From Phycisphaerales bacterium (GTDB lineage Bacteria > Planctomycetota > Phycisphaerae > Phycisphaerales > UBA1924), in the NCBI GenBank assembly GCA_029260375.1, contig JAJDDI010000009.1, positions 34,275-98,274 on the forward strand: 64,000 bases of DNA. Direction: 5' to 3'. Shown here one piece after another: positions 1 through 64,000 of the stretch. The position numbers and the translations under genes are program-made. The notes under the pieces were generated by a model, which made no database searches, was not told the origin of the DNA, and worked only from the letters and a program-made list of their open reading frames with translations. Every line of letters begins with the position of its first letter. The first letter of the stretch is position 1.

Positions 1-720
1 CGGGCGCCGATGGAGACGTACATGATGCCCACGCGCCCGCAGTGGGAGCGGCTGACGCGCCGCCTGCTGGGCGAGCGGGCGGGGCCCTACCTGCGGATCG
101 TGCGGGGCGGGTTCGCCGCCGGCGGGCGCGGGGTGTACTTCGACATCGGGCCGCGGGACTCGCTTCTGATTGCGGCGCACGAGGGCTGGCACCAGTACGC
201 GCAGTCCACGTTCGCGGGCACGATGCCCGTGTGGCTCGACGAGGGCGTCGCGACGTACATGGAGGGCTTCCGCTGGGACCCGGCGCAGCCCGACCGGGCG
301 GTGTTCCTGCCCTGGTCCAACCCCGAGCGGTTCGACCGCTTGCGCGAGTCGGTGAGCACGCAGCGGTTGCTGTCGCTCCAGGAGCTGCTGACCACGACGC
401 CGCAGCGTCAGATCCGGCGCGGGTCGTCGGAGATCCTGACGTACTACGCGCAGCTCTGGGCGTTGATTCACTTCCTGCACGAGGGCGAGCAGGGGCGACA
501 CGCCCCAGCGCTGGCCCGCCTGCTGCGCGACGCCGCCGCGGGGTCGCTCGGCCCCGGCAAGGGGCGCGACCTCGACGTGCTGCGTTCGTACTTCGGGAAC
601 CCGCAGGACGGGGACCCGATCGTCGGGCTGGATGCCTCGTACCAGCGGTTCGTGCGGGACATCGCGCGGGCCGGGGCGCGCAACGCGGTGATCGCGGGAC
701 GATCACCAGTCAGTCGCTGA
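1..720 (+). CDS. DUF1570-like / peptidase-MA-like putative zinc metalloprotease, probably 5'-truncated by the window edge
   Basis: ORF 10..720, with the frame open back to base 1. HExxH motif (AAHEGWHQY) followed by LDEGVATYMEG. No signal peptide or TM at the listed Met, so the true start is likely upstream of the window. Confidence 0.55.
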   Translation, partial: RAPMETYMMPTRPQWERLTRRLLGERAGPYLRIVRGGFAAGGRGVYFDIGPRDSLLIAAHEGWHQYAQSTFAGTMPVWLDEGVATYMEGFRWDPAQPDRAVFLPWSNPERFDRLRESVSTQRLLSLQELLTTTPQRQIRRGSSEILTYYAQLWALIHFLHEGEQGRHAPALARLLRDAAAGSLGPGKGRDLDVLRSYFGNPQDGDPIVGLDASYQRFVRDIARAGARNAVIAGRSPVSR

Positions 721-2770
721 TCGCGACCTCATCGGCTCGATCCGACGGCACGCCCATGTAGGTCAGGGCACGATCGGTCACGCGCCGGACGACTGGGCCG
801 GCGACGGACGAGCCGTAGTGCTCGCGCACGCGGACGCGCGACGGGCCGGGGTCGTCGATGACGACGAGGACGACGATCTCGGGGTGCTGCGCGGGGGCGG
901 CGGCGATGAAGCTGGAGTTGTACTGGCTCTGGTAGTAGCCGCCGGCGCCGCGCGGACGCTTCTTGCCAGGCGGGGGCACGCAGGGGATCTGGGCGGTGCC
1001 GGACTTTCCGAACATGCTGTAGCGGGGCTCGGGCTCGTCCGGGTGTTTACGCTTGAGTTTCTCGTCGAGGCGCTCGGCCACGCCCAGCATGCCCGAGCGG
1101 GCCAATACCGCGACCTCGGGCGGGAGCACGCGGACGATGATGCCCGCGCGTGAGGCGTCGCCCTCGTCGGCGACGAGCGTGAGGCGGGGCAGCGTGCCGG
1201 CCAGCTCGCCCGAGCGGGCGAAGGCGCTGAACGCGCGGACCATCTGCACCGGGGTCACGCCGATCTCGTGCCCGATCGAGACGTACGTTTGCGAGTACAG
1301 CGTCCAGTCCTTGGCGCTGGTCACGATGCCCGTGGACTCGCCGGGCAGGCCCAGGTCGGTCCTCGTGCCGAACCCGAACCGGGCGACGGCGTTCTGGAGC
1401 TGCTTCTCGCTCATGCGCTCGGAGAGCTTGGCCATGCCGATGTTGGACGAGAACTTGAGCACGTCGTGCCAGCTCAGCTCGTGTCGGAATGTGACGTCCT
1501 CGACCGTGCGCCCGCACTGGGTCTTGTAGAGGTTGAACTCGTGCTTGAGGATCTCGTCGCCGTCGATGAGGCCCGCCTCCCAGCCGGCGGACCAGACGAA
1601 TGGCTTAAAGGTTGAGCCCGGTTCGTAGAGGTCCTCGACGCAGCGGTTGCGCCCGAGGGCGGGGTGGATGTCACGGCGCGGGTCTTCGATCGAGGTGATG
1701 TAGCGCGGTCGGTCGCGTTCGTCGCGCGGGAGCTCGCCGTGGGGCGAGGTCCACTCGCCGGTGGTCTCGTCCTTCTCGAGCCACGGGAAGGGCTTGGCGT
1801 CGGGGACTTCGCGCAGCAGGTCGGCCATCGCCAGGACCTCGCCCGTGCTGGGGTTGAGCATAACCAATCGCCCGCCGGTGGCGTCGGCCTCCTCGACGCC
1901 CCGGCGCAGCTCTTCGATCGCGATGCGCTGCAGCTCCAGATCGAGCGAGAGCCTGACGGACTCGCCCGAGTTTCCCGCGTTCCAGGCGCCGCGCTCAACC
2001 CAGAGCGGGCGACCCCACGCGTCGCGGACATAGCGGGCTCGCCCGTCGGACTCGCGGAGGCGTTCGTCGAGCAGCTTCTCGGCGCCCATGAGCCCCATCT
2101 GGTCGAGGGACGCGTCACGCAGCCCGGCCTTACCCACGATCGACGCCGCGGCAAGCCCGCCCGGGTACTCACGCATCGGGCGGCGCTCGAGCCAGACGCC
2201 CGGGAGGTTCATCGCCTCGATCGCGTGGGCCTGGGCGAGATTCATCTCGCTGCCGATGGGGATGTACCGAACGAGCGCGGAAGCGGACTGCTCGGGTGGG
2301 GCGACGGGCTCGTTGGGCGCGGCGTTCTTGATGCCGAGGCGACGCTCGACCGCTCTGATCAGGTCGTCGAGCGGCCGACTCTCGCCGGTCGGGGCGGCGG
2401 CGCGGCGCTGGTCGTTGACGATCATGCGGCTCATGACTTTGGCGCCCACTGCGTCGGGCTCGAGCCCAAGCGACTCGCTGAGCGCGACGATGACGGCGCC
2501 CGGGTCCTGGGGCAGGCGTTCGGGATCGACGATCACGCGGTAGCCGTAGAGCGAGGTCGAGAGCGCCCGCCCGCGTCGGTCGAGCAGGTCGCCCCGGGAG
2601 GACTCAAGCGGGGTCCCGCTCGTGCGGCTGGCGACGTGCGCCGCAAGACGGGCGCCGGGGGCGACCTGGAGCTGGACGATCCGACCGATCAGCACCGCGA
2701 ACAACAGCGTGGCGCCGACGGCGAACAGGCGGGTGACCGCGTCGACACGGGAGGGTGACGCACCGGTCAT
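710..2770 (-). CDS. ftsI: Class B penicillin-binding protein / peptidoglycan D,D-transpeptidase (FtsI-like)
   Basis: ORF 710..3088. Transpeptidase motifs STFKP (SxxK), SSN (SxN) and KSGTA (K[ST]G). N-terminal TM LFAVGATLLFAVLIGRIV. Start placed at Met107 (ATG ending at 2770), because the upstream Arg/Pro-rich part overlaps the ftsL-like ORF in another frame. ATGA stop/start overlap at 2767-2770. Confidence 0.85.
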   Translation of the reverse strand: MTGASPSRVDAVTRLFAVGATLLFAVLIGRIVQLQVAPGARLAAHVASRTSGTPLESSRGDLLDRRGRALSTSLYGYRVIVDPERLPQDPGAVIVALSESLGLEPDAVGAKVMSRMIVNDQRRAAAPTGESRPLDDLIRAVERRLGIKNAAPNEPVAPPEQSASALVRYIPIGSEMNLAQAHAIEAMNLPGVWLERRPMREYPGGLAAASIVGKAGLRDASLDQMGLMGAEKLLDERLRESDGRARYVRDAWGRPLWVERGAWNAGNSGESVRLSLDLELQRIAIEELRRGVEEADATGGRLVMLNPSTGEVLAMADLLREVPDAKPFPWLEKDETTGEWTSPHGELPRDERDRPRYITSIEDPRRDIHPALGRNRCVEDLYEPGSTFKPFVWSAGWEAGLIDGDEILKHEFNLYKTQCGRTVEDVTFRHELSWHDVLKFSSNIGMAKLSERMSEKQLQNAVARFGFGTRTDLGLPGESTGIVTSAKDWTLYSQTYVSIGHEIGVTPVQMVRAFSAFARSGELAGTLPRLTLVADEGDASRAGIIVRVLPPEVAVLARSGMLGVAERLDEKLKRKHPDEPEPRYSMFGKSGTAQIPCVPPPGKKRPRGAGGYYQSQYNSSFIAAAPAQHPEIVVLVVIDDPGPSRVRVREHYGSSVAGPVVRRVTDRALTYMGVPSDRADEVAISD

Positions 2771-3102
2771 GGCAGGGGCCCGCCGTCGAGCGGCCGGAGC
2801 GCTGGCGCCATCGCCTCGTGCGTTTCGCCGTAGTACTGCGGCGCCTCGAGGTGGATCAGCCCGTCCTGGCTGGGGCGGAGCGGGGCGTTGATGGATCGCT
2901 CGGTCATGGCGCGCACGGTCTCGGGGTTCGAGAGGGCCGCGATCTGGGCCCGGAGCTCGCGGAGGCGCTGCTCGTGCTCGCGCACACGCAGGCGGGACTC
3001 GGCCAGCTCGTGGGCCGCCTGGAGGCGTGACTGGCGCATCGCCAGCACCCCGCCGGAGCAGGACCCGAACACGAGAATCAGGACGCACAGCTTTGCGAAC
3101 AC
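2767..3102 (-). CDS. ftsL: FtsL-like small bitopic cell-division protein
   Basis: 111-aa ORF directly upstream of ftsI and coupled to it. N-terminal TM (LCVLILVFGSCSGGVLA) followed by a coiled-coil-like Arg/Glu/Leu stretch. GTG start at 3102 preceded by AGGAG about 8 nt upstream. Confidence 0.55.
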   Translation of the reverse strand: MFAKLCVLILVFGSCSGGVLAMRQSRLQAAHELAESRLRVREHEQRLRELRAQIAALSNPETVRAMTERSINAPLRPSQDGLIHLEAPQYYGETHEAMAPALRPLDGGPLP

Positions 3103-3121
3103 GCCGAACTCCTGGCTGCGA

Positions 3122-4123
3122 TCAGCTCGCGGGGATCCGCAGGGTCATGCCCACGCGGATCTCGTCGGCGTCCGAGATCTTGTCCGAGTTGAGCGTGATG
3201 ATCTCGTCCATCCGCCTGACCGTGCCCAGCAGGCGCTGGCTGATCTGGCCCAGCGTGTCGCCCGGCTCGACGGTGTACTCGCTCGCCTTGCGCGGGGTCG
3301 GCTCGCGACGCTCGGTCCTGGCATCGGCGATGGGCCTTGGCGTCGCGTCGATGCTCGTCGGGCGTTTGGCGTCCGCGGGCATGCGCAGACGCAGCCCGAT
3401 GCGGAGCACGCTGCCGTTGGACAGGCGGTCCTTGTTCAGATCGCGGATCTCCTGCCAGCGCCCGCCCGAGCCGAGTTGCTTCTGGGCGATCGAGTAGAGC
3501 GAGTCGTTCTCGCGGACGTGGTACTCCCAGGGCGTGGGGAGCGCGGGCTCAGCCTGGAGCGAGCGTTCGGTCGTTCTCGTGGTATCACGGGCCGGATAGG
3601 GAGCGATGCTCGCCGGCTGGGCCAGGGGCACGAAGTTGACGCCCCGATCGCGCCCGGCGTTGATCAGGTTCTGGTTGTTGGCCCGCGGCCCGCCCAGGGC
3701 GATCGCGTCGTCGTTCAGGCTCGGGCTGCCCTGCTCGATGAGCAACGGCGTGTCCTGGAAGGAGCGATCCGCGACGGGCGACTCGCGCTCCGGGATCGAT
3801 CGGTCACGCGTGGTCCGATCGCTGGCCGCCAGGGCGTCGTTGATGAGCCCGGTCGAGGGGCGCGGGTCGCTCCACGGGGTGTTGGTAAACGCTGGCGCGG
3901 TGGTCGCGGGCCTGGCAGCGATGGGCGTCGTCTCATCCGAGACCAGCGGCTCGGTCGGTATGAACTCGCTGGCGCGGCTGACGCCGACGCTGCCGATCTC
4001 CTGCTCGTTGAGATCGCGTAGCTGGGCCTGGCGGGCCTTGGAGAAGTGATCGCTGACGAGCACCCCCACGACGAGGATGACCGAGAATCCAACGATGAGC
4101 GCGAGCTTATTCTCTCGGGTCAC
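3122..4123 (-). CDS. Membrane-anchored protein with two C-terminal LysM domains
   Basis: ORF 3122..4330. LysM-like repeats YHVRENDSLYSIAQKQLG...LRMP and YTVEPGDTLGQISQRLLG...LRIP. TM LALIVGFSVILVVGVLV. Start placed at GTG 4123 (AAGGA about 9 nt upstream), because the longer ORF runs into the rsmH 3' end. Confidence 0.7.
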   Translation of the reverse strand: MTRENKLALIVGFSVILVVGVLVSDHFSKARQAQLRDLNEQEIGSVGVSRASEFIPTEPLVSDETTPIAARPATTAPAFTNTPWSDPRPSTGLINDALAASDRTTRDRSIPERESPVADRSFQDTPLLIEQGSPSLNDDAIALGGPRANNQNLINAGRDRGVNFVPLAQPASIAPYPARDTTRTTERSLQAEPALPTPWEYHVRENDSLYSIAQKQLGSGGRWQEIRDLNKDRLSNGSVLRIGLRLRMPADAKRPTSIDATPRPIADARTERREPTPRKASEYTVEPGDTLGQISQRLLGTVRRMDEIITLNSDKISDADEIRVGMTLRIPAS

Positions 4124-4266
4124 GGCGGCGCGTCCTTGCGTCCGGTCGCCCGACACACCGCTCCGCGGGCGCCGGCGAGAAGTCAGTTTCGTCCCCCGTC
4201 CTTGGGGGGCGTGAGCGTACACGCTCGAATCTGGCGCCGGGGCTCTCACCCCGATCCGCCCACCGC

Positions 4267-5295
4267 TTATCCCCCGCCGATCGCGATCGCGCGGAGCTTG
4301 GCCGACCTGGCCCTCGGGTTGCGCTCGCACTCGTCCTGGCCCGGACGAACCGGCTTGCGCGTCAGCGCCGTCGCGTGCCAGTCCTCACACATCGACGCGA
4401 AGGCGCGCTTCACGGGCCTGTCCTCAAGACTGTGAAAGGAGATGAACACCACACGCGCTCCCGGCTTGAGCCACGACCCGACACCCGACGACACGTCCCT
4501 CGCGGCACGGACCACGCTGGCGAGCAGCGAGTCCAGGCTGCCGATCTCGTCGTTGACGGCGATCCGCAGGGCCTGGAAGGTCCGAGTCGCCGGGTCGATC
4601 CGCGAGCCCCCGCCCCGCCCCGGGAAGGGGCAGGCCGAGCGCACGATCTCGCCCAGGCGCGTCGTGGTGTCAATCGGCCCTTCGCCCCTAGCCTCGACAA
4701 CTTTCCGCGCGATGCGCCGGGCGTTGCGGTCCTCGCCGAACCGCCAGATCAGGTCGGCCAGCTCGCGCTCGGGCAGGGTGTTGACCAGTTCGCCCGCCGT
4801 GACGGGGGATGTCGGGTCCAGACGCATGTCCAGCGGGCCTTCGCGCCGGAAGCTCAGGCCCCGGGCAGGGTCGTCAACCTGTGGGGAGGCGAACCCGAGA
4901 TCGGCCAGGAGCATGTCCCCGCTGATCCCCTGTTTGGCCAGCGTGCGGGGCAGGCGGGCGAAGCCGTCGTGGACTGCCAGGACCGACGCGGCTGTTGGGT
5001 CGGAGGGGTTCAGGCCCCCCCGGACGCTGGCCTCGGCCCGGGCCAGGTTGCCCGCGTCCAGGTCGTTGAGGACCACCGTGCCCGTCGGCCCGAGCACCCG
5101 GGCGACGCCCGCGGCGTGCCCGCCTAGGCCCGCGGTGCAGTCGATCAGGGTCTGCCCGGGCTCGGGGGCGAGGGCGGCAAGGGTCTCCTCGAAGAGGACG
5201 GGGATGTGCTCGAGGTCGCTGATGGCTGATTGTTCGCCCGAAAGAGACAGCGATATAGAATCCTGCCTTGGAATATCAACCAGACACTCCAGCAA
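4267..5295 (-). CDS. rsmH: 16S rRNA (cytosine1402-N4)-methyltransferase RsmH/MraW
   Basis: HIPVLFEETL...LIDCTAGLGGHA...ISFHSLEDR, the characteristic RsmH motifs. Sits at the head of the dcw-type gene string. Confidence 0.9.
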   Translation of the reverse strand: MLECLVDIPRQDSISLSLSGEQSAISDLEHIPVLFEETLAALAPEPGQTLIDCTAGLGGHAAGVARVLGPTGTVVLNDLDAGNLARAEASVRGGLNPSDPTAASVLAVHDGFARLPRTLAKQGISGDMLLADLGFASPQVDDPARGLSFRREGPLDMRLDPTSPVTAGELVNTLPERELADLIWRFGEDRNARRIARKVVEARGEGPIDTTTRLGEIVRSACPFPGRGGGSRIDPATRTFQALRIAVNDEIGSLDSLLASVVRAARDVSSGVGSWLKPGARVVFISFHSLEDRPVKRAFASMCEDWHATALTRKPVRPGQDECERNPRARSAKLRAIAIGGG

Positions 5296-5789
5296 ATGAC
5301 CCGGGCCACGCCGTCCGCCTCGGGAGGGCGACGAATGAGGCGACCGCCCACATCATTGCTCAGGCGATTGAGAACGCGGGATACCGAGTTCGGGTCGCAG
5401 GCTTCGAAACCATCGCCTCGCAGATCGTGCCCGGTAGCAGTCAGTTCACGATCGAGGTGCTGGTGCTGGAGGGTGATTACGACAACGCTCGGGCGATACT
5501 CGAACAGGCGATGATCGGCGATCTCGCGGTTGACACCAAAAATCGTTGCGTGATCTGTAGGTACGACATGACCGGCGCCGTATCCGCGATCTGCCCAGAG
5601 TGTGGAACTGATCTTGAGGCTTTGGGAGGCGTACGTCGTAGCTTCCTGATCGACCCGCCCCCTGGAGATCACAGCCTGCTACGGAATCCCGGCGCCATGC
5701 TCGGCCTGCTCGTACTCCTCATGCTCCCCGTTTCATGCGTGGGCTACGCGCTCTATGAGTTGATCGCCACACTAATCGAGGAACTCTGA
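5268..5789 (+). CDS. DUF2007-like domain + C-x2-C...CPECG zinc ribbon + C-terminal TM protein
   Basis: 173-aa ORF with a TTG start that overlaps the rsmH start by 28 nt, so the start is uncertain. Zinc ribbon CVICRYDMTGAVSAICPECGTDL. C-terminal TM MLGLLVLLMLPVSCVGYALY. Visibly lower GC than its flanks. Confidence 0.6.
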   Translation: MEYQPDTPANDPGHAVRLGRATNEATAHIIAQAIENAGYRVRVAGFETIASQIVPGSSQFTIEVLVLEGDYDNARAILEQAMIGDLAVDTKNRCVICRYDMTGAVSAICPECGTDLEALGGVRRSFLIDPPPGDHSLLRNPGAMLGLLVLLMLPVSCVGYALYELIATLIEEL

Positions 5790-5794
5790 ATGGC

Positions 5795-6190
5795 ATGAGC
5801 AAATCCACGCCTCCCAGCTTTGAGATGGTCGTGCTGACAACCTGCGACACGCACGACGAGGCGGCGCTGATCCGTTACGGGCTCAAGCTGCGCCAGATCC
5901 CGAGTGATCTCAGCGTGCCGCGGGCATCGCTTCTGCCCACGCGAACGCCCAGGCCCATCGAGGTGCGGGTGCCTCGTGAGAGTCTGGAGCGGGCTCAGGG
6001 CGCGATCCAGTACATCGCGGGCGCCGTGCACGGGGATGGGGTCGCGATCACACCGGATTTCCGCTGCGCGATCTGCGGGTACGACATGACGGGGCTCGGA
6101 TCACAGACGATCTGCCCCGAGTGCGGGACGGACCTGGCGTCGGAGAGCGCAAAGAAGATGGCCAGGCGCCGACTCCCGCCGGACGCCTGA
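5795..6190 (+). CDS. DUF2007-like domain + C-x2-C...CPECG zinc ribbon protein (tandem paralog of 5268..5789)
   Basis: 131-aa ORF. CAICGYDMTGLGSQTICPECGTDL. Same architecture as the upstream gene. Confidence 0.6.
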   Translation: MSKSTPPSFEMVVLTTCDTHDEAALIRYGLKLRQIPSDLSVPRASLLPTRTPRPIEVRVPRESLERAQGAIQYIAGAVHGDGVAITPDFRCAICGYDMTGLGSQTICPECGTDLASESAKKMARRRLPPDA

Positions 6191-6206
6191 CCACTTCTCA
6201 TCGTCA

Positions 6207-6422
6207 TCACATCTCCGGCGGGCTGCGTTCGTGCGTCCCCCACTCGCTGGGGAGCGCGAGCCCGCGCCGGGCGCGCTCGCGGGGGGACTGCCGCAGCGCG
6301 GCGCAGCGCCGCCCGCCGGTCTGCTCGCCCGGCGCTCGCCCGGCGGGACGCCGGCGTGTGAGAAGGAACATCGCCAGGGACATCGACGCCCCCATCAGCT
6401 CGGTCATTTCGTGTGCGCGCAT
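6207..6422 (-). CDS. Candidate small ORF (71 aa, hydrophobic N-terminus, Arg-rich tail)
   Basis: ATG at 6422 preceded by AAGGAG (6431-6436, minus strand) with an 8-nt spacer. Third-codon positions are mostly G/C. No homology recognised. Confidence 0.25.
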   Translation of the reverse strand: MRAHEMTELMGASMSLAMFLLTRRRPAGRAPGEQTGGRRCAALRQSPRERARRGLALPSEWGTHERSPPEM

Positions 6423-6462
6423 GGATAGCGCTCCTTTGTTGGGTGTGCAAAGGTGGGTCAGG

Positions 6463-6501
6463 GCAAAACGAAACAGGCCCCGGGGGAACACCCCCGGGGC
6501 C
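6463..6501 (-). terminator. Intrinsic terminator-like hairpin (11-bp perfect stem, 4-nt loop) plus T-rich tail on the minus strand
   Basis: ggccccggggg-aaca-cccccggggcc at 6476-6501. On the minus strand it is followed by ctgtttcgttttgc. Confidence 0.55.
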
Positions 6502-6528
6502 TGCGGAAATCACGGGATTTCGGCTCGG

Positions 6529-6648
6529 CTACCGCATCGGGGGCCTCGTGCTGTCGTTGGTATCAGCGTCCTTGGACGGGTACAGACCCAGTTCCATGGC
6601 GCGAACAAACGCGAGCGGGGCGGAGGTTTGGATCGTGTGGTCGTTCAT
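6529..6648 (-). CDS. Candidate small ORF (39 aa: MNDHTIQTSAPLAFVRAMELGLYPSKDADTNDSTRPPMR)
   Basis: Not in the ORF track because it is too short. ATG at 6648 with AAGGAG 5-6 nt upstream. Stop codon at 6529-6531, about 28 nt before the terminator hairpin. GC-rich third positions. Confidence 0.35.
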   Translation of the reverse strand: MNDHTIQTSAPLAFVRAMELGLYPSKDADTNDSTRPPMR

Positions 6649-6712
6649 CGGCCGCTCCTTTCGCGTGTGCTTGGGACTCGTGATGCGGGGTGAACACCCC
6701 GCCGTGATTCGG

Positions 6713-6740
6713 AAGATACGCGTTCATCGGGCGGTGTCAA
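6713..6740 (-). promoter_or_regulatory. Sigma-70-like promoter candidate (TTGACA-16 nt-TATCTT) for the small-ORF unit
   Basis: Minus-strand TTGACA at 6740-6735 and TATCTT at 6718-6713. A GC hairpin (gcggggtg..caccccgc, about 6685-6702) follows in the putative leader. Confidence 0.3.
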
Positions 6741-6782
6741 CCGCGCAACGCATAAAACCCGAAAAAGAATGCACGGAACATC

Positions 6783-7919
6783 TTACGTAGACCCGGGCCA
6801 GCCGGCCTGCTTGAAGCGCCCCGCCTCATGGAAGACCTCGCCGTCGGCGCAGATCGAACCACCCCGACGCAGGTCGCAGACCATGTCCCAGTGCAGCGCG
6901 GAATCGTTGGTGTTGCCGCTCTCGGGGTAGCCCGCGCCGACCGCGGCGTGGAACGTGCCGCCGATCTTCTCGTCGAAGAGTGTGTTCTTGGAGAACTCCC
7001 TGATCGCGTAGTTGGTTCCGATGGCGATCTCGCCAAGGCTGCGCGCCCCCTCGTCCTGGTCAAGCATCGCGAAGAGGTACGCCTCGTTCTTCCTGGCGCT
7101 CGCGTCCACGACGCGCCCGCCCTTGAAGACCAGTCGCACGCCCTCGACCTCGCGCCCGTCGTAGACGCAGGGGAATGTGTAGTTGACGTGCCCATCGGCG
7201 CCCTGGGGACCGGTGAAGACCTCGCCGTCGGGGAAGTTCTGGTCGCCGAAGCAGTTGATCCACGTGCCGCCGGCGACGGGAACGCGCAGGTCCGTGCCGT
7301 CGTGATCGTCGTTTGCGGGCGCCCGGAAGTGGAGCTCCTTCCTGGGCTGAAGGAAGTCGCAGACGCGCTGCTGCGACTGACGGAGCTTTCCCCACGCCGC
7401 GGCGGGGTCGTCCAGGTGCAGCAGGCCCGCCTCGAAGACGAACTTCTCGTACTGCGAGAGGCTCATCTCGGCGTCCTGCGCCGAGGCCTGTGTGGGCATG
7501 AGCGTGCCGACCCAGCGGAGGGACCCGTCGGCGACACGATCCATGAACCGCTTCATCACGGGCTTGTAGGTCTGTCTGGCCGCGGCGGAGCGGGCGGGAT
7601 CGATCCGGCTGCTCGCCTTGGTGTTCGTCTCAGACCAGAACCCGATCTGCACATCGACCTTCTCGACGAAGTCGATCCGCAGCGGGTTGAGGTGGGCGAT
7701 CTGCTCGTCGGACCCGTGCTCGAGCAGCAGCTCGTCGAGCGAGTGTGCCGCGGGGCGCCAGAACGGATGCCCCCCGGCCTTGAGTACCGCCTCGAACACG
7801 GCCTCGACCGCGGGCATGGCGATCGGGTCCGCGGCGATGCCAACGAGATCGCCCTTGCGGACCCTCGTTGAGTAGCGAACGAGCACGTCGGCGAGCCTGT
7901 CGAGTCGTTGGTCCCGCAT
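6783..7919 (-). CDS. M29-family aminopeptidase (AmpS/PepS-like)
   Basis: 378-aa ORF. The N-terminus MRDQRLDRLADVLVRYSTRVRKGDLV... and the overall pattern are typical of thermophilic-metalloprotease M29 aminopeptidases. Confidence 0.8.
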   Translation of the reverse strand: MRDQRLDRLADVLVRYSTRVRKGDLVGIAADPIAMPAVEAVFEAVLKAGGHPFWRPAAHSLDELLLEHGSDEQIAHLNPLRIDFVEKVDVQIGFWSETNTKASSRIDPARSAAARQTYKPVMKRFMDRVADGSLRWVGTLMPTQASAQDAEMSLSQYEKFVFEAGLLHLDDPAAAWGKLRQSQQRVCDFLQPRKELHFRAPANDDHDGTDLRVPVAGGTWINCFGDQNFPDGEVFTGPQGADGHVNYTFPCVYDGREVEGVRLVFKGGRVVDASARKNEAYLFAMLDQDEGARSLGEIAIGTNYAIREFSKNTLFDEKIGGTFHAAVGAGYPESGNTNDSALHWDMVCDLRRGGSICADGEVFHEAGRFKQAGWPGST

Positions 7920-8061
7920 GGGGGTCTCCGGGGCTGATCATTGGGTCCGGCAGAGGATACAGGCCCCGGGCGGTCGAGTGGCTCTAGACTTGTCACCCCG
8001 GCTGCGTGTGGCGGCCAACACCTCATTCGCTGATTGCGCCCAGGCGCAGACGGGAGTCCCC

Positions 8062-8751
8062 ATGCGTACTTTGGATCGAGTCGTGCTTCTTCTGCTTGGC
8101 GTCGGTGTGCTGACGCTGGTTCTCGGCCTGCGTGCCGTCCCCGCCCAGGATTCGGGCCAGCGGCTGGCGAGTGCCGACGTGCTGACCCTCGTCGAAGATG
8201 TGCTCCGGACCGGCACGTACGCCGACCCGCGCATGGAGCTGGAGACGGAGCTCGTCGGGCAGATGCGGGACATGCAGGCCCAGCTGCAGTTCATGTCGCA
8301 GCAGCTGCAGAGCATGCAGCCTGGCGACCCGCAGGGCCAGCAGATCTACAACACCATGCAGGCCAAGCAGGCGGAGCTGCAGCAGTTCCAGCAGTCGTCG
8401 CTCGAGCGCTTCCAGCAGTTGAGCGCGGACCAGGCGAAGGAGACGTACGCGATGGTGCGGGCGGCGACGAGCGTCGTCGCGGAGCGTGAAGGGTTCTCGC
8501 ACGTCATCGCGAACCGCGCGAGCGCCGAGATCGGCGAGGCGCCGACGCTGACAGCCGTGACACAGGAGATCCTTGCCCGCCCGATGGCCGTCGGTTCGGA
8601 TCGAAACGATCTGACGCCGATGGTCCGGGCGGAGCTGGGCCTGCCCGAGCCGGGGAGCGAGCCCGAGGCGAACGCCGAGGACGCGGTCAACGACGCGGCG
8701 CAGGACGCCGGCGAGGCCGCGGATCAGGCAACGGAACCGCCGGCGCCGTGA
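8062..8751 (+). CDS. OmpH/Skp-like periplasmic chaperone
   Basis: Start moved to ATG 8062 (MRTLDRVVLLLLGVGVLTLVLG signal/TM). Gln-rich coiled-coil core (QMRDMQAQLQFMSQQLQ...QAELQQFQQ) typical of OmpH. Confidence 0.6.
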   Translation: MRTLDRVVLLLLGVGVLTLVLGLRAVPAQDSGQRLASADVLTLVEDVLRTGTYADPRMELETELVGQMRDMQAQLQFMSQQLQSMQPGDPQGQQIYNTMQAKQAELQQFQQSSLERFQQLSADQAKETYAMVRAATSVVAEREGFSHVIANRASAEIGEAPTLTAVTQEILARPMAVGSDRNDLTPMVRAELGLPEPGSEPEANAEDAVNDAAQDAGEAADQATEPPAP

Positions 8752-9431
8752 TCTCGCAGGCGTGCGTTGATCGCGCGGGCGAGCTCGTCCTTGACCTGAT
8801 CCATGCTCGGCGCCGCGTCGCCTAGGACGCGGTCGAGGCTGGTGACCGCGCGCCCGTGCAGGCCGCATGGCACGATCAGGTCGAAGTGCGAGAGGTCCGG
8901 GCGGACGTTGATCGCGAGCCCGTGCATGGTGACCCACCGCCGGACGCGGATGCCGATGGCGCAGATCTTGGCGTTGGCGCCCCCGTGCTCGACCCAGACG
9001 CCGGTGGCTTCGGGGTCGCGTGAGCCCTGCACCCCGAAGGCGCCCAGGGCGTCGATGACGCTGGCCTCGAGCAGACGGACGTGATCGTGGATACCCAGGC
9101 GGAGGCGCTTGAGGTCGAGGATGGGGTAGGCGACGAGCTGGCCCGGGCCGTGGTAGGTCACGTCCCCGCCCCGGTTGGTCTGGGTCAGGGCGACGCCCCG
9201 ATGGGCCAGGAGTTCTTCTGATGCCAGCACGTGCTCCGCGGCCGCGGGTCGGCGGGTGAGCGTGATGACCGGGTCGTGCTCGACGAAGAGCAGCTCGCCC
9301 GGGGAGGAGCCGGGCTCGTCGCGTCGGGCGAGGACTGCCTCGTTGAGCGCGGCCTGCCGCTCGTAGGCCCGGGCGTAGTCCATGCGTCCCAGGTCGGTCA
9401 CCCTGATGATCGGATCGTCCACGGGGCGCAC
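8724..9431 (-). CDS. lipB: Octanoyltransferase (lipoyl(octanoyl) transferase) LipB
   Basis: LLFVEHDPVITLTRR, NRGGDVTYHGPGQLVAYPILDL, KICAIGIRVRRWVTMHGLAINV. Confidence 0.9.
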   Translation of the reverse strand: MRPVDDPIIRVTDLGRMDYARAYERQAALNEAVLARRDEPGSSPGELLFVEHDPVITLTRRPAAAEHVLASEELLAHRGVALTQTNRGGDVTYHGPGQLVAYPILDLKRLRLGIHDHVRLLEASVIDALGAFGVQGSRDPEATGVWVEHGGANAKICAIGIRVRRWVTMHGLAINVRPDLSHFDLIVPCGLHGRAVTSLDRVLGDAAPSMDQVKDELARAINARLRDHGAGGSVA

Positions 9432-9454
9432 TGTACGCCCCCTACAGTTGCGGC

Positions 9455-10294
9455 ATGACGATGACCTCGACCAGTGTTCACCCCACCGCCATCGTGTCCG
9501 ACGAGGCCCAGCTGGGCGACGGCGTGGAGATCGGCGCGTACTGCATCGTCCGCGGACCGGTCACTCTGGGCGATGGCGTCCGCCTGATCTCGCACGTGTG
9601 CATCGATGGGCCGGGCCAGATCGGGGCGGGGACCATCGTCCACCCGTTCGTGAGGCTCGGGGGATCGGCGCAGGACCGGAAGATTGGGCCCGAGGACGTG
9701 ACCGCCGGCTTCGTCGTGGGTGAGGCGGGCATCATCCGCGAGTACGCGACCGTCCACGCGGCGACCAACGATCACACGCCCACGAGCGTGGGCGACCGGA
9801 TCTTCATGATGTGCGCCAGCCACGTCGGGCACGACGCGCGGGTGGGCAACGACGTGAACCTGATCAACGGGTGCCTGCTGGCGGGGCACGTCGTCGTTGA
9901 GGACAACGTCAACATCTCGGGCAACGCCGCGGTGCATCAGCACTGTCACATCGGGCGCCTGGGCATGGTCTCGGGAGGCGTGGTGCTCACGATGGACATG
10001 CTCCCGTTCTGCACGGCAATCCTGCGCAACCGGATCGCGGGCGTGAACCTCGTGGGGATGCGACGCGCCGGGATGGACCGGCTCGAAATCCAGGCGGTCC
10101 GCGACGCGTACCGGGACCTGGTCCGGACGGGGATGGCCAGGCAGGATCTCATCGCGGAGCTGCGGGCACGCGGCGAGGGTCGGTTCCCGGCGCTGCTGGA
10201 AATGGCGAGCTTCGCCGAGAACGCCAAGCGAGGACTCGCGCCCGGGCTGCGAACCGCCAGGCGTGACTCCTTCGAAGGCGACATGCTGGCGTGA
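9455..10294 (+). CDS. lpxA: Acyl-ACP--UDP-N-acetylglucosamine O-acyltransferase LpxA
   Basis: Left-handed beta-helix hexapeptide repeats (VHPTAIVSDEAQLGDGVEIGAYCIVRGPVTLGDGV...) and an LpxA-type C-terminal helical domain. Confidence 0.9.
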   Translation: MTMTSTSVHPTAIVSDEAQLGDGVEIGAYCIVRGPVTLGDGVRLISHVCIDGPGQIGAGTIVHPFVRLGGSAQDRKIGPEDVTAGFVVGEAGIIREYATVHAATNDHTPTSVGDRIFMMCASHVGHDARVGNDVNLINGCLLAGHVVVEDNVNISGNAAVHQHCHIGRLGMVSGGVVLTMDMLPFCTAILRNRIAGVNLVGMRRAGMDRLEIQAVRDAYRDLVRTGMARQDLIAELRARGEGRFPALLEMASFAENAKRGLAPGLRTARRDSFEGDMLA

Positions 10295-11232
10295 GCGAAA
10301 GGATCGATGGACCGATGCCCACACCGGCCTTCCCGACGCTGACCGACGCGACCCCGGCGGCGCTGTGCGTGCTCGCGTCGGGCTCGTCGGGCAACTGCTC
10401 CGTGCTGCTGCGCCGGAGCGAGCGGGGCGTACGGGGCACGCTGATCGATGCGGGGCTGAGCCCGAGGCGGACGCGCCGCCTGCTGGCCCAACGCGGGACG
10501 CCGCTGCGGAGCATCGACGAGATTCTGCTCACCCACCTCGACTCGGACCACTTCCACGCGGGCTGGATGCGCGAGCTGGACCGGGGTGTGGGCGACCTGC
10601 GCGCAACACTCCTGGTGCACGAGCGCCACGCGAAGCGCCTGGCCTCGATCGCGACGCCCCCGCAGCGAACCGAGTACTTCGACGACACGATCCATATCAG
10701 CGGGGCCCGCGTCGATGCGGCTCTGCTGTCGCACGATCAGCTCGGCGTCGCCGCGTTCAGGTTTGACTTTGACGGAGGCGAGAACGCCTCGCTCGGGTTC
10801 GCGACGGACGTGGGGCGTCCGACCGACGAGCTGGTGACGCGCCTGCACGGCGTGAGCACGCTGGCGATCGAGTCGAACTATTGCCCGGTGCTGCAGCGCG
10901 AATCGCCCCGCCCGGGGTTTCTCAAGGCGAGGATCATGGGCGGCTCGGGGCACCTGAGCAACGAGCAGTGCGCCAGAACCGTCAAACGGATCGTGCCACG
11001 GGAGCGGGTCGTGCTGCTGCACCTTTCGCGCCAGTGCAACACGCCGGAGCGGGCCTCTGCGGCGCATCTGGGCGAGCACTACGAGACGACGGTCACGGAC
11101 CAGCACCGATCGACCGGGTGGATCCCGATCTCGGCAGCGCTCGGCGCGGCGCCCCCGCTTCCGGCGCCCTTGATGCTCGAGACGCTCCCGCTGTTCGGGG
11201 AGCGCCAGCGGAGCGACCGATCGTGCCGGTGA
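10291..11232 (+). CDS. MBL-fold metallo-hydrolase
   Basis: GTG start overlapping the lpxA stop (GTGA). LASGSSGNCSVLL...LIDAGL...LLTHLDSDHF (HxDxDH-type metal motif). Confidence 0.7.
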   Translation: MSERIDGPMPTPAFPTLTDATPAALCVLASGSSGNCSVLLRRSERGVRGTLIDAGLSPRRTRRLLAQRGTPLRSIDEILLTHLDSDHFHAGWMRELDRGVGDLRATLLVHERHAKRLASIATPPQRTEYFDDTIHISGARVDAALLSHDQLGVAAFRFDFDGGENASLGFATDVGRPTDELVTRLHGVSTLAIESNYCPVLQRESPRPGFLKARIMGGSGHLSNEQCARTVKRIVPRERVVLLHLSRQCNTPERASAAHLGEHYETTVTDQHRSTGWIPISAALGAAPPLPAPLMLETLPLFGERQRSDRSCR

Positions 11233-12047
11233 CCCGCCCGAGCCTGGCGCCGACGCACGGGGGCGACCGGCGACCGGCGGCGCGCCTGCGCATCGATTCC
11301 GCCCAGCGCGCTGTCGTCTCCTGGCTCGCCTCGGTGTTCCGCGTGCGCCAGACCTTGCGGGTTGATGATGTCCGGTACAAGGAACGCACGCGCACGCCGC
11401 TGCGACGTTCCCTGGGCAGGCACGGCGAGGGGGAGAAGATCTACGACGTCCGCTTCCCGGGTCCGGACGCTCCGGCGCCGATGGCCATCCACGCGACGCG
11501 CCACCGGGTCTTTGCGGATCTGGCCCCTTGCTCGCGGGCGGAGTCCATCGGCGTGCTCCGCCCGCTTATCCGCCCCGGCTGGCGCGTGTTCGAGGTCGGG
11601 TGCGCCACGGGCGGGGGATCCGCCCTGCTGAGCGAACTGGTCGGACCCTCGGGCGGGGTCGTGAGTGTGGGGACCGACCGGGAGTCGATCCGGTACGCGA
11701 GGCGTCGGTACCGGAGGGCGAATCTCGGGTTCGAGCTGGGCGGGATCGAGACGCTCGACGGCGAGACCGACGGCGCCTTCGACGCCGTGATCGCCCACCG
11801 GGCGCCCGAGCCCGGCACGGGCGGCGAGGACGCGGACCTGAAGGAACTCTGGCGCGTCGTCGCCCCGGGGGGCCTGCTGGCCTGCCGAAGCACGCAATCC
11901 GGCGACACGAGCGCCCCCGTCGAGACCACCGAGATGCGGGTCCGGACGACGTGCAGGGACGCGGAGATCGACCACGCCCGGTCCCCGGACCGGGAGATCA
12001 CGTGGGTCCTGGCGAGGCGCCCGAGCGATCGCTCCGACCCAGATTGA
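11223..12047 (+). CDS. Class I SAM-dependent methyltransferase
   Basis: Motif I VFEVGCATGGGSALL and post-I VVSVGTD. The start is approximate (GTG 11223). The longer ORF from 10881 overlaps the MBL gene in another frame. Confidence 0.6.
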   Translation: MPVTRPSLAPTHGGDRRPAARLRIDSAQRAVVSWLASVFRVRQTLRVDDVRYKERTRTPLRRSLGRHGEGEKIYDVRFPGPDAPAPMAIHATRHRVFADLAPCSRAESIGVLRPLIRPGWRVFEVGCATGGGSALLSELVGPSGGVVSVGTDRESIRYARRRYRRANLGFELGGIETLDGETDGAFDAVIAHRAPEPGTGGEDADLKELWRVVAPGGLLACRSTQSGDTSAPVETTEMRVRTTCRDAEIDHARSPDREITWVLARRPSDRSDPD

Positions 12048-12051
12048 TCGG

Positions 12052-12522
12052 ATGGCCCGTTCCCGGGGCGATACCCTCTGGGTGATGGAGAACATAGAAA
12101 CCACACTCAACGACCCGGCTCGCTTCGCGGCGCACACCACGGGCGACCCGGCCAAAACCCGCGCCTTCGCGATCGACGCGGCGCTCTCGCTCGTCGACGA
12201 CAAGTGCGAGGACGTGCTCGTGCTCGACGTGAGCAAGACCTCGCCCGTCACGGACTACATCATCATCGGCACGGGCACGTCCGAACGCCAGATGAACGCG
12301 GCCCTGCGAAACGCCAGCGACATCGGCGAGGAGCGCGGCTTCCCCCGGTACCGCAAGCACATCGACGAGCGCGGCGCCTGGCAGCTGGCGGACTTTGTCG
12401 ATGTGGTCGTCCACCTCTTCGAGCCGAACATGCGGGCGCACTACGACCTTGAGATGCTCTGGGGTGAGGCGCCGCGGGTGGACCTGCCCGACCGCGCCCC
12501 TCCCGGGACCGGCGCGTCGTGA
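12052..12522 (+). CDS. rsfS: Ribosome silencing factor RsfS (iojap-like)
   Basis: DVLVLDVSKTSPVTDYIIIGTGTSERQ...WQLADFVDVVVHLFEPNMRAHYDLEMLW. Confidence 0.85.
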   Translation: MARSRGDTLWVMENIETTLNDPARFAAHTTGDPAKTRAFAIDAALSLVDDKCEDVLVLDVSKTSPVTDYIIIGTGTSERQMNAALRNASDIGEERGFPRYRKHIDERGAWQLADFVDVVVHLFEPNMRAHYDLEMLWGEAPRVDLPDRAPPGTGAS

Positions 12523-13676
12523 GTTCGGTGGTCCGGGTCGAGCTGGGCGAGCGTGCCTATGACGTGCGCGTTGGCGCGGGAGCACTCAGCTCGCTGGCGT
12601 CACACCTTGCTCAGGTTCTGGGCTCGGCGCCCCAGCGGGCGCTGCTCGTGATCGACGAGGGCATCCCCGCGCCGGCTGTCGAGCGGGTGGTCCTTCACCT
12701 TGAGGGCGCCGGGATCACGCTGACGCAGGCCCGTGTGAACCCGACCGAGCGTGTGAAGTCGCTCGAGACATACGAGCGACTGCTGGCCTCGGCGGCCGAG
12801 GCGCGTCTTGAACGCAACGACCCCGTGATCGCCCTGGGCGGCGGGATCGTGGGCGATCTGGCGGGGTTTGTCGCCGCGACGTACCGGCGCGGCGTTCCCG
12901 TGATCCAGTGCCCCAGCACCCTGCTCTCGATGGTGGACGCCTCCGTCGGGGGCAAGACGGGCGTGAACCTCTCGGCCAGCCTCGGCGGGCGTCAACGCCT
13001 GCTCAAGAACTTCGTCGGGGCGTTCCACCAGCCCCGACTCGTTGTTGCCGACACGGACATGCTCGCGTCGCTTGAGCCGCGCGTCTTCCGTGCCGGGCTG
13101 GGCGAGTGCGTAAAGCATGCGATGATCGCCGGCTCCGAGGACCTGCTGGCGTGGACCGAGTCCAGCGCCGACGCGATCCTCGCCCACGACCCCGACGCGC
13201 TGGCCCAGCTCGTCGGGAAGAGCGTGACACTCAAGGCGCGGGTGGTCGCGGGAGACGAGCGGGAGACCGCCGCGGACGGGGGGCGGGCGCTGCTCAACCT
13301 GGGGCACACCTTCGCGCACGCGATCGAGACGCTCGGGGGCGTGCGCAAGCGGGGATCGGACGATCCCGGTCTTCAGCACGGCGAGGCGGTCTCGATCGGG
13401 CTCGTCGCCGCCCTCGCGGCGGGCGAGAAGCTCGCCATGGTCGATGGCTCGCTGACACGCCGGGTCGTGGCGCTGCTGGATCGTCTGGGCCTGCCCACGG
13501 GCGCCCAGGGCCTGCCGCCAGCGGCGGAACTGATGGGCGCGATGATCGACGACAAGAAGACCGTCGGCGGGCGCCTGCGCCTGATCGTGCCCACCGGCGT
13601 CGGTCAGGCCCGGGTCGTGCAAGACCCCGAGCCGGGCGCGGTCCGCGCCGGGCTGGCGGCGATCGGCGCCCCCTGA
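12519..13676 (+). CDS. aroB: 3-dehydroquinate synthase AroB
   Basis: GGGIVGDLAGFVAATYRRGVPVIQCPSTLLSMVDASVGGKTGVN...LNLGHTFAHAIE. GTGA overlap with rsfS. Confidence 0.9.
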   Translation: MSSVVRVELGERAYDVRVGAGALSSLASHLAQVLGSAPQRALLVIDEGIPAPAVERVVLHLEGAGITLTQARVNPTERVKSLETYERLLASAAEARLERNDPVIALGGGIVGDLAGFVAATYRRGVPVIQCPSTLLSMVDASVGGKTGVNLSASLGGRQRLLKNFVGAFHQPRLVVADTDMLASLEPRVFRAGLGECVKHAMIAGSEDLLAWTESSADAILAHDPDALAQLVGKSVTLKARVVAGDERETAADGGRALLNLGHTFAHAIETLGGVRKRGSDDPGLQHGEAVSIGLVAALAAGEKLAMVDGSLTRRVVALLDRLGLPTGAQGLPPAAELMGAMIDDKKTVGGRLRLIVPTGVGQARVVQDPEPGAVRAGLAAIGAP

Positions 13677-13838
13677 TCGGGCCTGACGGGCGCGCCCAAC
13701 CACCGGGCAAAGCGGGTTCTGGAGCGATCGAGCGGGGCGGCCCGATAAGGCCTCAAGCCGTCGGTTCGCCATCGCCCGCCGCGATCGGACCCGGCGGCGA
13801 TCACGTTCAGTGCCCGACGGGGCAGCGAGGCCCGGCCC

Positions 13839-15347
13839 GTGCGGACGATCGCGATCATCAACCAGAAGGGCGGTTGCGGGAAGACCACCAGCGCGATCAA
13901 TCTCGCGGCGGTCTTCGCCCGGCGCGGGTTCCGGACGCTGCTGGTCGACCTTGACCCTCAGTCGCACTGTGCCGCGGGCCTGGGCGTTCCCGAGGAACAG
14001 ATCGAGCGTGACGTGGCCGACGCGCTGCTGGCGCCGTCCGACGCCCGCCTCGACCGGGGCCAGCTGCTCTGGCGGGTGACACGGGGGCTGGATCTGCTTC
14101 CCAGCCGGATGCGGCTGGCGGGGCTCGAGTCGAGCCGGGGCGGTCTGTCCGACGCGCCCGACAAGGATCACCGCCTCGCGTCGGTGATCGACCGGCTGAG
14201 CCGAGCCCACACCGAGACGGGCGAGAGCGACGAGCCCGAGCGGGTGTTTGATATCTGCCTGATCGACTGCCCGCCCTCGATCGGGCTGCTGACCTACAAC
14301 GCGCTGGTCGCGGCCCGCGAGCTGATCGTGCCGGTCGAGACGAGCTATTTCGCGCTCAAGGGCGCCGAGAAGCAGGTCAAAACCATGCGTTCGATCGGTC
14401 GGCGCCTGGGCGTGCGGAACCGGGCGCGACTGCTCCCGACCCTGCACGACGCCTCGGTCCCGATCTCCCGCGACCTGCTCGACGAGATGCGGTCCAAGTT
14501 CGGGGGCCTGCTGATCCCCACGATCATCCGCGCCGACGCGGCCCTGCGCGAGGCCGCGAGCGTGGGACGCCCCGTGATCGACCACGCACCGGACTCAACG
14601 GGAGCCGAGGACTACACGTCGCTGTGCGAGTGGCTCGAGGAGCACGCGCGGATCGACAAGACCGAGTTCCACGAGGGCGACGACGAGTTGATCCGTCCGA
14701 TCGAACGCCCGGCGAACGTGACCGTCATGCCCCATGCCCAGCAGGCTGTGCTCAGCCGGACCGAGCCCGCCGGGCCACCGCCCTCCCGCCTGGACGAGCT
14801 CACAGCCCGGGTGCGTGAGATGAAGCGGGCCGGCGAGACGAGTCCGCTCAGCGTCTCGCAACGCCTCGATGCGCTTCGAACGGTCGCGAGCGTGAACGCG
14901 GCGCCTACTCGCCCCCCCGCTGAATCCTCATTCGCGGCCATGGCTGCCACGCCCGCCCCGGTCACGCCCCTGACACTGGTCGAGTCCACCCCCGAGCCGG
15001 CCCGTCCGCTCGACGCCGGCGCCCGGGCGCTGCTGGGCTCCCGCCCGACGGCGCGGGGCGTGCTGTTCGTGCTGCCCTTGGCGCTGGGCGATCGAGTCTG
15101 CATCGCGGGCGACTTCAACGGGTGGCAGGGCGATCGGCACGAGATGCGCCGCAACCCGGACCGAGGTGTGTACGAGCTCGAGATCCCCATGAGCCCGGGC
15201 GAGTACCAGTACCGGCTCGTGATCGATGGGCGCTGGTCCGTCGATCCGTACGCGGGCGGGTGCGCCCTGAACAGCAGCGGTGAACCAAACAGCGTAGTCC
15301 GCGTCCCGGCCCGTGCCGGCGCGGAACGCAGCGAAGCGAGACACTGA
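13839..15347 (+). CDS. ParA/MinD-family ATPase with C-terminal AMPK-beta/CBM48-like glycogen-binding domain
   Basis: Deviant Walker A IINQKGGCGKTTSAINLA. C-terminal VLFVLPLALGDRVCIAGDFNGWQGDRHEMRRNPDRGVYELEIPMSPGEYQYRLVIDGRWSVDP matches the AMPK-beta GBD / isoamylase-N pattern. Confidence 0.8.
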   Translation: MRTIAIINQKGGCGKTTSAINLAAVFARRGFRTLLVDLDPQSHCAAGLGVPEEQIERDVADALLAPSDARLDRGQLLWRVTRGLDLLPSRMRLAGLESSRGGLSDAPDKDHRLASVIDRLSRAHTETGESDEPERVFDICLIDCPPSIGLLTYNALVAARELIVPVETSYFALKGAEKQVKTMRSIGRRLGVRNRARLLPTLHDASVPISRDLLDEMRSKFGGLLIPTIIRADAALREAASVGRPVIDHAPDSTGAEDYTSLCEWLEEHARIDKTEFHEGDDELIRPIERPANVTVMPHAQQAVLSRTEPAGPPPSRLDELTARVREMKRAGETSPLSVSQRLDALRTVASVNAAPTRPPAESSFAAMAATPAPVTPLTLVESTPEPARPLDAGARALLGSRPTARGVLFVLPLALGDRVCIAGDFNGWQGDRHEMRRNPDRGVYELEIPMSPGEYQYRLVIDGRWSVDPYAGGCALNSSGEPNSVVRVPARAGAERSEARH

Positions 15348-16720
15348 TGGACGGCGCCGATTACACCGAGCATTCCGAGTACCTCCCCGCGACCGCACGC
15401 CCCACGCCTGGCGATGAGTTCGACGCGCTGGCGGACCTGTTCCTGGGCGACACGCCGCTGGCGCCCACGGGCGATGCACGCGACCCCCAGCCGCGATCGA
15501 CCGGGACCGACCCCGTCCCCGTCCGGGCGCCCACGCCGCGGGGCGCGGCCGCCCGGACGCCGCGCCTCGAGGCGGTGGTCCTCGGGCACCTGCCCGTGCG
15601 CGCGTCGATATGGGTGCGTCAGTACGCGGGCTCGGTCGCCGACGCGACGCAGGCGCCGGTGGCCCTGCTGCGCGTCTCGCCCGACGCGACGACGCTCGAG
15701 CTCGTCGGCGCCGGCGTACGTCATGGCGACGAGCACACGAACATCCGCGACGCGATCGCCGACGCCCGCGGGCGCACTGCCCACTGGATTGTTCGGGTCG
15801 AGGAGACCGACGAGCCCACGCTCATCGCCCGCGACGACCTGGACGAGATCACCGTGCTGACGGGAGCGGACGAGGCGGCGGTTGTCGCGTCGTACCGCCT
15901 GATGAAGTCGCTCGCGGCGGACTGGGACCGGCGCCTTGACGAGGACGAGGGCCCGGCGCTGTGCCTGGCGATCATGGGCGCCAACAGTGAGGAAGCGCTC
16001 GTCGCGGGCGAAAAGCTCGAGCGGGCCGCCCGCGCGTTCCTGCAGCGCCCGGTCCAGGTCTCGGCCCGGGTACCGCGCATCGGCGCGGTCGGGTCCGCGG
16101 CTCTGTTCCGCGGCGAGCCCGGCGAGAGCCTGGAGACACTCTTGACACTCATCTCCGGAACAACCCCGCTGACGGCGGACGCCCCGTGCCTGCGTCTGGC
16201 CTCCGAGAAGGGCCCGCCGGCACACCCCGCGTCCACCCCCACCGCCACCCCTGCGGCGCGTCATTCGCCCGCCGACGCCCCGGCCCTGCCCGCTCGGGAG
16301 CACGCGACGGCTGCAACGCGGTCCGAGCACGCCAGGCCGGCGCCGATGAGTTCGATCATCCCGGGCCTCACGCTGCTTGAGACGCGCTGCCCGAAGGCCG
16401 GGCGTGTGGAACTGGCGACCGACGAGGCGGGGCGCCTGCACCTGATCGCGCGGTCCGGGACCGATCCGTCGCAGCCGGTTGACACGCTGATCTCGACGAG
16501 CGCCTGGGCGCGCGAGCACCTGCCCCTGCTGCTGCGGGCGGAGCCGACGCTGGCAGCGCCCAGCGCGGACCCGGCCTCCGAATCGGAACCGGTGCTGCAC
16601 CTGGTGACGACCGAGCCCAAGCTCATCCGCCCGCTGCTCGACGCGGACGTGCGGGTGCACCTGCTGACCGAGATCGAGGTCGGCGGGCAGGTCGCCAGGG
16701 TGACCACCGAGCTGAACTGA
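15347..16720 (+). CDS. Hypothetical protein coupled to the ParA-CBM gene; central region resembles a ParA/MinD fold lacking Walker A
   Basis: ATG overlaps the upstream TGA by 1 nt. The pattern LEAVVLGHLPVRASIWV...VALLRV...WIVRVEE...ITVLTGADEAAVVASYRLMKSL...LCLAIMGANSEE follows the strand/helix order of ParA-like NTPases, but there is no GKT. Confidence 0.5.
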   Translation: MDGADYTEHSEYLPATARPTPGDEFDALADLFLGDTPLAPTGDARDPQPRSTGTDPVPVRAPTPRGAAARTPRLEAVVLGHLPVRASIWVRQYAGSVADATQAPVALLRVSPDATTLELVGAGVRHGDEHTNIRDAIADARGRTAHWIVRVEETDEPTLIARDDLDEITVLTGADEAAVVASYRLMKSLAADWDRRLDEDEGPALCLAIMGANSEEALVAGEKLERAARAFLQRPVQVSARVPRIGAVGSAALFRGEPGESLETLLTLISGTTPLTADAPCLRLASEKGPPAHPASTPTATPAARHSPADAPALPAREHATAATRSEHARPAPMSSIIPGLTLLETRCPKAGRVELATDEAGRLHLIARSGTDPSQPVDTLISTSAWAREHLPLLLRAEPTLAAPSADPASESEPVLHLVTTEPKLIRPLLDADVRVHLLTEIEVGGQVARVTTELN

Positions 16721-16743
16721 TCGCACGCGGACCAAACGACAAA

Positions 16744-16768
16744 CGCCCCGGACCATCGGCCCGGGGCG
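16744..16768. terminator. Hairpin between convergent genes (possible bidirectional terminator)
   Basis: cgccccgg-9 nt-ccggggcg between the 457-aa gene (+) and clpX (-). Confidence 0.4.
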
Positions 16769-16793
16769 CTGTTGTACAAAGATGGAGCCCGAA

Positions 16794-18224
16794 TCAGGCG
16801 GAGTTGGCCCGCTTGACGCGGAGCTGCTCGAGCTTGGGCTTGTTCCGCACGGCGGCGGCGTCGATCACGTACTCGACGCCCTCGTTGTCCAGGTCGGGCA
16901 GGTCGAACGTCAGGTTGAGCATGATCTCTTCCATCACAGCCCGCAGCGCCCGGGCGCCGGTGGCCCGCTTGGCCGCGAGGGCGGCGATCTCGTCGAGCGC
17001 GTCGTCCGTAAAGGTCAGCTTCGCACCCTCGAGCCCGAACATGTGCTGATACTGACGGATGAGCGCGTTCTTGGGCTCGGTGAGGATCTTGACCAGCGCC
17101 GTGTTGGGCAGCGGCATCAGGGGCGTGATGACGGGCAGGCGCCCGACGAGCTCGGGGATCATCCCGTACTCGACCACGTCCTCGTTGGTGACCTGCGCGA
17201 GGAGTTCTTCGCGCTTGATCTGCTGGACCTTCTCGCCCGCGCCGTCCGTGGAGAGGCCCGCGAAGCCGATGCGGGTCTGCCCGACGCGCCTGCGGATGAT
17301 CTCCTCGAGCCCGACGAACGTGCCGCCGCAGATGAACAGAACGTTGCGGGTGTCGAACTGGATGTACTGCTGCTCGGGGTGCTTACGCCCGCCCTGGGGG
17401 GGGACATTGGCGACCGTGCCCTCGAGCATCTTGAGCAGGGACTGCTGCACGCCCTCGCCCGAGACATCACGGGTGATCGAGACGTTGGAGGAGGTCTTGC
17501 CGACCTTGTCCACCTCGTCGATGTAGATAATGCCGCGCTGTGCGGCCTCGACATCGAAGTCCGCGGCCTGGAGCAGCTTGAGCAGCAGGTTCTCGACGTC
17601 CTCGCCGACGTACCCCGCCTCGGTGAGCGTGGTCGCGTCTCCGATGGCAAACGGGACCTTGAGCATGCGGGCCATGGTGCGGGCGAGCAGCGTCTTGCCC
17701 GAGCCCGTGGGACCGATGAGCAGAATGTTGGACTTGTCGAGCTCGATGTTGTTCGCGTCGTCGCTCTCGGCGTGGAGCAGACGCTTGTAGTGCGTGTGCA
17801 CGGCGACCGAGAGCGACCGCTTGGCCAGCTCCTGGCCGATGACGTATTCGCTCATGAACTCGACGATCTCACGCGGAGACGGGATCTCCTGAAGGGCGCT
17901 GGAGATCGAGCTCACCCGCCGGCGTTCCTGCTTGAAGATGTTCTGGCAGAGATCGACGCAGTTGGAGCAGATGTAGACCTCGCTGGGTCCTTCGACCATG
18001 GGTCCGACCTCGCGGGAGGTCTTGCCGCAGAACGAGCAGGTGGTGACCTTACGTCCACGGAAGCCGCTGCCCCCGCCGCCGGAGCCCGAGGCGCCTCCGC
18101 CCCCGGAATCACCGCCGTCGGAACCGCCCGAACCGGAATCACCGGAATCGGATCCAGTGTCACGCCCCGCGGCAACCGGCTCAGCTCCCACGTTCTCGTC
18201 CTGCCAACTCTTCGACATACTCAC
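16794..18224 (-). CDS. clpX: ATP-dependent Clp protease ATP-binding subunit ClpX, with a Gly/Ser/Asp-rich N-terminal extension
   Basis: Zinc finger CSFCGK...[10 protein letters not shown]. Walker [18 protein letters not shown]-like loop and conserved C-terminal region. Confidence 0.95.
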
Positions 18225-18473
18225 CTCGAAGTTTCCGCGAGCCGTTGTGGCGCCCGCAAGCTATCGACCGACTCCTGGCCGGGCTCGACGCCCACACCCA
18301 GACCCGTCGAATCCGGTGTTGGCACGAACCACCCATGCCACCGAGCCGGTCGATCTCACCCTGAGCCTACCGCCCGTCTTGCCCCTCAACCATGTCTTGT
18401 GGATCACGATCCGCACACTGACCCATCCCAGGCCCCTTCAGTCGGCATAGACCCCCCAGATGCCCCACATGTC

Positions 18474-18932
18474 TCAGCCCGCCGGGTCCTCACCGGGCTT
18501 GGGCGGGGCGCTTTCTTCAGACGACTCGGGCTCAGGGCCCGGCTCATGGCGCCCCGGCAGTCGCTCACCCGTCAGGTCAAACCCGGGCTTGGCGGCGACG
18601 GACCCGTCCGGGGCGACCGGGCCCCGCTCGGCGTTGGGTCTGGGCGGGGGCGCCTTGCCCGCCGCCCGGGCGGCGATGGATGCGCGGGCGGAGTCGTACT
18701 CCGCCCGGCTGATCTCGCCCCGCTCGCGCATGGCCCGGAGCTGGTCGAGCATCGACCCTGGCGAGACGGAGACGTCCGAGGCGTTGAACAGGCGCCGGCG
18801 CATCGCGAGCACGACCACGCCGAACACCAGCGAGGCGATGATCAGGGCGCCGACCCAGAGCCACAGCTCGGTCGGCGGAGACTGACGGCTCTGCGCCAGC
18901 ACCAGCCCATGTTTGATCCAGAGTTCCTGCAC
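18474..18932 (-). CDS. Small membrane protein with SHOCT-like motif
   Basis: TM LWLWVGALIIASLVFGVVVLA. LDQLRAMRERGEISRAEYDSAR resembles the SHOCT short C-terminal domain. Pro/Glu-rich tail. Confidence 0.5.
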   Translation of the reverse strand: MQELWIKHGLVLAQSRQSPPTELWLWVGALIIASLVFGVVVLAMRRRLFNASDVSVSPGSMLDQLRAMRERGEISRAEYDSARASIAARAAGKAPPPRPNAERGPVAPDGSVAAKPGFDLTGERLPGRHEPGPEPESSEESAPPKPGEDPAG

Positions 18933-18985
18933 GCCGGGGTGATTCTACCGCACCCCGATTGCCCGTCTCGACCCGTCGCGCCAGG

Positions 18986-19732
18986 CTAGAGGTTGTTCGA
19001 GGCGATCGCCTCGCGCAGGGGCGTGAGCAGCGCGGGCAGCACCCGCTCATCGACCAGCTCCTGCCCTCGCTTGGACAGGCGGTCGAACCGGTCGGGCAGC
19101 TCGCGCAGGTCCGAGACGGGGTCGTGCTGGCGGAGCGTGAGGTAGACGCTGATGGGCTCGTCCCGCCGCTCAACCTCGCGGGCGCCCGCCTGCGATCGGG
19201 TCTTGACCTCGAAGTGCGCCTCGGTCTCGGAGCCGAGCCCCAGCGTGAGGCCGATGAGCGGCTGGCAATCCACCGCGACGGCGCCCGGCACGTCCACCAG
19301 CGAGGCCATCGGCGACTGGCCCACGAGCGCCTGGGCCACGATCGCGTCGTGATTCCCGCCCGCGGCCAGATCGAACCCGTACAACAGCTCCACGAACTCC
19401 AGGTCGAGCGGGCTGATGCTCAGGTAGTACGGCGTGACGTCGAGCACGCACCGGTGGAGCCCGTAGGCCTCCTCCTCGTTCTGCGGGTTGACCACGCCCG
19501 AGCGGATGCTGTTGGACCGGATGGCCAGCCAGCGGTGCGGGACGCTGTCCTGCGGGCTCTCGAGCGCCAGCTCGTCCTTGTACCGCTTGAACGAGCCCAT
19601 CTCGGGGAACTCGCGCCGGACGCGCTCGAACAGGTCGAGCACGGTCTCTCGGGATCGCGGAAGATCGAGCTTCACGCTCATCTTCTGGTTCACATAGAAG
19701 TCGGTACACAAGACCTTGTAGCTCGATGGCAT
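18986..19732 (-). CDS. Hypothetical protein (248 aa)
   Basis: Start moved to ATG 19732 (MPSSYKVLCTDFYV...). Normal globular composition. No family recognised. Confidence 0.5.
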   Translation of the reverse strand: MPSSYKVLCTDFYVNQKMSVKLDLPRSRETVLDLFERVRREFPEMGSFKRYKDELALESPQDSVPHRWLAIRSNSIRSGVVNPQNEEEAYGLHRCVLDVTPYYLSISPLDLEFVELLYGFDLAAGGNHDAIVAQALVGQSPMASLVDVPGAVAVDCQPLIGLTLGLGSETEAHFEVKTRSQAGAREVERRDEPISVYLTLRQHDPVSDLRELPDRFDRLSKRGQELVDERVLPALLTPLREAIASNNL

Positions 19733-19840
19733 CCGTGCGCACTCCTTGCGGTCGTCGCCAGCATAGAGCCAACCCCGAACAGATCGCGGTTTCCGACGAC
19801 CTGTCCACATCAACTGACACAACGCCCGGATCGCCCGGGT

Positions 19841-21112
19841 TCAGGGGGAATCGGTCGGGGGCGCCGCGCGGAGCATCGGCTGCGGGCGGAGGTAGGTCAG
19901 GCTGCGCCAGACCCACTCGGCCGGGCCGAAGCGGAAGGCCCTGAGCCAGAGCAGACTGAACACGATGTTCACGGTCCACACGCCGGCGACGACGAGCCAG
20001 AGCTGCGGGTACTGGACGCGCCCGAAGAGCCCGAGGGCGTACCCGTAGAAGAGGGTGGTGCAGAGGATCGTTTGGAGTAGGTAGTTGCTCAGCGCCATGC
20101 GCCCGACACTGGCCAGGGCCGCAGTGACCGGGCGGAGCCAGCCGCGCCGCACCAGCAGGATCAGCACCGAGGCGTAGCCAAGGGCGGTCGGGATGCCCAC
20201 GAGCTGGCCAGCGCCCAAGAAGATGAACCCGGGCAACTCGACCGCTTGATCAAGCAGCGCCAGGAACGCGATCGTGAGTGTGAGCCCGACGGTCAGGCCC
20301 AGAGCCCCCATCGCCAGGTAGAACCGGTCGCTGCGTTCACCCGTGAGAACGCCCGTCTTGGTGAGCGCCATGCCGAGGGTCATCAGCCCGGTGACGGAGA
20401 AGCCAAAGCCCATGGGTAGGAGAAAGATGTATGTGAACAGGAGCTGGCCAGCACGAATCTTGAGGCCGTCCAGGTACGACCCCGTGTACGCGGCGAGCTC
20501 ACCCGGGTAATCGCCGAGCATCGCTTCGCCGCCCTGAAAGACCATGCCCAGGAGCATGAACCCGGTGAGCAGACCCGTCCCGAGCAGGTACAGCCCAGCC
20601 CCGAGGCCGAACTGCCACCCCGGGCGGAGACGCCGGACCCACCAGACGATGCCGAGACCCGCGATGGCGTACCAGACGAGGATGTCGCCGTACCACAGCC
20701 CGAACGCGTGCAACAGCCCGATGCCCAGCAGCCAGGCGCAACGCGTGTACCACAGCCCGGCGCCCTTGCTCAGCCTGGGACGCCCAGACGCGTCGTCCTG
20801 CTTGCGATCGAACTTCCGGGCGTACATCAGCACGCCGGCGCCGAAGAGCAGCGAGAACAAGAACATCATCTTCCCGTGGAAGACAATCTGGACGATGCGG
20901 TGCCCAAGCTCGTTGGCCCGCTCGTGCGGCTCGGCGCCCGAGGTCAGCTCGAGGGTAAACCCCATGATCTCCGGCGCGAACTGCGTGGAGCTGGGCCAGG
21001 CGAAAGCGAGGATGTTGGGGCCGAGGATGCCCAGCAGGGCAAAGCCCCGGATGACATCGAGCGTCACGATGCGATCGGGGGCCGCAACGGGCGCTGGTGT
21101 CGTATCCATCAT
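19841..21112 (-). CDS. DUF418-family polytopic membrane protein (YeiB-like)
   Basis: [17 protein letters not shown]... at the N-terminus, many TM segments, and C-terminal [27 protein letters not shown]. Confidence 0.7.
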
Positions 21113-21390
21113 TCCCCCTCGCGTCTGATCTCAAGCCCGGATCCCGCCAACTCTTCGCAGGCAAGGGCGGTGCGTGTCACGTCCGCGATATTATCCATCA
21201 GGCGGGTCTCGACCGCCTGCGTGAATCGAGTGAGTTCATCCCGCTCGCCCTGGGCCTCGAGCGTGACCGAGGCGTCTGGCTCGTTGCGGACCCAGCCGCT
21301 GATGTCGTACCCACGGGCGATGGAGCGGCACGTCGCCCGGAAGCCGACGCCCTGGACTCTTCCTCTATAGCTCATCCGCCAACGCTCCAT
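21109..21390 (-). CDS. acyP: Acylphosphatase
   Basis: [40 protein letters not shown]. 4-nt overlap with the downstream DUF418 gene. Confidence 0.8.
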
Positions 21391-21802
21391 GATGGGGTTG
21401 TATCCGTTCCTACGGAGGGGCGTGGGAGGCGTTTCAGGACCGAGATTCAGACCCGCCCCACTTCCCGGACGCCCCAGGGGCGCGGATGTGCGGTTCGTGC
21501 GGGCTGATCGGGCAGATCGGTTGATTCATCCGGCCCACGTGCTAGGGTTTCTCCAGACTGACAGGCGTCGCTCAGCGAGCGGATCACGGGGCGGTTTCAG
21601 GCCGCACACCCGGGCGATCAACACACTGATGAGCGAACGACCCGCAGCGACACTCCGGTTTCTTCACCGTGCTTCTCGTGTCGGTTGAGGGTCGGCCCCC
21701 CTGGGATGGGCCGTTGAGACATACTCGCTTCAGCATGCCAACGGGCGAGACAGACATCACGCGTCGGGGCGACGGGTCCTCACAGGGCTTGTTTGTCATC
21801 GC

Positions 21803-23716
21803 GTGCGCATCGGGAAGGACGTGTCGGGGACGATGAGCTTCGGCCAGGGACAGTTCGGCCAGGACGGCCCGGATGATCGCCAGCGCGTTCGTGACGCGTC
21901 GGACATCGTCTCTGTTATCGGCGAGCATCTCTCGCTCAAGGCCAAGGGTCGCGAGTACGCCTGCCTCTGCCCCTTCCACGACGACCACAACCCGTCGATG
22001 AGCGTCGTGCCCCACAAGCAGATCTTCCACTGCTTCGTCTGCGGCGCCGGGGGGGACGTGTTCACGTTCGTCCAGCGGTATCACAGCATGGAGTTCCGCG
22101 AGGCGCTCGAGTTCCTGGGCGAGCGGGCCGGGATCGAGCTGACGCGGCGCAAGCCCCAGGGCCAGAGCGGTTCGGGCCAGAGCGAGATCAGCCGCCAGGA
22201 GCTCATCGAGGCCAACCGGGTCGCGACGGGCTTCTTCCGGGCCATCCTCACCCACCCCGAGCACGGCGTGCTGGCGAGGCAGGTTGTGGAGCGGCGATCG
22301 CTCAGCCCCGAGATGATCGAGGCGTTCGCCATCGGCGCCAGCGTCGATCGCTGGGACGGGCTGCTGCAGGTCGTCCGGGGCAAGGGCCTCAGCGAAGCCC
22401 ACTTCCTGGGCGCCGGGCTCATCAAGCCCAAGGACAACGGCGACGCCTACGACGCGCTGCGCAACCGCCTCATCTTCCCCATCCACGAGCACCCGACCGG
22501 ACGCGTCATCGCCTTTGGCGCCCGTCGCCTCAACGACGAGGACGAGCCCAAGTACCTCAACAGCCCCGAGACGCCCGTCTTCAACAAGTCCAAGACCCTC
22601 TTCGGCCTGCACCAGGCGGCCCGCTCCATCCAGAAGGAGGGGCTCGCGATCATCGTCGAGGGGTACACCGACGTCATCGCCTGCCACCAGGCGGGGATCA
22701 CGAACGTCGTGGGCACGCTGGGCACGGCCCTGACGACCCAGCACGCCGCGGTGCTGCGCCGGCTGTGCGACGCGGTGGTGCTGCTGTTCGACGCGGACGA
22801 CGCGGGGCAGCGGGCGGCCGACCGGGCGCTGGAGGTGCTCTTCAGCGAGGAGATCGACATCCGCGTCGCGCGGGGCGAGGGCGACGCGAAGGACCCGGAC
22901 GAACTGCTTCGATCAGAAGGTGGCGTCGAGACGTTCACCGCGATGGTCAATGACGCCCAGGACCTGCTCGATTTCCGGTTCGGGCGGCTGCGGGCCAGGC
23001 TGGCGGGCGCGGGGATCGCCGAGACGTCGCGCGTGCTGGGCGAGGAGATGGGGCGGCTCATCGAGCTGGGTCTTGATCGACTTCGCCCGCTGCGTCGGAA
23101 GCTGATCCTCCGCAAGCTCGCGCAGATCGCGGGCGTGGACGAGGAGACCGTCCGCGAGGCGATCCCGGGCGGGCGGCGGATGGCTCGCCCCGAGACCCAG
23201 ATCGAGACGAAGGACACGCTCGGGCGTTCGCTGGGCGCCCGTGAGTCGGTGCTGGGCAGCGTGCTGTGTGATCCGAAGGTGTGGATGGCGATCGGGCACG
23301 ACGAGCGGGACCTACTCGCAGCACCATTGTTTGAGAATGAAGCCCTCCGGGCGGTCGCCGACGCGGTGCACCTGCTCGACGAGGACGGGCGTCGCCCGTC
23401 GCTGGCGGACGTGCTGGGCGAGCTTGAGACGGGCGAGGCGCAGTCCGCGGCGGTCGAGCTTGAGCGCATCGTCAGTGTTCAGACGGGGGGCAAGGGCGAG
23501 CGCTTCAACGACTACTGGCGCCAGTGTCTGGAGCGACTAAAAATCCAGGAGATGTCGCGCCCCAGTGGCGCGTCGGAACCCGAAGGACCGGACAGCGGTA
23601 GCACCCCCGCGGGCGGGGTCTCGAACGACTCGGACGATCTCGCGGAGCTGCTCGCCCTCGGGCGGCTCCATCAGCAACACGGAAAGAACCCTGCGGCCAA
23701 GCTGCTCGGGGACTGA
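21803..23716 (+). CDS. dnaG: DNA primase DnaG
   Basis: Zinc-binding CLCPFHDDHNPSMSV...FHCFVCGAGGDVFTFV. TOPRIM EGYTDVIACHQAG...LLFDADDAGQRAA. Confidence 0.95.
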   Translation: MRIGKDVSGTMSFGQGQFGQDGPDDRQRVRDASDIVSVIGEHLSLKAKGREYACLCPFHDDHNPSMSVVPHKQIFHCFVCGAGGDVFTFVQRYHSMEFREALEFLGERAGIELTRRKPQGQSGSGQSEISRQELIEANRVATGFFRAILTHPEHGVLARQVVERRSLSPEMIEAFAIGASVDRWDGLLQVVRGKGLSEAHFLGAGLIKPKDNGDAYDALRNRLIFPIHEHPTGRVIAFGARRLNDEDEPKYLNSPETPVFNKSKTLFGLHQAARSIQKEGLAIIVEGYTDVIACHQAGITNVVGTLGTALTTQHAAVLRRLCDAVVLLFDADDAGQRAADRALEVLFSEEIDIRVARGEGDAKDPDELLRSEGGVETFTAMVNDAQDLLDFRFGRLRARLAGAGIAETSRVLGEEMGRLIELGLDRLRPLRRKLILRKLAQIAGVDEETVREAIPGGRRMARPETQIETKDTLGRSLGARESVLGSVLCDPKVWMAIGHDERDLLAAPLFENEALRAVADAVHLLDEDGRRPSLADVLGELETGEAQSAAVELERIVSVQTGGKGERFNDYWRQCLERLKIQEMSRPSGASEPEGPDSGSTPAGGVSNDSDDLAELLALGRLHQQHGKNPAAKLLGD

Positions 23717-23777
23717 ATCAGGCCAATGATCTCCCCGGCTGCCCGTTCTGGGCCAGCGCGGGACCACCAAGGACTCG

Positions 23778-25670
<1,893 letters not shown>

Positions 25671-25698
25671 GCGAACGAGTGCTGACAGCGCATTGAAA

Positions 25699-25729
25699 CG
25701 GGCGACGCACCATTGAGGTGCGCCGCCCG
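25699..25729. terminator. Hairpin between convergent rpoD and the PEP-CTERM gene
   Basis: cgggcgacgcacc-attga-ggtgcgccgcccg (12 of 13 bp). Confidence 0.45.
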
Positions 25730-25758
25730 TGCAGCATGCGAGAGAAGCGAAGAGTGGC

Positions 25759-26556
25759 TCAGGCCGTCTTGCGGCGACGCTTGGTCAGCGTCAGGGCGCC
25801 CAGGCCCAAGAGGGTGGCGACACCCGGGGTCGGGACGGTCGAGAAGTTGTCGAAGCCAAGGCCGGCGCCCGCCACACGCGTTCCGATGAAGTCGATGCGG
25901 ACCGCGAAGATGTCGGCATCGGCATGGTCGAACGTCCAGGTCCAGGGGGCGGACTCGTAGGGGTTGGCGATGGGATCGGGGGTGTCGCCGACGGGCGAGA
26001 CGATCGCGTCGAGCTCAAAGCCGTCGGAGTCGAGGGCGACGACACGCCACTGCTCGGTGCCGATCGCGGCGCCCGCGGACTCGGCCAGGTTGCCGTCGAT
26101 GTCCCAGATCTGTCCGGTGACGAAGTCAACGGGGCCGTCGGTCATGCTCATGAGCAGGGAGCCCGGGTTGGCGTCCATGGGGCTCTTGGTGCGGAGGAAC
26201 CACTCGCCGAGCTCTTCCTCAAAGCCCGGGCGAGCCTCGTCGAAGGTGTCGTTGATCTGGCTGAGGAAGCCGTCGTCGTGGTTTGGGTAGGTGCCGTCGA
26301 AGTTCGGGCCCACCTGCGTCAGAAGGGGGAGGGTGTTCCGGGTTTCCATGGTGAACGGGTCAACGATGCTGAACGCGACACCGAAGGTGGCCGCGAACTG
26401 ATCGGTGATCGGTGCGTTGTTGACCGCGGTGACGCCGGCGGCGCCGAGCTGGCCCGCCTCGAAGCCGAGCACATCGGCGTTGGCGGTTGAGGCGAAGCCG
26501 ATCATGCCGGCGGAAAGCGTAAGTGCAACGATACCCTTGGTAAGCTTGGTACTCAT
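25759..26556 (-). CDS. Secreted protein with C-terminal PEP-CTERM-type sorting signal
   Basis: Start moved to ATG 26556 (MSTKLTKGIVALTLSAGMIGFASTANA signal peptide). C-terminus VPTPGVATLLGLGALTLTKRRRKTA, i.e. a PEP-like motif, a TM and a basic cluster. Confidence 0.7.
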   Translation of the reverse strand: MSTKLTKGIVALTLSAGMIGFASTANADVLGFEAGQLGAAGVTAVNNAPITDQFAATFGVAFSIVDPFTMETRNTLPLLTQVGPNFDGTYPNHDDGFLSQINDTFDEARPGFEEELGEWFLRTKSPMDANPGSLLMSMTDGPVDFVTGQIWDIDGNLAESAGAAIGTEQWRVVALDSDGFELDAIVSPVGDTPDPIANPYESAPWTWTFDHADADIFAVRIDFIGTRVAGAGLGFDNFSTVPTPGVATLLGLGALTLTKRRRKTA

Positions 26557-26797
26557 GTCTCTCTCTCCATCTCTTTGTTTGTTTCTCTCACCGGACGGCC
26601 TGCTGTCGCCCGACACTCGAACGTACACCGCCGCGTAAATGCGACCAGCCGACAGCGGAGAATGAGGCGCCCCGGGGGACCCCCTGTGCGCGTTGCGCCG
26701 CCTGCGCGGGCGCCGCGGGTGGGTCTGCGCCGGTTCTGCGGGCGGGGAACCGCGCGGGCTCGGTAGAATGTGCTTGACACACCAGGAGACAAATACG

Positions 26798-27376
26798 ATG
26801 AGCGACACGCACACCGAAGAGATTGAGCGGATCCAGAAGCAGATCCAGAAGCTCAAAGGCGAACTGAGCAAGGCCCGGCGATCTGCGCCGCCCGAACCGG
26901 CGCCGGACTATGAGCTTCGCAATGCCGACGGCTCGGGCGTGCGCCTCTCCGAGCTGTTCGATGGCAGGGAGGATCTGCTCGTTGTGCACAACATGGGCAA
27001 GGGGTGCGCGTACTGCACCCTGTGGGCCGACGGCTTTACGGGCTTCGCCCCGCACCTGCAGGACCGCGCCGCGTTCGCGCTCTGCTCCAACGATGATCCC
27101 GCGACGGCCCGAGCGTTCGCGGACTCGCGCGGGTGGAACTACCCCGTGATCTCGGGCGCGGGGTCGAGCTTTGCCAGGGACATGGGCTTCGCGTCGCCCG
27201 AGGGCGAGCCCTGGCCCGGCGTCTCGGCATTCCGAAAGCTCGCGGACGGCTCGATCGTCCGCACCGGCTCGGCGCCGTTCGGGCCGGGCGATGACTTCTG
27301 TTCGCCCTGGCCGCTGTTCGACCTGCTCGACGGCGGCGCGGGGGACTGGGCGCCCAAATACAGCTACGACGCCTAA
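26798..27376 (+). CDS. DUF899-like thioredoxin-fold protein
   Basis: Start at ATG 26798. LLVVHNMGKGCAYCTLWADGF with a CxxC-type motif. Overall DUF899-like pattern. Confidence 0.6.
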   Translation: MSDTHTEEIERIQKQIQKLKGELSKARRSAPPEPAPDYELRNADGSGVRLSELFDGREDLLVVHNMGKGCAYCTLWADGFTGFAPHLQDRAAFALCSNDDPATARAFADSRGWNYPVISGAGSSFARDMGFASPEGEPWPGVSAFRKLADGSIVRTGSAPFGPGDDFCSPWPLFDLLDGGAGDWAPKYSYDA

Positions 27377-27393
27377 CGACCGATCATGCACGC

Positions 27394-27858
27394 ATGAGCA
27401 CGATGCGCTCCAGAATCACGATCGACGCCCCGCCCGAGCGGGTCTGGATGTTCGTCGCCGACCCGGTGATGGAGTCGGCGTGGAACCCGAAGATCGTCGC
27501 GATCGACCGGGACGCCGAAGGCCCGGTCCGGACCGGTGAGCGGTTCGAGATGGAGTTCGTGATGTCGGGAACGGGCAGCCGGTGCGAGGCCGAGGCGCTT
27601 GAGGCCTCGCCCCCGGGCCTGCTCGTCTACCGCTACCGCATGCTCGACGAGAGGCTCGAGGGCAGCGTGGACATCCGCTACACGCTCGAGCCCAAGGGCG
27701 ACGGCACGCGCCTCGTCCAGTCGATCGACATGCGCGGGATGGGCATCTCGTGGCCCGTGCGGGCGCTGATCTGGTTCGTCACGCGGTTTGGTACGCCCGT
27801 GGGCAAGCCCTATCTGGAAGAGCTCAAGGGCCAGGTCGAGGCGATCGAGAACGCCTAG
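27394..27858 (+). CDS. SRPBCC-family (polyketide cyclase/dehydrase-like) protein
   Basis: RSRITIDAPPERVWMFVADPVMESAWNPKIV..., the typical START/SRPBCC N-terminal signature. Confidence 0.7.
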   Translation: MSTMRSRITIDAPPERVWMFVADPVMESAWNPKIVAIDRDAEGPVRTGERFEMEFVMSGTGSRCEAEALEASPPGLLVYRYRMLDERLEGSVDIRYTLEPKGDGTRLVQSIDMRGMGISWPVRALIWFVTRFGTPVGKPYLEELKGQVEAIENA

Positions 27859-28904
27859 GGACACCCCGCGCCGAACGAGCTCAGGAACGCGACTACGTCG
27901 GAGAAGTCGAACAAACCCACGGGCTCGGCCAGGTCCGCCTCGGGCGACATCGCCGCGAAGGCGCTCAGGAACGCGACGACATCGGAGAAGTCCAGCGAGC
28001 CCAGCGGCTCGGCCAGGTCCGCCTCGTTGCACCCGGCGCCCGCGACGAGAACCTCGCCGGGCCCGTGGATCGTGTTGGTGAACAGGCCGTGCGGGCGGAA
28101 GCTGGCCCACTGGCTGGTGACCCAGATGTACGTCGTCCCCTCGAAGAGCAGCTGGCTGAACGCGCTCGTGCCCTCGGGGATGTCGAAGGGCGAGAAGCCG
28201 TTGCCCAGCCCGTAGTCGTGGATGTTGGCGATGGGCAGGGTGTCGTCGAAGGCGCCCTTATAGAGGATCGTGAAGTGGTCGTCGCCCGAGGCCAGGACGC
28301 TGGTAAAGTCGTACAGGCCCGAGCGGGAGACGGTGAACGTCAGCGCGTGGTAGTCCATCGGGCCAAGGCCCGAGACGCCGACGATGGAGAACGGGCGGTT
28401 CCAGCTGTGGCCCTGGTCCGTGGACTCGGTGTACTCGTACGTGATGTCCGGGCCGGCGCCCAGAAGGTGGACCTGTCCGTCGCGAACGCCCGCGACATAC
28501 GGAGCCGGCGCGCCCGAGTCGAAGGCGAGGGTCCAGGCGCCGTTGCCGTCAACATTCGGCAGCCCCGTGAACCCGTCGGCCAGCGGATAGTCGGCGATGG
28601 AGATCTCGCCGAACCACGGCGCGGGCGAGGACGCGGAGGCCCCGCCGGGCGCCTGGGCGGTCATGGTGAACTCGGCGGACCAGGGGAAGGAGCCCCCGCC
28701 GTTGTCGCGGACCACGCCCGTCCACAGGCCCGAGAGCGCCAGCCCCGTCACGGGCGCCGAGACGCCCGAGAAGGTGACCATGACCGACGCGCCGGCGGCG
28801 GGCACGTCCACATCAGACATCGGAACGCTTGCGACCACCTCCGGCGCCGCGTGGGCGCAGAGAGGAAGCAGGGAAAGAACAACGGCTGCGGCTGGCTTCA
28901 ACAT
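27855..28904 (-). CDS. Secreted protein with C-terminal Cys-bracketed double dockerin-like module (GC-type dockerin-like)
   Basis: Signal peptide MLKPAAAVVLSLLPLCAHA. C-terminus GCNEADLAEPLGSLDFSDVVAFLSAFAAMSPEADLAEPVGLFDFSDVVAFLSSFGAGCP. Confidence 0.7.
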   Translation of the reverse strand: MLKPAAAVVLSLLPLCAHAAPEVVASVPMSDVDVPAAGASVMVTFSGVSAPVTGLALSGLWTGVVRDNGGGSFPWSAEFTMTAQAPGGASASSPAPWFGEISIADYPLADGFTGLPNVDGNGAWTLAFDSGAPAPYVAGVRDGQVHLLGAGPDITYEYTESTDQGHSWNRPFSIVGVSGLGPMDYHALTFTVSRSGLYDFTSVLASGDDHFTILYKGAFDDTLPIANIHDYGLGNGFSPFDIPEGTSAFSQLLFEGTTYIWVTSQWASFRPHGLFTNTIHGPGEVLVAGAGCNEADLAEPLGSLDFSDVVAFLSAFAAMSPEADLAEPVGLFDFSDVVAFLSSFGAGCP

Positions 28905-28928
28905 CTCAAGCTCCGTCGGTTGGTGAAC

Positions 28929-30242
28929 TCACTCCCAGGTGTCGGCCGTCTTCACGCGCTGGCCGTTGACCTTGGTCTCTTCCTGGTCCTTGGCCGAACG
29001 CACCTCGCCCGGGGCGAAATGGTCCTGGCGCCAGGACTCGGGGTACTGCTCGTCGTCGATCCCCAGCGCCGCCTTGGTGGGGAACATCGGGCGGAAGGTG
29101 TCGCACATGACGGCCAGCTCGCTCGTGAACTTGGCGCCCAGCGAGGCCTCGACCGTGCCCGGGTGCGGGCCGTGCGGGATGCCCTGCGGGTGGACGCTGA
29201 TCGAGCCCGACTCGATCCCGCGCCGGGCCTTGTAGTTGCCCTCGACGTAGTACAGGATCTCGTCCGAGTCGATGTTGCTGTGGTTGTACGGCACCGGGAT
29301 CGCCTCGGGATGGAAGTCGAGCATCCGCGGGCAGAACGAGCAGATCACGAAGTTGTGCGCCTCGAACGTCTGGTGGATCGGCGGGGGCATGTGCACCTTG
29401 CCGACGATCGGGGCGAAGTCGTCGATGTTGAAGGTGTACGGGTAGTAGCAGCCATCCCAGCCGACGACGTCCAGCGGGTGGTAGGGGTAGACGTAGCTGT
29501 GGATCTGGTCTCGGGCCTTGATGCGGACCTCGAACTCGCCCGTCTCGTCGAAGGTCAGCGGCTCGGTCGGCGGGTGCAGGTCGCGCTCGCAGTACGGCGC
29601 GTGCTCCAGGAACTGGCTCGTCTGCTTGGAGAGATACCGGGGCGGGGGCAGGATGTGGCTCGCGTTGCACGTCTCGAACGCGACGAACTTTCCGAAAGGC
29701 ATCTCGTCCTTCGAGTAGCCGTTGAACTCCTCGGTGTCGGACCCGTCGTCGGGGCGCTCGTCGAAATCGATCTTGTAAATCGTGCCCTTGGGCATGACGA
29801 GGTAGTCCTTCTTGCCAAACTTCACGGCGCCGAACATCGTGTAGGCGGTGCCCGATCCGTAGTGGAAGAACAGGCACTCGTCGCCCTGCCCGTTCTTGAA
29901 GTGGTAGGGCATCTGCTCGGCGGGGGTGCAGATGGCCATCTCGACGTCGGCGTTGCCGTAGAGCACGATCCGCCCGGTCACGGCGTCGCCCTCGGGCTTC
30001 ATGCCCTGCGTCTTGGCGTGGCGCATGCGCATGACATCCTGCTCGACGTACTCGGGCTTGGTGGCGTAGAGCGTCTTCCAGCCGGAGACCTGCGTCGGGG
30101 GGTGGATGTGGTAGAGGGTGCTGGTGGGTCCGACGAAACCCTCGGTGCCAAAGAGCTCTTCGGAGTAGAGGGCGCCGTCGGGGCGTCGGAACTGGGTGTG
30201 CCGGGTGCGGGGGAAGCTGCCGAGCTGGGTGTAATACGGCAT
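28929..30242 (-). CDS. hmgA: Homogentisate 1,2-dioxygenase
   Basis: 437 aa. YSEELFGTEGFVGPTSTLYHIHPPT...NFVICSFCPRMLDFHPEAIPVPYNHSNIDSDEILYYV...GISVHPQGIPHGPHPG. Confidence 0.9.
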   Translation of the reverse strand: MPYYTQLGSFPRTRHTQFRRPDGALYSEELFGTEGFVGPTSTLYHIHPPTQVSGWKTLYATKPEYVEQDVMRMRHAKTQGMKPEGDAVTGRIVLYGNADVEMAICTPAEQMPYHFKNGQGDECLFFHYGSGTAYTMFGAVKFGKKDYLVMPKGTIYKIDFDERPDDGSDTEEFNGYSKDEMPFGKFVAFETCNASHILPPPRYLSKQTSQFLEHAPYCERDLHPPTEPLTFDETGEFEVRIKARDQIHSYVYPYHPLDVVGWDGCYYPYTFNIDDFAPIVGKVHMPPPIHQTFEAHNFVICSFCPRMLDFHPEAIPVPYNHSNIDSDEILYYVEGNYKARRGIESGSISVHPQGIPHGPHPGTVEASLGAKFTSELAVMCDTFRPMFPTKAALGIDDEQYPESWRQDHFAPGEVRSAKDQEETKVNGQRVKTADTWE

Positions 30243-30384
30243 CGATCGATCCTCGTGCTTCCCTGCGGCGGCCGGGGCGCTCGGATGCCCGCGGCGCGAG
30301 GGAGGGCGTGATGGTTCGAATCATTCTATGCAAGGGCGGTCCGCGGCGGAACCCCCGTGCCGAACACCCATAGGATCTCGGACC

Positions 30385-31185
30385 ATGGAACTGCGAATCT
30401 TTCAGATCGACGCGTTCACGTCCGAGGTCTTCCGGGGCAACCCCGCGGCGGTCGTGCCGCTGGATTCGTGGCTGCCCGACGTGTCGCTCCAGCAGATCGC
30501 GCTCGAGAACAACCTCTCCGAGACCGCGTACATCGTGCCCGCGGCGGAGGCGGGCGCCCACTACGAGCTGCGCTGGTTCACGCCCACGATCGAGGCGCCG
30601 CTGTGCGGGCACGCGACGCTGGCGGCCGCGTTCGCGCTGTTCCACGAGCTGGGGCACGCGGGCGATTCGGTCCGGTTCTCGACGCGCCAGAGCGGCGTGC
30701 TCAGCGTCACGCGCGAGGGCGAGCTCATCCGCCTGGACCTGCCCGTGTACACGCTGGGAGCGGGTGAGACAACAGCCCAGCTCGAGCATGCGCTTGGACG
30801 GCGACCCGCAGAAGTCTGGACCGCGGGCCCGAAGCTGCTGTGCGTGTTCGAGAACAAACGAGACGTGCTGGAACTCGCCCCGGACATGGCGGCGCTGCGC
30901 AGGGTTGACGCGGAGGGCGTCATCGTCACGGCGCCCGGGACCAAGCACGACTTCGTGTCCCGCTTCTTCGCCCCCAACGCGGGCGTCGATGAGGACCCCG
31001 TCTGCGGCTCGGCCCACTGCGCCCTGACGCCGTACTGGGCCAAGCGGCTCGGGCGCGACACCCTCTCGGCCCACCAGGTCTCGGCCCGCGAGGGCGAGCT
31101 GGCGTGCGAGCTGCACGGCGACCGCGTGACGCTCTCGGGCAAGGGCGTGACCTACCTGCGGGGCGTGATCACGATCCCGGATTGA
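30385..31185 (+). CDS. PhzF-family isomerase
   Basis: Start at ATG 30385. MELRIFQIDAFTSEVFRGNPAAVV...LSETAYIV...RWFTPTIEAPLCGHATLAAA. Confidence 0.85.
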   Translation: MELRIFQIDAFTSEVFRGNPAAVVPLDSWLPDVSLQQIALENNLSETAYIVPAAEAGAHYELRWFTPTIEAPLCGHATLAAAFALFHELGHAGDSVRFSTRQSGVLSVTREGELIRLDLPVYTLGAGETTAQLEHALGRRPAEVWTAGPKLLCVFENKRDVLELAPDMAALRRVDAEGVIVTAPGTKHDFVSRFFAPNAGVDEDPVCGSAHCALTPYWAKRLGRDTLSAHQVSAREGELACELHGDRVTLSGKGVTYLRGVITIPD

Positions 31186-31191
31186 GGTGGG

Positions 31192-33048
31192 TTACTCCCG
31201 GGCCGCGCGGGGGATGGAGACCGGGCTCCGGTACCCGTCCCGGTCGTACGCCCGCAGGCCAAAGGCCCAGTTGTCCTTGCTCAGGTCAACCGTTCCCTCC
31301 GTGACGGCGCCCACATCCTTGCTGTGCTGCCAGACGGGCGACGTTGTCTCGCGCCAGACGATCTCGTACCCCGCGACGTCGGTCTCGGGGCACGCGTCCC
31401 ACCGCAGCGTCGTGTCGTTGGCCAGGCTCGCGACGAGAACTCGCGTATTGCCCGGTGAGCTGGGGGCGTTGGCCATGTGCATCAACGCCGCGGCGTTGAG
31501 GCGGGTCACGTCGGCGAGGTAGTACTCATCCACGAACTGGGGCTCGTCACCGTAACGGGTTCCGTCTTCCGTGCGCACGTTCTCGTGCTGCCGCTCGTAC
31601 GTCTCGTAGACCTCGCAGAAGCGAACCGCCGGGAGCCCGGCCTCGTTAAAGCCCGTGTGGTCACCACCGCGCAGGAAGCGGTCGGGGCGGTAGACAAGCA
31701 TGGGCTTGACGGGCAGGTCGTGGATTCTCGCGACCTCGTCGATGGCTCGGGCGATCTGGCGGCTGGGTGAGTCGCTCTCGGTCGCGTATCGCCGGATGGA
31801 GGCGAGCTTGTTGAGAGCCTCATCCTCGCCTTGGAACAGGTTTGCGGGCAGACCCTCAGAGAAAAGTCTGATCTGGTCTCGGGCCTCGCGCCCGTCCGGG
31901 CCGGTCGGGTCCCCCACCACGTCGCTGCTCAGGCACGCGGCGACGTTCTTGCCCGCATCGGCGAGGGCCTTGGCGTGCAGGCGGGAGCCGTAGAGCCCCT
32001 GCTCCTCGCCCGCGACGGGCATGAGGACAATCGTCGCGTCGAGTCGCTGCGTGGACAGCACGCGGGCGAGCTCGAGACACAGCGAGACGCCCGACGCGTC
32101 ATCGTTGGCGCCGGGGGCGTCCCCCGTCGCGTCGTTGGCGTCGAGATTGCGCGAGTCGTAGTGGGCGATGACGTAGTACAGGCGTTCACGCGCCTCGGGC
32201 ATCGAGCCCGGGATCTCGCAGACGACATTGACGACATCGACATCCTCGAAGATCCGCCTCCCGTCCGCCTCGACGCGGTGCGTGTCGAACCAGACCCGCA
32301 TCGCCTCGTCGCCCGTCCTGCCGCTGGCGGCGGCGATGGACTCGAACTCGCGTTTGAGCCAGCGCCGGGCGGCGCCGATGCCGCGGGTGTCGCTCTGGGT
32401 GTCCGAGAGCGTGTGGCGGGTGCCGAACGAGCACAGTGTGTCCACGTCGGTGCGCATACGCTCGGGCGCTACCGCGTTGGTGACGGCGCCGACCTCGTCG
32501 AGCATGACCCGGAGCACGGCGTTGATCATCGTGCCCTTGTCGTCAAGCCCGAGGGGCGCCGCGACGTGCATCGCCTCGCCCAGTGACATGCCCTCGCGGG
32601 TGTTGAGGTGTGTCGCGAGCATCGCCGAGGCCCGCGTGCCCGAGGCGCAGTGCATCAGGACCGGGCCCTGGGTGGACTCGATCGCGTCCGAGACCTGATC
32701 GACCTGGTCGCGGGTCAGCGTGGAGGCGCCCAGGGGGATGTGGACGTAGTCCAGCCCGAGGTTCCGGGCGAGGCGGCCCTCGCGGTAGCCGACGTACTTG
32801 TCCATCTCCGAGTTCTGGCGGAGGTTGATTACCGTCGTCCCCCCCATGCCCGCGAACTCACGCAGAGCCTCGGGGCTGGGCTGCTGCGAGATATAGACCC
32901 GCCCCAGACGGCGGTCCTGGTCGATCGTCTCGGCGCCGGTGTGGAAGGTCTGGCCCTCGCTGGCGACGCGCTGGGTGGAGCAGGCGCCGGATAAACCCGC
33001 GGCGAGGAGGCCAAGGACGACGGCAACGGATCGGGCGCGTGTGTTCAT
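31192..33048 (-). CDS. Lipoprotein fusion: PTP/DSP-like (DUF442-like) domain + M28 aminopeptidase + FN3-like C-terminus
   Basis: Lipobox LLAAGLSGAC. CX5R motif LMHCASGTRAS. M28 motif YYVIAHYDSRN...GANDDASGVSLCLELARVL. C-terminal LRWDACPETDVAGYEIVWRETTSP. Confidence 0.7.
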   Translation of the reverse strand: MNTRARSVAVVLGLLAAGLSGACSTQRVASEGQTFHTGAETIDQDRRLGRVYISQQPSPEALREFAGMGGTTVINLRQNSEMDKYVGYREGRLARNLGLDYVHIPLGASTLTRDQVDQVSDAIESTQGPVLMHCASGTRASAMLATHLNTREGMSLGEAMHVAAPLGLDDKGTMINAVLRVMLDEVGAVTNAVAPERMRTDVDTLCSFGTRHTLSDTQSDTRGIGAARRWLKREFESIAAASGRTGDEAMRVWFDTHRVEADGRRIFEDVDVVNVVCEIPGSMPEARERLYYVIAHYDSRNLDANDATGDAPGANDDASGVSLCLELARVLSTQRLDATIVLMPVAGEEQGLYGSRLHAKALADAGKNVAACLSSDVVGDPTGPDGREARDQIRLFSEGLPANLFQGEDEALNKLASIRRYATESDSPSRQIARAIDEVARIHDLPVKPMLVYRPDRFLRGGDHTGFNEAGLPAVRFCEVYETYERQHENVRTEDGTRYGDEPQFVDEYYLADVTRLNAAALMHMANAPSSPGNTRVLVASLANDTTLRWDACPETDVAGYEIVWRETTSPVWQHSKDVGAVTEGTVDLSKDNWAFGLRAYDRDGYRSPVSIPRAARE

Positions 33049-33127
33049 GGCCCGATGCTACCCGCCGGGGCGTCTCGACCACAAGCTCGGCGCAGCCTCT
33101 ACGATCACGCATACGGGAGGGCTTCCC

Positions 33128-33655
33128 ATGCCAGAGCAGATTCTCACGCCGTGGCTCTTCAGGCGTTGGCGGTTCGATTCGCCGACCCAGCTCTACCCCG
33201 CGGTCCTCGAACGCCTGCGGGGCACGCCCGCGAGGTGCGAGGAACTGGCACGCTCCGTCGCGACCGAGACGCTGACCCGGTCCGTCGATGGCGGGTGGAC
33301 GATCCAGCGCCACATCGCGCATATCGCTGATCTCGAGCGTCTGATCCACCAGCGCCTCGACGCGTACGAGCGGGGCGAGCACGAGCTGCCCACGGCGGAC
33401 ATGGGCAACGCCCGGACGGTCGAGACCGACCACGAGGCCCGAGCGATCGACGACGTTCTGGCCGCTGTCCGAGCCGAGCGTGGGAAGACCATTGACCGCC
33501 TGGAGGCGTACCCGCGGGACTTCTTCGGTCGGTCCGCGTGGCACGGGCGCCTGGGCGTGCAGAAGCGGGTCGTGGACACGTGCCAGTTCTTCGCCGACCA
33601 CGACGACCATCACCTGGCCCTGGCGCGGACGGTCCTGAGGGCGATCGAGGCTTGA
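33128..33655 (+). CDS. DinB-family (DinB_2-like) protein
   Basis: Start at ATG 33128. WTIQRHIAHIADLE...FFADHDDHHLALARTVL (His-rich metal triad pattern). Confidence 0.65.
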   Translation: MPEQILTPWLFRRWRFDSPTQLYPAVLERLRGTPARCEELARSVATETLTRSVDGGWTIQRHIAHIADLERLIHQRLDAYERGEHELPTADMGNARTVETDHEARAIDDVLAAVRAERGKTIDRLEAYPRDFFGRSAWHGRLGVQKRVVDTCQFFADHDDHHLALARTVLRAIEA

Positions 33656-33682
33656 GACCACTGGCACGGGCTAAAGTGCTTC

Positions 33683-34651
33683 ATGAGCACCCACCCCGGC
33701 CGTCGTCTCCGTGAGCTGATGGACAAGGGCGTCGTCGCGGCGCCGGGCGCGTTCAACGCGCTGGTCGCCCGGGCGGTTCGCCAGGCGGGCTTCGAGGCGT
33801 GCTACGTCTCGGGCGGGGCGACGAGCGTGGCCGCGGGTGTGCCGGATGTGGGCATTCTGACGCTCGAGCACTTCGCCCGCGTGGTGCGAGAAGTCTGCGA
33901 CGGCTCGGGCCTGCCCGTGATCGCCGACGCGGATACGGGGTTTGGCGAGGAGGAGATGGTACGTCGTACCGTGATCGAGTACCACCGGGCGGGCGCCGCG
34001 GGGCTGCACCTGGAGGACCAGGTCTTCCCCAAGCGCTGCGGGCACCTGGACGGCAAAAAGCTGATCCCGGTCGAGCAGTGCGTCAGCCGCCTGGAATGGG
34101 CGACCAAGGCGAGCCAAGACTGCTCGGGCGGCGAGTTCATCATCTGCGCCCGCACCGACGCCAAGGGCGTCGAGGGCTTCGACGCGGCGATCGAGCGGGC
34201 GAAGGCGTACGTCGGCGCCGGGGCGAGCATGATCTTCCCCGAGGGCCTGCACAGCGAGGACGAGTTCGCGCGGTTCGCGGAGGCGCTCAGACCGAGCCGG
34301 GAGCGCCAGCGACCCGGGGCGAAAGCCAGCGGGGCTGGAACCGCCCGGGTCGCTCGCGCTCCCGGCTCTGACAGGCGTGATTCTGGGGGCCCGTACCTGC
34401 TGGCGAACATGACGGAGTTCGGCAAGACGCCGATCATCCCGCTGAGCCGCTTCGGCGAGATGGGCTACGACCTGGTGATTTTCCCGGTCACGACGCTGCG
34501 TGTCGCGATGGGCGCCGTCTCTCGGGCGCTGGCGGAGCTGAAGCAGACCGGCTCGGTCGAGGGGTTCCTGGGCGGGATGCAGACGCGGGACGAGCTGTAC
34601 GAGCTGGTGGGATACACGCCGGGGACGGCGTGGGAGTTTCCGGCGATGTAG
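33683..34651 (+). CDS. prpB: Methylisocitrate lyase / PEP-mutase superfamily enzyme (PrpB-like) carrying an in-frame insertion
   Basis: GAFNALVARAV...FEACYVSGG...PVIADADTGFGE...HLEDQVFPKRCGHLDGK...CARTDA...LLANMTEFGKTP. Adjacent to a citrate-synthase-family gene. Confidence 0.8.
   Translation: MSTHPGRRLRELMDKGVVAAPGAFNALVARAVRQAGFEACYVSGGATSVAAGVPDVGILTLEHFARVVREVCDGSGLPVIADADTGFGEEEMVRRTVIEYHRAGAAGLHLEDQVFPKRCGHLDGKKLIPVEQCVSRLEWATKASQDCSGGEFIICARTDAKGVEGFDAAIERAKAYVGAGASMIFPEGLHSEDEFARFAEALRPSRERQRPGAKASGAGTARVARAPGSDRRDSGGPYLLANMTEFGKTPIIPLSRFGEMGYDLVIFPVTTLRVAMGAVSRALAELKQTGSVEGFLGGMQTRDELYELVGYTPGTAWEFPAM
34294..34368. repeat. 75-nt near-perfect palindrome (25-nt arms matching at 24 of 25 positions, 25-nt spacer) inside the prpB coding sequence
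   Basis: gagccgggagcgccagcgacccggg (34294-34318) against the reverse complement of cccgggtcgctcgcgctcccggctc (34344-34368). The spacer contains a ccagc-ggg-gctgg mini-hairpin. The length is exactly 25 codons and the frame is preserved. Confidence 0.9.
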
Positions 34652-34657
34652 CCAGTC

Positions 34658-35482
34658 ATGTCGAAGCTACGCAGGATAATCTTGCTACTTATTGCTGGCG
34701 CCTGTCTCAGTTGGGTGATGGCTTTGGGGATCGCGCTCTCTTGGCAGAACTTCCCCTTCGGATATTCGACACGTGTTGAACAGTTCGATGCAGAAAGCAT
34801 GCCCGCAGGGCTTCGTGTACTTCAGGGGAAGCAACTGAGACTGAAGGGCCGGTGGTATCGGCGATGGCCCGACTACTCCCAGCTCACCTATCGAGAGTCT
34901 CGGTCATTGGGATTAATGCTGCGCACATGGGGACCCGCAGTTTCGGATGCACATCTGCCATCACGCCCTCAGCCACCGCGTACAAGACTTCACTTTGGGT
35001 TGTGGTGGGCCTTCTCACTCGAGCCAGCGGAGCGCTGGGGGGCGCTTTCACGAGCTGAAGTTGGCGAGTCTATTCTCCAGACTGGCGAGCCATACCGTGG
35101 CACTGACCATGCCTTCGGGTTGCCGTTCCTCTGCTTGTCCCACGAGATCAACGAAGTGTTTGGTCCCACCCCTGTGAGCAGAACAAAGTATGCCGTCAGC
35201 GGCGGAATCACGCTCACCAAAACAACATTTCCGAATCCGCCGCTTGTGTTGCCATACTGCCCACTTTGGCGTGGCATTCTCGCAAACACGATCTTTTTTG
35301 CGACCGCGATCCCCCTGACGCGTTACCTCATTGGGATGCCGAGACGCGTCTATCGATTCAATCGCGGGCGCTGCCCCCGTTGCGCCTACGACCTCGCCCA
35401 CGACTACCGCTCCGGCTGTCCCGAATGCGGCTGGCGGCGCGAGACTGAGCCCGCGCCCGCCCAACAGCCCAAGCCCTCCTAG
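34658..35482 (+). CDS. Membrane protein with C-terminal C-x2-C...CPECG zinc ribbon; lower-GC gene between prpB and prpC
   Basis: TMs RIILLLIAGACLSWVMALGIALSW and GILANTIFFATAIPLT. RCPRCAYDLAHDYRSGCPECGW. The first ~650 nt are visibly AT-richer than the neighbours. Confidence 0.6.
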   Translation: MSKLRRIILLLIAGACLSWVMALGIALSWQNFPFGYSTRVEQFDAESMPAGLRVLQGKQLRLKGRWYRRWPDYSQLTYRESRSLGLMLRTWGPAVSDAHLPSRPQPPRTRLHFGLWWAFSLEPAERWGALSRAEVGESILQTGEPYRGTDHAFGLPFLCLSHEINEVFGPTPVSRTKYAVSGGITLTKTTFPNPPLVLPYCPLWRGILANTIFFATAIPLTRYLIGMPRRVYRFNRGRCPRCAYDLAHDYRSGCPECGWRRETEPAPAQQPKPS

Positions 35483-35510
35483 GATGCCTTCCACGCTAGA
35501 AGGAGGACCG

Positions 35511-36677
35511 ATGAGCACCAGCACCCCCACCCCCCCCACGATGGCCAAGGGCCTTGAGGGCGTCATCGCGGGCGAGACCGCGATCTGCAAGGTCGAGCAG
35601 ACCGCCCTGATCTACCGCGGGTACGAGATCGCGGACCTGGCCGCCCACGCGAGCTTCGAGGAGGTCGCGTACCTGCTGCTCAACAGCGAAAAGCCGACCA
35701 GCGACCAGCTCGCGGCGTTCAACAAACATCTCATCAGCGAGCGGGGTCTGCCCGAGGCGGTTCGTGAGTTCCTCAAGACCTCGGGCGAGCTGGTGAACGA
35801 CAAGTACGCGGTGCCGATGGACATTCTCCGCACGGCGGTGTCCATGTTGGGGCACCTGGACCCGGAGTGCCAGGACATCACGCCCGAGGCGAACCTGCGC
35901 AAATCAGTCCGGCTGCTGGCCAAGACGCCGACGATCATCGGGCACATGCAGAACGCGATCGACGGGCGGGAGTTCGTCCAGCCCGACGACGCGCTGAGCC
36001 ACGCGGCGAACCTGCTGTGGATGATGACCGGCGAGAAGCCGACCCCCGAGGCCGTCAAGGTGATGGACGTGAGCCTGGTGCTGTACGCCGAGCACGACTT
36101 CAACGCCAGCACGTTTACCAGCCGGGTGATCGCGGGCACGCTGAGCGACATGCACGGGGCGATCACGGGCGCGATCGCGGCGCTCAAGGGCCCGCTGCAC
36201 GGCGGGGCGAACGAGGCCGCGATGGAGATGCTCGCGGAGATCCGTGAGGACATCGGCCCCGAGAACGACACGGGCAAGATCCAGGCGTGGATGGACAACG
36301 CGTTCGCCACCAAGCGCAAGCTCATGGGCTTCGGGCACCGGGTGTACAAAAACGGTGACCACCGGGCGCCGATCCTGCACGCGCTTGGTCGCAAGGCCGC
36401 GGAGGCGCGGGGCGAGGAGTTTGTGAGGCTCTTCGAGCTGGGCGAGGCGGTGCAGAAGATCATGGAAGAGCAGAAGCACATCTTCCCCAACGTCGATTTC
36501 CCGTGCGGGATGACGTACTTCACGATGGGGATCCCGGTGCCGCAGTACACGCCGATCTTCGTCGCCAGCCGGATGTCCGGGTGGTGTGCGCACGTGAGCG
36601 AGCAGCACGCCAACAACCGCCTGATCCGCCCGCGGGTGGCGTACACCGGTCCCGAGCTTCGGCACTGGAACGCCTGA
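35511..36677 (+). CDS. prpC: Citrate synthase family enzyme, likely 2-methylcitrate synthase by context
   Basis: Start at ATG 35511 with GAAGGAGG upstream. GLEGVIAGETAI...YRGY...LYAEHDFNASTF...ALKGPLHGGANE...GFGHRVYK... Confidence 0.75.
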   Translation: MSTSTPTPPTMAKGLEGVIAGETAICKVEQTALIYRGYEIADLAAHASFEEVAYLLLNSEKPTSDQLAAFNKHLISERGLPEAVREFLKTSGELVNDKYAVPMDILRTAVSMLGHLDPECQDITPEANLRKSVRLLAKTPTIIGHMQNAIDGREFVQPDDALSHAANLLWMMTGEKPTPEAVKVMDVSLVLYAEHDFNASTFTSRVIAGTLSDMHGAITGAIAALKGPLHGGANEAAMEMLAEIREDIGPENDTGKIQAWMDNAFATKRKLMGFGHRVYKNGDHRAPILHALGRKAAEARGEEFVRLFELGEAVQKIMEEQKHIFPNVDFPCGMTYFTMGIPVPQYTPIFVASRMSGWCAHVSEQHANNRLIRPRVAYTGPELRHWNA

Positions 36678-36817
36678 GGCGTGGCCCGAGCCTGATTACC
36701 AACGAGGGCGGGCCCGCAGGGTTCGCCCTTTCTCGTGCGCGAAGCGCGGGAGGGCCGATACCGAACAAGTGCCTGGGGGCGGTCGTTGCAACCCGACCCG
36801 CGTCCAAGGGGAGCCCG

Positions 36818-37450
36818 ATGATCACGATCCACTGCGACAACTGCGAGCGGGAGCTCGAACTCGAGAACAAGACGGCGGGGACCAAGGTCGCCTGCCCGCA
36901 CTGCGGGGACATCAACCGCGTGCCGGAGGCTGCGGGTGCGAAGCCCGCCCGGGCCGACAAGGCCGCGGCTGCGGGGCTGCCCCCGGATCACGGCCCGGAG
37001 GCGACGGTGCGGACGCTGCGCCCGTGCAGGGTGCGGGCGAGGCCGCTGAGCTTCACGGGCGTGGCACTGGTCATGATTGCCGGCATGGTGGGCGTGGTGA
37101 TGGGCCTGACGAGCGAGGGGCGGGAGTGGCTGGCGATCCTGGGCGGGATCATCGGCGTGGTGGGAACTGGCGTGCTTGTCGTCTGGTGGCTCAAGACAAT
37201 GTCGGCCTCGCTGGTGGTGACCAACAAGCGGACGATCATGAAGAAGGGCATCCTGGCCCGGTCCAGCTCCGAGGTCGTGCACGACAATATCCGCAACATC
37301 CAGATCGACCAGACCTTCTGGCAGCGGGTCTGGGGGGTGGGGTCGATCGGGATCTCCAGCTCCGGGCAGGATGGGATCGAGATCCAGCTCAACGACCTGA
37401 AGGGCCCCACGGACATCCGGAAGGTGATCGATCTATACCGCCCGCTCTAG
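36818..37450 (+). CDS. Zinc-ribbon + bacterial PH (bPH_2/YdbS-like) domain membrane protein
   Basis: Start at ATG 36818. IHCDNCEREL...VACPHCGDIN. Two TMs. LVVTNKRTIMKKGILARSSSEVVHDNIRNIQIDQTFWQRVWGVGSI. Confidence 0.65.
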   Translation: MITIHCDNCERELELENKTAGTKVACPHCGDINRVPEAAGAKPARADKAAAAGLPPDHGPEATVRTLRPCRVRARPLSFTGVALVMIAGMVGVVMGLTSEGREWLAILGGIIGVVGTGVLVVWWLKTMSASLVVTNKRTIMKKGILARSSSEVVHDNIRNIQIDQTFWQRVWGVGSIGISSSGQDGIEIQLNDLKGPTDIRKVIDLYRPL

Positions 37451-37540
37451 CCGCTGGACGCGGGGGGCTGTGTCGGGTTCAATACGCACACGCCCGGAGC
37501 CACCGGGCATGGGGACCAGGGGCAGGAGGCCCGCGACGCC

Positions 37541-37858
37541 ATGATCCTGAACGACCTGACATTCCTGCACAAGATCCGCCTGCGGGTGCTCGCGATCCTC
37601 GTGGGCTCGGGGCTAGCCGTGTTCGGGATCCTGTCGCTTGTGTCGTGGCCGGCGCTGCCGGTGATCGGGGTGGCGATGATCACGGTCGCGGCGGTGGTGC
37701 ACCGGGTGACGCACAAGCTCTCGGCGCCGTTGTGTCACGCGTGCGGGCACGACCTGACGGGGCAGCCGGACTCGTCGATCGGGCTGATCTGCCCGGACTG
37801 CGGGTCGGTGAACATCCCGCTGCCCAGCCCGGAAGAGCGCGAGTCGCGTCGCGCATGA
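37541..37858 (+). CDS. Small two-TM protein with C-x2-C...CPDCG zinc ribbon
   Basis: LCHACGHDLTGQPDSSIGLICPDCGS. Same motif family as 5268, 5795 and 34658. Confidence 0.5.
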   Translation: MILNDLTFLHKIRLRVLAILVGSGLAVFGILSLVSWPALPVIGVAMITVAAVVHRVTHKLSAPLCHACGHDLTGQPDSSIGLICPDCGSVNIPLPSPEERESRRA

Positions 37859-37861
37859 GAA

Positions 37862-37890
37862 AGGGCGCCCGCCGGTGAGGCGAGCGCCCT
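37862..37890. terminator. GC hairpin between convergent genes (downstream of tig)
   Basis: agggcgc...gcgccct with an inner cgcc/ggcg pairing. Confidence 0.45.
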
Positions 37891-37916
37891 GGTGAGTGCT
37901 CAATCCAGAATCAGGA

Positions 37917-39365
37917 TCAATCGTCGGCCTTCTTGGTCGAAGCCTTCTTCTTGGTGGTCTTCTTCTTGGCGGGCTCCGACGCCCCGGCCTCGGCCTTCAT
38001 GCGCTCGTTGAAGTCGTCGGGGCTGACCTCTTCGACCTCGGCCTTGTCGAGGATCGCGTCGGTCGTCTTGTGCTCGCGAATCTGCTGGACGAGCGCCTGG
38101 ACGCGGTTGTTCTGGATCAGCTCCTGGCGGAGCTTCTCGGGACGCTCGCCCTGCTCCAGGGCCATCTGTGAGATCATCGCGTTGACCTCGGCTTCCTCGA
38201 TCTGCACGCTCAGGTCCTCGCCCGCCTTGGCGAGGATGAACAGCATCTTGAGCTCGCGCACCGCGTCGGACGCGCTGGCGGCCCGCAGCTCGGCGATGTG
38301 CTCCTCGATCTGCTGCGGGTCGGCGCCGCGGTACATCAGCTCCATGCGCCGGCGCTCGAAGTTGCGGACCGCCTGGCTCGCGGTCAGGCGCTGGGGCAGC
38401 TCGAACTCGGTGTTCTCGAGCAGGTGCTTCATGATCTGCTGACGCATGACGGTCTTCTGCTGGGTCTCGGCCCGCTGCTGGAGGCGGCTGGCCATGCCCT
38501 CGCGGAGCTGGTCCTCGTTCTCCAGACCGAACTTGGCCACGACGTCCGTCAGGGGCGCGGGGATGATGGTGTCCACGCGCTCGACGGCGAAAGTAACGGT
38601 CAGGTCGGCGCCGCGGATCTCTTCGACCTCGTGGTTCTCGGGGCCCTTGACCTTGATCTCGATGCTGTCGCCCGGCTTGGGCGTGCCCAGCTGCGTGGCC
38701 AGGTCATCGACCATGACTCCGAGGATCATGCCCTTGCCGTCGGAACCCTTCTCGGGCACGCGGACGACGGCGCCCTCGATGTCGTGGAAGGTCTTGTCGT
38801 CGCCGCTCACCTTGCCGGTCATCGTGCCGCGACCGGTGATGTAGTCGCCCGGCTCGGCCTTGTCGCGCTGCTCGAGCGAGCCCTCGTTGATGCAGAGCTT
38901 CTCAATCTCGGCGTTGATCACGTCTTCCGGGACCTCGGCCGTGGGCTTGAGGACCTTGATGCCCTCAAGGCTGGGCAGATCGAACTCGGGGACGACCTCG
39001 ACCTCGACGTCGAAGGACAGCGGCTTGCCCTCCTCGACCTCGGCGGTGGCGAAGGTCTCGGAGCTGGGCTCGCCCAGGACCTTGAGCGAGTTCTGCTCGA
39101 CCGCCTCGGCGTAGGCCGAGCTCATGAGCTGGCGCTTGGTCTCCTCACGGAGCGAGGAGCCGAAGCGCTTCTCGATGAGACGGCGCGGGGCGCGTCCCTT
39201 GCGGAAGCCCGGGATGGGGGCCTCGTGCATCATGGTGTCGAGCGACTCGCCCAGCTTGGTGGTCACGACATCCGCCGGGATCTCGATCTGAATCTTTTTA
39301 CGGCATGGGCCCGCATCCTCGACCGTCACCTTGTTCGACGATCCCTCGGTCATCACATCCGTCAT
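37917..39365 (-). CDS. tig: Trigger factor
   Basis: Start moved to ATG 39365 (MTDVMTEGSSNKVTVEDAGPCRKKIQIEIP...). PGFRKGRAPRRLIEKRFG ribosome-binding signature. Lys-rich C-terminal tail. Confidence 0.9.
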   Translation of the reverse strand: MTDVMTEGSSNKVTVEDAGPCRKKIQIEIPADVVTTKLGESLDTMMHEAPIPGFRKGRAPRRLIEKRFGSSLREETKRQLMSSAYAEAVEQNSLKVLGEPSSETFATAEVEEGKPLSFDVEVEVVPEFDLPSLEGIKVLKPTAEVPEDVINAEIEKLCINEGSLEQRDKAEPGDYITGRGTMTGKVSGDDKTFHDIEGAVVRVPEKGSDGKGMILGVMVDDLATQLGTPKPGDSIEIKVKGPENHEVEEIRGADLTVTFAVERVDTIIPAPLTDVVAKFGLENEDQLREGMASRLQQRAETQQKTVMRQQIMKHLLENTEFELPQRLTASQAVRNFERRRMELMYRGADPQQIEEHIAELRAASASDAVRELKMLFILAKAGEDLSVQIEEAEVNAMISQMALEQGERPEKLRQELIQNNRVQALVQQIREHKTTDAILDKAEVEEVSPDDFNERMKAEAGASEPAKKKTTKKKASTKKADD

Positions 39366-39622
39366 GTCTCGGTCTCCGCGCGTGTATGAGTGAGTCGCCG
39401 ACGCCCCAGGACGCGCCCCAGACCAGCGCCGGCAGGTGGGGAGTCTACGCACGCCGGTCCAGACGCCGATCGGGGTCATGTTAAACAGACCCGGGCACGG
39501 CGTTCGGCGCGAAAATAATGTCGTTTGTGAGCGTCGAAGGGGCTTCGCGCCGAGGCGGATCTTCACTCTGCTCAGGCGTTGTGATAGGGTCAGGGGCCGG
39601 AACCCCGGCAGGAGAGAGCAAC

Positions 39623-40432
39623 ATGCTGCGAGTTGGATACGGTCTGATGGTGGGCGCGGCGATCGGGGCCCACGCTGCCGCGGGGCCCGAGTGGATGGAG
39701 ATGGGCGACGCCGGTCGCACGCCGGCGCAGGCCCAGCCCGTCACGGGCAACGGATCGGGCGTCCTCATCATCTCGGGGCGGCTTGGCGGGACCGGCCTAG
39801 TCAACGGCGTGGGCGACTTCCACGACGTGTACCTCATCCGCATCGATGACCCGGAGAGTTTCCGGGCAACCACGCTCGTCGAGTTTGAGGGCTTCGCGGC
39901 GTTCGATGCCGAGCTGTTCCTCTTCCAAGCGGACGGCCCGGAGGGGTTCGGCCTGCTGGCCAACCTGGACGCGTCAGCCGCGACCACGGACCCGCTGATC
40001 ACACCCATGGCGACCGACGGGTCGCAGGCGTCGATCCAGGAGCCCGGGCTGTACTACCTGGCGATCAGCGGCAAGCCCGCCGTCCCGATCAGCTTCGACG
40101 GGCCGATCTTCAACTTCGCGTCTCAGACCGAGGTCTCGGGCCCCGACGGCAACGGGGGCTTCAACGCGTTCTCTGACTGGCTGAGCGACGGCGAGACGGG
40201 CGACTACAAGGTCGGGCTTCGGGGCGTGGTGAGCATCCCGATCAGCGAGATCGGGTGCGATCCCGCGGACATCGCGCCGCCGTACGGGGTGCACGACATG
40301 ACCGACGTGCTGTTGTTCCTCTCCGAGTTTAGCGGCGGGGTGCTGGACCTGACGGACCTGGCGCCGCCTATGGGCTCGCTCGATTTCTCCGATGTCGTTG
40401 CGTTCTTGCTTGAGTTTGCCGACGGCTGCTGA
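39623..40432 (+). CDS. Secreted protein: EMGDAG...FDAELFLF domain + Cys-bracketed double dockerin-like module
   Basis: Start at ATG 39623. Signal MLRVGYGLMVGAAIGAHAAAG. C-terminus GCDPADIAPPYGVHDMTDVLLFLSEF...LAPPMGSLDFSDVVAFLLEFADGC. Confidence 0.7.
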   Translation: MLRVGYGLMVGAAIGAHAAAGPEWMEMGDAGRTPAQAQPVTGNGSGVLIISGRLGGTGLVNGVGDFHDVYLIRIDDPESFRATTLVEFEGFAAFDAELFLFQADGPEGFGLLANLDASAATTDPLITPMATDGSQASIQEPGLYYLAISGKPAVPISFDGPIFNFASQTEVSGPDGNGGFNAFSDWLSDGETGDYKVGLRGVVSIPISEIGCDPADIAPPYGVHDMTDVLLFLSEFSGGVLDLTDLAPPMGSLDFSDVVAFLLEFADGC

Positions 40433-40480
40433 GTGTGTGTCTCGCGCCGTCTGAGTTGTCGCGTAGAGAGGGTGTTGAAC

Positions 40481-41287
40481 ATGCGAAGCCAATGCATCGC
40501 GATCGTGATGGCGCTCGGGACGTGCGCCGTCGCGGGGCCCGAATGGATGGAGATGGGCGAGGCGGGGAGTTTCCCGGCGGACGCGGAGGCCGTGACCGGC
40601 GCCGGCGTCGATCCGGTGACGAAGATCTCGGGCCGCCTTGAGGGGACGGGGCTGCTAACCGGCTCACCCGGCATGGCTGACTTTCAGGACATGTACCTGA
40701 TCCAGATCGATGACGCCTCGGCCTTCCGGGCCTCGACGCTCGCGGACTTCGGCGGGTTCGCGGGATTCGACGCCCAGCTTTTCCTGTTCAAGACCGACGG
40801 CACGGGCCTGCTGGCAAACCTCGACTCGGCGACGTTCAGCACCCACCCGCTGCTGCTCCCGTTCTCCAACGACGGCACGGGCGTGCAGATCGAGGGACCT
40901 GGGCTCTACCTGCTGGCGATCAGCGGGAGGCCGTCGGCCCCGGGCAACGCCAACGGGCCGATCTTCCAGTTCGGGGCGCCCACGGAGAACTCGGGACCCG
41001 ACGGCAATGGCGGGTTCGCGCCGATCGATCTCTGGAGTGGCCCGGGCGAGACCGGGCGGTACGAGATCGGGCTGATCGGCGTGGTCACCATCCCCATCGG
41101 CGAGGTCGGCTGCGACCCGGCGGACCTTGCCGAGCCGTACGGCGTACACGATTTCTCCGATATCGTCGTGTTCCTGTCGCAGTTCGGCGCGGGGATTCTT
41201 GATCTGACGGATCTCGCCCCGCCGTTCGGTGTGCTCGACTTCTCGGATGTGGTCGCGTTCCTGACCGAGTTCGCGGACGGCTGCTAG
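40481..41287 (+). CDS. Tandem paralog of 39623..40432 (same two-domain architecture)
   Basis: Start at ATG 40481. GPEWMEMGEAGSFPADAE...FDAQLFLFKTDGTG...GCDPADLAEPYGVHDFSDIVVFLSQF...FGVLDFSDVVAFLTEFADGC. Confidence 0.7.
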   Translation: MRSQCIAIVMALGTCAVAGPEWMEMGEAGSFPADAEAVTGAGVDPVTKISGRLEGTGLLTGSPGMADFQDMYLIQIDDASAFRASTLADFGGFAGFDAQLFLFKTDGTGLLANLDSATFSTHPLLLPFSNDGTGVQIEGPGLYLLAISGRPSAPGNANGPIFQFGAPTENSGPDGNGGFAPIDLWSGPGETGRYEIGLIGVVTIPIGEVGCDPADLAEPYGVHDFSDIVVFLSQFGAGILDLTDLAPPFGVLDFSDVVAFLTEFADGC

Positions 41288-43599
41288 GGGCGGGTGGGCG
41301 ACAGCAGCCCGAGTCGCGTCGCCCGGTCCTCGCTCTCGCGACGCACGCGGTCGCCCGCGTCTCGCACGTCCATGAGAATCGCCCGCGATCGCGCGGCGGG
41401 CTCGACCGCCTCCTGAGCGCGCCCCTGCTCAATCAGAGATTGCGCAAGCACACCCAGCGCCTGACCCATCCGCCAGCTGCGGTCACTCCAGCGCGACTCG
41501 AAGGCGGCCATCGCGAGCCTCGCGGACGCCTCGGCATCTTCGGGCCGATCCAGCGCAAGCAGGAGCCTCGCTTCGAGCACCAGGGCCTCGCCCGTATTCG
41601 GATGTTCAAGCCCGAATCGGGCTTCGAGGCGCTCAACGCACGCTGACACGGACGCAAGCGCGTTCCCAAGATCATGCTCTTCGAGCAGGTCCAGTTGGGC
41701 GATTGCGACGCGCGTTCGGATGGTGTCTGGCTCGTCCCCGTGCACCAACTTGACGGCGATCGCCTGGTCCAGCAGGGTACGAGCCGCCTGGTATTCGCCA
41801 AGATCGATCAGACAGATCCCGAGCCCGTGCGCCGTTCGTGCCGTCCGCCAGTCCTGCTCGCCAGAGATCTCGCTGATCTGCCCGAGCGCCTCGGCGTACA
41901 AATCGCTCGCTTCACGATGGCGCCCGACCTCGTGGAGGAAGGAGCCGTACCCGACGAGCGTGTTGGGAATGTCCGCGTGATCGGCGGGGAGGACCTTGCG
42001 TCGGATGCGGATCGCTTCGAGCCAGAGATGCTCGGATTCGTTGAATGCGCCCTTGCCCTGGAGCGTCGCGGCCAGGTGGTGGATCGACCTCGCCGTCTCA
42101 ATATGCTCAGGCCCGAGGTGGCTGGACCGGATCCGGAGCGCTTGCCGGTACTCAAGCTCCGCCTCGTCGTACTCCGCCCGCCACCAGAGCACACGCCCGA
42201 GATCGTGGTGGGCCGAGGCGAGCGCGACCGGGTTGGCGCGCGGGATGCTCTGCCACAGGCGCAGCGCCTCCCGCAGCTCGTGCTCGGCCTTCTCGAGCTT
42301 GCGCATGCCCAGGTACGCGAGACCGATCGTCGAACGGAGCGGGGCCTCGTACCGCGGGTAGCGGTCCAAACGCTCACCGACGTCGACCGAGATCTGATCG
42401 AGCAGACCCTCCAGGTCTCGGACCTCTTCGACGGGCGTTGCGGTCTCGAAGTCGATCCCGGCGATTGGCGTGACGAGCGAGCCGGCGACATCGGCGAAGC
42501 GTGACGCCTGCCTGGCCTTGATCATCGACTGCACGCCGAAGCCGCTGGCGATGAGTACGAGCGAGAGCAGCCCGGCCCCGACCAGAATCCCGACCCGGTG
42601 ACGGACGACGTACTTCCTCGCGAGGTACGCCCGCTCGTGCTCGCGGGCCCGCACGGGCTGGCCCGAGATCGCCCGCTTCAGCTCGTCGCGCAGCTGGCCC
42701 GCGGTCTGGTACCGCTGCGCCGGGTTCCGCTCCAGGGCCTTGCGGAGGACCGCGTCCAGGTCGCGCGAGACCGCGGGGTTGATCGACGAGGCGCGCCGGG
42801 CGTCGTTCTGGGTGACGTTGCGGATCGCCTCGGCGATCGACAGGTCCTGGCCCCCGCTGGGGCGGGTGCCGGTGAGGGCCTCGTAGAGCATGACTCCCAG
42901 GGCGTAGACGTCGGCGCGGGTGTCGATCAGGTCCGGGCTGCCGCCGAGCTGCTCGGGGGCGGCGTAGCTGAGGGTGCCCAGGAAGTCACCCGTCTTGGTC
43001 GTGCCGCGCTCGCTGCCCGCGGCCTTGGCGATGCCGAAGTCCAGCACCACGGGGCGCCCGTCGTCGGTGACCATGACGTTGCCGGGCTTGATGTCGCGGT
43101 GGATCACGCCGCGCCGGTGGGCGTACTCGATCGCGTCGCACACCGCCAGGTACAGGCGGACGATCTCGCGGCACTGCGCTTCGGTCGGCAGCCCATCGGC
43201 GTGAAAGTGCTCTTCGACGAAGGCGTCGAAGCGGGAGCCGTCGACAAGCTCCATCGAGATGTACTGGCGCCCCTGCTGGGTCTTGCCGCTCTCGTGGACG
43301 GTGACGATGCTGGGGTGGCGGAGCTGGGCGGCGAGCTCGATCTCTCGCACGAACCGGGCGCGGTCGGCGTCGGAGGCCAGGGCCCCGTCGAGCAGGAGCT
43401 TGATCGCGACGTTTCGCTTGGTGGTCTGCTGGTAGGCGGCGAGGACGACGCCCTGGCCGCCGCGGTGGAGCTCTCGCTCGAGGCGGTAGCCGGGGATGCG
43501 GTCGTCGCAGACCGCGTCCTGGCCGGTCTGCTCACGCAGGACCTGCCCGAACTCGGCGAGCAGGTCGTCGTCGGCGTGATGGAGCGACGCCTCGTCCAC
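41284..43599 (-). CDS. Ser/Thr protein kinase with TM segment and C-terminal TPR repeats
   Basis: Kinase motifs GGQGVVLAA...VAIKLL, HRDIKPGNVMV, DFGIAK, APEQ. TM VGILVGAGLLSLVLIASGF. Many TPR-like repeats. Confidence 0.9.
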   Translation of the reverse strand: MDEASLHHADDDLLAEFGQVLREQTGQDAVCDDRIPGYRLERELHRGGQGVVLAAYQQTTKRNVAIKLLLDGALASDADRARFVREIELAAQLRHPSIVTVHESGKTQQGRQYISMELVDGSRFDAFVEEHFHADGLPTEAQCREIVRLYLAVCDAIEYAHRRGVIHRDIKPGNVMVTDDGRPVVLDFGIAKAAGSERGTTKTGDFLGTLSYAAPEQLGGSPDLIDTRADVYALGVMLYEALTGTRPSGGQDLSIAEAIRNVTQNDARRASSINPAVSRDLDAVLRKALERNPAQRYQTAGQLRDELKRAISGQPVRAREHERAYLARKYVVRHRVGILVGAGLLSLVLIASGFGVQSMIKARQASRFADVAGSLVTPIAGIDFETATPVEEVRDLEGLLDQISVDVGERLDRYPRYEAPLRSTIGLAYLGMRKLEKAEHELREALRLWQSIPRANPVALASAHHDLGRVLWWRAEYDEAELEYRQALRIRSSHLGPEHIETARSIHHLAATLQGKGAFNESEHLWLEAIRIRRKVLPADHADIPNTLVGYGSFLHEVGRHREASDLYAEALGQISEISGEQDWRTARTAHGLGICLIDLGEYQAARTLLDQAIAVKLVHGDEPDTIRTRVAIAQLDLLEEHDLGNALASVSACVERLEARFGLEHPNTGEALVLEARLLLALDRPEDAEASARLAMAAFESRWSDRSWRMGQALGVLAQSLIEQGRAQEAVEPAARSRAILMDVRDAGDRVRRESEDRATRLGLLSPTRP

Positions 43600-43601
43600 G
43601 C

Positions 43602-44204
43602 CTATTCCTCCGCGTCGTAGACGCTCTCGATCTTCGTCACCACCTCGCGAAGGCGCTGGGCGACGCGGCTCTTGGCCCGGTAGACGTCCTGGGCCGTCAG
43701 GCCCAGCTCGTCGGCGACGTCCTGGGCCGAGCGGTTGTCCCGCGCGAGCATCTCAAAGATATGAACCGACTGGTCGCTCGTCTTGCTGACCTTGCGGAGC
43801 TCGTCGATCGCCTGGAGCAGGATCGTGCGCCGGCGTTCGACGTCCCACGCGTCGCTGGTGGTCTTCTCGTCGGGCACGCCGCCCACGAAGGTGACCCCCT
43901 GCTGCTCCTTGCGGACCGCCCGGGCGCGGTACTGCCCGGCGACCCGGGTCCGGAGAATGGTCAGCAGCCAGGACCGCAAGCGTCCGCGGTCGCGGTCGTA
44001 CTTGTTCTCGCGGTACTCCTTGACAAAGGTCGCCAGGGTTTCCTGGGCGGCGTCCTGGGCGTCGGCCTCGCTGAGCCCGAGGCGGCGGGCGACGCCGATC
44101 ATGATCGGGACGTACCGCCCGTAGAACGACGCCCACGCCTCGGCGTTGTCAACATCGTGCAGACCCTGGAGCAGGGCGGTGGTGGTCCGGGTCAGATCAA
44201 GCAT
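43602..44204 (-). CDS. ECF-type sigma-70 family RNA polymerase sigma factor
   Basis: Region 2 (DAQDAAQETLATFVKEY...SWLLTILR) and region 4 HTH (SAQDVADELGLTAQDVYRAKSRVAQRLRE). Its stop is 2 nt before the kinase start. Confidence 0.85.
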   Translation of the reverse strand: MLDLTRTTTALLQGLHDVDNAEAWASFYGRYVPIMIGVARRLGLSEADAQDAAQETLATFVKEYRENKYDRDRGRLRSWLLTILRTRVAGQYRARAVRKEQQGVTFVGGVPDEKTTSDAWDVERRRTILLQAIDELRKVSKTSDQSVHIFEMLARDNRSAQDVADELGLTAQDVYRAKSRVAQRLREVVTKIESVYDAEE

Positions 44205-44281
44205 CTCGCTCGGATTCTACGCGTTCTCCCTATGGGGTCCGAGACCCGCCCGCCCGCGGGTGCAACAATCCGGGGCTCTTG

Positions 44282-44365
44282 GCCGGAGTGGCGGAACTGG
44301 CAGACGCGGCGGATTCAAAATCCGCTGGCCGAAAGGTCTTGGGGGTTCGAGTCCCCCCTCCGGCA
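44282..44365 (+). tRNA. tRNA-Leu (anticodon CAA)
   Basis: Acceptor gccggag/ctccggc. Anticodon arm gcgga-ttCAAaa-tccgc. Long variable arm. T arm ggggg-ttcgagt-ccccc. No encoded CCA. Confidence 0.9.
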
Positions 44366-44450
44366 CTTTCCGTATCTGTTGGGCGTCGGGCCTACCCTTG
44401 CCTCCCGGGCAGCGAGCCCCGAACTTCACCGATTGCCGGAGCCGAACGAG

Positions 44451-44759
44451 ATGAGCGAGAACCCGCAGCAGCAGCAGGTCCAGGTCCGCTTCGACGAGTC
44501 GAAGATGGCCTCCACGTACGCCAACACGATCCGTTCGATGAGCACGGGCGACGAGGTGGTGCTGGACTTTGGCATGAACCTGCCCATGCAGGGCCCGAAC
44601 AACGAGCCGATGATGATGATCACGGTCGGTTCGCGGGTGATCATGAACTGGGTCGCCGCCAAGCGTCTGGCGATGCAGGTGGGCAACGCCGTGCGTCAGT
44701 ACGAGGAGCGCAACGGCGAGATCCCGCTGGGACAGCCGCAGGGTCCCGCGGGCGTCTGA
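44451..44759 (+). CDS. Small DUF3467-like protein
   Basis: 102 aa. QVRFDESKMASTYANTIRSMSTGDEVVLDFG...ITVGSRVIMNWVAAKRL. Family assignment is from memory. Confidence 0.5.
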   Translation: MSENPQQQQVQVRFDESKMASTYANTIRSMSTGDEVVLDFGMNLPMQGPNNEPMMMITVGSRVIMNWVAAKRLAMQVGNAVRQYEERNGEIPLGQPQGPAGV

Positions 44760-44870
44760 GCGCGGTCGCGGGAAACATGACGGGAAGGGCGCCCGCGCGC
44801 ATCCCCGTGCCGGGCGCCGGATGGGTTCGCAGGACGTGAACCCGAGCCGGGTCTCAGCTGTACGGAGAGC

Positions 44871-45866
44871 ATGCGCATGAGCGTGACACAGACGGAACTC
44901 GCCAGAGAGGTCGAGGTCCACGCCGCCCCGATCCGCACGCTGACGACCGAGGTCGAGCGTGTGGTGGTCGGGCAGTCGGTGATGGTCTCGCGCCTGCTGA
45001 TCGGGCTGCTGACGGGCGGGCACGTGCTGCTCGAGGGCGTACCCGGGCTGGCCAAGACACTGACGATCTCGACGCTGGCCAAGGCCGTGCATGCGGACTT
45101 TGCGAGGCTGCAGTTCACGCCCGACCTGCTGCCGGCGGACCTGATCGGCACGCTGATCTACTCGCCCAAGGACGGGACGTTCAGCCCGCGGAAGGGCCCG
45201 ATCTTCGCCAATCTGGTGCTGGCCGACGAGATCAACCGGGCGCCGGCCAAGGTCCAGTCTGCGCTGCTCGAGGCGATGCAGGAGCGATCGGTCACGATCG
45301 GCGACACGACCTACCCGCTGGACGATCCGTTCCTGGTCCTGGCGACGCAGAACCCGATCGAGCAGGAGGGCACGTACCCGCTGCCCGAGGCCCAGGTGGA
45401 CCGGTTCATGCTCAAGATCCGCGTCGGGTACCCGACCAAGGACAACGAGCGGAGCATCATCGACCGGATGGCCAGCAGCCAGCCGAAGATCGAGGTCAAC
45501 CCGGTAATCTCGCTCGACGAGATCCGGGCGTCGCGGGCGGTCGTGGACCAGATCCATCTCGACGAGCGGCTGCGGGACTACATCGTGGACCTGATCCACA
45601 CCACGCGCGAGCCGCAGGCCTCGGGGCTGAAGCTGGCGCGATTGATTGAGTTCGGGGCCTCGCCACGGGCGTCGATCGCGCTGGCGCAGGCGAGCCGGGC
45701 GCACGCGTTCCTGGAGGGGCGGGCGTTCGTGACCCCGTCTGATATCAAGGCGATCGCGATGGACGTGCTACGCCACCGCGTGGCCGTGAGCTACGAGGGC
45801 GAGGCCGAGAACGTGACGAGCGAGGACGTGGTGCGCACGATCCTGGACCACGTCCCGGTTCCCTGA
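44871..45866 (+). CDS. MoxR-family AAA+ ATPase
   Basis: HVLLEGVPGLAKTL (Walker A), ANLVLADEINRAPAKVQSALLEAMQE (Walker B/sensor), GASPRASIAL. Confidence 0.9.
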   Translation: MRMSVTQTELAREVEVHAAPIRTLTTEVERVVVGQSVMVSRLLIGLLTGGHVLLEGVPGLAKTLTISTLAKAVHADFARLQFTPDLLPADLIGTLIYSPKDGTFSPRKGPIFANLVLADEINRAPAKVQSALLEAMQERSVTIGDTTYPLDDPFLVLATQNPIEQEGTYPLPEAQVDRFMLKIRVGYPTKDNERSIIDRMASSQPKIEVNPVISLDEIRASRAVVDQIHLDERLRDYIVDLIHTTREPQASGLKLARLIEFGASPRASIALAQASRAHAFLEGRAFVTPSDIKAIAMDVLRHRVAVSYEGEAENVTSEDVVRTILDHVPVP

Positions 45867-45880
45867 GGGAGAAGCGGGCG

Positions 45881-46771
45881 GTGCTCACCGAAGAGTTGAT
45901 GCGTGAGGTACGACGGCTGGAGATCCGTGCTCGGCGGCGCGTGAGCGATCTCTTCGCGGGTGAGTACCACAGCGCGTTCAAGGGCCAGGGCATCGAGTTT
46001 GCCGACGTGCGCGAGTACGAGCCGGGCGACGACGTGCGGTCGATCGACTGGAACGTCACGGCCCGGGCGGGCAAGCCGTTCATCAAGCGGTTCAGCGAGG
46101 AGCGGCAGCTCTCGGTCGTGCTGGTGGTGGACCTGAGCGCGTCGGGGCTGTTCGGCTCCGGGGACAAGTCCAAGGCACGGCTGATGGCGGAGATGGGCGC
46201 CGTGCTGGCCATGGCCGCGGCCCGCAACAACGACCGCGTCGGGATGATGACCTTCTCCGACCAGATCGAGCTGTTCATCCCGCCCCGCAAGGGACGCAAC
46301 GGGCTTCTGCGGCTGATGCGTGAGCTGCTCGACGCCGAGCCCAGGGGGCGGGGGCGGGCGTTCGCCGATGCGCTCTCGACGCTGCGCGGCGTGCTGGACC
46401 GCCACTCGATCGTGTTCGTGATCTCGGACTTTCTCGATGAATCCTCGGGTGATCCGGACTGGGAGCTCCCGCTCCGCCTGCTCGCGCGCCGGCACGACGT
46501 GGTGGCGCTGCGGGTCTCGGACCCACGCGAGCGCCAGCTGCCCGCGATCGGGCTGATCGAGCTGGAAGACCCGGAGTCGGGCGGGCGGGTGCTGGTGGAC
46601 ACCTCCGGGCGATCGGGGCGGGCCAGGCGCCGGCGCGCGGCCGACGAGCACGAGCAGCGACTCCGGTCGATCTTCCGGCGCGACCGGGTGGACCTGGTCG
46701 ATATCTCGACGGACCGTCCCTTTGCCGACGATCTGGCCCGGTACTTTCACCAGCGGGAGCGCCGCCGATAG
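45881..46771 (+). CDS. DUF58-domain protein (MoxR partner)
   Basis: GEYHSAFKGQGIEFADVREYEPGDDVRSIDWNVTAR...VVLVVDLSASG. Confidence 0.85.
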   Translation: MLTEELMREVRRLEIRARRRVSDLFAGEYHSAFKGQGIEFADVREYEPGDDVRSIDWNVTARAGKPFIKRFSEERQLSVVLVVDLSASGLFGSGDKSKARLMAEMGAVLAMAAARNNDRVGMMTFSDQIELFIPPRKGRNGLLRLMRELLDAEPRGRGRAFADALSTLRGVLDRHSIVFVISDFLDESSGDPDWELPLRLLARRHDVVALRVSDPRERQLPAIGLIELEDPESGGRVLVDTSGRSGRARRRRAADEHEQRLRSIFRRDRVDLVDISTDRPFADDLARYFHQRERRR

Positions 46772-46773
46772 TC

Positions 46774-47673
46774 ATGCGGTTTGTGACGTCAGCCATTGTT
46801 CGTCTGTTTGTCCTCGGCACGCTCGCGTGTGCGATGACCGGCTGCGCTCGCAGCGCTGATCCCGGCGAGGGCGAGGCGGCGCTGGTCAGCGTGACACGTT
46901 CCGGTCCCGTCAGCCTCCGCGTCGAGTCGAGCCGCGACACGCTGCGCACGGTCGATCGGGTTGAAGTCCGCGTTTTGGTGACGCTCGGGGACGGCGCGAC
47001 GCTGGACGAGCTGACCATCGATCCCGAGAGCGAGGGGTGGACGGTCGTCACCGACCATCGCGAGGCGCCCCGCGTGCTTGGTGACACGACGGATGTCTTG
47101 CACGTTCGTACGCTCACGCTCGAGCCGTTTCTTGAGGGGGACTACGCGATCCCGAACGTCAGCGCCGCGTGGTCGCAGGGCGAGCGCTCGGGCGTGGCGG
47201 TCACCGAGACGATGGCGATCACCGTGAACTCTGTGCTGGCGGAGGACGACACGCTGGAGATCGGCGGGCTTCGCGAGGCGCCCGCGCCGGTCGATGCCCG
47301 GGCCGGCACACAGGTCGCGCGTTGGGTCATTGCGCTCGTGGGCGCGGGAGCCGTTGCGCTGCTTATGGCCTCGATCAGCCTTGTCCTGTGGCTGAGCCGG
47401 GGGCGATCAGACCCGGCCCGCGCGATCGTCGCCCGCCTCGAGCGGGTCGCCGCGGGTTCGGCCGAGCCCGGCGCGGCCTGCGCCGAGGCCGCCGCGGCAT
47501 TGCGGACAATCGCGCCCGCATCCGGCGCGAAGCGCACCCGGGACCTGATCGACCGGCTTGATGACGCCCGGTTCGAGCCGGGGGGGAGCGGAGCGGATCG
47601 CGCTCGGGCGCTCGTACGCGACGCGGTCGAGCACGCCCGGTCGCTGCTGACCAGACAGGGGGCGCGGACGTGA
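46774..47673 (+). CDS. Lipoprotein/membrane protein of the Bat operon (BatD-like N-part, DUF4381-like C-part)
   Basis: Lipobox LACAMTGC. TM WVIALVGAGAVALLMASISLVLWL. Position between the DUF58 and VWA genes. Confidence 0.5.
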   Translation: MRFVTSAIVRLFVLGTLACAMTGCARSADPGEGEAALVSVTRSGPVSLRVESSRDTLRTVDRVEVRVLVTLGDGATLDELTIDPESEGWTVVTDHREAPRVLGDTTDVLHVRTLTLEPFLEGDYAIPNVSAAWSQGERSGVAVTETMAITVNSVLAEDDTLEIGGLREAPAPVDARAGTQVARWVIALVGAGAVALLMASISLVLWLSRGRSDPARAIVARLERVAAGSAEPGAACAEAAAALRTIAPASGAKRTRDLIDRLDDARFEPGGSGADRARALVRDAVEHARSLLTRQGART

Positions 47674-48728
47674 TCGACGCGCTGACGTCAATCGACCGCT
47701 TTGCCTGGCCCTGGGCCTTTGCGGCACTGGCGCTGCTGCCCGTGCTGTCGCTGCTGTGGATGCGCCGATCACACCGCCCCAGCGCCCTGTATTCGGCGAC
47801 GCAGCACGCGCGCCGGGCAGCCCCCTCGCTGCGCGTGCGCCTGGCGTGGCTGCCCGCGGCGCTGCGTCTGCTGTGCCTCTCGCTGCTGATCACGGCGCTG
47901 GCCCGCCCGCAATCCAGCGACGACCGGACCAAGAGCACCACCGAGGGGATCGCGCTGCAGCTCGTGCTGGACCGCTCGGGCTCGATGGAGGAAGAGGAAA
48001 CGATCATCGACGGGCAGCGCGTGGACCGGCTCGAGGCCGCCAAGGCCGTGCTCGCGGAGTTTGTGGGTGGGAACGGCGATGACCTGGAGGGGCGTGAGGG
48101 CGACCTGATCGGGCTGATCGCGTTCGGGTCGTACGCCGACACGATCACGCCCCTGGCGCGGGAGCACGGACCCCTGCTGGAGCTGCTGGCGCAGATCGAG
48201 GCGCCCCTGATCCGCGAGGAGCGGGGTACGGCGATCGGCGACGCGATCGCGCTTGCCACCGCCAGACTCAAGCGGGCCGAGGACGAGCTGGCCCGCCGGC
48301 AGGCCGACGAGGGCAATGACGCGTTCGAGCTCAAGAGCAAGGCGGTTGTTCTGCTCACCGACGGGGAGAACACGGCGGGCACGGAAGACCCCCGCGCCGC
48401 GGCGGCGCTGGCGAAGGAGCTGGGGGTCCGGATCTACTGCATCGGCATCCGCGGCGGGGTGCGCCGGATGTTCATGCAGATGCAGCAGATCGACGAGGGG
48501 CTGCTGACGGATATCGCCGAGGCGACAGGCGGGCGGTTCTGGGCCGTGGACTCGGGGGACCAGCTCCGCGAGATCTACCGCGAGATCGACTCGCTCGAGA
48601 AGACGACCATCCAGCTCGACGAGCTGACGGACTACCGCGAGCGGTTCACACCCTGGGCTTTGGGCGCGCTCGCATGCCTCTGCCTGGAGACACTGCTGAG
48701 CGCCACGTGGCTGAGGAGGCTGCCGTGA
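47670..48728 (+). CDS. VWA-domain membrane protein, BatA-like
   Basis: N-terminal FAWPWAFAALALLPVLSLLWMRR. VWA MIDAS LVLDRSGSM. GTGA overlap with the upstream gene. Confidence 0.85.
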   Translation: MIDALTSIDRFAWPWAFAALALLPVLSLLWMRRSHRPSALYSATQHARRAAPSLRVRLAWLPAALRLLCLSLLITALARPQSSDDRTKSTTEGIALQLVLDRSGSMEEEETIIDGQRVDRLEAAKAVLAEFVGGNGDDLEGREGDLIGLIAFGSYADTITPLAREHGPLLELLAQIEAPLIREERGTAIGDAIALATARLKRAEDELARRQADEGNDAFELKSKAVVLLTDGENTAGTEDPRAAAALAKELGVRIYCIGIRGGVRRMFMQMQQIDEGLLTDIAEATGGRFWAVDSGDQLREIYREIDSLEKTTIQLDELTDYRERFTPWALGALACLCLETLLSATWLRRLP

Positions 48729-49789
48729 TGCTCGCGAACTTGTCCATACCCGCGCTGGATCAGTTCAACCTCGGCGCCCCGGTGTGGCTGCACGCGCTGT
48801 GGATCGCGCCGGTGCTCATGCTCATGCTCTCGATGTCGTTCCTCCGGACGCGGCGTTTGCTCACGAGGCTGGCCGACCCGGTCATGCTCGCGAGGCTCAC
48901 GTCGAGCGTGAGCTGGCCCCGGCGCTGGGTCAAGGCGGTGCTGCTGAGCCTGGGCGCGGGCGCACTGGCGCTGACGCTCACCCAGCCCCAGTGGGGCGAG
49001 CAGAGCCGATCGGTCGAGCGGCGCGGGCGCGACATCGTCTTCGTGGTTGACGTCTCCCGGTCGATGCTCGCCCAGGACCTGGCGCCCAACCGGCTCGAGC
49101 GGGCCAAGGTCTGGATGAAGGACCTGGTCAACGCGCTCGACGGGGACCGGGCGGGCGTCGTCGCCTTCGCGGGCGCCCCGGTCGTCCGCAGCCCCCTGAC
49201 AATGGACCGAGACTTCCTGTCGCTGGCGATCGACGAGCTCTCGCCCGACGCGGCGCCCCGGGGGGGCACGCTGATCGGCGACGCGATCCGCAAGACCATC
49301 AGCCAGGTCTTTGCGCTCGACCCGGATAAGGACGTCAACGACGCACGCTCGCCCTACCGGGACATCATCCTGATCACCGACGGTGAGGACCAGGACTCGT
49401 TCCCGGTCGAGGCGGCGCGAGCCGCGGGGGACCTGGGCGTTCGGATCATCGCGATCGGGATCGGCGGCAGCGGCGCCCCGGTGCCCGCGCGCGAGGACGA
49501 GGGCGGGCGGTACCAGACCTCAGAGGGTCACGTCGTGCGCACGAGCCTGAACGCGGAGGCGTTGGGCGAGATCGCCGCGGCGTCGGACGCGGGCGTGTTT
49601 CTCAATGTCGGCGATGGGACGATCTCGCTCGACGAGGTGTACAAGGATCTGATCTCCAGCGCCGAGCAGACCGACCAGGGCGTGTCGGAGTTCACGCGGT
49701 TCACGGACCGGTTCGTATGGACGCTGATCCCCGCGATCGTGCTGCTGGTGGTCGAGTCGCTGATCGGGCAGAGGAGGCGGAGGCGATGA
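48728..49789 (+). CDS. VWA-domain membrane protein, BatB-like
   Basis: Start at ATG 48728 overlapping the upstream stop. FVVDVSRSM MIDAS. C-terminal TM. Confidence 0.85.
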   Translation: MLANLSIPALDQFNLGAPVWLHALWIAPVLMLMLSMSFLRTRRLLTRLADPVMLARLTSSVSWPRRWVKAVLLSLGAGALALTLTQPQWGEQSRSVERRGRDIVFVVDVSRSMLAQDLAPNRLERAKVWMKDLVNALDGDRAGVVAFAGAPVVRSPLTMDRDFLSLAIDELSPDAAPRGGTLIGDAIRKTISQVFALDPDKDVNDARSPYRDIILITDGEDQDSFPVEAARAAGDLGVRIIAIGIGGSGAPVPAREDEGGRYQTSEGHVVRTSLNAEALGEIAAASDAGVFLNVGDGTISLDEVYKDLISSAEQTDQGVSEFTRFTDRFVWTLIPAIVLLVVESLIGQRRRRR

Positions 49790-50862
49790 TCGCGATCGTG
49801 TTGCTCTCGAGCGTGTTTGTGATCCAGTCCGCCTCGGCGCCGGGCGAAGGGGTGGGCGCGCAGGCGCCCGGCGCCCAGGAGATCGAGACGCTCTCAGCCC
49901 GCCAGGGCGTGGTGAGGGCGGGCGAGCTGCTCGAGGCCGGCCTGCGTGAGCCGGCGCTCGAGTTGTACCGGCGCGCGGACCTGATCGCGACCGATCCGGC
50001 GGTGCGGTCCGTCGCCCGGTTCAACCTCGCCCACACGCTCTACGACGGGGCGCTCGGCGCCCAGATCCAGCAGGCGGATCCGCCCGCGAGCCCGGAGCAG
50101 ATCATCGAATCGCTCCGCCAGAGCGAGCGAGCATTCCGCTCCTGCCTCGACATCGATCCGGGAGACATGGAGGCGGCCAGGAACGTCGAGCGGGTCCGGC
50201 GCCAGATCAAGGCGATCCAGGACACCGTCGAGCAGGCCAAGCGGCAGCAGGAGCAGCAGCAACAGCAGATGAACGACGCGGCGGAGCAGTTGGAAGATCT
50301 TGCCGACCAGCAGGAGCAGGAGAGCCAACAGAACGCGTCGCAGCAGGATCAGGCGCCGCAGCAATCGAGCGAGCAATCGCGGGCGGATCAGAGCCAGCTC
50401 AGCGAGCAGGCGCAGCGGCAGCTTGAGCAGCTCCGCGAGCAGGCAGAGCAGGCGGGCGACTCGGAGCAGGCGCGAGCGATGCAGGACGCGATCGAGAAGC
50501 TCCAGCAGGCGCGCGAGCAGCAGCGGCTGGCGAGCGAGTCTCTAACAGAGGGCGAGCAGGAATCGGCGAGCGAGCCGCAGAAGTCCGCGGCTGAGCAGCT
50601 GCGCGAGGCGGCCCAGCGCCTTCGGGAGGGCGCCCAGCAGGCTGGCGAGCAAGGTGAAGAGGGCAAGCAGGGCCAAGAGGGACAGGAGGGCGAGCCTTCT
50701 GAGCAGCAAGACGGCGAGCCTCTGGACAGCGCCGAGCCCGCGGACCCGACGGAGCAACGCGTGCAGGACCTGCTCGATAAGGAATCGATCCAGCGAGAGC
50801 TGCGGGATCGGAGGAGGCGGGCGCTGCTGCCCCGTCCTGTACCGGTGGAGAGAGACTGGTGA
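49786..50862 (+). CDS. BatC-like TPR protein with long Gln/Glu-rich low-complexity region
   Basis: Start at ATG 49786 (ATGA overlap). Signal/TM MIAIVLLSSVFVIQSASA. TPR-like N-part, then QQEQQQQQMNDAAEQLEDLADQQEQESQQ... for about 180 aa. Confidence 0.65.
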   Translation: MIAIVLLSSVFVIQSASAPGEGVGAQAPGAQEIETLSARQGVVRAGELLEAGLREPALELYRRADLIATDPAVRSVARFNLAHTLYDGALGAQIQQADPPASPEQIIESLRQSERAFRSCLDIDPGDMEAARNVERVRRQIKAIQDTVEQAKRQQEQQQQQMNDAAEQLEDLADQQEQESQQNASQQDQAPQQSSEQSRADQSQLSEQAQRQLEQLREQAEQAGDSEQARAMQDAIEKLQQAREQQRLASESLTEGEQESASEPQKSAAEQLREAAQRLREGAQQAGEQGEEGKQGQEGQEGEPSEQQDGEPLDSAEPADPTEQRVQDLLDKESIQRELRDRRRRALLPRPVPVERDW

Positions 50863-52631
50863 ACCCGAAACGCTACATGTTTACGACCGCGTTGCTCGTG
50901 CTGCTCGCCCTCGGTCTGCCGTCGTACGCGCAGGCTCAGGATGAGGTCAGCGTGAGCGCGTCGGTGCGAAAGAACCGGATCTACATGGGCGATGAGCTGC
51001 TCGTCGAGGTGCTCGTTGAGGGCGCGGACAGCCCCCGCCAGCCGTCGGAGCCGAACGTTGAGGGCGCCTCGATGCGCTTGCTGGGCGGGAGCAACGTAAG
51101 CCGCAGCTTCACGATGATCGTCAATGGACGGCGCACCGAGCGGAGCACGAAGGGGTACACCTTCCAGTACTCGTTGACCCCGACGCGCCCGGGGCGGATC
51201 GTGATCCCCTCGATCGAGGTCGGGGTGGACGGGCGCACGTACCGGACGGAGCCGATCCTGATCGAGGCGATCGAGCCGCAGACCGATAACGAGTTCGCGC
51301 TCGAGATCGCGATCGACGAGGACCGGGTGTACGTGGGGCAGCCCGTGCGGGCGCGGGTGACGTGGTTCATCGCCGCGGCGGTCAACGAGTTCTCGTTCCT
51401 GGCCTCACCGATCCCGGAGGGCGTCGATGTGCACCTGCCCTCCGCCGGGCAGACGGGCAGCCGGACGATCGACTTTGAGCTGTTCGGCAGGCGGATCTCC
51501 GCGGTCCAGACCCGCGCACGACGCGGCAGTGTGGACTACCCCGTCCTGACCTTCGACATCACGCTCATCCCGCGTGAGACGGGGCGGCTGACCGTCGGCC
51601 CGATGAACGTTGTCTTCAGCCGACGGGACGCGATGCGTGTGCAGCGCCGCCAGTGCATCTCCAACGCGGTGGAGTTGAACGTGCTCCCGCTGCCAATCGA
51701 CGGGCGCCCGTCGGACTTTGATGGGCTTGTTGGCGTGTACGACATCCGCGCGCAGGCGTCACCCACGAGCGTCGCCGTCGGCGATCCGATCGAGCTGAGC
51801 GTGACGATCTCCGGTCCCGAGCCGCTCACACGGATTGACGCACCAGACCTCGAACTCGACGCGGGGTTCAGCGAGTCGTTCAAGCCCTCGCCCGATGGCT
51901 GGCGGCGTCAGCCGGCTTCGGCGCCCGGGTACCGACGCTTCACCACGACCATCCGCGCGCGGTCAGACAGCGTGACCGAGATCCCTCCCATCCGCCTGCC
52001 CTACTTCGACGCGCGCACGGGCGAGTACAGCGAGGCGCTGAGCGAGGCGATCGAGCTCGAGGTCCGCCCGGTGCGCCAGGTCACCGCGGCCGACGCGATC
52101 ACGGGACCTGGACGCGCTGCCCCCTCGCTGACGCGTTCGCTCGATCGGGCGCCGGGCGGGATCTGGGCGCTCGAGACCGATCCCGAGCGGCTGCTGAGCG
52201 CCGACGGGTTCGATCTTGTCGAACTGGCGAAGTCTCCGGTCACCATCGGCGCAGTGGGCGGCCCCCCGGCAATCTATGCGGGGGTGGTCGTCGCCGGCTT
52301 CGTCCGAAAGCGCCGGGACCCGGTGGGCGTCCGTCGGCGGCGGGCGATCTCGCACGCGCGGCGCGTGTACCGCTCGCGCGGCGCCGCCGAGAGCGTGCGC
52401 ACGTTCACGGGCGCTCTGCTCGACTGCCCCAGTTCTAGCGTGACGGGTCGGGACTGCCTGGACCTGACCCCGAACCCCACCGACGACACGCGTCTGCTCG
52501 CCCGTACATTGTCGCTGGCGGAGGCCGGGCGGTTCGGGTCCGGGGAGGCGGCGGGCGAACCCGGCCGGGGCGAGCTGCTGGCGGCGATGCGCCGCATCGA
52601 CCGGGCCTTTGACGCAAGGAGCGAGCGATGA
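50859..52631 (+). CDS. BatD-like (oxygen-tolerance family) protein
   Basis: GTGA overlap. Signal peptide, then repeated Ig-like BatD segments (RIYMGDELLVEVLVEG..., GRIVIPSIEVGVDGRTYRTEPILIEA). C-terminal TM. Confidence 0.8.
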   Translation: MNPKRYMFTTALLVLLALGLPSYAQAQDEVSVSASVRKNRIYMGDELLVEVLVEGADSPRQPSEPNVEGASMRLLGGSNVSRSFTMIVNGRRTERSTKGYTFQYSLTPTRPGRIVIPSIEVGVDGRTYRTEPILIEAIEPQTDNEFALEIAIDEDRVYVGQPVRARVTWFIAAAVNEFSFLASPIPEGVDVHLPSAGQTGSRTIDFELFGRRISAVQTRARRGSVDYPVLTFDITLIPRETGRLTVGPMNVVFSRRDAMRVQRRQCISNAVELNVLPLPIDGRPSDFDGLVGVYDIRAQASPTSVAVGDPIELSVTISGPEPLTRIDAPDLELDAGFSESFKPSPDGWRRQPASAPGYRRFTTTIRARSDSVTEIPPIRLPYFDARTGEYSEALSEAIELEVRPVRQVTAADAITGPGRAAPSLTRSLDRAPGGIWALETDPERLLSADGFDLVELAKSPVTIGAVGGPPAIYAGVVVAGFVRKRRDPVGVRRRRAISHARRVYRSRGAAESVRTFTGALLDCPSSSVTGRDCLDLTPNPTDDTRLLARTLSLAEAGRFGSGEAAGEPGRGELLAAMRRIDRAFDARSER

Positions 52632-53446
52632 TCCGTGTGCTGATCGTCGCCCTGTGCCTGCTCTTTACCGTGCCCGGGGTCGCCCGGGGCGAGACCCCCA
52701 CCGAGCTTGCGACGCGCGCGGGGGAGCTGGTGCGCACGGCGATAGAGATCCGGGGCGACGACCCGGACCGGAGCGATGCGCTGCTGCGGGAAGCCGTCGG
52801 GCTGTACCGGCTGGTGGAGCAGACCGACGAATCGCACAACGCCGCCCTTGAGCGCACACTGGGCGGCGCCAGCCTGATGCTCGGAGACACCGGGCGGGCG
52901 GTCTTGCACCTGCGCCGATCGCAGCGTCTGGACCCGACCGACGCCCGGACCCGCGAGACGCTCAAGCACGCGCGAGACCAGGTCCGTTCCGGGGTGGCCC
53001 CCAGCGCCGGCTCTCGCCTGCGAGAGGTCGCGCTGTGGTGGCGTGGGCGCGTGCCCCGCTCGGTCGTGCTCTACGGATCCCTGATCGCGTGGGGCGGCGC
53101 GTGGACGCTGGCCATCGCCCGGCGTGTGCGCCGCTGGGAACGTGGCGGGATCGCGATCGGCATTCTGATCGCCGGCGCCCTCGTTGGCGGCGGGACGCTC
53201 GCGAGCGAGCGGCTGCTTGACCGGGCAAGCCGCGAGGCGGTGCTCGTTGAGGACGGCGTGATGGCGCGCAACGGGCCGTCTGCGGACGTCTACCCCCCCA
53301 CGTTCACCGAGCCCATGCGCGCGGGCGTCGAGCTTGTCGTGCTCGAGCGGCGCGAGGGCTGGGCCCGGGTCCGCCTGGCGAACGAGCAGGAGACGTGGCT
53401 GCCCGAGACGTCGATCGAGATGGTCACGCCAGAAACGGCGTCCTGA
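52628..53446 (+). CDS. BatE-like TPR + two TM + SH3b protein
   Basis: ATGA overlap. TPR-like region, two TM segments, and C-terminal GVELVVLERREGWARVRLANEQETWLPETSIEMV (SH3b-like). Confidence 0.65.
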   Translation: MIRVLIVALCLLFTVPGVARGETPTELATRAGELVRTAIEIRGDDPDRSDALLREAVGLYRLVEQTDESHNAALERTLGGASLMLGDTGRAVLHLRRSQRLDPTDARTRETLKHARDQVRSGVAPSAGSRLREVALWWRGRVPRSVVLYGSLIAWGGAWTLAIARRVRRWERGGIAIGILIAGALVGGGTLASERLLDRASREAVLVEDGVMARNGPSADVYPPTFTEPMRAGVELVVLERREGWARVRLANEQETWLPETSIEMVTPETAS

Positions 53447-53449
53447 GCC

Positions 53450-55177
53450 CTACTCCGTGTCGAGCCGGAGCTCGGTCTCGATGTCCGCGGCCTTCTCCGC
53501 CTTCAGGCGGACCGTCACGCGATCGCCCCGGGCGCCCTCGACATAGAACCGGTGGATGACGCTGCTGCGTCCGCCGACGCCCGAGGCGAGCTGCACGCGG
53601 CCCGGCTCGTGGCGTGCCTCGCTGATGGTCTTGTCACGCCAGTTGGCGAGCGAGCCCGAGGCGACGACCTCGGCGCCTTCGAGCGTGATCAGGTCGTTGG
53701 TCCCGATCCCGCGCCGGGCGGTGATGGCCGTGCGAGTTGGGATGAGCTTGTCGTTGCGGACCTCGACGGTCACGCTCCAGAGGGCGCCGCCCTCGTGCTT
53801 GACCTCGACGCGCTCGAAGCTGAGCACGGGCATCTGGTCGGCGTGGAACATGGTGAAGGCGAAGTTGCGGTGGCACTCTTCTTCGAGCATGAAGGTGGGC
53901 GTGTTGCGCGACGAGTACTTGTTGAGCCCGCCGATGAGGACCTTGCCGTGCTCGGGATGGTCGTACTCGGTGAGCTGCTTGTAGGCCTGCCCGAACTGGA
54001 GCTTGTCGCGGAAGGTCCACATCTGCTCGTCGGAAGGACGCTCGTTGTCGCGCTGGAAGTACTTTCCGGCGGTCCACAGCTCGTTGGTGAAGCTGATGAT
54101 GCCCAGGGTCTCGCCGGCCCAGGTGGCCTCGCCGCCGTGCACGTCGTAGAGGTCTTTGTGGATGATGAGGTAGTTGTAGTACGGGAGGAGCTGCTCGCCG
54201 AGGCGCCCGATCTCGTCGTACACGCGCTGGTCCTGCTGGGGGTAGCGGGACGAGAGGTACGACGCGCCGGGGCCGCGCAGGATCATGCCGCCCGAGTTGT
54301 GGTAGCTCTGGTACGCGGCGATGTTGGGGTGGTCATACACCCACGTCCCGATCGCGCGGGTCTCGGGGTTGGAGAAGGGGTAGGTCCCGGCGCCGTACTG
54401 GATGTAGTTGGGCTTCCAGTCGCCGGGCCAGTTGCGATTCATGTCATCGCCGCCGGGTCCGTCCTCGTTGGTGCGCCCGTCACCGTCGTTGTCGATGCCT
54501 TCCTGTCCCAGGCGGGTCCAATCGCCCTTCTCGTCGGCGGCGACGCGGGTGAAGATGCGGGGGTCGTCGCGGTCGCGCCGCCAGCGCCCGTCGGGGTCCT
54601 CCATCCACATCTGCGTGATGGAGCCGTCGCCGTCGAGGTCGTCGGGACCGTCCTCGTCAACCAGCCCGTCGCGGTCGTTGTCCACGGGGCGCTGGTTCCA
54701 GCGTGGGTAGTGCGGCGTGCCCTCCTTCGCGAAGAAGAACGCGCGCGAGTCGGGGTTCACACACGGAAGCATGTAGAAGGAATACGTGTCGAGGAGTTTG
54801 GTGAGGTCCTCGTTGACGCCGTAGGCCTTGGTGAGGTACCAGATGGAATAGAGGACGGTCTCGGCGCCCTGGATCTCGTTGGCGTGGATGTTGCCGTCGA
54901 TCCACATCGCGGGCTTGGACTCGTGGGGACCCGTCTTCTTGCTGTTGATGATGGCCAGCCACATGTCGCGCCCCTGCCCGCTCTTGCCGATGGAACGGAG
55001 CTCGATCAGGTCGGGGTACGCCGCGGCGAGGTCCTTGAGGTGGCCCTCAAGCTCTGCGAAGGTGCTGTAGCGGTTGAACGGGATCTCGACCTTGCCCGGG
55101 ATGTGGTCCTGGGCGAGGGAGGGCGCGGTCATGAACGCGGCAAGGCCCGCGATGATCAGGTTGCGTATGTGCTGCAT
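53450..55177 (-). CDS. M14-family zinc carboxypeptidase-like secreted protein with Asp-rich Ca-binding-type loops
   Basis: Signal MQHIRNLIIAGLAAFMTAPSLAQD. HxxE zinc motif WIDGNIHANEIQG. DNDRDGLVDEDGPDDLDGDG and DNDGDGRTNEDGPGGDD. Confidence 0.8.
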   Translation of the reverse strand: MQHIRNLIIAGLAAFMTAPSLAQDHIPGKVEIPFNRYSTFAELEGHLKDLAAAYPDLIELRSIGKSGQGRDMWLAIINSKKTGPHESKPAMWIDGNIHANEIQGAETVLYSIWYLTKAYGVNEDLTKLLDTYSFYMLPCVNPDSRAFFFAKEGTPHYPRWNQRPVDNDRDGLVDEDGPDDLDGDGSITQMWMEDPDGRWRRDRDDPRIFTRVAADEKGDWTRLGQEGIDNDGDGRTNEDGPGGDDMNRNWPGDWKPNYIQYGAGTYPFSNPETRAIGTWVYDHPNIAAYQSYHNSGGMILRGPGASYLSSRYPQQDQRVYDEIGRLGEQLLPYYNYLIIHKDLYDVHGGEATWAGETLGIISFTNELWTAGKYFQRDNERPSDEQMWTFRDKLQFGQAYKQLTEYDHPEHGKVLIGGLNKYSSRNTPTFMLEEECHRNFAFTMFHADQMPVLSFERVEVKHEGGALWSVTVEVRNDKLIPTRTAITARRGIGTNDLITLEGAEVVASGSLANWRDKTISEARHEPGRVQLASGVGGRSSVIHRFYVEGARGDRVTVRLKAEKAADIETELRLDTE

Positions 55178-55178
55178 A

Positions 55179-57137
55179 TCAACGCCCCTCCTTCAGCTCG
55201 ACGCGACCGGATCGGTCGCCGAACACGCCGGTGCGTGTGGTTACGTTGATGGTCTGGCCCAATTCGGCTCTGATGATCCACTCGCAGTCGGCGTGCCCGC
55301 CCGAGCCTTCGATGGTCCAGAACTGGTGGTGGCGGGGGCCAGAGACGATGGTGTCCGGCTCGACGTCGATGGATATGACGACGGGCGCCGTGCGCCGAGC
55401 CTTGGCGCCCATGGCGCTGCGCGTGGGCAGGAAGCCCGGGTTCGTCGCCCGGACGCGGACGCGCCACAGGCCCTGGCCCAGACGCTCGGCCTCGGGCTCG
55501 GACACGCTCAGGCTCGGCAGCTTGGCGAGCAGTGCCGAGACGAACTCGGCCTGTTGTTCCACGAGCGGTTCGAGCTCAGACGCTGGGGGGTTGACGCGGA
55601 AGCCCGGGGCGAAGCCCCCCACCTCGACCCTGCCCAGTTGCGGGTGGTCGATCTCGACCCAGTCGACGAAACCTTCGCCGTCGCGCTCTTCGTCCGAATA
55701 CTGGAGCCATGCGAGTTCGTCCTTGTCGCCTTTGCTCTTGTCTTCCTTCTTGTCCTTGGTCTCGGCGTCGGGCTTGGCGCCCTCGGGCGTTGGCATTCCG
55801 GGGTCCTCGCCGCCCTGGGCGATGGCCATGACCCGGTTGCGCACGTCGTCGGGCAGCTGGCTCATCTGCTCCATGCGGCTGGCCTGCTCGTCTGGGGAGA
55901 GCGACTCGAATCCGGCCATCATCTCGCCCCGGTCCTCTTCGCTGGCGGTCAGGAACTCCACGATGAACTCGGGCACGCCCTGTTCGCGGAGGATTGCGGC
56001 CTCGTCCGGCGCCCGGGGCTCGGTGGGCTCCGCATCGGCCTTGGCGTCACCCTCCTCCTTGTCCCCGTCTCCGTCATTCTTGACCTGATCGGGACGCACC
56101 CAGACGGGCGTCGAGAAGGACCAGACCCCGAAATCGGTGTAGAGGTAGCTCACGAGCGAGCCGTCGGTCTCGCCCGCGGGCGCTTCCTTCATGCCCGTGA
56201 TGTCGGTGAACGCCTTGCCGATGGCCTTGTGCATCGGTTCGTCGCCCTTCTCAAGCCCCTCGGGCATGCGCCCGGACGGGTCGAACTTGCCCACGGCGGG
56301 CGCCTTGACGAGGTTGTCGTGCGGCCCGTACACGAGAGCGGCAACGATGTTGTCGTGCTTCAGGAGCCAGTCGATGATGGCGCGGGTCTCGGGCTCGCTG
56401 GTGGTGTAGAGCCCGCCGCCGTCGGCGTGCTCGTCGTAGTGGCTGGGGAAGTTCATGTCGAGGTTGACGCCGCCTCCGGCGCTGCCGCCGGGGCCGTCCT
56501 CGTTGAAAGCGCCGTCGTTGTCGTTGTCGATGCCCTCGATGAGCATCGCGTGGGTGGCGACCTCGCCGTCCTCGCCCTTGGGCTTGCGCATCAGGCGGGG
56601 TTCGACGTCGTCGATCACCCACTCCGCCGTCAGGCCCGACGAGGGCGAGGGGTTGGCGATGCGCATCATCGTGATGAGCCCGTCGGCGTTGAGGTCGTCG
56701 GCGCCGTCCTCGTCGATCCGTCCGTCGTGGTCCGCGTCACCCGGCGTTCGCGTGCGTCCGAACTCCATCGACGGGGTTCCGCCGAGCCAGCCCGACGCGT
56801 CCGGGCTCAGCTCGTGGATCACGTAGAGGGTGTGCGTCTCGAGCAGCCCGCGGTGGTCGCTCAGGATCCTACCGGTGACGGCGCCGGCCGCGTCGCGTCC
56901 GATCGCGTGCTGCCCCTGCACACCCGCAACGAGCAGCAGTGCGGGGCGTTGGTCGCGCGATCGCCCGAGGGCATCGGCGCCGGGCTTGCCGAGCGTGGTC
57001 ACCTCAATGGCGCGCCCGCTCCGGCTCGTGCCGATTGTGGAACGCTCGGACCAGTCCTGGGCGGTCGCGGGCAGCGTGAGCATCGTCGCCGCCGTGAGGG
57101 CGGCCAGCGAGGGCGCCCCTCTCTTGAATCTCATCAT
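55179..57137 (-). CDS. M14-like paralog with degenerate zinc motif (HAIG instead of HxxE) and an acidic insertion
   Basis: Start moved to ATG 57137 (MMRFKRGAPSLAALTAATMLTLPATAQD signal). LLLVAGVQGQHAIGRD aligns with IDGNIHANEIQG of the neighbour. DADHDGRIDEDGADDLNADG. Lies 1 nt upstream of the next gene. Confidence 0.7.
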   Translation of the reverse strand: MMRFKRGAPSLAALTAATMLTLPATAQDWSERSTIGTSRSGRAIEVTTLGKPGADALGRSRDQRPALLLVAGVQGQHAIGRDAAGAVTGRILSDHRGLLETHTLYVIHELSPDASGWLGGTPSMEFGRTRTPGDADHDGRIDEDGADDLNADGLITMMRIANPSPSSGLTAEWVIDDVEPRLMRKPKGEDGEVATHAMLIEGIDNDNDGAFNEDGPGGSAGGGVNLDMNFPSHYDEHADGGGLYTTSEPETRAIIDWLLKHDNIVAALVYGPHDNLVKAPAVGKFDPSGRMPEGLEKGDEPMHKAIGKAFTDITGMKEAPAGETDGSLVSYLYTDFGVWSFSTPVWVRPDQVKNDGDGDKEEGDAKADAEPTEPRAPDEAAILREQGVPEFIVEFLTASEEDRGEMMAGFESLSPDEQASRMEQMSQLPDDVRNRVMAIAQGGEDPGMPTPEGAKPDAETKDKKEDKSKGDKDELAWLQYSDEERDGEGFVDWVEIDHPQLGRVEVGGFAPGFRVNPPASELEPLVEQQAEFVSALLAKLPSLSVSEPEAERLGQGLWRVRVRATNPGFLPTRSAMGAKARRTAPVVISIDVEPDTIVSGPRHHQFWTIEGSGGHADCEWIIRAELGQTINVTTRTGVFGDRSGRVELKEGR

Positions 57138-57241
57138 CGGTGGTCGCCTCTCGGGCTGGGTCTGAACTCGCCGGCGGGGTCGTCCGCTCGAAGCCCCGGC
57201 CGGGTCAGCCAAGATAGCGACCCTCCGGCGGAGTCTGGCGT

Positions 57242-57297
57242 GCCTCAGCCTACAGAGCCCAGAATCTGGCCTCTGGCGCTCCTGAGGCGGTTTTTTT
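57242..57297 (+). terminator. Orphan intrinsic-terminator-like structure (compound hairpin + GG + T7) with no upstream plus-strand gene
   Basis: gcctcag (57242-48) pairs with ctgaggc (57282-88). Inner agag-cc-ag/ct-gg-ctct stem. Followed by ttttttt at 57291-57297, a rare T-run in this GC-rich DNA. Confidence 0.4.
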
Positions 57298-57435
57298 CGG
57301 ACATCCACGCTGCCATCCCCTGCAGGAACTGGCATTGGGTCATCCGGAGGGTTGAAGATTCTGATAAGCTGGGAAACGGAGGAGTTCATCGATCCGGTGT
57401 CACGACGCCACCCTCACAGGACGGGAGGACCGCTC

Positions 57436-57657
57436 ATGATCGGAGACAAGTCACTGCGTTGGCAGGCGCCGATGAGCGACAGCCAGCTGGAGCTCAAGCC
57501 GACGTTCCGGGCCGACGTGGACCAGTCGGGCGACTGGTATGTCTGGCGGCGTCTGGGGGCCAACGGCTGGGCCACGCTCAGGCGGTGCGAGTGCCGGGAT
57601 TCAGCGCACCGCCAGGCAGCCGTGCTCAACGAGACGATGGCACAGAACGGGTCGTGA
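57436..57657 (+). CDS. Small hypothetical protein (73 aa)
   Basis: ATG 57436 with GGGAGGA about 8 nt upstream. The longer TTG-initiated ORF from 57352 is less likely. No family recognised. Confidence 0.35.
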   Translation: MIGDKSLRWQAPMSDSQLELKPTFRADVDQSGDWYVWRRLGANGWATLRRCECRDSAHRQAAVLNETMAQNGS

Positions 57658-57809
57658 ACAATCGCCGCGAGGCGCCCGCATCCCACCTCGGCAAGCCGAC
57701 GCCGCGGCTGATGAGTAGCCCGGGCTCGGGGCGGGGCGTATGATGCCGGTTGAATCACGAACCGGGCGCCGGTGGTTTGGAACAAACCATGCAACGCCGG
57801 GCACAACAC

Positions 57810-57881
57810 GCGGGTGTAGTTCAGTGGTAGAACGTCAGCTTCCCAAGCTGAATGTCGTCGGTTCGATCCCGATCACCCGCT
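57810..57881 (+). tRNA. tRNA-Gly (anticodon CCC)
   Basis: Acceptor gcgggtg/cacccgc. Anticodon arm tcagc-ttCCCaa-gctga. T arm gtcgg-ttcgatc-ccgat. No encoded CCA. Confidence 0.9.
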
Positions 57882-57949
57882 TTGCCAAGGTCTCGCTGCG
57901 GGGGTGACCCGGCCCCGCCCGAAGCCGATCGCGGCGAGCACAACGACCG

Positions 57950-58999
57950 TTACTCCTCGACGCGCAGCATCCGCCGGATCTCGTCGGTTTTGAACCCGAG
58001 CAGCTTCGGGCGGACGACGCCACGGAGCGCTGCGACGTCGTACAGCTCCTGAACTACGCCCTCGATGCGGAGCGTGTGCTCGGTGGCCCCTGAGTCGAGG
58101 CTGATCACGTGCAGGGCGCACCGAGCGTCGGCGTCGCGTGAGCGCAGACCCTCGTCCAGCGGCAGGCCCTGGAATGTCCGGTTCTCCCGAGCCGCGGACA
58201 GACCGACGACGACATGGCGTCCCACGAACGTCATGCCGCGCGCGAACCCGGGGCAGAAGGCCACCTCCTCAAACCGACCCGAGGCCAGGTCCACGTAGCC
58301 GAAGAACCCCGTCCCCGTGTTGAGCAGCCAGACCCGCCCGGGGAAGTCCGGGTGCACCCGAGGAGAGTGCGGCATGCTCAGGTCCTCGGCGATCACCGCG
58401 TTCGTGCGCACATCCATGAGCAGCCCGCCGCCCAGGCGCCGGTCCCGCCAGCCATCGTTGACGTCCGACCGGCTTACGGCCGTGACGTACGCCGGGTCTT
58501 TCGTGGTCGGATCCTGCGCGAGTCCGTTGAGGTGGCAGCGGTCCTCGGGGACGAGCGCGCTGATGAAGGGGGGGCGCCACACCGGCCTGAAGCTGTGGGT
58601 GTCGCTGACCGTCGCGAGGCAGTTGAAGAGCGTTGCCGCGAAGACGGGGCGTCCGTCGGGGCCGCACTGGATGTCGTGGGTGTCGATGTCACCGGTCGTG
58701 TGCCCGGTAGTGGGCACGTAGAGCGCGTCGTAGCCGTCGGGCGTCGCGCCGCCGTGGGGAACGAAGTTCTCGAGACGCCAGAGCTGGTACAGCGAGGCCA
58801 TCCACAGCGTCCGAGCGTCGTCGCTGGCGTGCAGGCCCATGCACCGGTTGAAGGTGCGCTCGAAGACGCTGAGCCTGCCGTCGGGCTGGAGCCCGACAAG
58901 GAACAGCTTGCCCGCCTGGTAGGTGCTGAAGCCGAGGCTCACCCGCTCGCGGTCCATCCACGCGGTCATGTGCCGGGATGCGGTGAGGGCGAGTTCCAT
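57950..58999 (-). CDS. TIGR03032/DUF4915-like conserved hypothetical protein
   Basis: 349 aa. LGFSTYQAGKLFLVGLQPDGRLSVFERTFNRCMGL...LYQLWRLEN...DRCHLNGLA...LSMPHSPR...LLNTGTGFFGYVD...AFCPGFARGM matches my memory of this uncharacterised family. Confidence 0.6.
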   Translation of the reverse strand: MELALTASRHMTAWMDRERVSLGFSTYQAGKLFLVGLQPDGRLSVFERTFNRCMGLHASDDARTLWMASLYQLWRLENFVPHGGATPDGYDALYVPTTGHTTGDIDTHDIQCGPDGRPVFAATLFNCLATVSDTHSFRPVWRPPFISALVPEDRCHLNGLAQDPTTKDPAYVTAVSRSDVNDGWRDRRLGGGLLMDVRTNAVIAEDLSMPHSPRVHPDFPGRVWLLNTGTGFFGYVDLASGRFEEVAFCPGFARGMTFVGRHVVVGLSAARENRTFQGLPLDEGLRSRDADARCALHVISLDSGATEHTLRIEGVVQELYDVAALRGVVRPKLLGFKTDEIRRMLRVEE

Positions 59000-59137
59000 G
59001 CGCAGATCCTCCGAGAATGTGCGTCGATCGTAACCGCTCGGGGCAAACCGGCGCCTCGCCCGCGCGACGCACTCTCAAGCCGCTCCCCACATGCGGCCTG
59101 GGCTCTGCCGATGTGAGATCGCTGTATCCTCTCTCCA

Positions 59138-61978
59138 TTGCTCAGGATCGAGGACGATCAGAGTCTGATTGAGAGGATGGACACTATCAGCGGCCAAGTC
59201 GCCATGCCCGCGCAACCGATCGTGGCGATCCGGCCCGAGGGCGTCATCGGCGCGATCGAGACGCTCGGCAGCGGGTTCCTGTCTCACCCTGGCAACGGCG
59301 CCCTCAGGAAGAAGCTCGGCGCTGGCGACCTCTCGGCTTCGGACTACCACCGGCAGCTGGTGCGGGTGGTCTACCGCGTGCTGTTTCTCTTGATCGCGGA
59401 GGAGCGAGACCTATTGCACCCGCCCGGCGCCGAAGCCGGAGCGCGAACCCGGTACGCCGCCGACCTCTCGGTGGGGCGGCGCCAAGATAACTCCGCCGCT
59501 GAACGCGACCCAGATGGCGCCGATCTCTGGGACACCTTCTGCCGGGTATCGACAGCACTCGCGACACCCGGTGGGGATCCAGAGCACGGCCTGGCGTGCC
59601 TTGGCTCACGGTTCTGGTCGATGGACGCGTGCGCAGACCTGCAAGACCCCTGCGCTGATCGGGCGATGCTTCGGAACGCGGACTTTCGAGGCGCGGTCCG
59701 ACTGCTCGCGTTTGAAGAGCAAAGCGGCGTGCCACACCCGATCGACTTCCAAGGCCTGGCGCCCGGGCGGCTCGGCTCGATCTACGAGGCGATTCTTGAG
59801 CGGCGGCCCGAAGTCGATCCGCGGTCCGGGACGTTTGCGCTCCGCGCGACAAGCGGGAGCGAGCGAAGCTCCACCGGCTCGTTCTACACACCCCCGGTGC
59901 TCGTCGAGCATCTGCTCGACTCGGCGCTCGATCCGGTCGTCGAGGACTGTCTCGCGAGCGCACGCCAGATCGCGATTGAGGCCGGCGAAGACCCTGACGC
60001 GGCCGCAGATCGGGCCCTGCTCGGGATCCGCGTCTGCGACCCCGCCTGCGGCACGGGACACTTCCTGGTCGCCGCCGGGCGCCGGCTCGCCCGCACCCTC
60101 GGCGCCATCCGCTGCGGAGGGGCCGATCCTGATGAACAGCGGCGGGCGATCTGCGACGTCGTCCGGAACTGCCTCTACGGCGTTGACCGGAACCCGATGG
60201 CCGTCGAGCTGTGCAAGATCGCGCTCTGGATGGAGGCGGGCGTCCCCGGCGCCCCGCTCTCGCAGATGGACGCGTGCATCATGGTGGGCGACTCGCTGCT
60301 CGGGACGACGCCCTCGCTGCTGGCGGAGGGAATCCCGGATGCGGCGCTTGCAGCACTGCCCGGTGACGACCGCAGGGTTGCCAGCTACTACCGCAGACGC
60401 AATAAGCGGGAGCGCCGGGGTCTGCGGGCATCGGGATCGGCTCCGCTTCACACGGACGCCACCCGTGAACTCGCCTCGAACGAGACCCCCGAGCACACCC
60501 GCCTGCTCGCGGACGCCTGGTGCGCGTCGTTCCTTTGGTCAAAGCGCGACACCGACTCACCCGGCGCGTTGCCCGGCTATCCGGGTCGATGGGATGCGAT
60601 CACGGAGCGGGTCTTTCGGGCGATCCGGAGCGACCCGGACTCGGTCCGTCCGTGGGTCCTTGACGAGATCCGGCGCCTCGCCGGCGAGCACCGGTTTTTC
60701 CATTGGCGCCTTGCGTTTCCCGGGGTCTTCACCCAGTCTCAAGATGAGGCGCCCGGGTCTTCGCCGGGATTCGACGTCATCGTGGGTAACCCGCCGTTCC
60801 TGAACCAGCTCGAATCGTCCACGGCGTCCGATCGGGGACCCGCCGCGATCCTGCGCGCCCGATCGGGCGGGGCGATCCGAGGCTACGCGGACGTGTCCGC
60901 GGCGTTCCTGCTCCTGTCAGTCTCGATCACCCGGCCGGGGGGGCGTGTGGCGCTGGTGCAGCCGCAGTCGCTGCTGGCCTCGAAGGACGCGGGCCCGGCT
61001 CGGGCAGAGGTTCTCCGGCACGGAGCGCTGTGCTCATTGTGGGTCTCGAACGCGCATGTTTTCGACGGCGCCAGTGTCTTCACCTGCGCTCCCACGATCC
61101 ACGTTGGCGGACCGCGCTGCCGGGCGCTGCGCCGATCTGCTGGGCGCGAGTTCCGTCCTCTTCTCACGATTGAGATCGATACCGATGCGCTCGCACAGGA
61201 GGAGACCTGGGCCCATCTGGCCGCGGCCTCGATGGGCGTTCCAGAGATTCGTGTCGCGTCTGCCGCGCTCGTGGGCGACATGGCGAGTTCGACCGCCGAC
61301 TTCCGGGATCAGTACTACGGGCTTGACGGATTCCTGGTCGAGGACGCGCAGCTTGAGGGGCGTTCTGGCGCCCGAGACGCTTCCCATCCTCCCCTCGTGA
61401 CCACCGGCCTGATCGATCTGGCCCAGTGCCGATGGGGAACCACCGTGACGCGGATCCTCAAGCGCCGATGGCAGGCCCCTCGGATCGACCGGGCCCGGAT
61501 GAACGCCCAGGGAACGCTCGGGGCGTGGATCGATCAGCGGCTGATCCCCAAGGTCCTGATCGCTACGCAGACGCGGGTGGTCGAGGCGTTCGTGGACGCC
61601 GACGGGCGGTACGTCCCGAGCATCCCGCTCATCTCGGTCTTCCCCGAGCATCCCGAGCAGATCTGGAGGCTCGCCGCGGCGCTCGCGTCCCCGGTATGCT
61701 CGGCGCTGGCGATGCAGCGGTACGCCGGCGCGGCCCTGCACGCCGACGCGATCAAGCTCTCCGCCAGGCAAGTGCTAAAGCTCCCCCTGCCATCGGACGC
61801 GTCCGCGTGGAGCGATGGAGAGACGGAGTTCCGCGGCGCGCAGCTGTCCGGCTCGGACGGCGCCCGGGCGGAGCGCCTCATCCGGTTCGGGGCCGCGATG
61901 TGCCGGGCGTATGCGCTCTCGACGGATGACACGAACTCGGTCACCCGCTGGTGGGAGCGCCGTGTTGGGATCGCGTGA
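59138..61978 (+). CDS. Eco57I/PglX-like N6-adenine DNA methyltransferase with TaqI-like C-terminal specificity region; no nuclease domain recognised
   Basis: YHRQLVRVVYRVLFLLIAEER helical motif. FYTPPVLVEHLL. Motif I VCDPACGTGHFLVAA. Motif IV FDVIVGNPPFLN. TTG start at 59138 is uncertain (next ATG at 59177). Confidence 0.8.
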   Translation: MLRIEDDQSLIERMDTISGQVAMPAQPIVAIRPEGVIGAIETLGSGFLSHPGNGALRKKLGAGDLSASDYHRQLVRVVYRVLFLLIAEERDLLHPPGAEAGARTRYAADLSVGRRQDNSAAERDPDGADLWDTFCRVSTALATPGGDPEHGLACLGSRFWSMDACADLQDPCADRAMLRNADFRGAVRLLAFEEQSGVPHPIDFQGLAPGRLGSIYEAILERRPEVDPRSGTFALRATSGSERSSTGSFYTPPVLVEHLLDSALDPVVEDCLASARQIAIEAGEDPDAAADRALLGIRVCDPACGTGHFLVAAGRRLARTLGAIRCGGADPDEQRRAICDVVRNCLYGVDRNPMAVELCKIALWMEAGVPGAPLSQMDACIMVGDSLLGTTPSLLAEGIPDAALAALPGDDRRVASYYRRRNKRERRGLRASGSAPLHTDATRELASNETPEHTRLLADAWCASFLWSKRDTDSPGALPGYPGRWDAITERVFRAIRSDPDSVRPWVLDEIRRLAGEHRFFHWRLAFPGVFTQSQDEAPGSSPGFDVIVGNPPFLNQLESSTASDRGPAAILRARSGGAIRGYADVSAAFLLLSVSITRPGGRVALVQPQSLLASKDAGPARAEVLRHGALCSLWVSNAHVFDGASVFTCAPTIHVGGPRCRALRRSAGREFRPLLTIEIDTDALAQEETWAHLAAASMGVPEIRVASAALVGDMASSTADFRDQYYGLDGFLVEDAQLEGRSGARDASHPPLVTTGLIDLAQCRWGTTVTRILKRRWQAPRIDRARMNAQGTLGAWIDQRLIPKVLIATQTRVVEAFVDADGRYVPSIPLISVFPEHPEQIWRLAAALASPVCSALAMQRYAGAALHADAIKLSARQVLKLPLPSDASAWSDGETEFRGAQLSGSDGARAERLIRFGAAMCRAYALSTDDTNSVTRWWERRVGIA

Positions 61979-62051
61979 GTTTGACCTTCTGACTCGCGCC
62001 CGACCCTCCGCGCCGATTCACCCACAACAGTGTGGTCAACCGCACAGAGGT

Positions 62052-62324
62052 CTTGGGCGTTCTGAACAGCGGTCGCCGCCCACGGGCGTCTGAGGGATCG
62101 GAGAGGGCCTCTCGCTGCGTCGCTGCTCGCTTGCATTGCTTCTCGCCGCGCCGCTCACGCTCGCCGTTTCGGGCGTGAGCGTGCAGTGTCTCCCGTGCTC
62201 GGTGCTCTTCCTCTCCGAGTCTTAATCGATGCAGGACTCGGCGAACTGGGCGCCGCCCGCGGGGCTCTTTGATTTCTCCGACATTCTGGCGTTTATCGCG
62301 GACTTCCACCTGGGCTGCCCCTAG
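62052..62324 (+). pseudogene. Decayed remnant of a dockerin-anchored secreted protein (signal-peptide-like stretch, in-frame TAA, one dockerin-like repeat ending GCP)
   Basis: Single frame reads ...RRCSLALLLAAPLTLAVSGVSVQCLPCSVLFLSES-stop(62223)-S-MQDSANWAPPAGLFDFSDILAFIADFHLGCP-stop(62322-62324). The last 31 aa match the second repeat of the modules at 27855, 40256 and 41111. Confidence 0.45.
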
Positions 62325-63382
62325 GCGCCCGGCGCGGACACCCGAACCGCACACCCCGAGCGCAGCGACTCGAGTTCCGCCTCGATCGTCCGCGTGACGC
62401 GCACCGCCTCGTCCATGGTCGCCAGCCCGGCGCAGTCCCCAGACCGCAGCGCGTGAACGACCGATCGGGCCTGCGCCTCCCAGCCGGTCTCGGCGCGCAG
62501 CGCGGGGCGGCGCTGCTCTCCGTCCACGAGCAGGCTCAGGGGCGGGTCGTGGGCCAGATCGAACTCGGCCAGGGCGCCCTCGAACTCCACGACGAACCGC
62601 ATCCGGAACGCCGCCGCGGGGTCGCTCAGCCAGCCCCCCTCGGCCGTGACCATCGGCGACGCGTCGCCCCCGAACGCGTAGCTCGTGAGCAAATGCCCCG
62701 GGCGTCCGATCGAGCGGACCTCCGCCGGGGCCCCAAGGCAGCGGTGGACCGTGTCCACGTCGTGGATGTGCAGGTCGAACAGCGCGTCGCCCGAGCGCGA
62801 GGCGTCGGCGTAGAACGACGACCACCCGGGTGGCGCCCCGAGGCGCTCGAATCGGGCGCTGAGGACTCGCCCGTGTCGCCCGGACCGGATCAGCCCGGGC
62901 AGCAGATCCCACCCGGGCCAGTACCGGACGCACATGGCCGGGACGCACAGACGATCGACCGTCCGGGCGTGCGCGCCCAGACGCTCCACGTCAGCAGATG
63001 AGATCGCCACCGGCTTCTCAACCAGCGCGTGCCTGCCCGCATCGAGCGCTCTGATCGCCAGATCCACGTGCGTGTCGGTCGGCGTGCAGACACAGACGAG
63101 ATCGACCCGATCGTCGTTGAGCAACTGATCCGGGTCGGTCGTCGCGTTGACCTGGCTCGGATCGAACAGGGGCGCCTCGGCGCTCTCGATGACATTGCCC
63201 CCGCGGGCCGGGCGACCGTCGAGGCGGTCCGCCTCTGCGTCACACACGGCGACCACACGGCACCCCTCCACCTCCGAGAACGCGCGCAGGTGTGTCGCGC
63301 CGATGAACCCCAGCCCGATCACACCGACACCGATCTCGCGATCGCCGTTCAAGTTGTACGCCTGCGATGGCTCATGGAGCAC
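62321..63382 (-). CDS. Gfo/Idh/MocA-family NAD(P)-dependent oxidoreductase
   Basis: Rossmann N-terminus IGVGVIGLGFIGATHLRAFSEVEGCRVVAVCD. EKP motif ALVEKPVA. Confidence 0.85.
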   Translation of the reverse strand: MLHEPSQAYNLNGDREIGVGVIGLGFIGATHLRAFSEVEGCRVVAVCDAEADRLDGRPARGGNVIESAEAPLFDPSQVNATTDPDQLLNDDRVDLVCVCTPTDTHVDLAIRALDAGRHALVEKPVAISSADVERLGAHARTVDRLCVPAMCVRYWPGWDLLPGLIRSGRHGRVLSARFERLGAPPGWSSFYADASRSGDALFDLHIHDVDTVHRCLGAPAEVRSIGRPGHLLTSYAFGGDASPMVTAEGGWLSDPAAAFRMRFVVEFEGALAEFDLAHDPPLSLLVDGEQRRPALRAETGWEAQARSVVHALRSGDCAGLATMDEAVRVTRTIEAELESLRSGCAVRVSAPGA

Positions 63383-63423
63383 AGACTATACCGGGCGACG
63401 CCGTCCGATCACGGCTGGGGAAC

Positions 63424-64000
63424 TCAGGGCGACTCGCCCCGCTCACGCCAGGCCTTGAGCGTCTCGCCCTCCTGATCGGGCGTGATCCCGGGCAATCGCC
63501 CGCCGGGCGCGTAGACGAAGCCTCGCGTCTTGGCTTCGCCTTCCCGCCACCCGTCGAACCACGCGAGCGTGTCGCGGACGGTCTCTGCAAGCGGGCGGGT
63601 CACGAGCCCCGCGGCCGCGGACATCTCCAGGCTCGTCGAGTGAAACCCCGAGTACTCGCCCGCGGGCGGGAGCCACACGGGCATCTGCACCCACCCGTTG
63701 ATGCCGCGGGCGCTCAGGAAGTCGGCGTTCACCCAGGTGAACTCGGCGTCCGAGCCCGTGACTTTCTTGCACGTGTCGAGCAGGCGCCCGATGGTCATCG
63801 CCTCGCCCACGGGCCCGTTGGTGTTGTAGGTCCCGAAGCTCCGATCCTCGACCGTCTTGAGCATGAACGCGGCGACGTCGCGGGCGTCGATGAACTTGAT
63901 GGGATGCTCCGGCTTGCCCGGCGCCAGCACGTCGCCGCCCTCGCGCACGCGGTAGGGCCAGTAGGTGAAGCGGTGCGTGAAGTCGCGCGGGCCGACGATC
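63424..64000 (-). CDS. NAD-dependent epimerase/dehydratase (SDR) family protein, 5' end beyond the window
   Basis: The frame stays open to base 64000 (...VGPRDFTHRFTYWPYRVREGGDVLAPG...IKFIDARDVAAFML...). The listed Met is a GTG internal to the gene. Confidence 0.7.
   Translation of the reverse strand, partial: IVGPRDFTHRFTYWPYRVREGGDVLAPGKPEHPIKFIDARDVAAFMLKTVEDRSFGTYNTNGPVGEAMTIGRLLDTCKKVTGSDAEFTWVNADFLSARGINGWVQMPVWLPPAGEYSGFHSTSLEMSAAAGLVTRPLAETVRDTLAWFDGWREGEAKTRGFVYAPGGRLPGITPDQEGETLKAWRERGESP

Follow-up and report, generated by a model that had tools for sequence, protein, structure and literature searches.

A conserved operon of the Phycisphaerales pairs a ParA-type ATPase that carries a predicted glycogen-binding module with a partner of predicted ParA-like fold: a candidate system for organising glycogen granules

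The stretch of 64,000 nucleotides analysed here (the window) contains two adjacent genes, A and B, which together make up an operon that is retained throughout the planctomycete order Phycisphaerales. A encodes a ParA/Soj-like ATPase with a flexible linker and a C-terminal CBM48 module, and B encodes a conserved partner protein. The domain content of the two proteins suggests a function in the positioning of granules, and we give roughly even chances to the proposal that they form a self-contained spatial-organisation system of the ParA/MinD type that is directed at cytoplasmic alpha-glucan (glycogen) particles. We infer from the same content that A binds glycogen and is active as an ATPase, that it interacts with B, and what the matrix of the system might be. 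The author of an earlier note on this DNA knew of no described system of this kind, and no published description of one was found in the searchable literature.

Gene A (13839..15347, forward strand, from the ORF call and Pfam) starts with GTG and specifies a product of 502 aa, which begins with MRTIAIINQKGGCGKTT in the ORF list for the window. Gene B (15347..16720, forward strand, from the ORF call) starts with ATG and specifies a protein of 457 aa. The sequence at the junction of the two genes, CACTGATGG, contains the pentanucleotide TGATG (15345..15349, forward strand), in which the TGA stop of A and the ATG of B share 1 nt; that the stop and the ATG overlap had been pointed out in the earlier note. 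This overlap suggests that the translation of A and B is coupled. Overlaps of the form ATGA occur at 11 other loci, bringing the genomes with a stop/start overlap (TGATG or ATGA) to 12, and most of the remaining loci have spacers of 3-180 nt. Downstream of B, between B and the convergent gene clpX, a GC-rich hairpin (16742..16770; a 13-bp stem with 10 GC pairs) is likely to be the terminator that closes the operon, on evidence that is weak in that the count of such hairpins does not exceed the expectation from shuffled sequence.

The ATPase core of A (residues 1-~276; 13839..14666, forward strand), identified by invariant motif residues and by its relatives in the PDB, matches the Pfam models AAA_31 (residues 1-189, E 3e-37, 128.6 bits against a cut-off of 27) and CbiA (residues 4-246, E 1e-17, 64.5 bits against a cut-off of 25.4). 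The deviant Walker A motif, K10-G-G-C-G-K15-T16 with its signature lysine, is invariant in 30/30 family sequences, as are the aspartates D37/D39 of Walker A' and D143 of Walker B. The proposed canonical ParA core is thus borne out by both the motif and the models, and the ATPase site is intact. The best solved relatives of the core are Soj of Thermus (1wcv, 1e-37), ParA of M. xanthus (8ray, 9e-34) and Soj of H. pylori; the McdA structures 6non and 6noo are weak sequence matches (E ~1e-6) in the N-terminal region only. A falls below the NCBIfam equivalog cut-offs for ParA_partition (91.2 vs 180), BcsQ (88.9 vs 157.85) and RepA (80.3 vs 348.45), though BcsQ models match it over the full core (E 2.6e-10 and 3.6e-25), and its matches in PADLOC and PHROG are to generic ParA families only.

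One position in this core has a bearing on the surface that A might use. The alignment column of S206 in the window protein, which we take to correspond to R189 of B. subtilis Soj, is occupied by S/T/E/N/A/D in 29/30 family members and by Arg in 1/30. For this arginine of Soj, Hester and Lutkenhaus reportedly described in 2007 a role in nonspecific DNA binding. The equivalent mutant of M. xanthus ParA is R238E, and mutation of this arginine abolishes nonspecific DNA binding (PMC12462528). Since A lacks the canonical nucleoid-binding Arg, the standard mechanism of a Brownian ratchet on the nucleoid may not apply to it.

Behind the core, A continues with the long Pro/Ala-rich linker that had been pointed out before (residues 276-405; 14664..15053, forward strand), as judged by its composition (30% Ala+Pro, made up of 16% Ala and 14% Pro) and by its variable length in the family (89-229 aa). 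A short conserved motif, S-R-x-x-E-L-x-x-R-A-R with an invariant R317, lies inside the linker at residues 316-328 (14784-14822 of the window). The linker leads to the module of the CBM48/AMPK-beta type (residues ~408-490; 15060..15308, forward strand), which is recognised by Pfam and by sequence matches in the PDB that include the AMPK beta1 CBM, GlgB and pullulanase. Both AMPK1_CBM (residues 417-490, 36.4 bits against a cut-off of 26.8) and CBM_48 (residues 408-472, 36.2 bits against 22.4) exceed their curated thresholds, so that the carbohydrate-binding pattern suspected in the C-terminus is upheld, and AMPK1_CBM (PF16561) is carried by all of the best 120 homologs of A. The sugar contacts of AMPK beta1, which in the AMPK CBM-cyclodextrin structure are W100, K126, W133, L146 and N150, are largely kept in the family: W100 aligns with W429 (30/30), K126 with K/R459 (30/30), W133 with W466 (30/30) and N150 with N484 (26/30), while L146 aligns with position 480, which is hydrophobic in 28/30 sequences and Ser in the window protein. 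This conservation suggests that the module binds glycogen or another alpha-glucan. CBM48-like modules can also serve in protein interaction or regulation, as in AMPK, and this counts against the glycogen reading. Signal peptides and transmembrane segments are absent from both A and B, and the ligand must therefore be cytoplasmic.

B defines a large family (268 homologs in 90%-identity clusters, and 1,312 representatives at 50% identity with E <= 1e-3) for which there is no Pfam or NCBIfam model. It has no match in Pfam, NCBIfam, PADLOC or PHROG, so that no enzymatic or known regulatory domain and no defence or phage family can be assigned to it, and no sequence match in the PDB. The earlier note considered the middle of this protein to be a ParA/MinD fold that lacks the P-loop lysine. 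Structure prediction indicates that B is a real, folded protein, and the segment in question (15569-16052, residues 75-236) lies inside an alpha/beta domain (residues ~70-270; 15554..16156, forward strand; AF2 and Foldseek) modelled at a pLDDT >90. In Foldseek searches of the PDB the best match to this domain is FlhG (4rz2, E 1.2e-5, probability 1.0, TM by target 0.41-0.45); the top matches are FlhG, FleN, ParA2, MinD, HypB, NifH and Get3, and nearly all of the top 50 are SIMIBI-class NTPases. The Walker A P-loop GK[ST] is absent from B, and its place is occupied by an invariant loop, G80-H-L-P-V-R-A-(S/T/G). A comparison of the B and A profiles by hhalign gave a probability of 0.07, and the relation to ParA is not detectable by sequence. 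The description of B as ParA-like thus holds for the predicted fold, without a P-loop, and fails for the sequence.

Two conserved modules of B had been overlooked. The first, E-(Y/F/H)-D-A-L-A-D-L-F-L-G-D (residues 24-35; 15416..15451, forward strand), is an acidic and amphipathic motif near the N-terminus, found by alignment; it is near-invariant in 32 sequences, a helix is predicted at residues 27-33, and the flanks are disordered Pro-rich linkers. The second is a conserved C-terminal alpha/beta domain (residues ~333-457; 16343..16717, forward strand), predicted by AF2 of the domain alone at a pLDDT of 91. Its best Foldseek match is the C-terminal domain of EndoMS/NucS (E 0.045, TM 0.50), a weak likeness to PD-(D/E)xK nucleases, and its conserved residues E355, D359, H365, E399, H418 and D432 include no obvious canonical D...(D/E)xK motif.

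The conservation of the pair was followed in 79 genomes of different species, with ~17 kb of DNA per genome. The ParA-CBM gene is located directly upstream of B in 77/77 testable loci, as expected if the two genes stay neighbours in related genomes. Both proteins recur in dozens of species at identities of 28-88%, which places their features far beyond chance. Most of the genomes share the gene order from lipB to rpoD, with A-B inside this housekeeping block near clpX, dnaG and rpoD, and adjacency by itself is therefore weak evidence there. In the divergent loci L061, L066, L075 and L077 all of the flanking genes differ, and the A-B pair is intact, with order and strand unchanged. The long block of housekeeping synteny around the pair gives no hint to its function. 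Neither the window nor the annotated neighbourhoods show a glycogen-metabolism gene linked to the pair, no plasmid or phage context was seen, and no division genes are consistently linked to it. No ParB-like or second Soj-like gene was found in the window, a Spo0J probe had no match in either the window or the 79 loci, and no parS-like site with <=2 mismatches exists in the 1.4 Mb of window and loci, in agreement with the earlier statement that the window holds neither parB, a parS-like palindrome nor a plasmid context.

A cycle that would accommodate these features can be proposed for A and B. Dimerisation in the ParA family depends on ATP, and ATP-driven dimerisation of A would pair two CBM48 modules and might thereby create high-avidity binding to the multivalent surfaces of glycogen, from which the ADP-bound or monomeric form would be released. 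This switch would parallel that of MinD, in which dimerisation turns on membrane binding through a C-terminal helix. B would dock on the A dimer through the E(Y/F)DAL peptide at its N-terminus, which is near-invariant, acidic and amphipathic, and would tune the hydrolysis of ATP, a role modelled on the N-terminal peptides of ParB, MinE and McdB and on the EIDAL peptide of FliM/FliY, which acts on the MinD-like FlhG. In FliM the EIDAL motif is required for the binding of FlhG and also suffices for it, and FliM raises the ATPase activity of FlhG (bioRxiv 10.1101/2022.04.21.489128). The likeness of B to EIDAL extends over a motif of five residues and might be coincidental. The P-loop-less ParA-fold domain of B, together with its C-terminal domain, may bring about oligomerisation or provide a second point of attachment. 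Such a cycle would spread glycogen granules through the cell, restrict their clustering and assist in their partition at cell division, possibly with the nucleoid as a matrix as well.

Among known systems, McdA/McdB resembles A/B in that the gene for a ParA-family ATPase adjoins that of a partner from a small family with disordered regions, in that the dedicated, adjacent partner is conserved as a pair (here in every testable locus), and in the presumed role of distributing a cytoplasmic inclusion other than DNA. In McdA/McdB, however, it is the adaptor, McdB, that attaches to the cargo, and McdA that attaches to the nucleoid, whereas in A/B the predicted cargo module, CBM48, is fused to the ATPase; A/B also departs from McdA/McdB in that the nucleoid-binding Arg is not conserved in A and the partner has the fold of a ParA-like pseudo-ATPase. 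A simple McdAB-like picture is weakened by the state of this Arg, the likeness of B to ParA by fold only, the two additional modules of B and the absence of linked glycogen genes. MinD, like A, is a deviant Walker A ATPase with a C-terminal appendage for binding a surface (predicted in the case of A). ATP-dependent dimerisation switches on the avidity of the MinD appendage, and a peptide of the partner MinE triggers hydrolysis and release, which is the logic proposed here for the CBM of A and the motif of B. The proposed surface is glycogen rather than the membrane, the appendage is a folded CBM of ~90 aa on a tether of ~130 aa rather than a helix of ~10 aa, and B bears no relation to MinE.

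The central domain of B finds its closest structural matches in FlhG and FleN, and the E-(Y/F)-D-A-L of B resembles the EIDAL peptide of FliM/FliY that binds FlhG; FlhG, however, has ATPase activity, bears a membrane-targeting helix and functions in flagellar patterning, whereas B has no P-loop and no flagellar context. The chromosomal ParABS system (Soj/Spo0J) is the closest to A in the sequence of the ATPase core, and differs from A/B in that A has no ParB/CTPase partner, no parS was found in the window and loci, the equivalent of Soj R189 is Ser, and A carries the extra linker and CBM48. The module of A belongs to the same family, with the same Trp/Lys/Trp/Asn sugar-contact positions, as those of AMPK beta, GlgB, pullulanase and the SEX4/LSF glucan phosphatases. 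The known fusions of CBM48 are to kinases, glycoside hydrolases/transferases and phosphatases, whereas in A the module is joined to a ParA-type ATPase, and the searchable literature yielded no report of CBM48 fused to a ParA/MinD ATPase. BcsQ, like A, is of the ParA/MinD family and, as proposed for A, is dedicated to a polysaccharide system, in its case that of cellulose secretion; bcs genes do not surround A, and a CBM is absent from BcsQ.

Other readings of the pair deserve to be weighed. One that we hold to be improbable is a system for partition of the chromosome or its origin, in which A would be a chromosomal Soj/ParA orthologue with an acquired CBM, and B would replace ParB, with an N-terminal peptide that binds ParA and with central and C-terminal domains that bind DNA or a centromere. 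The affinity of the A core to chromosomal Soj/ParA structures is consistent with such a system, as are the order-wide occurrence of the pair in the housekeeping block by clpX, dnaG and rpoD, the weak likeness of the C-terminal domain of B to a DNA-binding PD-(D/E)xK nuclease domain, and the layout of B (N-terminal peptide, linker, folded domain, linker, C-terminal domain), which resembles that of ParB. The window and loci showed neither a ParB nor a second Soj, an absence near the pair that says little because only ~17 kb per genome was covered. Partition is made less likely by Ser206 in the column of the DNA-binding Arg, which only one of the 30 family members retains, by the lack of parS-like sites in the window and loci and by the failure of B to match any ParB/CTPase or HTH model. 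The motif of B is acidic, whereas the ParA-binding peptide of ParB is hydrophobic with a central Arg/Lys (PMC12462528). Partition would also leave the strict conservation of the sugar-contact residues unexplained.

To a regulator or scaffold of glycogen metabolism we likewise assign a low probability. A would then be an ATP/ADP-sensing switch that sits on glycogen by way of its CBM, in the manner of AMPK beta, and with B would recruit or gate the enzymes that synthesise or degrade glycogen according to the energy state. The AMPK-beta type of the CBM and the ATP-dependent dimerisation of the ParA family would suit this arrangement, and so would the lack of support for a nucleoid matrix and the precedent of ParA/MinD proteins, such as BcsQ (whose models A matches), that already act as assembly or regulatory factors of polysaccharide machines. 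However, a gene for a glycogen enzyme adjoins the pair in none of the examined neighbourhoods, and B contains no domain of an enzymatic or known regulatory kind. This reading overlaps with that of granule organisation in placing A on glycogen, which makes the two hard to separate by sequence alone.

To our knowledge, the Planctomycetes, including the Phycisphaerae that divide by binary fission, have no FtsZ, and their division machinery is unknown. This background, the order-wide presence of the pair among housekeeping genes and the closeness of the B fold to FlhG and FleN, which are polar-landmark regulators, would agree with a MinD-like organiser of the division site or cell pole whose CBM-like module binds a protein or another glycan. 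We consider such an organiser distinctly unlikely, as the conserved CBM residues are exactly those that contact alpha-glucan, no membrane-targeting helix or transmembrane segment is present in A or B, and no division genes are consistently linked, the PBP and LysM genes at 710-4330 being 10 kb distant from the pair. Least credible of all is that B is a fast-evolving, lineage-specific protein without functional connection to A, adjacent to it merely by inherited synteny of the lipB-rpoD region, given the retention of order and strand in the four loci with different flanks, the stop/start overlaps in a dozen genomes, and the invariant motifs and two high-confidence domains of B.

The ParA/MinD ATPases are the general means by which bacteria position their components, namely chromosomes, plasmids, carboxysomes, chemoreceptor arrays, flagella and division sites. 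In the members known to us, positional information comes from either the nucleoid or the membrane, and a separate adaptor provides the link to the cargo. The most likely role of A/B, again at about even chances, is the organisation of glycogen granules, a cargo not reported for ParA-type ATPases in the searchable literature. A far bolder extension, which we regard as a long shot, is that glycogen is a third kind of matrix for these ATPases beside the nucleoid and the membrane, and that the Phycisphaerales, which lack FtsZ, use the order-wide pair of active ParA and pseudo-ParA as a core machine of their cell cycle, with polysaccharide granules as landmarks for chromosome partition or the choice of the division site. 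If the ATPase itself carries a glycogen-binding module, granules of storage polysaccharide would join the inclusions that bacteria actively organise, and the wiring would be a different one: the module for cargo or surface would lie in cis, on the ATPase, and the partner would be a pseudo-ATPase. With the A/B operon, the largely unknown means by which bacteria set how many glycogen granules they contain, how these are spaced and how they are passed on become directly testable in cultured Phycisphaerales.

Gene A (13839..15347, forward strand) encodes a protein of 502 amino acids whose N-terminus is MRTIAIINQKGGCGKTT, and gene B (15347..16720, forward strand) encodes one of 457 amino acids; the coordinates of both ORFs match exactly those described in the earlier note. 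By motif and HMM criteria, the A protein is a member of the ParA/MinD family. Its residues 1-246 match AAA_31 (E 3e-37) and CbiA (1e-17) in Pfam, the NCBIfam matches to ParA, BcsQ and RepA are all sub-threshold, and the closest solved structures are those of the chromosomal Soj/ParA proteins, namely Thermus 1wcv (1e-37), M. xanthus ParA 8ray and H. pylori Soj. Because the deviant Walker A motif K10 G G C G K15 T, the residues D37/D39 and the Walker B residue D143 do not vary among 30 aligned members of the family, the ATPase site is judged to be intact, and the A protein would be expected to have ATPase activity. Residues 276-405 contain 30% Ala+Pro and correspond to a segment of 89-229 aa across the family, a composition and variability in length that suggest a flexible tether. 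One conserved short motif, S-R-x-x-E-L-x-x-R-A-R (residues 316-328, 14784-14822; R317 invariant), stands amid this otherwise variable Ala/Pro-rich stretch and may serve in interaction or autoregulation. A promoter scan, of a kind ill-suited to the phylum and its GC content, found no sigma-70-like site upstream of A.

The carbohydrate-binding C-terminus that had been proposed for A is borne out by the Pfam scores over residues 408-490, which exceed the cut-offs for both AMPK1_CBM (36.4 versus 26.8 bits) and CBM_48 (36.2 versus 22.4 bits). NCBIfam returns GlgB matches over the same end of the protein, and the module, which by its sequence is a CBM48/AMPK1_CBM member, aligns with the AMPK beta1 CBM (1z0n) and with the CBM48 of GlgB and pullulanase. 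We take the carbohydrate contacts in the AMPK CBM-cyclodextrin structure to be W100, K126, W133, L146 and N150. The counterparts of the first three in A (W429, K/R459 and W466) are each present in 30/30 family members and that of N150 (N484) in 26/30, and position 480, which corresponds to L146, is hydrophobic in 28/30 and Ser in the window protein. Signal peptides and membrane-spanning segments are absent from both A and B, and the ligand should therefore be cytoplasmic; with such a module, glycogen is the obvious candidate.

The most likely reading, we infer, is that A and B constitute an ATP-switched, glycogen-directed ParA/MinD system. A regulator or scaffold of glycogen metabolism, that is, an AMPK-like energy switch seated on glycogen, is compatible with all of the observations as well and diverges from the preferred reading in output alone. 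A division or pole organiser is possible in the Phycisphaerales, a lineage without FtsZ, but such a role would leave the conservation of the sugar contacts in A unexplained.

The B protein has no match in Pfam, NCBIfam or PDB sequences, and none in PADLOC or PHROGs, on which ground a defence-system or phage origin was rejected. Its family is a large one: when 1.84 billion representatives were searched with a profile, 1,312 clusters passed E <= 1e-3 and 807 passed E <= 1e-30. An alignment of 32 homologs and an AlphaFold model (mean pLDDT 77.5) divide B into three conserved modules between Pro/Ala-rich disordered linkers. The first is a near-invariant, acidic and amphipathic N-terminal motif, E-(Y/F/H)-D-A-L-A-D-L-F-L-G-D (residues 24-35, 15416-15451). 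The second is the central domain (residues ~70-270, pLDDT >90), whose Foldseek matches in the PDB are nearly all MinD/ParA/SIMIBI NTPases, the best being FlhG 4rz2 (E 1.2e-5, probability 1.0, TM 0.41-0.45 by target) and others being FleN, V. cholerae ParA2, MinD, HypB, NifH and Get3. The position of the P-loop between strand 1 and helix 1 is occupied by an invariant G80-H-L-P-V-R-A, and GK[ST] is absent; the predicted structure thus agrees with the earlier suggestion that B has a ParA/MinD fold lacking a P-loop, and B would be a pseudo-ATPase. Homology to ParA at the sequence level was rejected, since hhalign detected no similarity between the B profile and the ParA profile of A (probability 0.07) and the Pfam, NCBIfam and PDB sequence searches were empty; the resemblance is therefore one of fold alone, and B is outside every described family. 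The third module is the C-terminal domain (residues ~333-457, pLDDT 91 when folded alone), for which the structural matches are marginal only, to the EndoMS/NucS PD-(D/E)xK nuclease domain (E 0.045, TM 0.50), and too slight to assign it a fold.

The Soj-like core of A, together with the order-wide distribution and housekeeping location of the pair, would suit a chromosome partition system with B in place of ParB, a reading that the following results make less likely. A has S206 where chromosomal ParAs have their DNA-binding arginine, and Arg is found there in 1/30 family sequences; the residue aligned with it in an approximate B. subtilis Soj sequence is R189, the loss of which abolishes nonspecific DNA binding. 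The M. xanthus ParA mutant R238E is of the same class (PMC12462528). B carries no ParB or HTH signal. Searches of the window and of 1.3 Mb from related loci, with approximate sequences of B. subtilis Soj and Spo0J as the protein probes, yielded neither a canonical ParB nor a second ParA nor parS; by these searches the lack of parB and parS remarked upon earlier was confirmed within the window. A does not, then, qualify as part of a canonical chromosomal ParABS system, and the conserved sugar contacts also argue against partition.

A scan with B-derived patterns of one genome per GTDB species yielded 79 loci, nearly all labelled Phycisphaerales, Phycisphaeraceae or simply Planctomycetota. Directly upstream of B and on the same strand, 77 of the 79 have a ParA core and CBM segment (tblastn) and the other 2 end at a contig edge, as expected if A and B are conserved neighbours, which the idea in the earlier note requires. 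In the window the stop codon of A and the ATG of B have one base in common (CAC-TGA-TGG); ATGA overlaps occur in 11 loci, and the spacing in the rest is mostly 3-180 nt. The pair lies in an unusually long housekeeping block (8724-25670; lipB-lpxA-MBL-methyltransferase-rsfS-aroB-[A-B]-clpX...DUF418-HAD-acylphosphatase-dnaG-rpoD) that is kept in most Phycisphaerales genomes (loci L001-L081). In the most divergent loci from other species (L061, L066, L075 and L077) all of the flanking genes differ and A-B alone is retained; of the computational results, this one speaks most strongly for a joint function of the two. Inherited synteny as the sole cause of the adjacency is contradicted by these loci and by the overlaps of stop and start codons.

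The neighbours themselves give no functional clue, the conserved flanks being housekeeping genes and those of the divergent loci mutually unrelated, and no glg genes were seen in the window or in the annotated neighbourhoods of the pair. B and clpX converge, and a GC-rich hairpin of 13 bp (16742-16770) that separates their 3' ends is probably a terminator for both, in a scan whose hairpin count is not above shuffle expectation. Two reverse-strand ORFs of 661 and 714 aa (12600-14585 and 14612-16756) overlap A and B and were dismissed as genes; they are artefacts of the high GC content (about 69-70% in the window). A DSP and a CBM occur together in glucan phosphatases such as laforin and SEX4. 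A dual-specificity-phosphatase-like gene lies divergent from and immediately upstream of A in locus L066 (5601-6266, reverse strand), and the window encodes a fusion of a DSP-PTPase with an M28 peptidase ~15 kb from A-B (31192-33048, reverse strand); by analogy, these may reflect a faint tie to glucan metabolism, or coincidence. Elsewhere in the window are peptidoglycan genes of this FtsZ-less lineage (710-4330; a class B penicillin-binding protein with PBP dimerisation and transpeptidase domains, then a LysM-domain protein), a Bat/aerotolerance-type operon (44871-52631; MoxR AAA ATPase, DUF58, VWA/BatA, VWA, DUF4175-like and BatD), and large ORFs with no Pfam match at E <= 1e-3 (27750-30311, 36769-37878, 39518-41287 and 46774-47673; one of 853 aa). 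At 57950-61978 a type IIG restriction-modification methylase of 946 aa, similar to Eco57I/MmeI, adjoins a DUF4915 protein, and the two may make up a small insertion, of defence or mobile type, at the window edge.

In its proposed function, the A/B pair comes closest to the positioning of cargo by McdAB-type systems and to the surface switching of the MinDE type. It would differ from these in that A itself carries, in cis, the module for the surface or cargo, and in having a putative pseudo-ATPase as the partner. Searches of the PMC/bioRxiv literature, which takes in few subscription journals, turned up neither a ParA-CBM48 fusion nor a glycogen-directed ParA nor the B family. In the glycogen-directed system that we favour, ATP-driven dimerisation of A would pair two CBM48 modules into a high-avidity hold on the multivalent glycogen surface, and ATP hydrolysis would free A from it, in parallel with the C-terminal membrane helix of MinD. 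B would be the cognate regulator of A. Partner peptides of ParA-family ATPases are usually N-terminal, and the short linear motif at the N-terminus of B is a likely docking and stimulating peptide. The ParA-binding peptide of ParB is hydrophobic with a central Arg/Lys (PMC12462528), and the acidic motif of B therefore differs from it in type. The nearest look-alike is the EIDAL motif of FliM/FliY, which is necessary and sufficient for binding to the MinD-like FlhG, the ATPase activity of which is increased by FliM (bioRxiv 10.1101/2022.04.21.489128). FlhG is also the top fold match of B, and the likeness of E-(Y/F/H)-D-A-L to EIDAL is, by analogy, a lead. The putative pseudo-ATPase domain of B might cap an A monomer, mimic one, or oligomerise, and its C-terminal domain might dimerise or attach elsewhere. 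The expected output of such a cycle would be control over the distribution and inheritance of glycogen granules.

Follow-up and report, generated by a model that had tools for sequence, protein, structure and literature searches.

Rickettsia palindromic elements (RPEs) are about 100–150 bp long, AT-rich and specific to Rickettsia. Bacterial MITEs (Correia/NEMIS, Nezha, RUP) are short, non-autonomous elements with terminal inverted repeats that fold into hairpins; they are derived from DDE-transposase insertion sequences and make target-site duplications. RPEs are palindromic and lie in frame in coding genes, where they are tolerated in surface segments of the encoded proteins (PMC3733652 and general knowledge). 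REP sequences have also been found in frame in known proteins, both as singles and as dimers, with the dimers encoding about 20–30 residues (Di Nocera et al. 2013, PMC3733652). The hosts of these GTAG/CGTC REPs include DNA-repair and tRNA-synthetase genes, and Opitutus terrae, a member of the PVC group, is rich in REPs (PMC3733652). Two inverted REPs with a short spacer between them make up a REPIN, which forms one long hairpin (Bertels & Rainey 2011, as summarized in PMC3733652); according to this summary, classical REPINs go together with RAYT (class 2) genes, are built from GTAG REPs and have spacers that are conserved within a family.

Class 3 HUH-Y1 proteins are found mainly in Planctomycetes and Acidobacteria and in some Proteobacteria (Quentin et al. 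2018, PMC6006769). In the available sections of that paper the class-3 genes are described as flanked by atypical hairpins with the 5' foot CnGA, which reach up to about 600 copies in Solibacter. Its Table S1 gives the class-3 REP of Planctomyces limnophilus as CACGAGCCGGAAGCGTGAGCGACGGGT, folded (((...((....))..))), and the class-3 REP of Legionella and Solibacter as CCGAGCCGCGACCGTAAGGGAGCGGA. These REPs flank the transposase gene and are dispersed over the genome; in-frame copies within genes or inverted doublets are not described in those sections of PMC6006769.

A near-perfect palindrome in frame within a prpB-like gene

The window (the whole 64-kb stretch of DNA that was analysed) contains one inverted repeat that surpasses all others by a wide margin, namely the palindrome at 34294-34368 (Table 1). 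Its arms, 34294-34318 (GAGCCGGGAGCGCCAGCGACCCGGG) and 34344-34368, are 25 nt long and complementary at all positions but one (24/25), the mismatch falling on the variable N of a GCNA loop. The arm complementarity, the 25-nt spacer with its 5-bp mini-hairpin and the preservation of the prpB reading frame by the 75 nt within ORF 33683-34651 are all as described in an initial sequence-only reading of this DNA. The predicted translation of the palindrome is SRERQRPGAKASGAGTARVARAPGS.

A search of the window with the arm sequence (≤3 mismatches) returned the two arms only, and two or more matches were obtained in 0/100 shuffles. No further copies of the repeat unit were present in the window with ≤3-4 mismatches, nor were other repeat families found there. 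Neither the rest of the window nor ~1 Mb of planctomycete loci contains a match to the spacer (34319-34343), and a plasmid collection searched with the element gave no match. RNA folding, which had been proposed in the same reading, yielded -73.3 kcal/mol for the segment 34280-34385 compared to -49.7 +/- 3.5 for shuffled sequences (z = -6.8, 0/200), with the pairing of the arms extending a few bases into the spacer, with one bulge. No direct repeat that would be compatible with an in-frame insertion flanks the palindrome (...CTCAGACC / element / TGACAGG...), which would be consistent with HUH/Y1 chemistry.

Table 1. Features of the prpB locus, with positions counted in the window.
Feature	Position	Strand	Basis or composition
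prpB-like gene (methylisocitrate lyase, PEP mutase/isocitrate lyase superfamily), 322 aa	33683..34651	+	ORF, TIGR02317, PDB matches
Whole lineage-specific loop segment, residues 203-237, RPSRERQRPGAKASGAGTARVARAPGSDRRDSGGP	34289..34393	+	Alignments, AF2
Left repeat unit with 5' foot	34292..34318	+	CCGA-G-CCGGG-A-GC-GCCA-GC-GA-CCCGG-G
75-nt near-perfect palindrome, REPIN-like inverted doublet	34294..34368	.	In frame, 25 codons' worth
Spacer, 25 nt, with mini-hairpin CCAGC-GGG-GCTGG at 34326-34338	34319..34343	.	
Right repeat unit	34344..34370	-	CAGA-G-CCGGG-A-GC-GCGA-GC-GA-CCCGG-G (read on minus strand)
Citrate-synthase-family gene, prpC-like, methylcitrate-cycle context	35511..36677	+	ORF 35331-36677

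The palindrome lies in a loop of the PrpB barrel

The prpB equivalog profile TIGR02317 matches the encoded protein in two stretches, one on each side of the insert, with a score of 315.5 bits against a cut-off of 354.4. Such inserts break profile matches apart, and in this case the equivalog score is pushed under the cut-off, with the consequence that the enzymes receive generic names; the only public name of the close relatives of the window PrpB is 'isocitrate lyase/PEP mutase family protein'. PrpB structures from the PDB match with 1e-54 to 1e-66, with KRCGH, DADTGFG and NMTEFG aligned, and the catalytic motifs KRCGH, DADTGFG, EDQ and NMTEFG are conserved in the window PrpB. Judging from a dN/dS of 0.19-0.27 for the whole gene against four relatives, prpB as a whole is under purifying selection.

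We compared the loop among the best 120 homologues, all of which come from MAGs of Phycisphaerales or other Planctomycetota. In most of these best 120, including three of the closest relatives (P0003, P0004 and P0007), the stretch from FAxAM to PY comprises 14 residues; the window PrpB has 41 residues there. The excess of 27 residues over the 14-residue baseline equals the 75-nt palindrome plus 2 residues, and exact deletion of 34294-34368 leaves FAEALRPDRRDSGGPY, a 16-residue loop that is near the baseline. An alignment to solved PrpB structures puts the extra residues at about 204-237. In the DNA alignment to the relatives both flanks match cleanly around a lineage-specific middle part. The insert has a GC content by codon position of 0.81/0.85/0.73 (GC1/GC2/GC3) and is unlike long-resident coding DNA, because its GC3 of 0.73 compares with 0.90 for the gene. 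The sequence-only reading had proposed an alignment of orthologues and had named an equally long, non-palindromic segment in close orthologues as the observation that would speak against an insertion. We found that close orthologues carry no such segment, and that the closest ones either lack the segment or have a different repeat at that position. As far as the compared sequences go, the palindrome is an insertion and not an ancient loop.

An AlphaFold2 (AF2) model of the window PrpB, built from 73 homologues and with a mean pLDDT of 86, superposes on PrpB crystal structures with a target-normalised TM-score of 0.88-0.91. Residues 203-237 are modelled as coil with a pLDDT of about 48-65, located between helix 192-202 and strand 238-242. 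In this predicted structure the insert occupies a disordered, permissive surface loop that connects helix 6 of the PrpB TIM barrel to strand 7, so the modelling that had been suggested as a check for a surface loop places it in low-confidence coil of an otherwise normal barrel. Helix-to-strand loops of TIM barrels are located on the face opposite the catalytic face.

Regarding the neighboring genes, the order of prpB followed by a citrate-synthase-family gene is common to the window and the syntenic loci of relatives (the loci examined are given by L numbers). Read from Met 61, the prpC-like protein has 388 aa, and in this form it is the counterpart of the PF00285 genes located behind prpB in L001, L003, L005 and L128. 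Between the two genes of the window there is an ORF at 34658-35482 (+) of 274 aa with a Cys-rich C-terminal tail and 56-60% GC, compared to ~69% in the surroundings. The corresponding position is empty in L003 and L005 and is taken by a gene of 244-248 aa without Pfam match in L001, L128 and L009; the ORF appears to have been acquired separately.

The arms belong to a hairpin-repeat family of the Planctomycetota

Both arms are copies of a repeat unit of 23-27 nt with the consensus (CnGA)G-CCGG-GA-GC-GNNA-GC-GA-CCGG, and the left unit at 34292-34318 fits the family consensus GAGCCGGGAGCGCNAGCGACC. The unit, whose motif can be written as GAGCCGGGAGCGC[N]AGCGACCGG, is composed of a foot CnGA-G, a GC stem of 4-5 bp, a GA-type internal loop, a 2-bp stem and a GNNA tetraloop, and it folds as CCGG(G)-(G)A-GC-GNNA-GC-GA-(C)CCGG. 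The first position of the foot is a C in only about half of the units (~53%). The unit can be read through in all six frames without a stop codon. Its stems covary between subfamilies, across 73 distinct variants, with 49 double-change cells compared to 13.6 +/- 2.9 after shuffling (0/500); the covariation score is 0.343 versus 0.118, and slid controls are far lower.

A scan of species-representative genomes with the query GAGCCGGGAGNGCNAGCGACC yielded at least 117 loci. Nearly all of the matches listed belong to Planctomycetota (Phycisphaerae, Gemmataceae, Pirellulales, Isosphaera and Planctomycetaceae), and a few of them to Acidobacteriota or other phyla. In total we identified 33 inverted doublets and 117 single units in ~1 Mb of loci examined. 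The units are present as singles, as inverted doublets that span 47-104 nt and differ widely in their spacers, and, in one genome, as 31-nt tandem arrays at contig ends. These arrays consist of 2-3 copies of GAGCCGGGAGCGCGAGCGACCGGTCCAAAAC (31 nt) in L054, L085, L126, L024, L043 and L075, all from the Phycisphaerae isolate DeMMO2_9, and adjoin a shared flank at the contig ends, which suggests that they are part of a larger multi-copy element that breaks the assembly. The proposal that the palindrome is a REP/MITE-like palindromic repeat is thereby strengthened, in that its arms are members of a hairpin-repeat family that is present in many copies across the Planctomycetota. A literature string search with the unit sequence matched no paper.

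The nearest relative genome is JAJRXR01, whose PrpB is 80% identical to that of the window. A small-word BLAST of the element against the loci of relatives gave a match at L001:13045-13129 in this genome, an 85-nt hairpin that follows directly on the stop codon of the citrate synthase gene; its terminal arms are those of the window element, its loop is not. JAJRXR01 carries at least six doublets, one each in L001 and L057 and two each in L091 and L120, all of them intergenic; the further related palindromes for which a search of relatives had been recommended are thus present. Because the L120 pair is the same ~84-nt element in opposite orientations, the doublets appear to be copied as whole units. 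The left unit of the window is identical to L116:7554-7579 (26/26), a unit that has no partner arm within the stretch examined, and the outer stem is lengthened by an extra C in the window, in L116 and in L091. At the orthologous prpB site JAJRXR01 has no doublet of the window's family. The number of unit copies is demonstrably polymorphic between relatives.

Resemblance to class-3 HUH-Y1 REPs

The window unit CCGAGCCGGGAGCGCCAGCGACCCGGG and the P. limnophilus REP are identical at 18 of 21 core positions and alike in architecture, the aligned cores being CGAGCCGGAAGCGTGAGCGAC for P. limnophilus and CGAGCCGGGAGCGCCAGCGAC for the window. The P. limnophilus REPs matched are those that Table S1 of PMC6006769 lists as flanking ADG69454.1. 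Both feet of the palindrome fit the published CnGA, with CCGA on the left (34292-34295) and CAGA on the right (34370-34367, minus strand). The architecture of the window unit, with an outer stem, an internal loop, a 2-bp inner stem and a tetraloop, also fits the weak hairpin (((..((....))..))) given in that paper, and the Legionella/Solibacter variant GAGCCGCGACCGTAAGGGAGCGG co-occurs in the loci examined. The class-3 REPs of PMC6006769 thus resemble the window unit in host taxa, CnGA foot, two-step hairpin with tetraloop and sequence, and the window's family as a whole in being dispersed in many copies. Unlike for the class-3 REPs described there, no class-3 gene was found near those copies of the window's family that we examined.

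The class-3 transposase motif (NHVH...YVxxEQ, searched as a regular expression) was found neither in the window nor in ~970 kb of loci, and inspection of the ORFs between unit pairs revealed no transposase. A Y1_Tnp gene at L010:1298-1750 (-) (PF01797, IS200-like, 150 aa) was considered as the cognate transposase and rejected, as its Y motif YIENQREHH is that of subclass 1.2. This gene has no homologue in any other locus examined; it lies a short way downstream of the L010 prpB, in whose loop there is a 9-nt tandem repeat. On the strength of sequence and predicted fold we regard the arms as probable REP-like units of the class-3 HUH-Y1 (IS200/RAYT-related) type, and we infer the link to the transposase from this assignment.

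Intragenic copies and a recurrently filled loop

The majority of the copies are intergenic; coding-like ORFs, as recognized by their GC signature, hold 3 of the 33 doublets and about 18 of the 117 single units. In-frame units in Pfam-confirmed genes were found in GyrB, ValRS, a histidine-kinase ATPase domain, a RecQ linker, an MBL-fold protein and DUF1501. The DUF1501 copies comprise a doublet at L070:7099-7154 and a single unit at L073:997-1017, which lies in a different frame in the same linker, after a Tat-like signal and before PHFPAKAK, so that this linker, hit in two genomes, is a second repeatedly hit site. One of the three doublets, at L120:5187-5270, was discarded as an intragenic copy, since the real gene starts downstream at MSTRIEINK. 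The lengths of the intergenic doublets show no preference for multiples of 3, as expected if, of the intragenic copies, only those in frame survive. The pattern as a whole is what frequent insertion would produce if selection then removed the disruptive copies, and it parallels that of the intragenic GTAG/CGTC REPs and the RPEs (PMC3733652).

The PrpB loop itself carries different inserts in different relatives. L001 and L005 contain a hairpin CCCTCTCCCC...GGGGAGAGGG, a repeat which occurs at 12 sites in the loci examined. The loop of L009 (4029-4079) contains two in-frame direct copies of the CACGGGCGGGACGCCCGTGCCAC hairpin; this palindromic repeat is also present as intergenic inverted pairs in JAJRXR01 (L001:11690 and 11779; L116:7129 and 7165). 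In L010 the loop contains a 9-nt AAGGCAYC tandem repeat, while L002 and L007 have single hairpins that resemble the class-3-type units and are in the same frame as those of the window. The expanded loops of L128, L129, L130 and L010 have an ordinary folding energy. Regarding the two single hairpins, CCCGAGC-GCAA-GCTCGGG in L002:10281-10448 and CCCGTGC-GGAA-GCACGGG in L007:7422-7550 differ by a compensatory base pair, which amounts to two non-synonymous changes (E to V, L to H). This one sequence pair hints that pairing rather than peptide may be conserved. We read the PrpB loop as a permissive site that is sampled repeatedly.

Origin of the palindrome

We consider it likely, and are fairly confident, that the palindrome is a mobile non-coding REPIN-like doublet which was inserted in frame into a permissive loop of PrpB and is tolerated there. 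Each arm would be one copy of the small hairpin-forming REP-like unit, so that the palindrome would not have been part of the ancestral enzyme, and the two inverted units together with the 25-nt spacer would constitute a REPIN-like doublet that was inserted, or assembled in place, in the DNA encoding the helix 6-strand 7 loop. A class-3 Y1 transposase may have mobilised it in trans, in single-stranded form and without target duplication. The insert is presumably translated into a small, charged peptide rich in Gly, Ala, Ser, Pro and Arg, and the insertion would persist as a near-neutral passenger. Such an event would be survivable because the length is a multiple of three, none of the six frames contains a stop codon and the small charged peptide falls into a disordered loop; these three properties make it very probable that the enzyme stays functional. 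Against this reading stand the lack of a second unit copy in the window, the uniqueness of its spacer in the data examined, the negative search for a class-3 transposase in the window and ~970 kb of loci, and the share of only about half of the units with a C at the first foot position.

A doublet could also have arisen on the spot from a single unit or a short loop sequence already present, with the second arm generated by in-place inverted duplication through template switching or snap-back synthesis at a replication hairpin, and without any preformed doublet being inserted. The uniqueness of the window spacer would agree with this, as would the combination of the same arms with quite different spacers at different doublet loci; moreover, apparent single units occupy the same loop position and frame in the more distant PrpB lineages L002 and L007, and a different hairpin in L001 and L003 has a right arm that runs over sequence similar to the codons of the empty site. 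However, the closest relatives of the window prpB have no such unit in the loop, the L120 doublets of the nearest relative genome were evidently copied whole, and the two arms of the palindrome have different bases at the variable loop position, which is also the case between independent units. We consider such a local origin improbable. A still more doubtful possibility is that an artefact of the assembler or a chimeric read created the palindrome. The source is evidently a metagenome-assembled genome and the exact PrpB sequence is a singleton in the protein collection, but the segment is located in the middle of a contig and preserves the frame exactly, its arms are genuine copies of a repeat that related genomes also contain, down to the lineage-specific extra C of L116 and L091, and in-frame units of the family occur in other, independent assemblies as well, so that we attach next to no weight to this explanation.

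The hairpin might instead have been retained for a role at the mRNA or DNA level inside prpB, for example as a translational pause between the barrel halves, as an RNase target that sets prpB/prpC stoichiometry or as a protein-binding site. A regulatory mRNA structure had been offered as an alternative in the sequence-only reading. The predicted stability of the hairpin, the recurrence of hairpin-forming repeats at the PrpB loop in several lineages and the compensatory pair of L002 and L007 with its two non-synonymous changes speak for selection on structure. On the other hand, most homologues lack the insert, including close ones, the expanded loops of L128, L129, L130 and L010 do not depart from ordinary folding energy, and the units are mostly intergenic or located in unrelated proteins, which fits tolerated selfish DNA. 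No terminator (U-tract) or promoter was predicted at the hairpin. Rfam returned sub-threshold matches only, namely generic miRNA-precursor hairpins and DUF3800-IV (25 bits; gathering score 60.7), and assignment to a known RNA family was rejected. With neither a terminator-like tail nor an Rfam family above threshold, and with several expanded loops of ordinary folding energy, the regulatory alternative receives little support, and we judge a selected structure to be very improbable, less so only than an assembly artefact.

Comparison with described elements

As an inserted REPIN-like doublet, the window element shares with REPINs, as these are summarized in PMC3733652, the arrangement of two inverted REP-like units that form one long hairpin across a short spacer; as in REPINs, the arms of the window's family stay complementary, and the L120 pair appears to have been copied as a unit. 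In contrast to the family-conserved spacers of classical REPINs, spacers vary greatly here and that of the window is unique in the data examined. The in-frame position is also that of the intragenic GTAG/CGTC REPs, but the tag of the window unit is CnGA-G and not GTAG or CGTC (PMC3733652). The sequence-only reading held that a stem of this kind inside the gene is hard to explain by chance; this argument loses its force, as in-frame REP insertions are documented (PMC3733652). The analogy to RPEs that it drew holds for the mode of insertion, the window insert likewise being a palindrome in frame in a coding gene and in a surface segment; RPEs are longer than the window element and are set apart from it by their description, and the host of the window element is a planctomycete (Phycisphaerales-like) judging by its homologues, so that the likeness is one of insertion mode only. 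With MITEs the element has the hairpin and the inverted repeats in common, but it lacks a target-site duplication, and its arms are themselves structured REP-like units.

Implications

The analysis ties a striking intragenic palindrome to the poorly studied REP-like hairpins of class-3 HUH-Y1 type. Its unit family is widespread across the Planctomycetota and occurs in frame in housekeeping proteins such as PrpB, GyrB, ValRS and RecQ. The kind of event is already known and has precedents; most worth following are the recurrent filling of the loop and the phylum-wide spread of the units. As one enzyme loop has taken up at least three unrelated repeat families and a short tandem repeat, it offers a compact natural test of targeted versus permissive insertion. 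It is a rather unlikely idea that the helix 6-strand 7 loop of prpB and DUF1501-like linkers are recurrent targets of single-stranded DNA hairpins, with the hairpin and not the peptide being conserved after insertion. If this were true, class-3-type REP units would be a phylum-wide source of variation in protein loops and linkers and would have a role at the nucleic-acid level within genes.
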